NCBI GenBank assembly: GCA_046485285.1 | Contig: JAWOHE010000060.1 | Location: forward strand, 1-29,910 | Reading direction: 5' to 3' | Origin: a bacterium | GTDB lineage: Bacteria > Hydrothermota > Tepidihabitantia > Tepidihabitantales > Tepidihabitantaceae | Length of the DNA: 29,910 nt | Shown here: one piece after another, positions 1 through 29,910 of the stretch | Numbering within the stretch: position 1 is the stretch's first letter | Layout: each line of letters opens with the position of its first letter | Program-made: the position numbers and the translations under genes | The notes under the pieces: model-generated | Seen by the model: only the letters and a program-made list of their open reading frames with translations | Databases searched by the model: none | What the model was told of the DNA's origin: nothing

Positions 1-1808
1 TCGCACGCCGCACGGTACCACTTCTCGTAGTCGAGCCCGAGGTCGTCGTCGACCAGCAGCACCCGCGGGTCGCCCGACTGGACCGTGAAGTTGGTGTCCG
101 GGTAGGCCGGGTCCGGCTCCGCGCTCACCGTCAGCAGAAACTTCTGCATCTGCGGCGGCGAGTTCGCCGGCACCCGCACCACGAAGCTGTCCCCCGAGCA
201 GTTGCCGCTCCCGCCCGCCGGGATCGCCGGGAACCCGGCCGTCGACTTGAGTAGCTGGACCTCCGGGTCCCGGCAGGCAAGCGTCGCCGTCACCCCGGTC
301 GCGTTCTGCCAGCCCGCCGTGTTCGCGTAGGTCACGATCAGCGAGGCCGTCTCGCCCGGGTCCGGCCGGCCGTTGTTGTTGCCACTGGCGTCGTTCCAGC
401 GCACCCCGGTCAGCGTCAGGTTGCAGTAGTACAGCGGCAGCACCACGTTCGCCATCGACACCCGGCCCGCCCCGAGATTGCCCTGCGGGAAGAGCGGGTC
501 CGGCATCGTGTCGCAGGTCGCATACATCAGGCTGCAGCACTGGGCATTGGTGTAGTCCGGGTATAGCGACTTGATCCAGGCCAGCACGCCGGCGATGAGC
601 GGGGTTGACATCGAGGTGCCGTCCATCGAGCCGTAGCGGTGGCCGGTGATGGTCGAGTAGATGCCAGAGCCGGGGGCGGTTATCTCGATCCAGTCGCCGT
701 AGTTCGACCAGGAGGTCTTGGTGTCGTTGGGGCCGGAGGCCGCGACCGAGATGACGCTCGGGTAGTTGGCCGGGTAGAAGATGCGGTTCTGGCCGTCGTT
801 GCCGGCTCCGCCGATGAGCACGCAGCCGGAGTCCCAGGCGTATTGGCAGGCGTCGGCCAGCGGCTGGTAGGGGCTGTAGCCGCCGAAAGACATCGAGATG
901 GCAAAGACGCCCTTGGGGACGGAGTAGTAGATGCCGGCAATCGCGGCATAGAGGCTGATGCCGCCGCCGCCGCCGCAGCGGAAGCCGAAACTGCGGGCGT
1001 TCCAGGGCGGGGCGGCGACGCCGATTGAGTTGTTGGTAACCGCGTTGGCGGTGCCCCAGCAGTGGGTGCCGTGGTCGTCGGAGAGCTGGCCCGGGTCGGG
1101 GTTCGGGTCGCCGTAGGCGAAGTCGAAGCCGATGACGTCGTCGGCGTAGCCGTTGCCGTCCTGGTCGATGCCGTCGATGTCGCCGTCCGGCCAGGGCAGG
1201 CTGTCGAAGCGGCCGTTGCCGTTGCGGTCCTCGGGGTGGTTGATCCAGAGGTTGGGTTCGATGTCGGGGTGGTGCCATTCACAGCCGTCGTCGAGAACGG
1301 CGATGAGCACCGTCGTGTCGCCCCGGGCGACGTCCCAGCCCCAGGGCGCGCCGATACGCGCGAGGTGCCACTGCACGCGGTAGAGGGTGTCGTCCGGATG
1401 GCGGGTGAAGCGCAGGAACGCGTTGGGCACCGCGGAGGCGACCTCGGGCAGGCCGGCGTAGGCGGCAGTCAGCTCGCCGACGTCGACGCCCGGGCCGGCC
1501 TCGATGAGGTACTGGAGGTCGCAGTTGTGTTTCTCAGCCACCGCGTCGGCCGGCCGGCGCATAAGCGGGGTGATTCCGGTGACCCCGAACCGGCGATTGA
1601 GCCGGTCGAGCGATTCGACGCCGAACCTCGCGGCCGGGAGGTCGTCGGCGATGTCCAGTCGGCCCCTCAGGCCGGGCGCGAGCGTGACGATGGCCTGGCC
1701 GGGCAGGCACTCGGTGCCGTCCGCGAGCAGGACGGGCGGCCGCGCGAGGTCCGGCCAGGCAGTGGAGAATGAGGCCAGCACGAACAAGGCGAAAACGATC
1801 CGATTCAT
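1..1808 (-). CDS. S8 (subtilisin-like) serine peptidase, secreted; 3' end runs off the window
   Basis: Not in the ORF track; translated by hand. ATG at 1808 with AGGAGG RBS and signal peptide MNRIVFALFVLASFSTA. Catalytic motifs VLIAVLDDG (Asp), DDHGTHCWG (His) and MDGTSMSTP (Ser). Ca-binding-like insert DGIDQDGNGYADDVIGFDF. Confidence 0.92.
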   Translation of the reverse strand, partial: MNRIVFALFVLASFSTAWPDLARPPVLLADGTECLPGQAIVTLAPGLRGRLDIADDLPAARFGVESLDRLNRRFGVTGITPLMRRPADAVAEKHNCDLQYLIEAGPGVDVGELTAAYAGLPEVASAVPNAFLRFTRHPDDTLYRVQWHLARIGAPWGWDVARGDTTVLIAVLDDGCEWHHPDIEPNLWINHPEDRNGNGRFDSLPWPDGDIDGIDQDGNGYADDVIGFDFAYGDPNPDPGQLSDDHGTHCWGTANAVTNNSIGVAAPPWNARSFGFRCGGGGGISLYAAIAGIYYSVPKGVFAISMSFGGYSPYQPLADACQYAWDSGCVLIGGAGNDGQNRIFYPANYPSVISVAASGPNDTKTSWSNYGDWIEITAPGSGIYSTITGHRYGSMDGTSMSTPLIAGVLAWIKSLYPDYTNAQCCSLMYATCDTMPDPLFPQGNLGAGRVSMANVVLPLYYCNLTLTGVRWNDASGNNNGRPDPGETASLIVTYANTAGWQNATGVTATLACRDPEVQLLKSTAGFPAIPAGGSGNCSGDSFVVRVPANSPPQMQKFLLTVSAEPDPAYPDTNFTVQSGDPRVLLVDDDLGLDYEKWYRAAC

Positions 1809-1850
1809 CAGTCCTCCTGTGGGCTTGACCCGGGGGTCTTTGCGAAGGAT

Positions 1851-1878
1851 AGTATCAGTCGAGTGCGGCCAAAGTCAA
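1851..1878 (-). promoter_or_regulatory. possible sigma70-type promoter for the S8 gene
   Basis: TTGACT-N16-GATACT (or N18-TACTAT) upstream of the RBS. Confidence 0.4.
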
Positions 1879-1922
1879 ACGGCGAGACCGATGAGGCCAG
1901 GCCCGGAGTCGGCGCCGGGCAA

Positions 1923-1950
1923 GACAACCCTGCCGGTCCGGCCGCGTCTA
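1923..1950 (+). promoter_or_regulatory. ECF-type (probably autoregulatory) promoter
   Basis: GACAAC-N16-CGTCTA matches the typical ECF AAC...CGT architecture and lies directly upstream of the ECF sigma gene. Confidence 0.6.
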
Positions 1951-1967
1951 AGCCTTCAGAGAACCAG

Positions 1968-2498
1968 TTGAATGGTGTTATCAGCAGTGACCAGGCTCCC
2001 GCGACTGCCGCGCCAAGCGATGACTTCGAGAGGATCTACCTCGAGCATCGCGCGCGGGTGTTCTCGACTGCGTACCGCTTCGTCCGGAACCGGGAGGATG
2101 CCGAGGACGTCACCCAGGATGTCTTCATCAAGGTCTACCGGAAGATGGCCGAGTTCCGCGGCGACGCCGCACTCTCGACCTGGGTCTACCGCATTACCGT
2201 CAACACGGCGCTCGACCTGCTCCGCCGGCGCAAGCGGCGCCAGGCGGTCTCGCTGGATGAGGTCAGCGAGCCGAGCGCCGGGCCGTCGAACCTCAAGAAC
2301 CTCATCGAGAGCATGATACCGACATTGCCCGAGGGTTACCGGAAGGTCTTCGTGCTGCACGACATCGAGGGCCTGAAGCATAACGAGATAGCGGAGATAC
2401 TCGGGATAACCGAGGGCGCGAGCAAGTCCCAGCTGCACCGGGCGCGCGCTTCGCTGCGAAAGGCGCTGTCGCCCTACCTGAGGAAGAGGCTGGGGTGA
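1968..2498 (+). CDS. ECF family RNA polymerase sigma factor
   Basis: Region 2 motifs DAEDVTQDVFIK and FRGDAALSTWVYRITVN; region 4 EIAEILGITEGASKSQLHRAR. Start moved from GTG 1863 to in-frame TTG 1968, downstream of the ECF promoter (start uncertain). Confidence 0.93.
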   Translation: MNGVISSDQAPATAAPSDDFERIYLEHRARVFSTAYRFVRNREDAEDVTQDVFIKVYRKMAEFRGDAALSTWVYRITVNTALDLLRRRKRRQAVSLDEVSEPSAGPSNLKNLIESMIPTLPEGYRKVFVLHDIEGLKHNEIAEILGITEGASKSQLHRARASLRKALSPYLRKRLG

Positions 2499-2523
2499 TG
2501 ACGCGCCGCGAAAGGAGCACGAC

Positions 2524-3066
2524 ACGAACCATTACAGTGATGAGATTCTGAGTGCGTTCCTGGACCGTGACCTCGACGAGAACAGCCTGGACGAAGTGGA
2601 GGTCCACGTCCGCGAGTGCGCTGATTGCCGCGAGGCGCTCGCCGAGCTGGGCCTGCTCAGTCAGGCCTCGGCAGGGCTTGAGCGGCTGGAGCCGTCGCAG
2701 GCGACCTGGCATTCAATCCGGGCGCGGGTCGAGCGTCCACCGGCCCGCCGGTTCCGGCGCTGGGTCTGGGCGGGCGCGGCCGCGGCGGCCGCCCTGCTCG
2801 TGGTTGCGGTCGCCGGGCGGACAATCTCCGACCGGCGAGCCCTGTCACTGCCCCACGCGGGCGACCTGCCGCGGACCCGCGAGTCCGCCGGCGCCGAACT
2901 CGCGGCGCACTACCGGGACTATGTCGCCGGCGTCGACATCGCGCTGTCGGAGATCGAAACCGCGCTGGCCGAGAACCCGAGCAACCCGCGCGTCCGGATG
3001 GCGTACATCGAGGCGCGGACGGCCCGGGTGCGGGCGGTCGACCAGCTCTGCATCGGGGGCGACTAG
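2524..3066 (+). CDS. zf-HC2 (ZAS) anti-sigma factor with one TM helix
   Basis: HYSDEILSAFLDRDL...VHVRECADCR (HxxxCxxC) and TM WVWAGAAAAAALLVVAVAG. The N-terminus extends upstream of GTG 2596 to an ACG at 2524 behind AAGGAG. Confidence 0.85.
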   Translation, partial: TNHYSDEILSAFLDRDLDENSLDEVEVHVRECADCREALAELGLLSQASAGLERLEPSQATWHSIRARVERPPARRFRRWVWAGAAAAAALLVVAVAGRTISDRRALSLPHAGDLPRTRESAGAELAAHYRDYVAGVDIALSEIETALAENPSNPRVRMAYIEARTARVRAVDQLCIGGD

Positions 3067-4061
3067 TGCGGACACTGCTGCTGCTGTCTGTCCTCGCCGC
3101 GTCCGGCCCGGCGGCGCCGACCGCTCGCACTATCGAGGCCCGGGAGCCGTGCCCGGCCGGCAGTGTCGTCCGGCTGGCTCACCGCTACGGGAACATCGTC
3201 GCACGGCCGGTCCCGGGCGACACGCTGCAGGTCGCCGCGTCGGCGCGGGTGGACGGCAGGGACAGCCGCCAGGTCGGGGAATTCCTGGCGGCAATCGAGC
3301 TGAGCGTCGCGCGCTGGGCGGACACGGTCTTCGTGGCGGTTCTCTACCCGGAGCTGGTCGAGCCGTCCCGCGACTTCAGCTACGAGGTCGACCTGCGGCT
3401 CGGGGTTCCGGACGGGGTCCGGCTCGACGCCGCCGGCTCGTTCGGCGACATCGAACTCCACGGCATCACCGGCGGGAGCAGCGTTTCCAACCGCTACGGC
3501 AACGCCAGCTTCCGCGCATGTCGCGACGTTGACGTCGCGGTGAAGCACGGGGACGTGCGGGTCGAGGCGAACACGGGCCGGCTCGGCATCAACTGCACCT
3601 ACGGCAACGTGTTCCTCGACGCGGTGGCGGACAGGGTGGATGTCGACAGCCGCTACGGCGACGTGACCGGTCAGCAGCTCGCCGGCGACGTGACGATAAA
3701 CAACGTCCTCGGGAGCATCGAGACCGCGGGCGGGCAGGGTCGATGGCGGCTGGTCAGTCGCTGCGGCCGGGTCGCGGCCCGGCTCGACGATTCGGCGCTC
3801 GCGCGGCTCGACGTCGTGGCCCAGCTCGCGCGGGTGCGCCTGCTGATGCCGCAGGTTCTGCCGTTCCGCATCGAGGGTCGGACCGAGTCCGGCGAGATCG
3901 GAACCGCCTTCCCGTTCCAGACCCGGCTCGCGGGCGACCAGCATCACCTTTCGGGGACGCGCGGCCGCGGCGGGCCGAGGATAGCATTCACCGGCGCCTG
4001 GTCGGACTTCTCGATCGAGCCGGACTCGACCGGGCGGCCGGCGACAGACGAAGGGAGGTAA
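3066..4061 (+). CDS. DUF4097/adhesin-like beta-strand repeat protein, secreted
   Basis: Signal peptide; repeated (S/Y)GD(I/V)x(V/L) beta units (SFGDIEL, RYGNASF, KHGDVRV, TYGNVFL, RYGDVTG); GTG start overlaps the upstream TAG. Confidence 0.75.
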   Translation: MRTLLLLSVLAASGPAAPTARTIEAREPCPAGSVVRLAHRYGNIVARPVPGDTLQVAASARVDGRDSRQVGEFLAAIELSVARWADTVFVAVLYPELVEPSRDFSYEVDLRLGVPDGVRLDAAGSFGDIELHGITGGSSVSNRYGNASFRACRDVDVAVKHGDVRVEANTGRLGINCTYGNVFLDAVADRVDVDSRYGDVTGQQLAGDVTINNVLGSIETAGGQGRWRLVSRCGRVAARLDDSALARLDVVAQLARVRLLMPQVLPFRIEGRTESGEIGTAFPFQTRLAGDQHHLSGTRGRGGPRIAFTGAWSDFSIEPDSTGRPATDEGR

Positions 4062-4067
4062 CGACCG

Positions 4068-4703
4068 ATGAAGTTCAAGGTGTTGCTGGCGGCGATCGCG
4101 GTGCTGGCCGTTGCGGGGATTGCCGCCCCAACCGAGCCGGGCACGGGCGATGCCGAGGCGCGGATGGGCTGGCTTGGTGTCTTCTCCGAGACCCCGAGCG
4201 AGGCGACGAAGGCCGCGCTCGGCATCGAGGGCGGCGTCATCGTGGCGGACGTCCTCGAGGGCTCGCCCGCCGCATCGGCCGGGCTGCGTAAGGGCGACGT
4301 CATTACCGGTCTTGACGGGGTCAGGATTGCCAGCGGTTCCGACCTGCGGCACGCCGTGCGCGCGCGGCCGGACCGGAAGATCAAGGTTGAGGTCCAGCGT
4401 CAGGGCAGTAAGGTGGCGATTCCGGTCGAGCTTGGCGCGCGGGATGACGACTTTCCCTTGCTGGGGGGCGGTGACTGGACCGGCATCCCGGGAGACGCGA
4501 TGCGGATGGCCATGCGGGCTCTCCAGCGGTCGGGCGGCGACTCGGACAGGGTTCGGGTCAAGATCCGCGGGATCGACGAGGAGCTCAAAGCCTTGGACGA
4601 ACTGCGCGAGCAACTCGAGGATTTGAAGGAGGACCTGAAGGAAGAGATCGACGACCTGCGCGAGGAACTCCGCGAGCGGCTTAGGGAATCGGGTCGGAAC
4701 TAG
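4068..4703 (+). CDS. secreted PDZ-domain protein with C-terminal coiled coil
   Basis: GWLGV...GVIVADVLEGSPAASAGLRKGDVITGLDG PDZ signature; GGAGG RBS; acidic heptad-like tail; no protease domain. Confidence 0.85.
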   Translation: MKFKVLLAAIAVLAVAGIAAPTEPGTGDAEARMGWLGVFSETPSEATKAALGIEGGVIVADVLEGSPAASAGLRKGDVITGLDGVRIASGSDLRHAVRARPDRKIKVEVQRQGSKVAIPVELGARDDDFPLLGGGDWTGIPGDAMRMAMRALQRSGGDSDRVRVKIRGIDEELKALDELREQLEDLKEDLKEEIDDLREELRERLRESGRN

Positions 4704-4709
4704 TCGATT

Positions 4710-4756
4710 CGGAACGGGCGCGGGCGGGGCGTTCGCCCCGCCCGCGCCCGTTTCCG
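4710..4756. terminator. long GC hairpin between convergent genes (probable bidirectional terminator)
   Basis: GGAACGGGCGCGGGCGGGGC-GTTC-GCCCCGCCCGCGCCCGTTTCC. Confidence 0.75.
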
Positions 4757-4774
4757 GACCGGACTGTCAGGTCG

Positions 4775-5011
4775 CTAGACGAAGCTGATGATAAGACCGC
4801 CCGCACAGCTCGTGCAGGCGATGACCCGGCCTGTTTCCATCCCGCTGCAACCGTCGGGCGCACCGGTCGGGCAGGTTCGGGTTGCCGGGTGACCGGTGGG
4901 TTTCGGCGGCTCGACTTCGGAGTGGAGCCCGGTCGTGCAGGTGTACTCGACGTAGGTCGTGTCGTACCTGCCGCAGGTCGGGCATAACAGCTTAGGAACA
5001 AGCGGTGGCAT
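4775..5011 (-). CDS. small Cys-rich putative Zn-binding protein (78 aa), paralog B
   Basis: AAGGAGG RBS before ATG 5011; CPTC, CTTGLH, CP..GC and CTSC motifs; aligns with the adjacent 5037-5252 ORF. Confidence 0.75.
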   Translation of the reverse strand: MPPLVPKLLCPTCGRYDTTYVEYTCTTGLHSEVEPPKPTGHPATRTCPTGAPDGCSGMETGRVIACTSCAGGLIISFV

Positions 5012-5036
5012 CTCTACCTCCTTGAGTTGCGGACAG

Positions 5037-5252
5037 TCAGCAGGCTTCGCAGTGGATGACCTTGCCCGTTTCGGTTCCATTGCAGCCGGCATCCGGACAG
5101 GGACGCGTCACCGGATGGCCGGCAGGGTTCGGAGGCTCCCTGTGGTGATGAGAGCAGGCGGTGCAGGTATATTCGACGGTGACCGTGTCGAAATGTCCGC
5201 AGTTCGGGCAGGTGAGCAGGCCGTCACCGTTCGCGCTTGTGCCGTCTGGCAT
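5037..5252 (-). CDS. small Cys-rich putative Zn-binding protein (71 aa), paralog A
   Basis: AGGAGG RBS; 8 Cys in CPNC, CTAC, CPDAGC and CEAC; paralogous to 4775-5011. Confidence 0.78.
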   Translation of the reverse strand: MPDGTSANGDGLLTCPNCGHFDTVTVEYTCTACSHHHREPPNPAGHPVTRPCPDAGCNGTETGKVIHCEAC

Positions 5253-5417
5253 ACTACCTCCTCTTGTTACGGGCCCGTTACAGTCCGGGACTGACGGGCG
5301 GGTCCCGACCCGACGAGCCCAGACAACCGTACAATAGTGGTATCAGATCGTGGCCGTTTGTCAAGTCCGACTTTGCCCCGGAGCCGGTCTGGCCTCGGAG
5401 CGGCAGCGACGACGACA

Positions 5418-5446
5418 TTGACACGGGCGGAGACCGGCACTATCCT
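5418..5446 (+). promoter_or_regulatory. sigma70-type promoter for the bEBP gene
   Basis: TTGACA-N17-TATCCT, 12 nt before ATG 5459. Confidence 0.65.
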
Positions 5447-5458
5447 CGCTTGAACGAG

Positions 5459-8152
5459 ATGGCAGGACCAACGCCGGCAGAGAGCGTCGCCGCATTCCTG
5501 GGCAGGCTGGCCGACATGGCCGACACCGGGTTGCGGCTGACGGCGATGTTCGAGTTCACCGATGACCTCTGGCTGAAGCACCCGGCCGAGGCGCGGGGTG
5601 TCCTCGAGCGGCTCCTCGAGGAGGCCGAAGGTTCGGGCGACGTCGGAATGGTCGCCCGGTCGGCGAACCGCCTCGCGGAGATATGCCGGCTGAACGGCGA
5701 GCTCGACCGGGCGGACCGGCTCGCCCGGCAGGCCCGCGACGCAGGACAGGCAACGGGAGAGCACTGCCACGAAGCCGCCGCCTGGAACACAACCGGGCTC
5801 ATCCACTACGACCGGGCCGAGTACGCCCAGGCACAGGCGTGCTATGAGCGGTGCCTCGATCTCAGCCGGACCGCGGGATACGCGGAGGGCGAGCTTGCGG
5901 CGCTCAACCAGCTCGGGATACTGATGGGATTCCAGGGTCGAATTGCCGAGGCATTGGACTGCTATGAGCGCTGCCTGGTGATCGACGTCGAGCGTGGCTC
6001 GCGCTACGGGGAGGTCGTCAGTCGGATCAACGTCGGCTGGATGCTCGAGCAGCTTGGTCGCTGGGAGGACGCGGCCGAGCATTTCTACCGCGCGATCGCA
6101 ATCAGCGAGCAGGAGGGGTTCGATGACTGGCGCCTGACCGCGTCCTGCAACCTCGGCGAACTCTTCTTCAAGCGCCGGCGCCTGGAACAGGCGACCGCGC
6201 TCTTCAACTCGGTCATCAAGGTCGAGCGGCGGCGCGACCAGCCGCGGGCGATGCTCGGCATCGCGCTGACTCATCTCGGGCAGGCGGTGGCGGCGAATGG
6301 CGATTACGGCGCGGCCGCGGCCAGCTACGCCGAGGCGGTGAGGATCTTCGAGTCCTGCTCGAACCTGTATGATCTCGTCCGCGTGCTGTGGATGAGCGCC
6401 GAGCTGGCACTCGACACAGGCCGACTGGCGGACGCGGATGAGCTCATCGGGCGTGCTGCCGGGCTCGCTGCCGAGCAGAAGCTCCGGCGCGAGCTGGGCG
6501 AGGTGCTGAGGGTACGCGGCCTGCTGTTTGCCGAGCGAGGCGACGGCGAAACGGCCAAGGACTGCTTTGAGCGCGCGATCGGCGAGCTGGCCGAGACCCC
6601 GGAGAGCTACGAGATGGCCCGGGTCTGTCTTCAGTTCGGACGCTGTCTCATCCGGGGCGGCGAAGTGGTCCGGGCGCGGGCACTGCTGAGGCAGGCGGCC
6701 GGGACGTTCCGGCGGCTGTCGGTCGTCGCCGAGTCCGAGCAGGCCAACCGCCTGCTGTTCGAGCTTGACGTGCCTGAGCGAGGCGAGCACGCGGTGCTGG
6801 CCGGGCTGCGTGGGCTCGAACGGGTCGGCCTTGAGCCGGCGGCCCTTATCAGCGAGGCTCTCCGGCTGGTTTGCGCCGGGCTCGGTTGTGCAGGCGGCGC
6901 GCTGGTCCACGATGGGCGGACCGTGCAGACACATGGTCGCGTAGATTCGCGGGCTGCGGGTCGGGCTGCCGCGGATCAGCAGGCGGGCGCGTCCACCCGG
7001 GCGCTGTGCCTGCCATTGGGCAAGCCCGGGTCGAGCTGGCTCTACTTCGAGTGGCCGAACCAGTCTGATATCACGGTCGGTTCGGAAACCCTGGCGGGCA
7101 TAGCCCGTTTGCTGGTCGAGCCGGCGCGGAGGCTGGTCGAGCTGCGGCCCGGGCCGGCGGCCGAGGAGCGATTCGCCGGGCTCGTGTACCAGGGCGTGAC
7201 CGGCCGCTGCGAATCGGTGCTCCAGACCCTGGAGGTCGTCGCGCGGATAGCCCGAACGCCGATGCCGGTCTTTGTGAGGGGCGAGAGCGGCACCGGTAAG
7301 GAGCTGATTGCCCGGGCCATTCACGACTCAAGCGACCGCCGCGCCGGGCCCTTCATGGCGGTCAACTGCGCGGCGGTGCCCGAGGGGCTGCTCGAGGCCG
7401 AATTCTTCGGCGTGACCAAGGGCGCTGCGACCGGCGTCGCCGCACGGCGCGGCAAGTTCGAGCAGGCGAACCGCGGCACCGTCTTCCTCGACGAGATCGG
7501 CGACATGAGCGTTGGCCTTCAGGCCAAGCTCCTCCGGGTCCTCCAGGAAGGGGCGTTCGAGCCGGTCGGGGGCGGACGGACAATCAGCGTGGACGTGCGG
7601 GTCGTCGCCGCCACCAATCAGCCAGTGGATCAGCTCATCCACGACGGACGGTTTCGGGCCGACCTGTACTACCGGCTCAACGCGGTGGAAATCGTGTTGC
7701 CGCCGCTCAGGGAGCGTCGCGAGGACATCCCGGAGTTCGTTCGGCACTTCATCAAGCGGGGCAACCAGGAGTTCGGACGCGACATCCAGGGAGTTGAAGA
7801 CGAAGTCCTGGACCTGATGCTGGCGTATGACTGGCCGGGCAACATCCGGGAGCTTCAGCACGTGGTCGAGCGGGCGGTCATACTCGCGCGGGAATTCCTG
7901 CTCAGGGCCGACGACCTGCCGCCGCAGCTTCGTCCGGCAGTCCCGGCCGGTAAGTCAGACGCGAAGGGGCGCATCCGCGAGTTCCGGAAGGTCGCCCGGG
8001 CAAAGGGAGCGGCCGACACCGAGAAGGCGCTACTCCTGGACTGCCTCGAAAAGACCGACTGGAATGTCAGCGCTGCGGCCCGGAAGGCAGGATACAGCCG
8101 GGCCCAGTTCTACCGACTGATGACAGAGCACAGGCTCACGCGTCCTGACTAG
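5459..8152 (+). CDS. sigma54-interacting transcriptional regulator (bEBP): N-terminal TPR repeats, AAA+ domain, Fis-type HTH
   Basis: Walker A GESGTGKE, AVNCAA, GAFTGA-position variant GAATGV, Walker B FLDEIG, RFRADLYYRL, WPGNIREL, C-terminal NVSAAARKAGYSRAQFYR; about 430 aa of TPR-like helices. Start set at ATG 5459 downstream of the promoter. Confidence 0.93.
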   Translation: MAGPTPAESVAAFLGRLADMADTGLRLTAMFEFTDDLWLKHPAEARGVLERLLEEAEGSGDVGMVARSANRLAEICRLNGELDRADRLARQARDAGQATGEHCHEAAAWNTTGLIHYDRAEYAQAQACYERCLDLSRTAGYAEGELAALNQLGILMGFQGRIAEALDCYERCLVIDVERGSRYGEVVSRINVGWMLEQLGRWEDAAEHFYRAIAISEQEGFDDWRLTASCNLGELFFKRRRLEQATALFNSVIKVERRRDQPRAMLGIALTHLGQAVAANGDYGAAAASYAEAVRIFESCSNLYDLVRVLWMSAELALDTGRLADADELIGRAAGLAAEQKLRRELGEVLRVRGLLFAERGDGETAKDCFERAIGELAETPESYEMARVCLQFGRCLIRGGEVVRARALLRQAAGTFRRLSVVAESEQANRLLFELDVPERGEHAVLAGLRGLERVGLEPAALISEALRLVCAGLGCAGGALVHDGRTVQTHGRVDSRAAGRAAADQQAGASTRALCLPLGKPGSSWLYFEWPNQSDITVGSETLAGIARLLVEPARRLVELRPGPAAEERFAGLVYQGVTGRCESVLQTLEVVARIARTPMPVFVRGESGTGKELIARAIHDSSDRRAGPFMAVNCAAVPEGLLEAEFFGVTKGAATGVAARRGKFEQANRGTVFLDEIGDMSVGLQAKLLRVLQEGAFEPVGGGRTISVDVRVVAATNQPVDQLIHDGRFRADLYYRLNAVEIVLPPLRERREDIPEFVRHFIKRGNQEFGRDIQGVEDEVLDLMLAYDWPGNIRELQHVVERAVILAREFLLRADDLPPQLRPAVPAGKSDAKGRIREFRKVARAKGAADTEKALLLDCLEKTDWNVSAAARKAGYSRAQFYRLMTEHRLTRPD

Positions 8153-8172
8153 TCGGTCTCGCGCCCCACAGA

Positions 8173-8272
8173 TTGTCTCATTCGGTGCGACGACGGCAAG
8201 GGCCGTATTGACAGCAGGTTAGACCTCACGCCGTCAGTCATCGCAGGTCTGGTTGTCTCATCCGAACGCGAC
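8173..8272 (+). promoter_or_regulatory. putative upstream activator sequences (bEBP binding sites)
   Basis: Two imperfect palindromes 80 bp apart: TTGTCTCA-TTCGG-TGCGAC (8173-8191) and TTGTCTCA-TCCGAA-CGCGAC (8253-8272). Confidence 0.55.
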
Positions 8273-8317
8273 CCGGTGTTGGCGCACCGGGATGTCTTGA
8301 TGCCATAACATCTTCCA

Positions 8318-8330
8318 AATCAACACCTTG
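8318..8330 (+). promoter_or_regulatory. IHF binding site
   Basis: AATCAACACCTTG is a perfect match to WATCAANNNNTTR, located between the UAS and the -24/-12 element. Confidence 0.65.
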
Positions 8331-8347
8331 ACCAAGACAGCGGTCCG

Positions 8348-8363
8348 TGGCATCCGGTGTGCA
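8348..8363 (+). promoter_or_regulatory. sigma54 (-24/-12) promoter
   Basis: TGGCATCCGGTGTGCA: GG-N10-GC, near consensus TGGCAC-N5-TTGCW. Confidence 0.72.
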
Positions 8364-8400
8364 ATGGGTATTGCTGTTCGCAAACGCAAAAGGAGTAGTC

Positions 8401-8616
8401 ATGAAAAGCTGGATGCTGAGAGCGCTGATGCTGGTCCTCGGTTGCGGTCTGGTGCTGACCGGGGCCAGGATGCTCAAGAACGCGCAGGTCCGCAGTGACA
8501 TCGAGTGCCACGGTGTCGACCCGGCAGACGGTGCGAGGATCTACCAGCAGCGGATGGAGGACACGGACCGGCTGCTCAGGGGTGATGAAGACATTTCGGT
8601 AAGCTGGCATCGCTGA
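8401..8616 (+). CDS. small secreted or membrane-anchored peptide (71 aa), unknown function
   Basis: AAGGAG RBS, ATG 8401, signal-like N-terminus MKSWMLRALMLVLGCGLVLTGA; has its own sigma54 promoter and terminator. Confidence 0.72.
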   Translation: MKSWMLRALMLVLGCGLVLTGARMLKNAQVRSDIECHGVDPADGARIYQQRMEDTDRLLRGDEDISVSWHR

Positions 8617-8639
8617 TTCACGCAGGACGACACACAGAC

Positions 8640-8676
8640 GCAGCCGGTGGGTTCGCGGAAGCGACCCACCGGCTGC
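8640..8676. terminator. hairpin between convergent genes
   Basis: GCAGCCGGTGGG(T)TCGC-GGAA-GCGACCCACCGGCTGC. Confidence 0.7.
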
Positions 8677-8687
8677 CCCTATACTGG

Positions 8688-11600
8688 TCAGCGGGCGAGC
8701 ACGACGCGTTCGGAGACCGTACTGCCGGCTGTCGAAATCCGCAGAAGGTAGACGCCCGCCGGCAGGCCTGTCGGACGCCAGTCGATGCGACCCCCAGCCG
8801 GGACCGGCCCGTCGTGGATGCGCGCGACGAGGCGGCCTGAGGCGTCCCAGGCGTCGACCCTCACCGGCCCCACGACGGCCGGCCCGAGCGAGATGGTCAG
8901 GAGCCTGCCAAAAGGACTGGGGCCGATGCTGTGGCGGGCCGGCGCGGCAGTCAGCGTTCCCTCACTGACGCCGACGTTCAGGTCATACCAGCGCTGGGCG
9001 TCCTCGCAGGCATCGAGGAACCCGGTCGAGTCCGGTGCGGCGAGGAACGCGAATGCGACGCGCTGGCGCTCGCCGGGCACGAGGTCGAATGAGCCGGTGG
9101 CGACCGCGACCGACCAGTTGTGGACCCGGTCGGGCTCGACCGTACCGAGTTCGCCCCTGAGGAGACGATACTTCATCTCTTCGCTGAGCCCGGAGTCAGG
9201 GTAGACGTAGCGGTCGTGTTCGAACGCTACAAACCTGCCGGGAAGGTCCGGGTGAAGCAGCCTGACACCGGCGAAAATGCTGGCCGGGTTGATGCTCCGC
9301 ATCGCCGCGGCCCGGTCGGCCGGGAAGACGCGGGCAAGGTCGTGGAAGCGGTCGGTGGCGCGGATGTCGAAGTCGGCGAAGATGCCGGTGCGGGCACCGC
9401 CAAGCGGCGAGGAGCCGTCGTTGATGATGTCGTAGACAAGCACGACGAACCGGGCGGCCTCGCCCTCGTCCGTGCCGAGCGCCCGCTCGACGACACGGAT
9501 GCCGCTAGCGCGGGGATGGCCGGCGTCGGTGAACGCGCCACGGATGACCTGGCGGCCCGTCCAGCGCGGTGCCTCGGAGTAGAGGCTTTCGCGCATCACC
9601 CAGTCGCGGTCGAGGTCGAGCGCCGACAGGTTGTAGAACCGGTCGGCGACATAGTCGGCGGAGTTGCCGAGAACGAAGCTCGCGATGTTGAGACAGCTCG
9701 TGTCATCCTTCGGGAACCGGAAGCCGCGGCCTCGCCTGGAGTCGGCGTTGTCGAAGCCGAGGTTGCCGCGTGCGGTCAGGGTCAGCGCGCAGGCGCCGGT
9801 GTCGACCTCGGCCGCGACCCGGCCCGGGTGGCCGACCGGGATGGTGAAGCAGAAGTCCCAGGTCCAACTGCCGGAGGTGGCGATTGCATAGAGCTCGACC
9901 CGGCTGCCGGGGCGGATGTCGGGCGCTGCGCGGACTGCGAGGTCCGACGTTGCCGCGCTGTCGCCGGCACCGACCAGACCAAGCTCGGCGGTTGAGTCGG
10001 TCGCGGAGAGGCCTGGCGACAGGGCCCGGATCAGGACCCTGGCGTCCGGGGCATCGGCCCGGCCCAGGTTGCGGACCACCAGGGTCAGCGCGCCGTTCTC
10101 GCCCGGCTCGAGGATGCCGTTCTCACGGGGCTGGCCGGCGTCACTGACCTGGGCGCTGGCGTAGACGAGCAGGGGTTCCGGCTCGCCCTCGGTCACCCGG
10201 GCGGTGCAGGCCTCGGCGAGGAAGTCGTGCGCCGAGGCGGTGATTACCAGCCGGCCGGTCGTGACCGGGTGGACGACGAGCGGAGCCTCACCCGACGAGT
10301 TGGTGCGGGCGGTGGCGTGAACTTCGTTGTCCTTCCAGGCACAGACGAACGCGCCGCCGACCGGGCCGTCGAGGTCGCTGACCCGGGCCGTGATGATGCC
10401 GGCGCCGGTCGGCAGGACTGAGTCTGCGCTGACCGCAAGCGGGCGCGGCGGTGTGGTCCAGAGGTCGATCGCCGGGTCGCCGAAGAGGTTGAACTCGGTC
10501 ATGCACCAGCGCCAGAGCTGGTCATAGCGCGCGGCGCCGGCATAGACCTCAAGGCCGCGGGCGTGGGCGACGCCGAGGACATTCTCGCCTTCGATGAGCC
10601 ACTGGTCGTAGAACCGGATGCAGAGCTTCTCGGAGGGACCCATCGCGGGCGGCGTGCCCCAGCCGTAGCGCGAGTTCATCATCACCGCGATGGTGCCGCC
10701 ATCCGGGCAGTTGTGGGAGATCTCGGCGATGCAGTCCTCGGCCTCGAAGTTACCCGGCGTGCAGGCGAGCGAGGTCATGATGCTGAACTTGCGGCTGTTG
10801 GTCTGGCGGCCGGCGTAGCTCGAGGTGTAGATGGCCGGGCCGGTCTCGTCGTAGACGCCGCCCTCGTTGCCGTGGCCGGCCGCGTCGAAGACCGCGTAGC
10901 CGCGGTTGAAGGAGTCGGCGACGACCGCGGCCGAGGCAGGGTTGACCAACTGGGCGTTGGTCCAGCCGTTGGGCAGTAGGTTGATGATCGAGTCGTGGAC
11001 GAAGCGGCCGTGGTAGCCGATGCTGTGCCAGAGCCAGCCGGACGGAAAGAGACCGCGCCGGATGTAGTCGGGCGCGGGGTCGTTCTCGTACGCGAAGACC
11101 TTGGCGATGAAGTTGGCAACCTGGGTTTCGTTGTCGACCGAGGCCCGACCGACGATGACGTCCGAGTAGAAGTCGACCGAGTCGGCCGGCTCGCCGAAGA
11201 TGTTGTTGTTGTTTGAGTCCCAGGAGTGGTCGAGGTCGGCGTAGTAGAGGTCGGTCGGAATGTCGCCGACCTCGCTGCCGACCCGGGCCCGGATCCGGCG
11301 GCAGGGCACGACCGCGTTGTCGCCGGCGAGCAGGACGTAGGACAGGCCCCGGTTCTCGTAGTAGTCGCGGATGAGGTTGCGGGTCTGCTCCTGGAGGTCG
11401 CGGCCCGGGTAGCGACCGCTGACCCACTCGACCGTACGGACCTCCGCGCGCAGACCGCGGGCGGTGCGGTACTCGACGAACGGCCGGAACGCCTCGGCGA
11501 AGCGGTCGCCGGTGATGACAAGGTAGTTGATCTCGGGCAGGTCGCGCCCGGCCGCGGGCGGGGACCAGGATTCGAGCCAATCCGGGTTCGCAACGAGCGC

Positions 11601-12170
11601 GCGCAGGCCGTCAGCCGCACGCTCGCGCTGAGACGGCGAGAGCGCCGGCGCGGGCGCGGCCGCGTCCCACTGCACCGAGATGCGCAGGCCGCGGTTGAGG
11701 GTCAGCCGGCCGTCGGCCGGACGCCAGGAGAGCGGCGCGGCGAGGACCGACACGAGCTGGAACCCGGAAGCCCGGCCCGCGCGCCAGTCGGCGAGCGGCG
11801 CGGCCGGCCAGTCAGCCGCGGATTCGTAGACCGACGGGTCGGGCGGCACCGGCGCCGGTTGCGCGCGGCCTGACAGCGGGCGGGGCTCCTCGATCGGGGC
11901 GATGCGCCAGCGGCCATCGACCGGCCCGGCGTCGAGCACCTCGACCTCGACCGAGGTGACGCGGGCGTCGGCCGGGATGACGAGCGTCACCGGTACGACC
12001 GGCAGGGAGGGCAGGCCGGGCGCGTCGATGACGATGCCCCGGGCCAGTTCCACGACGTCCCAGCCGCCGGCCCGGCTGAACCGGAGCTCGGCCGGGCTGA
12101 ACGAGACGTCGTGGGAGTAACTACCGGCGAGAAGGACTGCCGGGAGCAGGGTCAGCAGGATGCGCGACAT
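8688..12170 (-). CDS. C25 (gingipain-like) cysteine peptidase with propeptide and T9SS-type C-terminal domain
   Basis: Signal peptide; C25 propeptide (PGLPSLPV); YVLLAGD, TDLYYADLD, VGRA, catalytic AGHG and LACTPGNF, EFNLFGDP; tail DASGRLVA...LPAGVYLLRI. The second ATG (12170) fits the GGAG RBS best. Confidence 0.92.
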   Translation of the reverse strand: MSRILLTLLPAVLLAGSYSHDVSFSPAELRFSRAGGWDVVELARGIVIDAPGLPSLPVVPVTLVIPADARVTSVEVEVLDAGPVDGRWRIAPIEEPRPLSGRAQPAPVPPDPSVYESAADWPAAPLADWRAGRASGFQLVSVLAAPLSWRPADGRLTLNRGLRISVQWDAAAPAPALSPSQRERAADGLRALVANPDWLESWSPPAAGRDLPEINYLVITGDRFAEAFRPFVEYRTARGLRAEVRTVEWVSGRYPGRDLQEQTRNLIRDYYENRGLSYVLLAGDNAVVPCRRIRARVGSEVGDIPTDLYYADLDHSWDSNNNNIFGEPADSVDFYSDVIVGRASVDNETQVANFIAKVFAYENDPAPDYIRRGLFPSGWLWHSIGYHGRFVHDSIINLLPNGWTNAQLVNPASAAVVADSFNRGYAVFDAAGHGNEGGVYDETGPAIYTSSYAGRQTNSRKFSIMTSLACTPGNFEAEDCIAEISHNCPDGGTIAVMMNSRYGWGTPPAMGPSEKLCIRFYDQWLIEGENVLGVAHARGLEVYAGAARYDQLWRWCMTEFNLFGDPAIDLWTTPPRPLAVSADSVLPTGAGIITARVSDLDGPVGGAFVCAWKDNEVHATARTNSSGEAPLVVHPVTTGRLVITASAHDFLAEACTARVTEGEPEPLLVYASAQVSDAGQPRENGILEPGENGALTLVVRNLGRADAPDARVLIRALSPGLSATDSTAELGLVGAGDSAATSDLAVRAAPDIRPGSRVELYAIATSGSWTWDFCFTIPVGHPGRVAAEVDTGACALTLTARGNLGFDNADSRRGRGFRFPKDDTSCLNIASFVLGNSADYVADRFYNLSALDLDRDWVMRESLYSEAPRWTGRQVIRGAFTDAGHPRASGIRVVERALGTDEGEAARFVVLVYDIINDGSSPLGGARTGIFADFDIRATDRFHDLARVFPADRAAAMRSINPASIFAGVRLLHPDLPGRFVAFEHDRYVYPDSGLSEEMKYRLLRGELGTVEPDRVHNWSVAVATGSFDLVPGERQRVAFAFLAAPDSTGFLDACEDAQRWYDLNVGVSEGTLTAAPARHSIGPSPFGRLLTISLGPAVVGPVRVDAWDASGRLVARIHDGPVPAGGRIDWRPTGLPAGVYLLRISTAGSTVSERVVLAR

Positions 12171-12179
12171 CAACATCTC

Positions 12180-14762
12180 CTAGTCAACAACTATCGCCTT
12201 GGCGGTCAGTTCGCAGTCCGGCCCGGACAGGCGCAGGAAGTAGACCCCGCGGCTGGTTCTCTCCGCCCGCCACTCCACCGAGTGGTCGCCGGGCGCGAGG
12301 AACATCCCATCCGCCAGCTCCGCGACCAGCCGGCCGGCGCGGTCGTAGACCGCGAGTCGGACCGGCCCGGCCCGTCGGAGCGCGAAGCGCACTTCGGTCC
12401 GTCCGCGGACCGGGTTCGCGTCGAGCGCGAGCGCGGGGAGCGGCCGCCTGCCGGCGGCAGGCTCGGTGACCGCGGTCGGATCGAGAGTGGTGTACTTGAC
12501 CGCCCGACCTGCCTCACGGGGCGCGGCGGCCGGGGCGTGGCGGCCGTCGAACAGCTCCTCGATGGCGATGGCACGGATCGGGTCCTGGATGCCCATCGTC
12601 GAGCTCGCGGAGCGGTTGGCGGTCTGGTACTGGAAGACAACGACGTTGTCGCCGGTCGGGGTCGCGGCAGTCGTGTCGTAGATGATGACCTGAAACTTGT
12701 CGCGGACGCTCGAGGGGCTGTAGTAGGCAACCGAATCGTACTGGACGATGAAGCGGTGGTTCTCCTCGTCGTGGTACCAGTAGACGTAGCCCTGGCTGTT
12801 GTAGCCGGGGTAGAGGTCGTCCCAGTTCGGACAGAGCATCCCGGGCGGGTTCTGGGGGTCGGGCAGGCGCCGGTTGGCATAGTGGCGCTGGGAGTAGACC
12901 CCGGGGCATATCCAGCCGTCGGCCGAGACCGAGAGCCGGGTGTAGTCGGTCCCATAGAAGCGGAACGGGCCAAACGAGGGCGGCAGGTCGACGCCGATGA
13001 CGTCGTCGTTCTGAGGGTAGTCGATGCGCGTGCCGAGGCCGCGGATCTCGACCCAGTCATACACCGGAGCCTGGGCGTAGGCGCTGTCGATGTTGTCGTA
13101 GGCCCAGTAGCGCGCGGGCGTGCGCGGGCCGTCGGGCATCGGGTCGGTCACGAGGTACGGCCCGACGGTGAGGCTGAAGCCGGCGGCCCAACTCGACTCA
13201 GCCGCGCTGATGGCAAGGTCGAACCGGGCGACGTGCCCGCGGGGAGCGTCAGGCCGGGCCCAGACCAGGAACGGGATAGCGTTTGTGGCCGTGTCCTGGC
13301 CGGCGATGTCGCCGTAGGCGGCGTGGGCACGGGTGACGACCGCGAAGCTGTCCTCGGTCGAGACGAGTGCCTGGACTGCGTGGGCGTCGGCCATGCCGTA
13401 GTTGCGCAGGGTCAGGTAGACCTCGGCGGTCTCGGCCGCGTCCCAGCGGCCGTCGTTGTTGCCCCGGATGTCGCTCAGCCGCCAGCCGAGCAGCCCGACG
13501 AGCGGCCGGTCGAGCGGCACCGGGCCGCCGAGCAGGGCGATGGCGGCTACGCCGGCCCGCGTCACCTCGGTGCAGAAGCCGTTGTCGTTGTAGCCGGCAC
13601 CGATCGAGTCGTGCGAGGTGTGGTAGTGCGGGTTCGTCGGCCAGAAGTCCTCGATGCCGGTCAGCGCGAGGTAGCCCCGGTTCCAGAACCCGCCGTGGTC
13701 GGAGTTCTGGTTGTCGGACATCATCTGCTTATTGGTCGGCAGGGTGGTGTAGGTGTCGGCGACCGCGATGAACCAGTCGCAGAATGGCTCGCAGGCCGGG
13801 TTGGCGATCTTGGCCATCAGGTCGAGGTCCTCGGGCGTATTGTCGGCGTAACCGATCATGTCGAAGTTGATGACGCCGAGGATCGAATCGCCCCGGGCCC
13901 GGGCGGTGTCGGCATACCACTTGCTGCCATAGAGGCCGAACTCCTCGCCGGTCCAGGCGATGAACTTGAGGTCGTGAGTGAACCGGTAGCCCTGAGTGAC
14001 GCGGCAGGCCTCGACCGCGGCGGCGGTACCGGAGGCGTTGTCGTCCGCTCCTGGCGCGTTGGCGGCGGCGTAGCTGTCGATGTGGCCGCAGATGATCGCG
14101 TAGGGATTGCGTTGGCCGGAGGCGCCGTAGCGGACGCCGATGACGTTTGGGGCGTGGCCCGGGCGATGGGACTGGAGGATGACCGTGTCACAACCCCAGG
14201 CGCGGAAGCGGTTTGCGACCCAATCGCAGGCGGCGCGGCAGGAGTCGCCGGTCGAGTAGCGGTTGCGAAACTCCTGGAGCCGGCGGACGTAGCTGAGGAC
14301 CGACTCGGGTTCGACGGCCGCTACCATCGCCTGGACGAGCGGGTTCGGGCTCACCGGCGGAAGGTCGTAGGCGGGCTCGAGAACCGTCCAGCCGGAGAGG
14401 TCCACGGGCCCGACCATTGCCCGCAGCCCGGTAAGGCGCAGGTGGCCGGGCTCGTCGAGCAGGACGAGGTACTCCTCGCCATCGAACTCGAGGACGGTGC
14501 CAGCCTCAAACAGCGCGGCGCGGGCGGACTCGTCGAGCGGGTAGACACGGAACAGCCGCTCGGCGACGGGCGCGCGGTCGAGCACGCGTCCGCCGGCGGC
14601 GGTCAGCTCGCCCTCCGACCCGACCACCAACAGGCCAGTCCGGAGCGCGCCGACGACGCGGAAGGCGGGGACGAGGTCGGCAGGTCGAGCGTCTGGGACG
14701 ATACCGAGCACGTCGCCGGCGACGGCCACGCTCAGACAGGCAAGACACAAGAACAGGCGCAA
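12180..14762 (-). CDS. M28 family metallopeptidase with T9SS-type C-terminal domain
   Basis: ICGHIDS, PGADDNASG, WTGEEFGLYGS, NFDMIGY, SDH, YHTSHD motifs; tail YDRAGRLVA...RGVYFLRL. TTG start at 14762 behind AGGAGG (the track gives GTG 14792). Confidence 0.92.
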   Translation of the reverse strand: MRLFLCLACLSVAVAGDVLGIVPDARPADLVPAFRVVGALRTGLLVVGSEGELTAAGGRVLDRAPVAERLFRVYPLDESARAALFEAGTVLEFDGEEYLVLLDEPGHLRLTGLRAMVGPVDLSGWTVLEPAYDLPPVSPNPLVQAMVAAVEPESVLSYVRRLQEFRNRYSTGDSCRAACDWVANRFRAWGCDTVILQSHRPGHAPNVIGVRYGASGQRNPYAIICGHIDSYAAANAPGADDNASGTAAAVEACRVTQGYRFTHDLKFIAWTGEEFGLYGSKWYADTARARGDSILGVINFDMIGYADNTPEDLDLMAKIANPACEPFCDWFIAVADTYTTLPTNKQMMSDNQNSDHGGFWNRGYLALTGIEDFWPTNPHYHTSHDSIGAGYNDNGFCTEVTRAGVAAIALLGGPVPLDRPLVGLLGWRLSDIRGNNDGRWDAAETAEVYLTLRNYGMADAHAVQALVSTEDSFAVVTRAHAAYGDIAGQDTATNAIPFLVWARPDAPRGHVARFDLAISAAESSWAAGFSLTVGPYLVTDPMPDGPRTPARYWAYDNIDSAYAQAPVYDWVEIRGLGTRIDYPQNDDVIGVDLPPSFGPFRFYGTDYTRLSVSADGWICPGVYSQRHYANRRLPDPQNPPGMLCPNWDDLYPGYNSQGYVYWYHDEENHRFIVQYDSVAYYSPSSVRDKFQVIIYDTTAATPTGDNVVVFQYQTANRSASSTMGIQDPIRAIAIEELFDGRHAPAAAPREAGRAVKYTTLDPTAVTEPAAGRRPLPALALDANPVRGRTEVRFALRRAGPVRLAVYDRAGRLVAELADGMFLAPGDHSVEWRAERTSRGVYFLRLSGPDCELTAKAIVVD

Positions 14763-14829
14763 GACTCCTCCTGAGAGGTTGACGGAATACACTTGCCAAA
14801 GTCAGGTCGCTCAGCGACCCTTAGCGGAT

Positions 14830-14857
14830 ATTTTACCCGACTGACCGGCAAAGTCCA
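14830..14857 (-). promoter_or_regulatory. sigma70-type promoter for the M28-C25 operon
   Basis: TGGACT-N16-TAAAAT. Confidence 0.55.
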
Positions 14858-14881
14858 ACATCGGGGTCGCGCCGTGGCAGC

Positions 14882-14909
14882 TTGACCCTGAGCCGGGTGG
14901 TTCTAGACT
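14882..14909 (+). promoter_or_regulatory. sigma70-type promoter, probably a leaderless transcript
   Basis: TTGACC-N16-TAGACT, 7 nt before ATG 14917; no SD. Confidence 0.6.
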
Positions 14910-14916
14910 TGATGAG

Positions 14917-15954
14917 ATGTTGCAGGGTTCGCCTGTCATCTGGTGCGCGGTAGCGGCGACCGCCTCCGTTGCGCTCTGGCTATTTGTATTCGGGCGCGAC
15001 GCGCGCCTGCGCCGCCGGCTCGCCCGGCTCGCGGCCGGGGCGGGCGACATCAGGCTGCCGGCTGACGCGCTCCGGCGCGCGCCGGCACGGGTGCGTGCCA
15101 TTTTGGATCGAGCGTTGGCCCGCCTCGTGGCGAACCAGCACCTCGACGCCGCCCGCCTAATCGAAGAGTCCGTGGATAACACGGACGCCGCGGCCCGGGC
15201 CGCGCTCTTGAATCTCACGGCTGCCTGTTACCATCTCGCGGGTCGGCACGCGGCCGCGGCCGAACGCTACGAGCGATCGGCGCGGTTAGCCGCCGAGTCG
15301 GGCGCGGGTGGAGTCGAAGCCGCGGCCTGGTCGAATCTCGCGCTGCTGCGAATTGTCCAGTCCGAGCCGCGCCTCGCGCTTGATGCCCAGGAACGGGCGC
15401 TCGCGCTCGACCGGGCGGCCGGGAACCGTATCGCGACCGCGACCGGACTCGGCCGCCTCGGGCTGGTCCGGCAGATGCTGGGCGAGACCGCCCGCGCGCT
15501 TGACCTGCACCTCGAGGCGCTGGCGATTGATGAGGCGGCAGGTAACCGGCGCGGTTCGGCAAACACGCTCGGCCGACTCGGGCTGGCCTACCAGGTCAGC
15601 GGCGAGTTCGAACGGGCGCTCGAGCACTACCGGCGCGGCCTCGCGTTGGCGCGCGCGGCCGGGTACCGCGCCGGCGCGGCGGAACTGCTAGGCAATATCG
15701 GCTTGCTCCACCTCGAGCGGGACGAATTCGAGCCGGCCCTCGCCAGCCTTCTCGAGGCGCTGGCGATATTCGGCCAGCAGCGGGATACTGCCCGGGCGGT
15801 CAACACCGTCAGCGGACTGGCGCTGGTACGCCGGCGGATGGGGCGGGTAGAGTTCGAGGAGGCTTGCCGCGCGCGCGGCATCGCGGCCGCGGAGCTCAGC
15901 CGGCTGTCGGGACTGCTCAACCGGGTCGCGGCCCGCAACCCGGTCGGCCGGTAG
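14917..15954 (+). CDS. tetratricopeptide repeat protein with N-terminal TM anchor
   Basis: TPR_12-like repeats (LGRLGLVRQMLGETARALDLHLEALAI; LGRLGLAYQVSGEFERALEHYRRGLAL); hydrophobic N-terminus. Confidence 0.85.
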   Translation: MLQGSPVIWCAVAATASVALWLFVFGRDARLRRRLARLAAGAGDIRLPADALRRAPARVRAILDRALARLVANQHLDAARLIEESVDNTDAAARAALLNLTAACYHLAGRHAAAAERYERSARLAAESGAGGVEAAAWSNLALLRIVQSEPRLALDAQERALALDRAAGNRIATATGLGRLGLVRQMLGETARALDLHLEALAIDEAAGNRRGSANTLGRLGLAYQVSGEFERALEHYRRGLALARAAGYRAGAAELLGNIGLLHLERDEFEPALASLLEALAIFGQQRDTARAVNTVSGLALVRRRMGRVEFEEACRARGIAAAELSRLSGLLNRVAARNPVGR

Positions 15955-16010
15955 ACCGGTGGGCCGGGCTTAGTCGGTTTTTTGCGCGCCAAAGCCCGTC
16001 CGCCGCGTCC

Positions 16011-16044
16011 AAAAAGCAGCGGGCGGCGCCGAAGCGCCGCCCGC
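16011..16044 (-). terminator. intrinsic terminator of the RRM gene
   Basis: GCGGGCGGCGC-TTCG-GCGCCGCCCGC followed by TGCTTTTT on the minus strand. Confidence 0.8.
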
Positions 16045-16059
16045 AGTGTCTGTACTGGC

Positions 16060-16401
16060 CTACCAGCGCCGGCTGTTGTAGTCGCCGCGCGGTGCGCGGT
16101 CGCGACGACCACCACCGCCTTCGCGCCGACCGCCGCCGCCGCCGCCGCCCTCGGAACGGGCGCGGGCCTCATTGACGGTGAGCGGGCGGCCGTCGAGCTC
16201 CTGGCCGTTCAGGGCGCTGATTGCAGCCCTGGCCGCTTCATCGGACGCCATCTCGACGAACCCGAATCCACGGGACCGGTTCGTGAGCCTGTCCTTGACG
16301 ATCTCACAGGACGACACTTCGCCATGCTTGCCGAACATCTCGGTAAGCTGGCTTTCGGTTGCGCTGAAGGGAAGATTCCCTACGAATATGCGCTGACCCA
16401 T
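16060..16401 (-). CDS. RRM-domain RNA-binding protein with Gly/Arg-rich tail
   Basis: RNP2 IFVGNL, RNP1 RGFGFVEM, LTVNEAR, Gly-rich C-terminus; GGAGG RBS. Confidence 0.96.
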   Translation of the reverse strand: MGQRIFVGNLPFSATESQLTEMFGKHGEVSSCEIVKDRLTNRSRGFGFVEMASDEAARAAISALNGQELDGRPLTVNEARARSEGGGGGGGRREGGGGRRDRAPRGDYNSRRW

Positions 16402-16557
16402 TTGGGTACCTCCGACTGGTTTTTCGCTTGGGACTCGTTATGGGTCGCTACGGTACAGGCCCGTCTTCGAACAGCCGGACTCATAGGCCGATAAGCGAAC
16501 TCAAGCTCTTTGGGACCTTCTTCTGTAGAGCTGGCGGTGGGGTCCTTCCACAGCCAA
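16402..16557 (-). ncRNA. candidate structured cis-regulatory 5' leader of the RRM gene
   Basis: About 155-nt leader with two hairpins whose loops are complementary (GGACC/GGTCC) and a TTCGCTT/AAGCGAA stem just upstream of the RBS. Confidence 0.45.
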
Positions 16558-16563
16558 CGTAGA

Positions 16564-16592
16564 ATATTACATACCCCCGGCAGTCATGTCAA
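16564..16592 (-). promoter_or_regulatory. sigma70 promoter for the RRM gene
   Basis: TTGACA-N17-TAATAT. Confidence 0.75.
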
Positions 16593-16679
16593 GCACCGAG
16601 GTTGCGGCCTGGTCAGGCCGAGGCGGGCGGTGAAGCTTCAACACCCGCCAGCACAGTCGGTTACGCGGCAGGCCCGGCG

Positions 16680-17198
16680 TCATTCTTCGCCGGCCAGCGA
16701 TTCGACGAGGTCGAGGTCGAGCACGCCCTTTGCGCCCCAGCCGCGGGTCCCCACCGGCACCTCGGGCCGGAAACGCTCGTATAGCCCATTGGCAGCGCCG
16801 GGGAGGGCGCTGCGCGGGATCGAGCGCGCGAGTCGGTCGAAGGCGGAGCGGACCGCGTCGAGGTCCGGGCCGAACCTCGACTCGAGGTAGCGCCGGGCCG
16901 CAGCCGGGTCCTGGGGTTCGCCGCGGATGACTGCGCGAAGCCCCTCGGCGGTTGCCCGGACCGGAACCTGCCGCCCGACGAGCTCGAGCCAGCCGGCCGC
17001 TTCGGTTTCTGGCTCGGCGCCCGGGCGCTCGCGCCGGTGGTAGATGCCGAGAGCCTGGCCCTTGCGCTGGGCGGTCAGGCCGGCGACGGCCTTGCCCAGC
17101 GACAGCGCGGCGTTCTCGTCGTGGCCGAGCAGGGCCGCGACCGCGGTCGCCCACAGTGCCAGGACCGGCGCGCGGTTGATGGCAATGCGGCGGCTCAC
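16680..17198 (-). CDS. conserved hypothetical protein (INRAPVLxLW type)
   Basis: GTG start 5 nt after a -10 box; protein-like composition; motifs INRAPVLALWA, LYERFRP and GWGAKG that I recall from an uncharacterised family. Confidence 0.75.
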   Translation of the reverse strand: MSRRIAINRAPVLALWATAVAALLGHDENAALSLGKAVAGLTAQRKGQALGIYHRRERPGAEPETEAAGWLELVGRQVPVRATAEGLRAVIRGEPQDPAAARRYLESRFGPDLDAVRSAFDRLARSIPRSALPGAANGLYERFRPEVPVGTRGWGAKGVLDLDLVESLAGEE

Positions 17199-17203
17199 CG
17201 GAC

Positions 17204-17284
17204 AGGCTAGGCCGGCAGGCGCTGGCTGTCAACCCGGAGGACTCGCGGCTCGCGATTGCCTTTCCGGCGAGCTTGTGGTAGATT
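17204..17284. promoter_or_regulatory. divergent sigma70-type promoters, both apparently leaderless
   Basis: Minus: TTGACA(17227-32)-N17-TAGCCT(17204-09). Plus: TTGCCT(17256-61)-N17-TAGATT(17279-84) with an extended TG. Confidence 0.55.
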
Positions 17285-17291
17285 TCGTTCC

Positions 17292-18059
17292 GTGCGGCTC
17301 CTGAGCTGGAACGTCAACGGCATCCGGGCCGCGGCGCGCAAGGGCCTGCTCGACTGGCTGGCGCGCGAGCGGCCGGACGCGCTCTGCCTGCAGGAAGTCA
17401 AGGCCCGGCCCGAGCAGGTTCCGGGCTCCGTGCGCGAGCCGGAGGGCTACCACGCGGCCTGGAACCCGGCCGACCGACCCGGGTACAGCGGGGTCGCGAC
17501 CCTCCAGCGCGAGCGACCGGGGTACGTCCGCGCCGGCTTCGGCGACGAGCGCTTCGACGACGAGGGCAGGGTGCTCGTGACCGAGGTCGCCGACGTCCGG
17601 CTCTACAACGTCTACTTCCCGAATGGCAAGCAGGGGCCGGAGCGCCTGCGCTACAAGCTCGGATTCTACGACGCCTTCCTCGACCACCTGCGGGAGGAGA
17701 AGCGCCGGCGCCGACGGCTCGTCGTCTGCGGCGACTACAATACCGCGCACCGGGAAATCGACCTCGCCCACCCGAGGCAGAACGAGAGGGTATCCGGTTT
17801 CCTGCCCGAGGAGCGCGCGTGGCTCAACAGGCTCGTCGCGGCCGGTTTCGCGGACACCTTCCGGCTCATCCACCCGGCCGAGCCGGGGCAGTACACCTGG
17901 TGGAGCCCGCTCACCCGCGCGCGCGAGCGCAACGTCGGCTGGCGGATTGACTACTTCTTCGTCAGCGAGAACCTCGTCCGGCGCGTCCGCGACGCGTTCA
18001 TCCTCCCCGAGGTCGAGGGCTCGGACCACTGCCCGGTCGGGCTCGAACTGGCGGAGTAG
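17292..18059 (+). CDS. xth: exodeoxyribonuclease III (AP endonuclease)
   Basis: SWNVNGIRA, LCLQEVK, GYSGVA, EGRV, YFPNG, CGDYNTAH, YTWW, GWRIDYF, GSDHCP; GTG start at 17292. Confidence 0.96.
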   Translation: MRLLSWNVNGIRAAARKGLLDWLARERPDALCLQEVKARPEQVPGSVREPEGYHAAWNPADRPGYSGVATLQRERPGYVRAGFGDERFDDEGRVLVTEVADVRLYNVYFPNGKQGPERLRYKLGFYDAFLDHLREEKRRRRRLVVCGDYNTAHREIDLAHPRQNERVSGFLPEERAWLNRLVAAGFADTFRLIHPAEPGQYTWWSPLTRARERNVGWRIDYFFVSENLVRRVRDAFILPEVEGSDHCPVGLELAE

Positions 18060-18112
18060 GCCGGCCCGCGGCGGCCGGCGCCGGGCCGGGCGACCCGGGG
18101 ACGAGGAGGCGG

Positions 18113-18688
18113 CTAGATGCCCTGTTCGGGCACGGTGTCGGTGCGCGGGATGCTGCGCACGCCCTCGACCAGCACCTGGCCGAAGACCGCCGCCACCTTC
18201 AGTATCAGCGCCGGCTCGTTTCCGCGGTACTTCGGCGAATCGTAGACCCGGTCGCCGAAGCTGACACTGCCGAAGTCCGGAAACCGGGTCTGGCCGAAGG
18301 CCGCCGAGCCCTCGATGCGGACCGGCGTGTTCAGGTCGACGAGCACCCGGGCCTGGCCGAAGATGGCGTTCACCTCCACCCGCTCGTCCCGGCCCTCGGG
18401 CCGGATGCCGGTCAGGTCGAAGACTCCGCTCCCGAACACGGCGTTGTACTCGCGCTGGCCGGACTGCGCCGTGACGGAGTCGCTCTCGAATGCCACGGTG
18501 TCCTTGCGGGCGCCGGTGCGGCGGAAGCCGCCGACGATGATCGTCAGGCCCAGCCACAGGAAGAGCAGTCCCAGCGCGAACCGGAACAGCGGGAACCTGA
18601 TGCCGAGGGAATGCAGGATGATGGACAGGCCGGCCAGCACGACCAGCCCGCCCCAGAAGAAAGCGCTCGACAGGAACCACATCTTCAT
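18113..18688 (-). CDS. LiaF-like (cell wall-active antibiotic response) membrane protein
   Basis: N-terminal TM hairpin (FFWGGLVVLAGLSIIL...) and repeated (A/V)(V/I)FG beta motifs (NAVFGSGVFDL, NAIFGQARV, AAVFGQVLV). True start ATG 18688 with GGAGGAGG; the track extension to 19129 is spurious. Confidence 0.75.
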   Translation of the reverse strand: MKMWFLSSAFFWGGLVVLAGLSIILHSLGIRFPLFRFALGLLFLWLGLTIIVGGFRRTGARKDTVAFESDSVTAQSGQREYNAVFGSGVFDLTGIRPEGRDERVEVNAIFGQARVLVDLNTPVRIEGSAAFGQTRFPDFGSVSFGDRVYDSPKYRGNEPALILKVAAVFGQVLVEGVRSIPRTDTVPEQGI

Positions 18689-18744
18689 ATCCTCCTCCGG
18701 TTTGACATCCGGGCGACTTCGGTAAGGCCAGCCTCCATCGAGCG

Positions 18745-18772
18745 AGTCTAGCCGGTCGGCCCGGGCAGTCAA
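18745..18772 (-). promoter_or_regulatory. sigma70-type promoter
   Basis: TTGACT-N16-TAGACT. Confidence 0.6.
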
Positions 18773-18859
18773 TGCCGGTTGCGGCGGATGGTCCCCCGCC
18801 GGGCAGGAGACGTCACCGACCGGCCTCGCCCCGGATATCGTACCGGGCACTGCACTTCC

Positions 18860-18955
18860 CGGGCGGCTTGGCTGACGCTCCGGCAGGCGGCCTGGCAGGA
18901 GCCCCGGATGAGCGCCCGTAGGGCGCTCAGGACAGGCGCCCGGATGGGCACCCCG
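18860..18955. repeat. degenerate 12-nt tandem repeat (about 8 units), intergenic
   Basis: cgggcggcttgg/ctgacgctccgg/caggcggcctgg/caggagccccgg/atgagcgcccgt/agggcgctcagg/acaggcgcccgg/atgggcaccccg. Confidence 0.5.
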
Positions 18956-19243
18956 GTAGCGGTTGCCCGGGTGTCCCCCGGATAGCGCCTCTCTCGGCGG
19001 TCTGGCTCTCGAAAACCACACTCGCGCGGTCGCTGCAAGAGACTGCAATCGGTTGAGTTGGAAGGACGCGGGCTGGTTCTGCTCCCCGCTGACTGACGAT
19101 TCGGCGGTAGTCTTCCGGTCCGGCGGCATCTGACAGGCGTGAGCCGAGCGGCGGCGCGGAGAGAGGACCGAGCACGAAGAATCGAGGTTGAGCAGGGAGC
19201 ATCCCGGTCAGGGCGAGCATGCGTGCGCCGCCGGCTGATGCGA

Positions 19244-19278
19244 AACAGCGGCCGGTGCAAGAGCCCCGGCCGCCTGTT
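19244..19278 (-). terminator. terminator hairpin after the Kelch gene
   Basis: AACAGGCGGCCGGGGC-TCTT-GCACCGGCCGCTGTTT on the minus strand. Confidence 0.6.
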
Positions 19279-19292
19279 GTCGAAAAGAACTG

Positions 19293-21293
19293 CTACTCGA
19301 TGACCAGCTTCTGTGACACCGACCTGCCGCCGACCGAAAGCCGGCAGAAGTAGATGCCGTTCGCGACCCGGCCGCCCCGCTCGTCGGCGAGGTTCCAGGT
19401 CGCGGTACTGACACCGGTTTCGGCCGGGCCGTCGAACAGCGACCGCACCAGCCGGCCGTTCGCGTCGTAGATTCCAACGTTCAGCCGGCCTGCGTGCGCC
19501 GCGGCCCAACTGAGGCTGACCTGCCGCCGTGCCGGGTTCGGCCCGGTCTCGAGCTTGACACTCAGCGCCGGCTGGAACGGGTCGAACTCCTCGACACCGA
19601 CCTCGCCGGCCACGTAGTGCAGGGCGTTCCGGATGACCAGCGCCCAGTCGCCGTTGCGATTCGGGTCGGCGTAGATTCCCGGGTACTGGTTCACGCCGAC
19701 GACCTTGCGGTTCGAGCTGACTGCGACATACGGCCGGCCGTCGTTCCAGCGCGCGACCGAGTCGGAGCTGATGAAGGCTGCGCCGGCGGCCAGCCACTCG
19801 CCGACCGCGCCGACGCCCGACATTATCGGGTGGCCGGCGTTGTGCCAGCCCATCGTCGTCGAATTGGTGACGTTGCCCCCGACCCCGATCGTTGCATAGT
19901 CGCCGGTCGTGACCCGGCCGGCCAATGCCCAGCCCGTGACGAAGCTGGCGTTGGCGACGACTACGCCGCCACCAGCATCAACGTAGTCGGCAAGCACGTT
20001 GCCGAGTGCGGACGGGTCGGCGTAGGTGTAGTTCGAGTGCACGCCGACCACGCTGTAGGGCAGGAGGTCCGGCAGTGGCGGCGTCGAGTATCGCACGTCG
20101 AGGTAGGTCAGCGTGTCGCCCAGCGCCATCAGCCGGACACCGAGCGTGGTGTCGGGCGGGCCGTAATCGGAGTAGAGCCACAGGGCCCGGAAATCAGCGG
20201 CGGAAGGCTCGATCGCGCCGCGCTCGACGCTGTTTAGAAAGCCTGAGCCGGTGTAGCCGCAGACCGCGAGGAGGGTGTCACGGTAGATTGCTCCGGCGTG
20301 GGAGCGGCGGGCGGCCTGGAGGTTGTTGCAGGCCTCCCAAGTCCCGGTTGAGACGGTGTAGGACCACGCCTGGTTGGTGACCGCCCCGGAGGCGTTGTAG
20401 CCGCCGAAGACGTAGATGACCCAACCGTGGGCCGGGTCGTTGTAGGCCGCGCCGTTGCCCCAGCTCATCCCGAAGGGCATTGCCGGGCCGGTGGTCCAGT
20501 TGTTCCCGGAGATCGAGTACTTGAGGAAGTTGGGCGTGCCGATATAGGGCAAGCCGGAGGCGGTCTGGCCGCCGATGAGGTAGATGGTATCGCCGATCGC
20601 GGCCGCAACCTGGCTTCTCAGCGCCAGCGGCATATCGGTCAGCGCGGTGAAGGTGTTGGCGGCCGGGTCATAGCGCCAGGCCTTGTTGAACGTCGCGGAC
20701 GCGGTGGCGCCACCGAACATGTAGGCGTTGCCGCCCGACGCGGCCATCGCGTAGTACATCAGGCCGGCCTGGGGCAGGACCGCGCCGGCGGTCCAGGTGT
20801 TGGCGCTGAGGTTCAGCTTCGTCATGTTGTCGTACTGGTCGCCGGCCGAGGTGTAGCCGCCGCCGACGCAGATCAGCGTGTCCGAGACCGCGACCGCGTT
20901 CGCGTTCGAGACGCCGCCGCCCGGGTGGCTCAGTCCCTCGCTCCAGGTGCCCGTTGCGAAGTCGAATATCTGGTCCGGGACGCGGTTGGGCGCGGGCGAG
21001 ACCTCTCCGGTCACGACGTGGAGTTTGCTGCCGACCACGACCGCGGCAAGGCGCGAGATGGACTTGGGGCACGGGGTCCCATAGGTCCAGGTCACGTTGC
21101 CGGCGTCGGTGTACGGCGACTCGCCGACCGGGCACGCGCCGGCGCCGAAGTCGCTGTGCGGGTTGATCACCTCGACCGCCGGCGCGGCGAGCACTGGCTC
21201 GACCTGTTCGCCGCCGGTGGCGGTTCGCGGCCCGGCGAAGACGACTGCGGCCGCGCAGAGCGCGACCAGCAGTCCGATTACGGTCCTGTTCAT
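19293..21293 (-). CDS. secreted Kelch-repeat protein with FlgD-Ig/T9SS-type C-terminal domain
   Basis: Signal peptide; Kelch GG motifs (AYMFGG, IYLIGG, IYVFGG) with W-terminated blades; tail IYDANGRLVRSL...WNLADERGGRVANGIYFCRL; AAGGAG RBS. Confidence 0.88.
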   Translation of the reverse strand: MNRTVIGLLVALCAAAVVFAGPRTATGGEQVEPVLAAPAVEVINPHSDFGAGACPVGESPYTDAGNVTWTYGTPCPKSISRLAAVVVGSKLHVVTGEVSPAPNRVPDQIFDFATGTWSEGLSHPGGGVSNANAVAVSDTLICVGGGYTSAGDQYDNMTKLNLSANTWTAGAVLPQAGLMYYAMAASGGNAYMFGGATASATFNKAWRYDPAANTFTALTDMPLALRSQVAAAIGDTIYLIGGQTASGLPYIGTPNFLKYSISGNNWTTGPAMPFGMSWGNGAAYNDPAHGWVIYVFGGYNASGAVTNQAWSYTVSTGTWEACNNLQAARRSHAGAIYRDTLLAVCGYTGSGFLNSVERGAIEPSAADFRALWLYSDYGPPDTTLGVRLMALGDTLTYLDVRYSTPPLPDLLPYSVVGVHSNYTYADPSALGNVLADYVDAGGGVVVANASFVTGWALAGRVTTGDYATIGVGGNVTNSTTMGWHNAGHPIMSGVGAVGEWLAAGAAFISSDSVARWNDGRPYVAVSSNRKVVGVNQYPGIYADPNRNGDWALVIRNALHYVAGEVGVEEFDPFQPALSVKLETGPNPARRQVSLSWAAAHAGRLNVGIYDANGRLVRSLFDGPAETGVSTATWNLADERGGRVANGIYFCRLSVGGRSVSQKLVIE

Positions 21294-21509
21294 CGTGTTC
21301 TCCTTGTTCGTTGCTGCGGGTCCGATTCGGACTTGCCCGGCGCCGCACTGGCGGCTGGCACCGAGTTCAGTGACGGACGGATGTTCGGGCTGGTTCGCTT
21401 CTCACCTCCCTGATGGTCGACATTGGCTTCCCCGGCCGGGCCTGCCGGGCATTCCGGGGTGCGGGAGCGGGCCGCGGACGCCTCCCGCACCATCATCACT
21501 CATTGCGGC

Positions 21510-21537
21510 AGTATAGCACCGGTGGCCATCGCGTCAA
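21510..21537 (-). promoter_or_regulatory. sigma70-type promoter (extended -10), about 210 nt upstream of the Kelch ATG
   Basis: TTGACG-N16-TATACT with TGC before the -10. Confidence 0.65.
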
Positions 21538-21589
21538 TATCCAAGCAGGCAACGGTCCGATCTCCGGCGTCGGGGCAAGGCCCGACTGG

Positions 21590-23419
21590 CTACTCGACGA
21601 CCAGCTTCCGCGTGTGGGTTGCCTCGCCGGCCCGGACCCTCAGCAGGAACACTCCTCGCGCAGGAGGCGCGAGAGCAAGGCCGCCGGCTCGCCCCGGAGT
21701 CTCGGTCCGGTAGCGGATGCGGCCTGATGCGTCAATCAACTCAACCGTGACTGCGCGAGTGCCGGGCAGGTTCCAGGTCAGGCTGGTCCGGCCACGACAG
21801 GGGTTCGGTGCAAGTACTATCCCCGGCGCGGGGCTGTTCGGCTCAGCCGTGATGCCCGCCCCGGTGGGGAGCAGGACCAGCTTGCCATAGAACGCGGGCT
21901 CACGCCAGAGCGAGTCAGCCAGGTTGCCGGGCCACCAGCCACAGGGGAGAGAGTCGTCCGCCATCACCAGCCAGAGCCCGAGCGTGTCGCCGGTCGGCCG
22001 GGCGGCGAGCTGGTAGGGCAGGTCCCCGAAGGGTATCCGGCCCTCGATGACGGTGGTGCCGCCGAGGCTGCTGATTGCGACCGTGTCGCCCGGAATGGGA
22101 AGGCCCGCCGGGTCCCAGGTGTCGGCGCGGCACCAGCAGTAGACCGCCTCGTCGCTGCCATCCGCTGAAACCCGGAGGAAATAGCCGCCCTCGGAACGGT
22201 CGGTCGACCAGGTCCCGTCGTTGTTCGCGTCGAAGAACAGCCCGACCATGTCGCCGGGCGCGCGGCCGGCGGAGCGGGGCAGTTCGGCCGCGAAGTAGAG
22301 GTAGCTGGCGTCGTGGCAGAACCACGCCCGCGCCGACCCGACCGGTCGGGGACCGCATCGCCAGCCGTTGAGGTTGGAGAGGTCGCGCGCGGCGTAGGCC
22401 GAGTCCCATTCGCCCGCGGTGAGCAGGCCGTCGAACCCCGGGACCGAGCTGACACGATAGGACCGGAGCGTGTCGGTCGAGGCAAGCAGGGCCATGCGGC
22501 AAGTGTCGTTCCCAGGGTTCTCGTCGTCAGCAAGGCGGGTCAAGACAACGAGGGTGGCGTGGTTCCACAGGCCGGTGACGTACGTGCCTTCGGGGAACCG
22601 GACGGTCGTGCTGTCGCCCGGCGCAATCGTGACCTGGCGCGTGTCCTGCCAGACAGGCGTGCCGGCGGAGTCAAGCCAGCTGAGCGTGACCGGGCAGGTG
22701 GCGGCAATGGTGCCGAGGTTGGTCACCCGGCAGGCAGGGTCCAGCCGCGCTCCGGAGCGGACCATCGAGCCGGCCGGGCTGGTGAACGGGCCGGCAGCGA
22801 AGTCACGGTCAACGGACCGGAGCGAGATGTCGTCGGCGAAGACCTTCGCCAGCGGCGTCCCTCAACCGTCGAAGGTGTAGCTGTAGAGCGCGACCTCGAT
22901 CCGGGCGATGTCGGCCGGGCTTACGCCGGGGAGGTTATCGGCGATCTCGCGGGCGATGTCGAGCCGGTACTCGCTCCAGGCCGGGTCGGCGACCCGGACC
23001 AGGCTCAGGGTCGGGGTTGGTTGCCAAGTGGCATAGGTGGAGTAGACGTAGCGCGTTTCGCCGAGCTCCGTGCCGTTGCGGTTCTGGTAGCTGACGCTGA
23101 AGCAGGCCGCCGGCCAGCAGGTTGACGTGCCGCCGCTGTGTTCGAAGCTGGCCCAGAAGGTGAGGGTCAGCGCCGGGCTGGCAACGTCGACGGTCTGTCC
23201 AAGCCGACACCAGCCCGGGTTGTCGTACTGGTAGGCCATCGCCTCGTAGTCCGGGTCCGGGTGGTAGTGCACCGCCCGGTTGCTGGTGTGCGTCCCTGCG
23301 CCGCCCTCGGTGTGTACCCAGCCGGTACCCAGCGGCTGTTCGAAACTGCCATTGACCAGCAACTCGGCACCCGCGGACAGGCCACAGGCGATGATGACAG
23401 ACAGGATTGACTTCAGCAT
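21590..23419 (-). CDS. candidate selenoprotein (609 aa, Sec at codon 186): CBM-like N-domain, CARDB-like and CBM9/DOMON-like domains, T9SS-type tail
   Basis: Track ORFs 22862-23419 and 21590-22765 share one frame, separated only by TGA 22862-22864 (YSYTFDG*GTPLAKVFADD). SECIS-like hairpin 11 nt downstream. The signal peptide is in part 1 and the sorting tail (APNP...IDASGR...RGVFLLRV) in part 2. Confidence 0.8.
22835..22850 (-). promoter_or_regulatory. putative bacterial SECIS element
   Basis: TGA-N11-GGCGAA[GGTC]TTCGCC. Confidence 0.75.
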
Positions 23420-23448
23420 TCGCGCCTCCGTTTAGGTTGCTCCCCAGC

Positions 23449-23476
23449 AGTATAGGCTCCGGCGCACGGCGGTCAA
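23449..23476 (-). promoter_or_regulatory. sigma70-type promoter
   Basis: TTGACC-N16-TATACT upstream of GGAGG and ATG 23419. Confidence 0.65.
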
Positions 23477-23504
23477 CAAGGTGACCGCGGCAGTGCCGGC
23501 CGAC

Positions 23505-24404
23505 TCAGCGGGTGAGGACGAGCGGCCGGGTTTCGAGCCGGCCGGGAATCGCGAGCACGCACTGGTAGACCCCGGCCGGCAGGCCCGCCGGGTCGAGCGC
23601 GAAGCGGTGCGGCCCGGATGCCAGGGTGCCATTGGCAAGCCGTCTGACCGTGCGGCCGGCGGCGTCGATTACGCTGAGGCTGACCGGGACGGGGTGCGGG
23701 AGCTCGAAGCTCACCGTGCTGCGACCGGCGGACGGGCTGGGCGCGACGGAGAAGGCGCGGGCCAGTCCTGACCCGGGGCTCTCGTTGATTGCCGAAACCC
23801 GGGCGAGCACGAAGTCGTCGGCGGAGACCTCCGCCCACGGCTGGGTTCAGCCGTCGGATGTGAAGCCGTACATCAACACTCGGACCTGGTGGACATCCGC
23901 GGCAATGACTCCCGGGAGGTTGCCGCTGAGTTCCGCGCCGATTGACAGCCGGTACTCGCGCCAGTCCGGGTCGGTGACCTCGATGAGGTGCAGTATCGGC
24001 GTGCTGGTCCAGTTGCTGTTGCCGTCGCGCAGGCAGAACAGGGTGGTGCCGAGTATGTCGCCACCGGCGTCGCAGTACTCGAGGCCGACTGAGGCGACCG
24101 GCCAGCAGGTGACCGAGCTGTTGCCGATGCGGAACTCGGCCTGGAAGGAGAACTCGAGCCCGGTGTCCGGGACGGTGACGAGCTGGCCGAGCTTCATCCA
24201 GCCCGGGCCGCCGTACTGGTAGACGCGGGCCTCGTAGTCGGCATCGGGGTGATAGTCCGCGGCCCGGCTGAAGACCTGGTTGCCGTAGCCGTCGCGGGCC
24301 TGGGTCCAGCCGACCGACAGGTCCTGTTCGAAGTCGCCGTTGACGAGCAGGCTCTGACCCGGGAGCAGGCCAAGGACAAGGGTGAGGGCAAGGGCAATTC
24401 TCAT
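23505..24404 (-). CDS. candidate selenoprotein (299 aa, Sec at codon 186): CBM-like N-domain and T9SS-type tail
   Basis: Track ORFs 23847-24485 and 23505-23810 share one frame, separated only by TGA 23847-23849 (YGFTSDG*TQPWAEVSADD). Start ATG 24404 behind GAGG. Tail IDAAGRTVRRL...LPAGVYQCVL. Paralog of 21590-23419. Confidence 0.8.
23820..23835 (-). promoter_or_regulatory. putative bacterial SECIS element
   Basis: TGA-N11-GGCGGA[GGTC]TCCGCC, extendable by an imperfect lower stem AGCCGT/ACGACT. Confidence 0.75.
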
Positions 24405-24457
24405 TGTCATCCTCTGCGGCACATCGGGAAGCACCGCTACTTCGCGTTCACAGTACA

Positions 24458-24530
24458 ATTCTACGCGACGGGTCTGGGCAGTCAATCGCGGCCCCGGTGC
24501 TGTTGACAGGCGCGGGGCGCGGCCTAGTCT
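24458..24530. promoter_or_regulatory. back-to-back divergent sigma70-type promoters
   Basis: Minus: TTGACT(24480-85)-N16-TAGAAT(24458-63). Plus: TTGACA(24503-08)-N16-TAGTCT(24525-30). Confidence 0.6.
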
Positions 24531-24546
24531 TGTGAATTATCCTCAG

Positions 24547-25692
24547 ATGATTGCGCTCCTCCTGCTTCTTGCACTTGCCGGCCCGGTCGTGCCGACCGGG
24601 CTCGAAGCGGCCGACACGCCCAACGATGAGGGCGGGAGCATTCGGCTGAACTGGTGCTGGCCGGAGGCGGAGTCGGCCCGGGCGCAGGCGTTCGTCGTCC
24701 AGCGCTCGACCGCCCCGGACTCCGGGTTCGAGGCAGTCGGCGAGGAACCGGGCACCGGCCGTGATTTCGTCGATGCCGGCGCGCCGGATGGCGTCGAGCA
24801 CTGGTACCGGGTCGGAGCCGCGACCGCAACCGACACGGCCTGGAGTGCGATTGCCGGCCCGACCCGCGCTTCGGCGCAGTGGTTCAACGCGGCGCGGGCC
24901 AACGTCCTCGTGATACTCGTGGTGATATCGGCCGTGTTCGGCTACTACATTGCCCGGGCGCGGCGGGGCGTGAAGATGCACATCCGGCGCATCGCCGGGC
25001 TCGACGCGATTGACGAGGCGCTCGGCCGGGCGACCGAGATGGGCAAGCCGATCCTGTTCAGCTTCGGGCTCGGCTACATCACCGACATGGTCGTCATCGC
25101 CGCCCTGCCGCTGCTGCGCCGGGTCGCCGGCCGTTCGGCCGAGTACGCGACGCGGCTCCTCGTGCCGAACTCCGACCCGCTGGTGATGACCGCGGCGCAG
25201 GAGACGGTCCGGGAGGCGTACGTCCAGGCCGGCCGGCCGGACCTGTACAGCGCCGACAACGTCAATTTCCTGACCTCGGACCAGTTCGGCTACGCGGCCG
25301 GGGTTGACGGCCTGATAATGCGCGAGAAGCCGGGCGCGATATTCTGGCTCGGCTACTTCTACGCCGAGTCGCTGATAATGGCCGAGACCGGCCACTCGGT
25401 CGGCGCGATCCAGCTCGCGGGCACGACCGAGACGACCCAGTTGCCGTTCTTCGTCGCGGCCTGCGACTACACGATGATCGGGGAGGAGATCTACGCCGCG
25501 TCCTGCTACCTGAAGCCCGAGCCGATGATGCTCGGGAGCATCAAGGGCGAGGACTTCCTCAAGCTCGCGCTCATCGTCGTCGCGACACTGACGGTGCTCG
25601 TCGGCACCGCGGCGGCGCTGCTGGGTGACCGGGCCGGGTTCCTCGCGACCGCGTTCCGGACCGCGGCCGGCTGGTTTGCGCTCAACTACTAG
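24547..25692 (+). CDS. fibronectin type III + DUF6754-like membrane protein
   Basis: Signal peptide; FN3-like PTGLEAADTPNDEGGSIRLNW...YRV; TM; then IRRIAGLDAIDEALGRATEMGKPI...FYAESLIMAETG...QLPFFVAACDYTMIGEEIYAAS (DUF6754-like, recalled not searched). Confidence 0.8.
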   Translation: MIALLLLLALAGPVVPTGLEAADTPNDEGGSIRLNWCWPEAESARAQAFVVQRSTAPDSGFEAVGEEPGTGRDFVDAGAPDGVEHWYRVGAATATDTAWSAIAGPTRASAQWFNAARANVLVILVVISAVFGYYIARARRGVKMHIRRIAGLDAIDEALGRATEMGKPILFSFGLGYITDMVVIAALPLLRRVAGRSAEYATRLLVPNSDPLVMTAAQETVREAYVQAGRPDLYSADNVNFLTSDQFGYAAGVDGLIMREKPGAIFWLGYFYAESLIMAETGHSVGAIQLAGTTETTQLPFFVAACDYTMIGEEIYAASCYLKPEPMMLGSIKGEDFLKLALIVVATLTVLVGTAAALLGDRAGFLATAFRTAAGWFALNY

Positions 25693-25695
25693 CCG

Positions 25696-26397
25696 ATGCT
25701 CAAGCGCACCGTCCCGCTCGTCATCGTCTTCGTGACCGCGGCCGCGCTGATCGTCGCGTTCTTCATTCCCCACCGGCCGTTCGGCGACCTCGAGGCGCGG
25801 ATGCTCAACTGGTACGCGATCGTCGCCGGCTTCACTTTCCTGCTCGGCCTCGACTCGCTGGCGCGGCACCACTTCACGAAGGTTGTCCGCCGCGCGAAGG
25901 GCTGGTTCTACTCGGTCGTCCTGCTGGCCGGGCTGTTCCTGACGCTCGGGCTGGGGCTGTACTCGTGGTTCCGGTTCCAGAGCCCGTTCGCGCTCCAGTC
26001 GCCGTTCATGTGGCTCTACACCTACATGATCATCCCGCTCCAGGCGACGATGTTCGGGACGCTGGCGTTCTTTATCGTCTCGGCGGCCTACCGGGCGTTC
26101 CGGGTCCGCAACTTCGGCGCGACGCTCCTGCTCATCGCGGCCGGGCTGGTGATGCTCGGCAACACGCCGCTGGGCGGGACGGTCTGGCGTGGCGTCGCCC
26201 AGCTTGCGCACCTCGTCGTGCCGGCGGTGGACGCCGGCCGGCTGGGCGCGCTCGAACTGCCGGCGGTGGTCAAGGACTGGCTGATGGCGGTGCCGCAGGC
26301 CGCGGCCAGCCGCGGCATCGGCATCGGGCTGGCGCTGGGCGGGATGGCGATGTCGCTGCGGATTATCCTCGGCATCGAGCGGACCTACCTCAACTAG
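25696..26397 (+). CDS. uncharacterised multi-pass membrane protein (DUF6754 cluster)
   Basis: About 6 hydrophobic segments; PLQATMFGTLAFFIVSAAYRAFRVRN; C-terminal LRIILGIERTYL; tight operon spacing. Confidence 0.85.
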   Translation: MLKRTVPLVIVFVTAAALIVAFFIPHRPFGDLEARMLNWYAIVAGFTFLLGLDSLARHHFTKVVRRAKGWFYSVVLLAGLFLTLGLGLYSWFRFQSPFALQSPFMWLYTYMIIPLQATMFGTLAFFIVSAAYRAFRVRNFGATLLLIAAGLVMLGNTPLGGTVWRGVAQLAHLVVPAVDAGRLGALELPAVVKDWLMAVPQAAASRGIGIGLALGGMAMSLRIILGIERTYLN

Positions 26398-26400
26398 CCG

Positions 26401-27228
26401 ATGGGTCTCTGGGCGCGGGTCGCGGGCGTTGACCGGCGGGTCCTGTACCTGCTGCTGGCGCTGGCGGTGGCGGTACCGCTACTCGTGCGGCCGAAGGCGG
26501 ATATCCGGGTGTCCGAGCCGGTGCGCGACGCGTTCGCGGCGGTTGACCGGCTGCCGGCCGGGTCGGTGGTGATGATATCGATCGACTTCGACCCGTCCTC
26601 GGCGCCCGAGCTCCAGCCGATGCTCGTCGCGATCCTGCGCCACTCGTTCCGGAAGGGGCTCAGGGTCATCGTCACCGGCCAGCTCGCGCTCGGCCTGCCG
26701 ATGGCGGAGATTGCGCTCAACCAGGTCGCGCCCGAGCTGGGCGCCGAGTACGGCCGGGACTACGTCAACATCGGCTACCGGCCGGGGTACAGCGCGCTGA
26801 TGGTCGGCATCGGCAGGGAAATCCGGGACTTCTTCCGGACCGACTACCGGGGCGTACCGGTTGACAGCTTCGAGTTCATGAGGTCGGTGCACAGCTACCG
26901 CGACATCGCGCTTCTCGTGACGCTCGCCCACGGCGCGGTGGCCGACGCCTGGATTCAGTTCGTCGGCGGTCGGTTCGACCAGCGGATAGTCGCCGGCGTG
27001 ACCGGGGTGAACGCGCCGAACATGTATCCCTACCTGCAGGCTGGGCAGATTGCCGGGCTCATCGGCGGCCTGCAGGGCGCGGCCGAGTACGAGCGGCTCA
27101 TCGAGCAGCCGGGCTCGGCAACGCTCGGGATGCCGGCGCAGGCCTGGGCGCACGGGCTCATCATCATCCTGCTCATCATCGGCAACCTCGGCTACCTGCT
27201 CTCGCGCCGGCGCGGGGAGAAGCGGTGA
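26401..27228 (+). CDS. uncharacterised membrane-anchored protein (DUF6754 cluster)
   Basis: N- and C-terminal TM; YGRDYVNIGYRPG and YPYLQAGQIAGLIGGLQGAAEYE motifs. Confidence 0.85.
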   Translation: MGLWARVAGVDRRVLYLLLALAVAVPLLVRPKADIRVSEPVRDAFAAVDRLPAGSVVMISIDFDPSSAPELQPMLVAILRHSFRKGLRVIVTGQLALGLPMAEIALNQVAPELGAEYGRDYVNIGYRPGYSALMVGIGREIRDFFRTDYRGVPVDSFEFMRSVHSYRDIALLVTLAHGAVADAWIQFVGGRFDQRIVAGVTGVNAPNMYPYLQAGQIAGLIGGLQGAAEYERLIEQPGSATLGMPAQAWAHGLIIILLIIGNLGYLLSRRRGEKR

Positions 27229-27851
27229 TTTCGAGCATCATCGGGACCTGGGTCGCGGCGACGCTGACCCTGGCGATCCTGAGTTTCCTGTTCCGCGACA
27301 ACCCGCTCTACAAGGTCGCCGAGCACCTCTACGTCGGCATCTCGGCCGGGTTCGCAATCATCTACACCTGGGCCTTCGACGTCTACCCGATGCTGGTCGT
27401 CGCGTTCCGGGACCACATCGCGGCCGGCAACCGGCTCGAGGCGTGGATACTGGCCGTGCCGGCACTGCTCGGGGTCGTGATGCTGTCGCGCTCGATCCCG
27501 AAGATCGCTTGGATTTCGCGCTGGCCGATATCGTTCACCATCGGCATCGGCGCCGGGCTCGGCCTGGTCGCGGCCGTCCAGGGCTATCTGCTGCCGCAGA
27601 TATCGGACACGCTCCGGCCGCTGGTGACGGCAAACAACCTCATCCTGTTCGTCGGGGTCATCACGACGCTGTTCTATTTCTACTTCTCGAAGGAGCACAG
27701 TGGCGCGCTGGGCGTGGTGTCGCGGGTCGGCATCGTGTTCATAATGGTCGCCTTCGGGGCGTCGTTCGGCTACACGATAATGGCCCGGGTGTCGCTGCTC
27801 ATCGGCAGGTTCTACTTCCTGCTCCACGACTGGCTCGGGGTCATCCGCTAG
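27225..27851 (+). CDS. uncharacterised multi-pass membrane protein (DUF6754 cluster)
   Basis: GTGA overlap with the upstream stop; SFLFRDNPLYKVAEHLYVG, LFYFYFS and FGASFGYTIMARVSLL motifs. Confidence 0.85.
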   Translation: MISSIIGTWVAATLTLAILSFLFRDNPLYKVAEHLYVGISAGFAIIYTWAFDVYPMLVVAFRDHIAAGNRLEAWILAVPALLGVVMLSRSIPKIAWISRWPISFTIGIGAGLGLVAAVQGYLLPQISDTLRPLVTANNLILFVGVITTLFYFYFSKEHSGALGVVSRVGIVFIMVAFGASFGYTIMARVSLLIGRFYFLLHDWLGVIR

Positions 27852-27860
27852 GAACTTCGC

Positions 27861-28328
27861 TTGCCGACCCGGCTCCGTCCGATGTGCGAAGCCGACCTCG
27901 ACCGGGTCGTCGAGCTCGAGCGGGTGACCTTCGCCTTCCCTTGGCACCGCCGGTCCTTCCTCGTCGATTGCTCGCGGCAGCGCGCGCTGGCCATCGTCGC
28001 GGACGATGGCGGAGTCGTGAACGGCTACGCGGTCGTCTGGCTCGAGGGCGACGAACTCCACGTCGCCAACATCGCGGTCGCGTCGGCTTCACGCCGGCAG
28101 GGCACCGGCTCGGCGCTCCTTGCCGCGGCCGTCGAGCACGGCCGGGAGAAAGGCGCCCGGAGCTGCTACCTCGAGGTGCGGGAAACCAATGTCGGGGCGC
28201 TGGCGTTCTATCGTCGGCACGGCTTCATCATCACCGGTTTCCGGCGCGGCTACTACCCGGACGGCGAAACCGCGGTGGTGATGGAACGCGACATCGAGCC
28301 GTCCGGGTTCGTCCCGGCCGGCGGTTGA
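27861..28328 (+). CDS. rimI: ribosomal protein S18 alanine N-acetyltransferase (GNAT)
   Basis: FAFPW, ELHVANIAV, RRQGTG, LEVRETN, FYRRHGF, RRGYYPDGETAVVM. Confidence 0.88.
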   Translation: MPTRLRPMCEADLDRVVELERVTFAFPWHRRSFLVDCSRQRALAIVADDGGVVNGYAVVWLEGDELHVANIAVASASRRQGTGSALLAAAVEHGREKGARSCYLEVRETNVGALAFYRRHGFIITGFRRGYYPDGETAVVMERDIEPSGFVPAGG

Positions 28329-28348
28329 GTTGCCCGGCGGCCCGCAGG

Positions 28349-28695
28349 CTAGCGGTACCGGTCGCGGCAGGTGATTTCGGAGAGCGACTTTCGGTCCCGG
28401 GGCTTTGCCTCGCGGGCCGGGTAGCCGAGCGGGGTGAGGGCGATCGGTTTCACTCCCTCGGGAATACCGAGGACCTTGCGCACCTCTTCCTCGACGAACG
28501 CTCCTATCCAGCAGGTACCGAGGCCTTCCGCGGCCGCGGCGAGAATCATGTGCTCGAGCGTGATGGTCACGTCGACCGCCTCGGCGCTCCAGTAGCCGCC
28601 CATCCCGCCCCAGGCTTCCTGGGATACCGCGCAGCCACAGATGACGACCGGTGCCTCGGCGATGAACTTCTGGCCCCGGCAGGCCGGGACGAGGT
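28349..28695 (-). pseudogene. 5'-truncated nitroreductase family protein
   Basis: GQKFIAEAPVVI, DVTITLEHMILAAAAEGLGTCWIGAF and LTPLGYP are present. The N-terminal RRSxR/APSxxNxQPW part is absent and the frame runs into the RAYT element end. Confidence 0.8.
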
Positions 28696-28763
28696 AATTC
28701 CGGTAATTCCGGGGACGCAATAAGTGATTGTTGACATCAGCGGGGTTTGGCCTACAGTGACGC

Positions 28764-29506
28764 ATGGCACGATGGGCGAGAGTGGTCGTACCGACCGTGC
28801 CGCACCACGTGACGCAGCGAGGCACGCGGCGCCAGGACGTGTTCTTCCGGGACGACGACTACGAAGCCTACCCGCGGTTGATGCGGGAGTGGTGCGACAA
28901 GGAGGGAGTGGCGGTCTGGGCCTATTGCCTGATGCCGAACCACGTGCACCTCGTCGCCGTGCCCGAGACCGAGGCCGGGCTGGCGCGGGCAATCGGCGAG
29001 GCGCATCGGCGCTACACCCGGCAGGTCAACTTCCGGGAGGATTGGCGCGGCTACCTGTGGCAGGGGCGGTTCGCCTCGTGCCCGATGGACGAACACTACC
29101 TGCTGGCAGCGGTGCGGTACGTTGAGCGGAACCCGGTACGGGCGCGGCTGGCGAAACGCGCATGGGACACTACCTGCTGGCAGCGGTGCGGTACGTTGAG
29201 CGGAACCCGGTACGGGCGCGGCTGGCGAAACGTGCATGGGATTATCCCTGGTCGAGCGCCGCGGCCCACCTGCGCGGACAGGACGACGTGCTGGTGAAGG
29301 TCAGGCCGATGCTCGAGCGGGTTGCCGACTGGCACGAATACCTCGGCCAGAAACCGCCAGCGTCAGAAGCGGAAGCGCTGCGGCTCCACAACCGGACAGG
29401 ACGCCCGCTGGGGAGCGAGACCTTCGTGGAGAAACTGGAGCGACTCGTGGGCCGCACCCTGAAACCGCAGAAGCCCGGCCCCAAAGGACCGAGGAAGCAC
29501 AAATGA
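28764..29506 (+). pseudogene. Y1/HUH REP-associated tyrosine transposase, frameshifted by a 74-bp duplication
   Basis: PHHVTQRG, AYCLMPNHVHL (HUH), GYLWQGRF, YVERNPVRA (catalytic Tyr), YPWSSA, RTGRPLG. Removing one repeat copy gives an intact 222-aa ORF. Confidence 0.88.
29093..29240. repeat. 74-bp direct tandem duplication
   Basis: 29093-29166 and 29167-29240 are identical at 73/74 positions (C29159 vs T29233). Confidence 0.92.
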
Positions 29507-29555
29507 CCGGTCGAGCGAAGCATAATCGTTTATTATGTCCCCGGAACTAACCGTA

Positions 29556-29615
29556 ACTCCCCCGGTAACCCCGGGAGTTACTGGGGGGGTAACCCCGGGG
29601 GTAGGGGAGGGGGTA
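29556..29615. repeat. degenerate 12-nt G/C-run tandem repeat (5 units)
   Basis: actcccccggta/accccgggagtt/actgggggggta/accccgggggta/ggggagggggta; also self-complementary (GTAACTCCC...GGGAGTTAC). Confidence 0.6.
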
Positions 29616-29723
29616 AAATTCAGATATGAATGAAGCTCTTATTATCCAAATGGTTGTGACGATTCTTGAAATGATGGGACCGTTAGTTATAACTCACATT
29701 GCCAAATGGAAATGGGGGTAGTG

Positions 29724-29910
29724 GAGCTTGTCCAGAAACCTCGGCGGGTTGCAGTGCTGACTGACGAGATGGATTGATGTTCGAAGTCCGTGCTGCGATT
29801 GACTGAGGTCCGGCCCGGGCTATGTGGACCAGGCCAGCTTGGCGGTGCCGCCTGCCACCAGCCGGCTGAGCTTCAGTAGGTTGTGTGCAATTGTCGCCCA
29901 CTTCCATTCG
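29724..29910 (-). mobile_element. right end of an IS1182-like insertion sequence (partial)
   Basis: Transposase C-terminus followed by an IR-like end TTTCTGGACAAGCTC (minus strand, ending at 29724). Confidence 0.6.
29820..29910 (-). CDS. IS1182-family transposase C-terminal fragment (partial)
   Basis: Manual translation EWKWATIAHNLLKLSRLVAGGTAKLAWST* matches the EWxLxxxAHNLxKL C-terminal motif of DDE_Tnp_1_6-type transposases; not in the ORF track. Confidence 0.7.
   Translation of the reverse strand, partial: EWKWATIAHNLLKLSRLVAGGTAKLAWST

Follow-up and report, generated by a model that had tools for sequence, protein, structure and literature searches.

Results

Two neighboring genes with an in-frame UGA at the same codon

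In two neighboring genes, A and B, of the window (the whole stretch of DNA that we analyzed: 29,910 nt, positions 1 to 29,910 of contig JAWOHE010000060.1, assembly GCA_046485285.1), we predict that UGA-186 is very probably read as selenocysteine (Sec) and that each gene encodes one polypeptide. A and B are most likely members of a large selenoprotein family of the uncultured bacterial phylum WOR-3 that has not been annotated so far. The original observation of a TGA at codon 186 of both genes, and of a frame that remains open into a sorting-type tail, was borne out when the coordinates were read directly: past this codon, the frame continues for 113 codons in gene A, whose terminal stop is the TGA at 23507-23505, and for 423 codons in gene B (Table 1). 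Gene A has, in order, a signal-like N-terminus, the beta-sandwich with the predicted Sec, and a sorting-type C-terminal domain. The read-through products of A and B share 39% identity over 280 residues, across the TGA (E 1e-55), and their post-TGA segments, TQPWAEVSADDFVL and GTPLAKVFADDISL, are homologous.

Both genes have a Shine-Dalgarno-like sequence upstream of their start codons: AGAGG (24411-24415, plus-strand coordinates) for the ATG at 24404 of gene A, which has a second possible ATG two codons further upstream at 24410, and GGAGG (23425-23429, plus-strand coordinates) for the ATG at 23419 of gene B. The next in-frame starts lie 12 and 32 codons past the TGAs, and their use would remove a conserved strand. 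Apart from itself, the middle region of gene B has a single homolog in the databases, P0176 (42% identity).

Table 1. Features of genes A and B (window positions).
Feature	Position	Strand	Detail
Gene A, recoded ORF, short form	23505..24404	-	299 codons + terminal TGA
Gene A beta-sandwich domain, residues ~19-202	23799..24350	-	AlphaFold2; spans UGA, includes TCWP Cys at residue 100
Gene A UGA codon 186, predicted selenocysteine	23847..23849	-	family-wide column, TGA 82/82
Gene A SECIS-type hairpin GGCGGA-GGUC-UCCGCC	23820..23835	-	starts 11 nt past UGA
Gene A C-terminal sorting-type domain, residues ~220-299	23508..23747	-	PF13860 FlgD_ig
Gene B, recoded ORF, long form with extra middle region	21590..23419	-	609 codons + terminal TAG
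Gene B beta-sandwich domain, residues ~20-202	22814..23362	-	alignment with gene A
Gene B UGA codon 186, predicted selenocysteine	22862..22864	-	same family evidence as gene A
Gene B SECIS-type hairpin GGCGAA-GGUC-UUCGCC	22835..22850	-	starts 11 nt past UGA
Gene B middle region, residues ~203-536	21812..22813	-	Pfam search: no match over threshold
Gene B C-terminal sorting domain, residues 537-609	21593..21811	-	TIGR04183 Por_Secre_tail

Conservation of the UGA column across the family

Homologs had been expected to carry either Cys or TGA at this column, and this is what the family shows. Among the 82 homologous copies examined, namely the matches with E<1e-20 in loci L018-L092, drawn from about 289 reported matches, the column holds TGA in every copy and TAA or TAG in none, although the copies are kin rather than independent, and such family counts overstate the number of independent events. 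Because TGA is kept in all 82 copies, its chance placement at this column is excluded. The case had earlier been argued from the implausibility of two independent nonsense mutations; that argument is weak on its own because paralogs may inherit a single mutation, and it is the family-wide conservation that carries the case. In 12 metagenome relatives, the column codon is TGA in 9 and TGC in 3. Copies with TGC (Cys) are L101 (=P0034), L102, the second copy on L106, and L098 (=P0053), the last of which shares its genome with TGA copies; TGC is the sole sense codon that close relatives show at the column, and TGG, CGA and GGA never occur. Among the top 150 representatives, 3 clear Cys forms stand against 113 forms that end at the column. 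The weak matches in selA-less genomes (L093-L097) extend over just the N-terminal two thirds of the domain, inside larger proteins, and are uninformative on the Sec column.

In the copies with a visible end, about 114 or about 450 open codons follow the TGA; the one exception is L023 (contig C87 of the window's own genome), which has TAG 24 codons past its TGA. Seventeen full-length relatives without a stop show the same continuous architecture. These data bear on the reading of the TGAs as true stops, in which each locus would be a gene pair or a pseudogene, with a secreted protein of 185 residues and, downstream, a second protein translated on its own. Public annotation reads the genes in this way: all 18 N-domain homologs in the databases are 183-192 residues long, and the named family members are all truncated and called "hypothetical protein." We nevertheless regard true stops as highly improbable: TGA alone occupies the column while the terminal stops of the same copies are mixed (32 TAG, 27 TAA and 13 TGA, with 10 running off the locus), the frame stays open beyond it in all copies with a visible end but L023, the segment after it is a conserved strand of the same domain that is continuous in the stopless relatives, and there is no start codon ahead of that strand. 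The chance that UGA is reassigned genome-wide (table 4 or 25), or that the TGA is a sequencing error, is practically negligible. The open frame is all that speaks for either; gene A itself ends in TGA, as do 13 of 72 family genes, and many genomes and metagenomes, assembled independently, have the TGA at the column.

SECIS-type hairpin downstream of the UGA

A SECIS-type hairpin 3' of the UGA is present in both genes and in 81 of the 82 copies, each time as a perfect 6-bp stem with a 4-nt loop (GGUC in 73, AGUU in 6 and GGUU in 2). The spacer between UGA and hairpin is 11 nt in 41 copies, 14 nt in 39 and 17 nt in 1. As controls for this test, shuffles predict 3.7 hairpins per 82 copies, the position 150 nt upstream gave 0 of 82, and the regions after terminal stops gave 7 of 71. 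In an analysis of stem covariation with 35 sequences, 99.5% of the cells pair and double changes occur in 3 of the 6 pairs, a result matched by 0 of 500 shuffles. Changes at synonymous sites appear on both sides of the stem (GGCAGA/UCUGCC, AGCGGA/UCCGCU, CGCGAG/CUCGCG and UGCGAG/CUCGCA). The hairpin of gene A codes for part of W-A-E-V-S-A, the last beta strand, and in gene B one G-C pair of the gene A stem is replaced by A-U, while the protein changes from E..S to K..F. In each of the pairs E-S, K-F and R-L, the two residues are at i and i+2 in a single strand; the coupling could thus in part arise at the protein level.

The bacterial SECIS consensus, as given in the available text of PMC13188914, has an apical loop of 3-9 nt with a G in its first two positions, located 16-37 nt from the UGA, and an energy of -7.5 kcal/mol or lower. 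The hairpins of A and B agree with this consensus, having the loop GGUC, a 6-bp stem and a UGA-to-loop distance of 17 nt. Their energies are -9.7 kcal/mol (minimal) and -17.2 kcal/mol (extended) in gene A, and -7.3 and -11.4 kcal/mol, respectively, in gene B. Minimum-free-energy folding of the 76 nt past each UGA gave z values of only -1.27 and -0.29; the element is revealed by alignment, not by energy alone. An Rfam scan of 21500-24500 with E up to 10 returned no SECIS family and one chance snoRNA match. When the window's genome was scanned strictly for UGA followed by a 6-bp hairpin with an xGUx loop, 13 matches were obtained, 5 of them family copies; the remaining matches look like chance, lying in non-coding frames. 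The strict scan missed SelD, in which the UGA is followed by 18 nt and then a GC stem with an AGUUG loop. The Cys form L098 retains a 5-bp hairpin with the loop GGUCA.

Sec machinery and distribution in the phylum

All four components that the original prediction proposed to look for were found in the window's genome: each over its curated cut-off, these are tRNA-Sec (73.2 bits; anticodon tca according to ARAGORN), SelA (537.7 bits), SelB (357.5 bits) and SelD (334.8 bits), the last with an in-frame TGA of its own and thus Sec-containing. The presence of the family follows that of selA across 272 genomes from the phylum. A strong family match is present in 107 genomes, of which, by hand count, 100 have selA over the cut-off; 4 others have selA fragments and 1 has SelB and tRNA-Sec. 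The 13 taxonomic families without selA (for example, f6 with 0 of 11 and f28 with 0 of 12) have no family member. G133, a single contig, has a selA fragment only. The number of family paralogs per genome reaches nine.

This distribution also bears on the idea that a near-cognate or suppressor tRNA for Trp, Cys, Arg or Gly decodes the UGA with stimulation by the hairpin, which would give the full-length protein with no selenium. The inserted residue cannot be named from sequence alone, and 2 genomes, G128 and G160, have TGA copies with neither selA nor selB detected; both of these genomes, however, are fragmentary (300 and 220 contigs). Against such decoding, the family follows selA in the phylum and is absent from the selA-less lineages, the loop GGUC and the spacing are those of E. 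coli fdhF, and the sense codon at the column in close relatives is that for Cys, never one for Trp, Arg or Gly. We thus consider decoding without selenium very unlikely, and continue with Sec as the residue at the column.

The predicted Sec lies before the last strand of a beta-sandwich

The AlphaFold2 model of the gene A domain (pLDDT 94.6, pTM 0.88) is a CBM-like beta-sandwich whose last strand is formed by residues 190-202, past the UGA, which bears out the earlier proposal that the post-TGA segment is the domain's last beta strand. In a Foldseek search of the PDB, the model matched CBM61, CBM16, CBM4 and CBM11 (E 1e-7 to 1e-5) as well as lectin-like domains of phage tailspikes. Over these matches together, the probability was 1.00 and E 4e-8 to 1e-5, with query-normalized TM-scores of 0.42-0.57 and 9-20% identity to the solved structures. 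Residues 1-205 matched no Pfam or NCBIfam family, and hence there is no curated CBM membership by sequence; "CBM-like" therefore holds for the fold, which resembles solved CBMs, but not at the level of a curated sequence family.

Sec nearly always occurs with a nearby Cys, which is the TCWP Cys, the Cys of C-U or that of CxxU. In alignment A4, the TCWP Cys occurs without a Cys before Sec in 32 of 59 copies, while C-U is found in 20 of the 22 copies that lack the TCWP Cys. Cys is the final residue in 82 of the 113 cluster representatives that stop at the column, and the TCWP Cys occurs in 15. These complementary Cys positions are in line with the originally suggested bond between Sec and the TCWP Cys, but the TCWP Cys is absent from all 17 full-length stopless relatives, including the 3 with Cys at the column, and a simple Sec-Cys100 bond is for this reason not the whole story. 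The recurrence of a nearby Cys suggests, from the sequence patterns, that these predicted exported proteins may have a selenenylsulfide centre for redox chemistry or ligand binding.

C-terminal domain and predicted export

The N-terminus has hydrophobic residues at 3-14 before LLVNG, as judged by eye, and a helix was modelled at 2-12 with lower confidence. At the other end, the tail of gene B matched TIGR04183 with 31.7 bits (cut-off 23), whereas that of gene A reached only 16.8 bits, under this cut-off, and passed that of PF13860 FlgD_ig alone (28.4 bits, cut-off 27). The description of the tails as T9SS-type sorting domains accordingly stands for gene B and is weaker for gene A. A neighboring Kelch-repeat protein has the same sorting tail. 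Of the type IX core, SprA_N had no match in the window's genome, which is 88% complete, and control genomes gave none either; the best PorV match in the same genome was 20.7 bits against a cut-off of 27.

Discussion

We propose the following mechanism for the synthesis and action of these proteins. SelB carrying Sec-tRNA(Sec) would bind the hairpin and supply Sec, competing with release factor. The hairpin, which codes for the last strand, A-E/K/R-V-S/F/L-A-D-D, would then be melted by the ribosome. The N-terminal hydrophobic segment may carry the protein through the Sec translocon, and the Por_Secre_tail/FlgD_ig domain at the C-terminus may bring it to the outer membrane or across it. Sec, in the loop that precedes the last strand, could pair with a nearby Cys to form a selenenylsulfide centre; the partner would be the TCWP Cys in A and B, and a Cys directly before Sec or in CxxU in most relatives. 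Such a centre could act in redox chemistry or in ligand or metal binding at the cell surface, a function that we put forward tentatively.

Release factor 2 is a competitor of Sec insertion in bacteria, and the sorting tail is encoded past the UGA. Both points favor a selenium-dependent switch, in which the UGA would mainly act as a stop and the full-length, sorted form would be made only when selenium is available; the amount of protein at the surface would then be regulated at this site. This scheme is compatible with the Sec reading; we think it rather unlikely, as the truncated product would have no last sandwich strand and would be unlikely to fold. With UGA-186 read as Sec in both genes, one may also speculate, with somewhat less than even confidence, that this is a nearly Sec-obligate exported family of lectin fold, in which an extracellular Sec-Cys centre at the cell surface serves to capture or reduce a chalcogen, metal or oxidized substrate, and in which RNA pairing dictates the amino-acid pairs of the strand (E-S, K-F and R-L).

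The family reverses the usual selenoprotein pattern: Sec forms are dominant, the fold is that of a binding module, putative export and sorting signals are present, and several paralogs occur per genome. In public records every member is broken up, with a hypothetical protein of 185 residues first and the piece downstream left as an orphan. Since members are split at the UGA in this way, hundreds of genes of the phylum would be mis-annotated and its selenium demand underestimated. The hairpin offers a clean natural case of a SECIS element constraining protein sequence and, because it is short, uniform and very near the fdhF element, the recoding is directly testable in E. coli reporters. If true, the extracellular Sec-Cys centre would be unlike the intracellular redox enzymes of the known bacterial selenoproteome.

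Comparison with known systems

Our literature search found no paper describing the family and none joining selenoproteins with WOR-3. WOR-3, signal peptides and secretion go unmentioned in the main texts of PMC13188914, PMC12013277 and PMC13326102, as does carbohydrate in those of PMC13188914 and PMC13326102. Work naming both selenocysteine and type IX secretion is, in its available text, about hydrothermal-vent plume isolates.

The closest parallel to the recoding signal is E. coli K-12 fdhF (UGA-140), which like A and B has an in-frame UGA, an 11-nt spacer and a stem within the coding region with the loop GGUC, and which is served by the SelA/SelB/SelD/tRNA-Sec machinery that is also present in the window's genome. 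The stem is a plain 6-bp helix in A and B, whereas the upper stem of fdhF is broken by an unpaired U, and the fdhF product is an unrelated cytoplasmic molybdoenzyme, unlike the exported beta-sandwich predicted here. With predicted bacterial selenoprotein families, as described in the available text of PMC13188914 and PMC12013277, A and B share a conserved UGA, a consensus hairpin, Cys homologs and the Sec machinery. According to the same parts of these reviews, known bacterial selenoproteins are mostly redox enzymes, prediction pipelines rely on Cys relatives, and nearly all selenoproteins have many more Cys homologs; in the present family, forms ending at the column outnumber Cys forms. Its fold is lectin- or CBM-like, not thioredoxin-like or that of a metalloenzyme, and is combined with putative export and sorting signals.

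The gene A domain has its fold in common with CBM61, CBM16, CBM4, CBM11 and the lectin-like domains of phage tailspikes, and the likeness to CBMs extends to the N-terminal NGxFE strand and the C-terminal A-x-V-x-A-D-D-x-S-L strand; none of the solved CBMs in the Foldseek list is described as containing Sec. Type IX cargo (TIGR04183/PF18962) is resembled by A and B in a C-terminal domain of about 75 residues, over the TIGR04183 cut-off in gene B and under it in gene A, and in a putative N-terminal hydrophobic leader, although the core machinery searched for (SprA_N and PorV) was not found in the 88% complete genome.

As for the putative Sec-Cys centre, mammalian thioredoxin reductase has a vicinal Cys-Sec motif, GCUG. 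Most members of the present family likewise have Cys as the residue just ahead of Sec, often with Gly next, as in the G-G-C-U-G of L023, whereas genes A and B have G-U together with the distant TCWP Cys. The vicinal pair of thioredoxin reductase is located at a flexible C-terminus; here, it would be internal, in a loop of the beta-sandwich.

Two adjoining genes with a TGA at codon 186

Based on our findings, genes A and B are very probably genuine selenoprotein genes, and we regard the case as strong. The two genes adjoin on the minus strand, together spanning 21590-24404, in a window of about 68% G+C in which no tRNA gene was found. Both carry the in-frame TGA at codon 186, so the original observation of an equal position in the two paralogs holds, and their read-through products are 39% identical (280 residues, TGA included). 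Shine-Dalgarno-like words lie 5' of the start codons (AGAGG in gene A, GGAGG in gene B), and the next in-frame starts 3' of the TGAs are 12 and 32 codons away, past the conserved segment. Both genes have a C-terminal domain of sorting type: that of gene B scores 31.7 bits with TIGR04183 (Por_Secre_tail; cut-off 23), and that of gene A scores 28.4 bits with FlgD_ig (PF13860; cut-off 27) and just 16.8 bits with TIGR04183.

The gene immediately 3' of gene B encodes a Kelch-repeat beta-propeller protein that has both FlgD_ig and Por_Secre_tail domains, so that three genes in a row carry sorting tails. A DUF6754 membrane protein (355 bits) adjoins gene A divergently, and a TPR protein and an M28 peptidase are encoded farther off.

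Coordinates of the genes and loci discussed (G, genome of the phylum, G000 being the window's own; C, contig; L, fetched locus)
Feature	Coordinates	Strand	Remarks
Gene A	24404..23505	minus	TGA codon 186 at 23849-23847, then 113 codons to terminal TGA
Gene B	23419..21590	minus	TGA codon 186 at 22864-22862, then 423 codons to terminal TAG
Kelch-repeat protein	19293-21293	minus	
DUF6754 protein	24547-25689	plus	
TPR protein	14917-15951		
M28 peptidase	12183-14792		
Family copy	G000:C6:9673-10221	minus	
Family copy	G000:C13:408-971	plus	
Family copy	G000:C58:1792-2340	minus	
Family copy	G000:C87:9673-10152	minus	L023
selD and selB	G000:C37:9674-12542		L009, L015; adjacent
Cysteine form	G193:C1:2499788-2500732	minus	L098
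selA piece and family gene	G133:C1:1643097-1645917		

Conservation of the TGA across the family

In a word-indexed protein search, 19 of the 21 proteins retrieved were N-domain homologs of 183-192 residues (the window's own product included), and those bearing a name are called "hypothetical protein [candidate division WOR-3 bacterium]". Together with the N-part of gene B, all 20 N-parts end at one shared alignment column. By six-frame search the domain is present in 116 of the 272 genomes of the phylum, 107 of which (counted from the table) have a strong match (E<1e-20); the window's own genome holds six copies. Our census covered 82 distinct strong copies on 75 fetched loci, out of about 289 matches reported, and found TGA after the domain in all 82 (at the model end in 70, one codon later in 11, three later in 1). 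In the family this TGA is followed by a conserved segment, G-x-P-x-A-E/K/R-V-S/F/L-A-D-D-x-S-L. Homologs had been expected to show TGA or Cys at the column, and TGC indeed occurs there in rare relatives. Where the terminal stop falls inside the locus (72 copies; the other 10 run off it), the open frame past the TGA is at most 130 codons in 19 and at least 400 in 53, and the terminal stops are TAG in 32, TAA in 27 and TGA in 13. Since 13 genes end in TGA, these organisms use TGA as an ordinary terminator; since the internal stop is always TGA while the terminal ones are mixed, the internal stop is specifically TGA. Given these counts, a genetic code change or a sequencing error is hardly credible as the source of the internal TGAs.

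The four own-genome copies outside the window all have the in-frame TGA and a hairpin. The one on contig C87, among the 19 with short frames, reads G-G-C-U-G, meets a TAG 24 codons past the TGA and may be truncated or decaying. One subfamily has C-U-S-G-H-C, with a Cys before Sec and another four residues after, and another has H-T-C-U-G at the Sec site.

A SECIS-type hairpin after the UGA

The nucleotide likeness of genes A and B is far higher just 3' of the TGA than elsewhere. A perfect 6-bp stem with a 4-nt loop follows the UGA in 81 of the 82 copies, compared with 3.7/82 expected from mononucleotide shuffles of the same 60 nt, 0/82 at 150 nt upstream and 7/71 after terminal stops. The loop is GGUC in 73, AGUU in 6 and GGUU in 2, and the spacer from the UGA is 11 nt in 41, 14 nt in 39 and 17 nt in 1; the 14-nt spacer of roughly half the copies is what one extra codon after Sec would give. 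When 35 copies are aligned without gaps, 99.5% of cells pair and three of the six pairs show both-side changes, values reached by 0 of 500 shuffles, and all slid registers pair far worse. The stem variants GGCAGA/UCUGCC, GGCAAA/UUUGCC, AGCGGA/UCCGCU, CGCGAG/CUCGCG and UGCGAG/CUCGCA are compensatory at synonymous positions, changes that protein-level selection cannot explain. The stem arms also set the residues flanking the central Val (E-S in 34 copies, K-F in 33, R-L in 10), a coupling that could be partly protein-level, these residues being on one strand face. The minimal hairpins of genes A and B have energies of -9.7 and -7.3 kcal/mol, and the extended ones reach -17.2 and -11.4 kcal/mol. 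With 17 nt from UGA to loop, the hairpin fits the bacterial SECIS consensus as excerpted from PMC13188914 (loop of 3-9 nt, G in its first two positions, 16-37 nt from the UGA), and the recoding mechanism is canonical; Rfam holds no family matching the hairpin. Scanning one genome per species (185,579 species) for TGA, 11 nt and the hairpin gave 35 matches, of which 34 have the family domain beside them, all taxon-named ones being candidate division WOR-3; the other is an Acidobacteriaceae record.

Selenocysteine machinery in the phylum

All the machinery that the original prediction called for is encoded in the window's genome, an assembly of 102 contigs that totals 2.34 Mb and is 88% complete: tRNA-Sec with anticodon tca (73.2 bits), SelB (357.5 bits), SelA (537.7 bits) and SelD (334.8 bits). 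The SelD gene has an in-frame TGA of its own (S-C-A-G-U-A-S-K) with a GC stem, loop AGUUG, 18 nt after it, and therefore Sec decoding is in use in this genome. For the family's UGA, read-through without Sec is unlikely. A selenium-dependent termination switch would be compatible with Sec insertion.

Across the phylum, selA is above cut-off in 120 of 272 genomes, and in 100 of the 107 with a strong family match (hand count). Among the others, G221, G123, G133 and G145 have sub-threshold selA fragments, G223 has SelB (350.7 bits) and tRNA-Sec (77.6 bits), and in the fragmentary assemblies G128 and G160 neither selA nor SelB/tRNA-Sec was found. Twenty genomes have selA and no family member, and thirteen taxonomic families without selA have no member either (e.g., 0/11, 0/12, 0/6, 0/6). 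The family tracks selA; relatedness inflates the counts, and the direction is clear. In G133, a single contig, selA is seen only as a 114-residue C-terminal piece (70 bits), and a family gene with the TGA lies about 2 kb away; frameshifts in the assembly or a decaying Sec trait may be the cause of the selA remnant.

Cysteine forms and full-length relatives

A profile of 59 read-through sequences gave 524 matches among 1.84 billion cluster representatives. Of the best 150, 113 stop at the conserved column, 20 are fragments and 17 run through. In the hmmalign alignment, three of these 17 have Cys at the column (P0034, P0053, P0118) and P0054, P0071 and P0099 have it adjacent, with other residues in the remainder. 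The DNA reads TGC at the column for P0034 (L101), its 90% relative L102, a second copy on L106 and P0053 (L098, whose genome also carries several TGA copies), and TGA then hairpin in nine other metagenome relatives. The stem is broken in three of the four Cys forms; L098 retains a 5-bp hairpin with loop GGUCA, 12 nt downstream of the TGC, which may be left over from a recent switch from Sec to Cys. The last strand of the three broken-stem forms, on metagenome contigs, has gained a Cys (A-E-V-C) through a Ser-to-Cys codon change in the 3' arm, and the same change disrupts the stem. Lying eight residues past the column Cys, the new Cys is a possible disulfide partner.

The full-length relatives keep the part order of the family: a leader, the sandwich, in some a middle region, and the sorting tail. 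This continuous architecture shows that the natural product is one chain, and it makes the idea that the internal TGAs are true stops very improbable. The sandwich domain also occurs without a stop at the Sec column inside very large proteins (P0100, 2727 aa; P0092, P0118 and P0166, 1359-1862 aa), one large carrier being named a kelch repeat protein of a Thermoplasmata archaeon; the fold is thus wider than the Sec-bearing family.

Fold and partner cysteine

AlphaFold2 modeled gene A residues 1-208, with Cys for Sec and 59 aligned sequences, as a beta-sandwich (pLDDT 94.6, pTM 0.88). Its last long strand, residues 190-202, is translated after the UGA, in agreement with the proposal that the post-TGA segment supplies the domain's last strand, and the Sec position falls within loop 183-189. 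The suggested CBM-like fold was recovered by Foldseek against the PDB, which matched CBM61, CBM16, CBM4, CBM11, sugar-recognising F-box domains and phage tailspike lectin-like domains (E 4e-8 to 1e-5, TM-score 0.42-0.57, identity 9-20%); no Pfam or NCBIfam family covers the domain.

The conserved TCWP Cys (residue 100 in gene A) is present in 37 of the 59 aligned sequences, 32 of which have no Cys before Sec. The 22 without it include 20 with a Cys directly before Sec and one with a Cys four residues after. Among the 113 representatives stopping at the column, 82 end in Cys, the TCWP Cys is present in 15, and of the 17 left over several have C-x-x just before the stop. A Cys partner for Sec is thus almost always present, and this pattern suggests either a selenenylsulfide or a two-ligand site; the predicted bond between Sec and the TCWP Cys is a plausible special case. 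The TCWP Cys is absent from all 17 full-length relatives, including the three with Cys at the column, and in P0034 it is replaced by Ser. We propose that on these exported proteins Sec would form a centre, exposed at the surface, for redox chemistry or ligand binding, a role we hold to be possible and somewhat short of probable.

Comparison with known systems

Unusual in this family are Sec forms outnumbering Cys forms, a binding-module fold, export signals and multiple paralogs. Our literature search found no paper joining selenoprotein and WOR-3, and the sole paper with both selenocysteine and type IX secretion concerns, by its title and abstract, hydrothermal-vent plume isolates. The main texts of a 2026 review, the deep-Sep paper and the BSepDB paper contain no WOR-3, signal peptide or secretion; their supplements may list families.

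From sequence, the family resembles type IX secretion cargo: A hydrophobic leader was judged by eye, and Por_Secre_tail or FlgD_ig ends occur in six long forms taken from other genomes (Sec read as Cys) and two full-length relatives, 2 of the 8 being below the curated cut-off and no family being assigned to their middle regions. Since SprA_N has no match in the window's 88%-complete genome and the best PorV match is below threshold (20.7 bits, cut-off 27), "type IX secretion" is here a label from similarity only. The recoding signal recalls fdhF of E. coli K-12, in which UGA-140 is followed by an 11-nt spacer and a stem with loop GGUC.

Follow-up and report, generated by a model that had tools for sequence, protein, structure and literature searches.

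The locus studied here raised the question of why two adjacent genes, each with an in-frame TGA, carry almost the same hairpin at the same distance behind that codon, and whether these hairpins are bacterial SECIS elements. The window, i.e., the whole stretch of DNA that was analysed, comprises 29,910 nucleotides (contig JAWOHE010000060.1, GenBank assembly GCA_046485285.1), and both genes lie on its minus strand. Gene A (21590..23419, minus strand) has 609 codons, its frame staying open through the TGA as far as a TAG stop, and gene B (23505..24410, minus strand) has 301 codons from an ATG at 24410 that was picked by eye, and closes with an ordinary TGA stop at 23507-23505. The parts of gene A are, in order, a signal-peptide-like N-terminus, a jelly-roll domain with Sec at codon 186, a middle region without any family match, and a T9SS C-terminal sorting domain; those of gene B are a signal-peptide-like N-terminus, a jelly-roll domain with Sec, and a FlgD-Ig/T9SS-like tail. 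The jelly-roll (CBM-like) domain of gene A (P0003; 22799..23371, minus strand) holds Cys85, within a TCWP motif, and Sec170 (domain numbering). Its T9SS type A sorting domain (21596..21811, minus strand; residues 537-608) matched TIGR04183 at 31.7 bits (E 1.1e-7; cut-off 23), and the match to PF18962 was under the cut-off of that model. The tail of gene B (23559..23726, minus strand; FlgD-Ig-like, T9SS sorting-type) matched FlgD_ig (PF13860; E 2e-6) at 28.1 bits, for which the cut-off is 27, and TIGR04183 at 16.5 bits, under the cut-off of 23. The two genes are tandem paralogs (40% identity, E 1e-52) whose pairwise alignment continues through the TGA. Judged by sequence, both proteins are predicted to be secreted, T9SS-sorted, CBM-like jelly rolls.

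The in-frame UGA of gene A (22862..22864, minus strand; context YTFDG-U-GTPLAKVFADD) and that of gene B (23847..23849, minus strand; context FTSDG-U-TQPWAEVSADD) are both predicted to be read as Sec. A preliminary description of this DNA, silent on strand, had placed an 11-nt spacer and a GGUC-loop hairpin behind each of them, and these motifs were indeed present, on the minus strand. In gene A, the TGA (22864-22862) and spacer (22861-22851) are followed by GGCGAA (22850-22845), GGTC (22844-22841), and TTCGCC (22840-22835), yielding the putative SECIS hairpin GGCGAA-GGUC-UUCGCC (22835..22850, minus strand), which scored 54.2 bits against a covariance model of the GGUC element. In gene B, the TGA (23849-23847), spacer (23846-23836), GGCGGA (23835-23830), GGTC (23829-23826), and TCCGCC (23825-23820) yield GGCGGA-GGUC-UCCGCC (23820..23835, minus strand; 51.4 bits). 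The hairpins code for (L)AKVFA in gene A and (W)AEVSA in gene B, where the last beta strand of the domain begins. All six pairs of the stem are formed, without a bulge, in both genes and in the family consensus, and the single compensatory difference that had been described was confirmed at the fifth pair, which is A-U in gene A and G-C in gene B. This change is non-synonymous, as had also been claimed (AAG/TTC, encoding K and F, versus GAG/TCC, encoding E and S).

Thermodynamic folding was not significant by itself, the z-scores of 56-nt windows being -0.06 for gene A and -2.66 for gene B, and the MFE structure of the gene B window used pairings other than those of the hairpin. When 48 nt were folded from the UGA, the hairpin was obtained in five of six paralogs. 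An Rfam search of positions 21000-25000 at E values up to 10 gave no relevant match, and a reading of the hairpin as a transcription terminator was rejected, since no U run follows it and the frame continues. Genome-wide, 6-bp hairpins with a GGTC loop numbered 217 on both strands of 2.34 Mb; five of them had a TGA at the 11-nt spacer, four of these being paralogs of the family, and other offsets gave 0-6. Among coding-like ORFs of at least 100 codons, 826 ended in TGA; even a loosely defined hairpin was present at only 15 of these TGA codons, and five of those 15 were family members.

The TGA and the hairpin were found together at the homologous site in all six paralogs of the window genome and, among relatives, at 91 of 93 homologous sites from 36 of 41 related genomes, with up to eight UGA copies of the family in one relative. 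The loop was GGUC at 89 of the 91 sites and AGUU at the other two (L041 and L062), as it was at a further locus (L132). Loop positions 2 and 3 were an invariant G and U in the family alignment, in agreement with the small apical loop and conserved guanosine that are described for bacterial SECIS elements in PMC1088965. The 11-nt spacer of the preliminary description held for both window genes but not across the family, where it was 11 nt at 49, 14 nt at 33, and 17 nt at 9 of the 91 sites, and 20 nt at one further locus outside them. One UGA form (L120) had a U.U mismatch at the closing pair. In the phylum sample, nearly all matches spanning the site carried exactly one TGA, the exceptions being one match without a stop and one partial match with a TGA and a TAA. 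Another 80 loci were retrieved with 14 close sequences by a peptide pattern including A[KE]V[FS]ADD. Since this pattern contains the hairpin-encoded peptide and biases the loci towards the hairpin, they were left out of the frequencies and used for variants and taxon labels.

AlphaFold modelled the domain, read through the UGA, with a pLDDT of 95.8, and the last strand (residues 174-186) came after the Sec. Foldseek matched it to CBM11/16/61 and tailspike CBM-like domains (TM 0.43-0.60, E down to 2.4e-7), with 9-17% identity to solved CBMs, and searches of Pfam and NCBIfam at E values up to 0.1 gave no family match to the jelly-roll domain, including none to CBM4_9. The family resembles CBM4/9-, CBM11-, CBM16-, and CBM61-type modules in its jelly-roll fold and in its NG-F-E..GW N-terminal and ADD-x-L C-terminal signatures, which we take to be linked to CBMs, but none of the matched entries is described as a selenoprotein. 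The likeness to CBM4_9 is one of fold only, and sugar binding by the domain is hypothetical. Within the family, Sec nearly always has a partner Cys, either adjoining or opposite (C-U, U-x-x-C), and the complementary distribution of the cysteines suggests that Sec may serve to form a selenylsulfide with it. Sec also stands beside or opposite a Cys in known secreted or periplasmic selenoproteins (DsbA-like, AhpD-like), and a CXXU motif is mentioned for redox selenoproteins in PMC1088965. Those proteins have a thioredoxin fold, however, whereas the window family is a jelly roll, is predicted T9SS cargo, and rarely has Cys forms.

The window genome encodes a tRNA-Sec with anticodon UCA (ARAGORN; RF01852, 73.2 bits), selB (357.5 bits), selA (537.7 bits), and selD (334.8 bits), the last of which carries its own in-frame TGA at SCAG-U-ASK. 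ARAGORN also listed an unassigned tRNA whose anticodon has four letters (tcct). Among 151 genomes of the phylum, the family occurred in 36 and selB in 47, and selB was present in 35 of the 36 family-bearing genomes; the exception, G158, has fragments of selB and selA. Genomes G017 and G027 lack selA and selB as well as the family. Coding-like ORFs of the window genome were closed by 826 TGA, 760 TAG, and 89 TAA codons, and a global reassignment of TGA (code 4 or 25) was therefore rejected. A composition scan brought up other candidates for in-frame TGA, such as C68 (CPVG-TGA-LVED), C49 (LEGAG-TGA-GDAELF), and C48 (FCGS-TGA-GSS), which by eye were a stop plus the next gene or unclear.

The UGA might still be decoded in some other way, with the hairpin stimulating near-cognate read-through or a suppressor tRNA (Trp, Cys, or Gly), or truncated and full-length products might both be made deliberately. 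The residue at the UGA is one that we infer, and the database entry of one homolog (P0086) has W in this position, although this W may reflect only a gene caller using another code. We nevertheless consider such decoding improbable: the tRNA-Sec was the sole suppressor tRNA found by ARAGORN, the family was found only in genomes with selB and selA, if only as fragments in G158, TGA is the commonest ordinary stop in the genome, the near-constant partner Cys recalls known Sec/Cys redox motifs, and a product ending at the UGA would miss the last strand of the AlphaFold fold.

If the UGA is read as Sec, the GGUC hairpin could be the single SECIS of the lineage, borne by all of its selenoprotein genes, so that a pattern scan would recover the selenoproteome. 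The preliminary description had proposed this, and had named a different element in known selenoprotein genes as the observation that would speak against it. In favour, the hairpin shares its loop and spacer with E. coli fdhF and accounts for six of the nine UGA-Sec genes found in the window genome, and the AGUU loop of the three family members mentioned above resembles that of the remaining genes. A different element is, however, what those genes carry: selD has UGA, 17 nt, and GGCGC-AGUUG-GCGCU, and two thioredoxin-like Sec genes have UGA, 10 nt, and GCGCGG-AGUUG-CCGCGC, an element that all 21 Sec forms of this thioredoxin-like gene have kept in relatives. The GGUC covariance model recovered only the six paralogs (42.5-56.7 bits, the next match scoring 23.4 bits) and detected none of the selD or thioredoxin-like elements, and a strict TGA-N11 scan missed two of the six paralogs, whose spacers are 14 nt; within the family, as shown above, the spacer is not fixed. 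A lineage-wide role for this hairpin is thus very unlikely, and the search that it was to seed would be confined to one family. The two elements belong to the same genome and presumably to the same SelB, and share a G+C-rich stem of 5-6 bp 10-17 nt past the UGA and a G-U at loop positions 2-3. They differ in the loop, which is a pentaloop, AGUU(G/A/U), in one and the GGUC tetraloop in the other, and in stem sequence, so that only a short G+C-rich stem and the loop G-U are common to both. The AGUUG-type families also have clear Cys forms without a hairpin, e.g., in the selB-less genome G017, and one Asp-form paralog of the thioredoxin-like gene retains its hairpin. The presence of two hairpin types in one genome, presumably served by one SelB, bears on the models used in SECIS searches.

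Since the hairpin lies within codons of the last strand, it could also be a side effect of a conserved A-x-V-x-A-D-D peptide and its codon bias, without any function as RNA. That strand is conserved as protein, non-Sec homologs share x-[VL]-x-A-D-[DN], and the folding energies of the window hairpins are unexceptional. Base pairing in the family nonetheless argues for selection on the RNA. In 83 distinct sequences, 99.0% of stem cells were paired, compared with 89.4% in shuffles, none of 500 of which reached this value, and 18-63% in slid controls. Double-sided changes occurred in four of the six pairs (63 cells), and RNAalifold independently predicted the identical six pairs and no conserved lower stem. 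With the hairpin columns excluded from tree building, the pairs changed state at least 9, 8, and 3 times along the tree. The pair formed by two codon third positions, where substitutions are synonymous, covaried without a single unpaired case (GC 69, AU 10, CG 3, UA 1). Codon choice was also constrained: the loop Val codon was GTC in 81 of 82 genes, whereas GTC made up 42% of the 1052 remaining Val codons of these ORFs, and the K/E codon before it ended in G in 72 of 73 cases, compared with 58% elsewhere. This bias held over ORFs of 31 to 69% G+C, GTC being kept even at 31-33%. The strand A-[K/E/R/Q]-V-[F/S/L/C]-A supplies the codons of which the hairpin consists, those for Ala and Val providing the invariant stem bases and the loop. 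Residues 2 and 4 of the strand, which are exposed, are therefore forced to change together; they switch as K/F, E/S, R/L, and Q/C across the family, tracking base complementarity rather than chemistry. The earlier claim that RNA pairing was retained at the expense of the protein was thereby extended from two genes to the family. In addition, non-Sec homologs have strands that cannot make the stem, such as AELWA, SELYA, AAWAYA, and AEVCV, and we regard a by-product of coding as very improbable. The family thus offers a clean natural case of RNA shaping protein, in which two beta-strand residues co-switch and two wobble positions covary without exception.

That the TGAs are real stops, in split genes, pseudogenes, or assembly errors with separate or dead frames downstream, accords with public gene calls, which stop there, but can be dismissed almost outright, given that 91 of 93 homologs have the codon at this very position, that composition in gene A remains of coding type beyond it (third-position G+C 0.93 before, 0.90 after), that the paralogs align continuously through it, and that the sorting tail, which secretion requires, is encoded beyond it.

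In those public records, the lengths of the 52 close database proteins all fall within 107-188 aa, and of the best 150 database representatives, 133 end at profile position 171 or earlier. In one UniRef entry, a homolog is called "CBM-cenC domain-containing protein". Forms with Cys in place of Sec were limited to one of the 93 sites in relatives (L071, TGC) and, among 14 full-length database representatives, to P0006; in other non-Sec database forms, the site was occupied by Ala or Glu or could not be aligned. The preliminary description had counted persistence of the hairpin in Cys-encoding homologs against a SECIS. L071, the one Cys form among relatives, does fold into a SECIS-like hairpin (GACUC-GGUCA-GAGUC, 12 nt past the codon), so that UGA forms are not strictly alone in having the hairpin.

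Since the UGA is conserved, the hairpin covaries, the Sec machinery is co-distributed with the family, and the frame stays open and folds confidently through the UGA, we conclude that both hairpins are very probably bacterial SECIS elements in genes for secreted jelly-roll selenoproteins. By analogy to fdhF, the 6-bp G+C-rich stem and GGUC loop on the mRNA would be bound by SelB, loaded with Sec-tRNA(Sec), through its C-terminal domain. SelB would thereby be positioned at the ribosome while the UGA occupies the A site, and the codon would be read as Sec rather than stop. Translation past the UGA would then add the last beta strand of the domain, followed by the T9SS sorting tail. The fdhF stem-loop had rightly been described as starting 11 nt after the UGA; in E. 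coli K-12, the sequence is UGA, 11 nt, and GGUUGCA-GGUC-UGCACC. Both elements follow the Sec UGA directly and within the coding region, and they share the 11-nt spacer and the GGUC loop. Their stem sequences are unrelated, however, and the upper stem of fdhF (GGUUGCA/UGCACC) has unequal sides, whereas that of the window genes is perfectly paired. The fdhF upper stem contains a bulged U that is held to be important, and this is absent from the window hairpins. Moreover, the UGA of fdhF is itself part of a longer hairpin, whereas the window family has no conserved lower stem. The window element would thus work like the fdhF SECIS but is a different element.

As an element, the hairpin is an ordinary bacterial SECIS, and its value lies in flagging an unannotated selenoprotein family. 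This family of WOR-3 bacteria is large and apparently undescribed, and for hundreds of public gene calls that end at the UGA under the name "hypothetical protein", the annotation could be corrected to a full-length, T9SS-sorted selenoprotein. A broader reading, which we hold only tentatively and rate at somewhat less than even, is that the family is Sec-obligate and either secreted or at the cell surface, and that much of the WOR-3 phylum uses selenium mainly in this family. The selenol and its partner Cys, displayed on a lectin-like jelly roll, might then act in extracellular redox, sulfur, or metal chemistry, in which Cys could not substitute, and the genes would be lost rather than converted when the Sec machinery is lost. 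Published selenoprotein pipelines, as outlined in PMC1088965 and PMC12013277, require Cys homologs, and if the family is Sec-obligate, it would have been missed by standard pipelines because such homologs are demanded. The family is unusual in being extracellular and multicopy within genomes and in having hardly any Cys forms, and other families of this kind would likewise be overlooked by pipelines that demand Cys.

Two tandem genes for secreted jelly-roll proteins on the minus strand of the window contain an in-frame TGA followed by a hairpin. Gene A (23419 to 21590; 609 codons) has its TGA at 22864-22862, and gene B (24410 to 23505; 301 codons from an ATG picked by eye) has an internal TGA at 23849-23847 and ends at a second, ordinary TGA. 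The motifs at 22835-22864 and 23820-23849 were confirmed and placed on the minus strand: behind each internal UGA come 11 nt and then a GGUC-looped hairpin of 6 bp (gene A, GGCGAA-GGUC-UUCGCC; gene B, GGCGGA-GGUC-UCCGCC); the two spacers are unrelated in sequence. The products are paralogs (40% identity over 265 residues, E 1e-52) whose alignment is continuous across the TGA. In both genes, the N-terminal domain gains its final strand only 3' of the TGA, where a T9SS-type sorting tail is also encoded, matched above cut-off by TIGR04183 (31.7 bits) in gene A and by FlgD_ig in gene B. The preliminary description had also likened the hairpins to that of E. coli fdhF, in agreement with the K-12 sequence (UGA, 11 nt, GGUUGCA-GGUC-UGCACC); spacer and loop are equal, whereas the fdhF stem has unequal sides and the window stems are perfect. 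In fdhF, the G and U of the loop and the bulged U matter for SelB binding. The folding energy of the gene A and B hairpins was by itself unremarkable and, therefore, the case for a SECIS rests on comparison with other sequences.

Searches with tblastn found six paralogs in the source genome (2.34 Mb, 69% G+C; the window is contig C44), all with a TGA at the homologous site and the hairpin, spaced by 11 nt in four and 14 nt in two. Among 41 genomes (40 relatives and the source), 36 had family matches, and 91 of 93 homologous sites in the fetched regions showed in-frame TGA and hairpin. The loop was GGUC at 89 of these 91 sites and AGUU at two; the spacer was 11 nt at 49, 14 nt at 33 and 17 nt at nine. 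A peptide-pattern search, biased because its pattern is the hairpin-encoded peptide, added a 20-nt spacer, the variant GGCACA-GGUU-UGUGCC (AQVCA) and one UGA form with a U.U mismatch at the closing pair; the related loci were labelled candidate division WOR-3, with a few MAGs of Eisenbacteria, Krumholzibacteriota, Thermoanaerobaculales or Cloacimonadota. The 11-nt spacer is thus not fixed within the family. Across 151 evenly sampled genomes of the phylum, the family occurred in 36, and nearly all site-spanning matches had one TGA; one had none, and one partial match had an extra TAA. The two non-TGA sites among the 93 were GAG (locus L092) and TGC (locus L071). The latter, on the minus strand of a relative's chromosome, is the one case in the relatives where the family has Cys. 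It retains a small hairpin, GACUC-GGUCA-GAGUC, that lies 12 nt past the codon, and may be a recent Sec-to-Cys change.

Across 83 distinct 32-nt windows, 99.0% of stem cells were paired, compared with 89.4% in shuffles (none of 500 reached 99.0%) and 18-63% when the partner was slid. Double-sided changes occurred in four of the six stem pairs, and RNAalifold returned the identical six pairs and no others. The compensatory A-U to G-C change between genes A and B was confirmed. Most telling is the pair between the third bases of an Ala codon and an F/S/L codon (GC 69, AU 10, CG 3, UA 1, unpaired 0). The following two pairs tie residues together, as AAG/TTC (K, F), GAG/TCC (E, S), AGG/CTC (R, L) and CAG/TGT (Q, C), and force them to switch jointly. 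In a tree based on the columns that lie upstream of the Sec loop, stem pairs changed state at least nine, at least eight and at least three times, and the residue pair at least 10 times. The loop Val was GTC in 81 of 82 genes, as against 42% of 1052 other Val codons in the same ORFs, and the preceding K/E codon ended in G in 72 of 73, as against 58% elsewhere; both biases persisted in ORFs of 31-33% G+C. Covariation and codon choice agree, and hairpin pairing is under selection at the RNA level.

Global reassignment of TGA was rejected, since, among coding-like ORFs 100 codons or longer in the source genome, TGA is the stop of 826, TAG of 760 and TAA of 89. Association of the hairpin with ordinary stops was also checked and found wanting: a loosely defined hairpin followed only 15 of the 826 TGAs, five of the 15 being family members. 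The genome holds 217 6-bp GGTC-loop hairpins, five of them with a TGA at 11 nt, four of which are paralogs. A covariance model of UGA and hairpin scored the six paralogs at 42.5-56.7 bits and the next match at 23.4 bits. The source genome has tRNA-Sec, as well as selA, selB and selD, each above its curated cut-off. ARAGORN also reported a tRNA of no assigned identity with a four-letter anticodon (tcct) at C59:16576-16670. Among the 41 genomes, selB was present in 39, and the exceptions (G017, G027) also lacked selA and the family. In the phylum sample, whose genomes are related and not independent, selB occurred in 35 of 36 family-bearing genomes and in 12 without the family; of the 104 without selB, one (G158) had the family, together with a selB C-terminal fragment near a contig start and a selA N-terminal fragment, which looks like an assembly gap. 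G055, of the same class, had two full-length selB matches above cut-off (C15:4506-6383 and C17:75150-77036).

The preliminary description took the GGUC hairpin as the general SECIS of the lineage and expected it in known selenoprotein genes. This did not hold. The source-genome selD has its own in-frame TGA (SCAG-U-ASK), followed after 17 nt by GGCGC-AGUUG-GCGCU, and two thioredoxin-like genes (FW-x-S-x-U-x-x-C; C7:24748-25299, plus strand, and C37:4157-4609, minus strand) each have their own SECIS, with GCGCGG-AGUUG-CCGCGC 10 nt after UGA. In relatives (loci L195-L217), (Y)CGCGG-AGUU(G/A/U)-CCGCG(R) was kept in 21 of 21 UGA forms of the thioredoxin-like gene, its outer stem pair covarying between G-C and U-A. 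The hairpin was lost in the Cys form of G017, which lacks selB, degenerate in one Cys form, kept in one Asp form, and absent from seven distant WCPPC forms. Since the AGUUG hairpins differ from the GGUC hairpin, one genome contains two SECIS types; what they have in common is a stem that is short and G+C-rich, and G-U at positions 2-3 of the loop. Within this family the original reading stands, and its GGUC hairpins are very likely SECIS.

Translated through UGA, the domain was predicted by AlphaFold to be an all-beta jelly roll (pLDDT 95.8), with its last strand (174-186) after Sec170. It resembles CBM11, CBM16, CBM61 and tailspike CBM-like domains (TM 0.43-0.60, 9-17% identity) and matched no family in Pfam or NCBIfam. 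Of 84 aligned domains, 82 have the UGA; among these, 46 have a Cys in an (S/T)-C-W-P strand, 43 of these without Cys near Sec; where that Cys is absent (36 domains), 28 have C-U, C-U-x3-C or U-x2-C, and the eight with neither type have no Cys near Sec. Sec thus nearly always has a candidate partner Cys, a pattern suggestive of a selenylsulfide, or of a redox or metal site made of Sec and Cys.

Positions 1-21293 of the window are rich in genes for secreted proteins: a subtilase S8 (3-1808), a C25 gingipain-type peptidase of 1162 aa (8688-12176), an M28 peptidase (12180-14792) and a Kelch-repeat protein with a T9SS sorting tail (19293-21293), all on the minus strand, and a TPR/sigma-54 activator (5237-8152) on the plus strand. 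A DUF6754 gene (24382-25692) precedes two ORFs (25696-27228) with third-position G+C of 0.97 and 0.93 and no Pfam family. Elsewhere in the source genome, on the minus strand of C68 (index 14309 of the reverse complement), the TGA in 'NGDFTEWAGACPVG-TGA-LVED' takes the usual Trp place in the NGDF-x-x-W...G-W start motif of jelly-roll domains. Composition is coding-like on either side; the gene may be broken, the TGA may be an error, or recoding may occur here too.

A family profile matched 429 cluster representatives at E <=0.001; among the best 150, 133 end at or before profile position 171 and 17 reach 183-185. Of 14 long representatives, P0006 has Cys at the site and another is L071; the remainder have Ala, Glu, Trp or an unalignable loop there, and their strands (e.g., AELWA, AAWAYA) are unable to form the stem. 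The 52 close relatives in a 5.8-billion-protein set are all 107-188 aa, none longer, and are named 'hypothetical protein' or 'CBM-cenC domain-containing protein'. Among the papers listed by full-text literature searches, some judged by title, none linked Sec/SECIS selenoproteins to type IX secretion, WOR-3 or carbohydrate-binding modules. The family was unmentioned in the accessible portions of reviews, deep-Sep, BSepDB and a WOR-3 genome study, whose supplementary tables may list it. The hairpin belongs to a known kind of element, and the selenoprotein family that it marks, which appears to be new, is the more interesting result.
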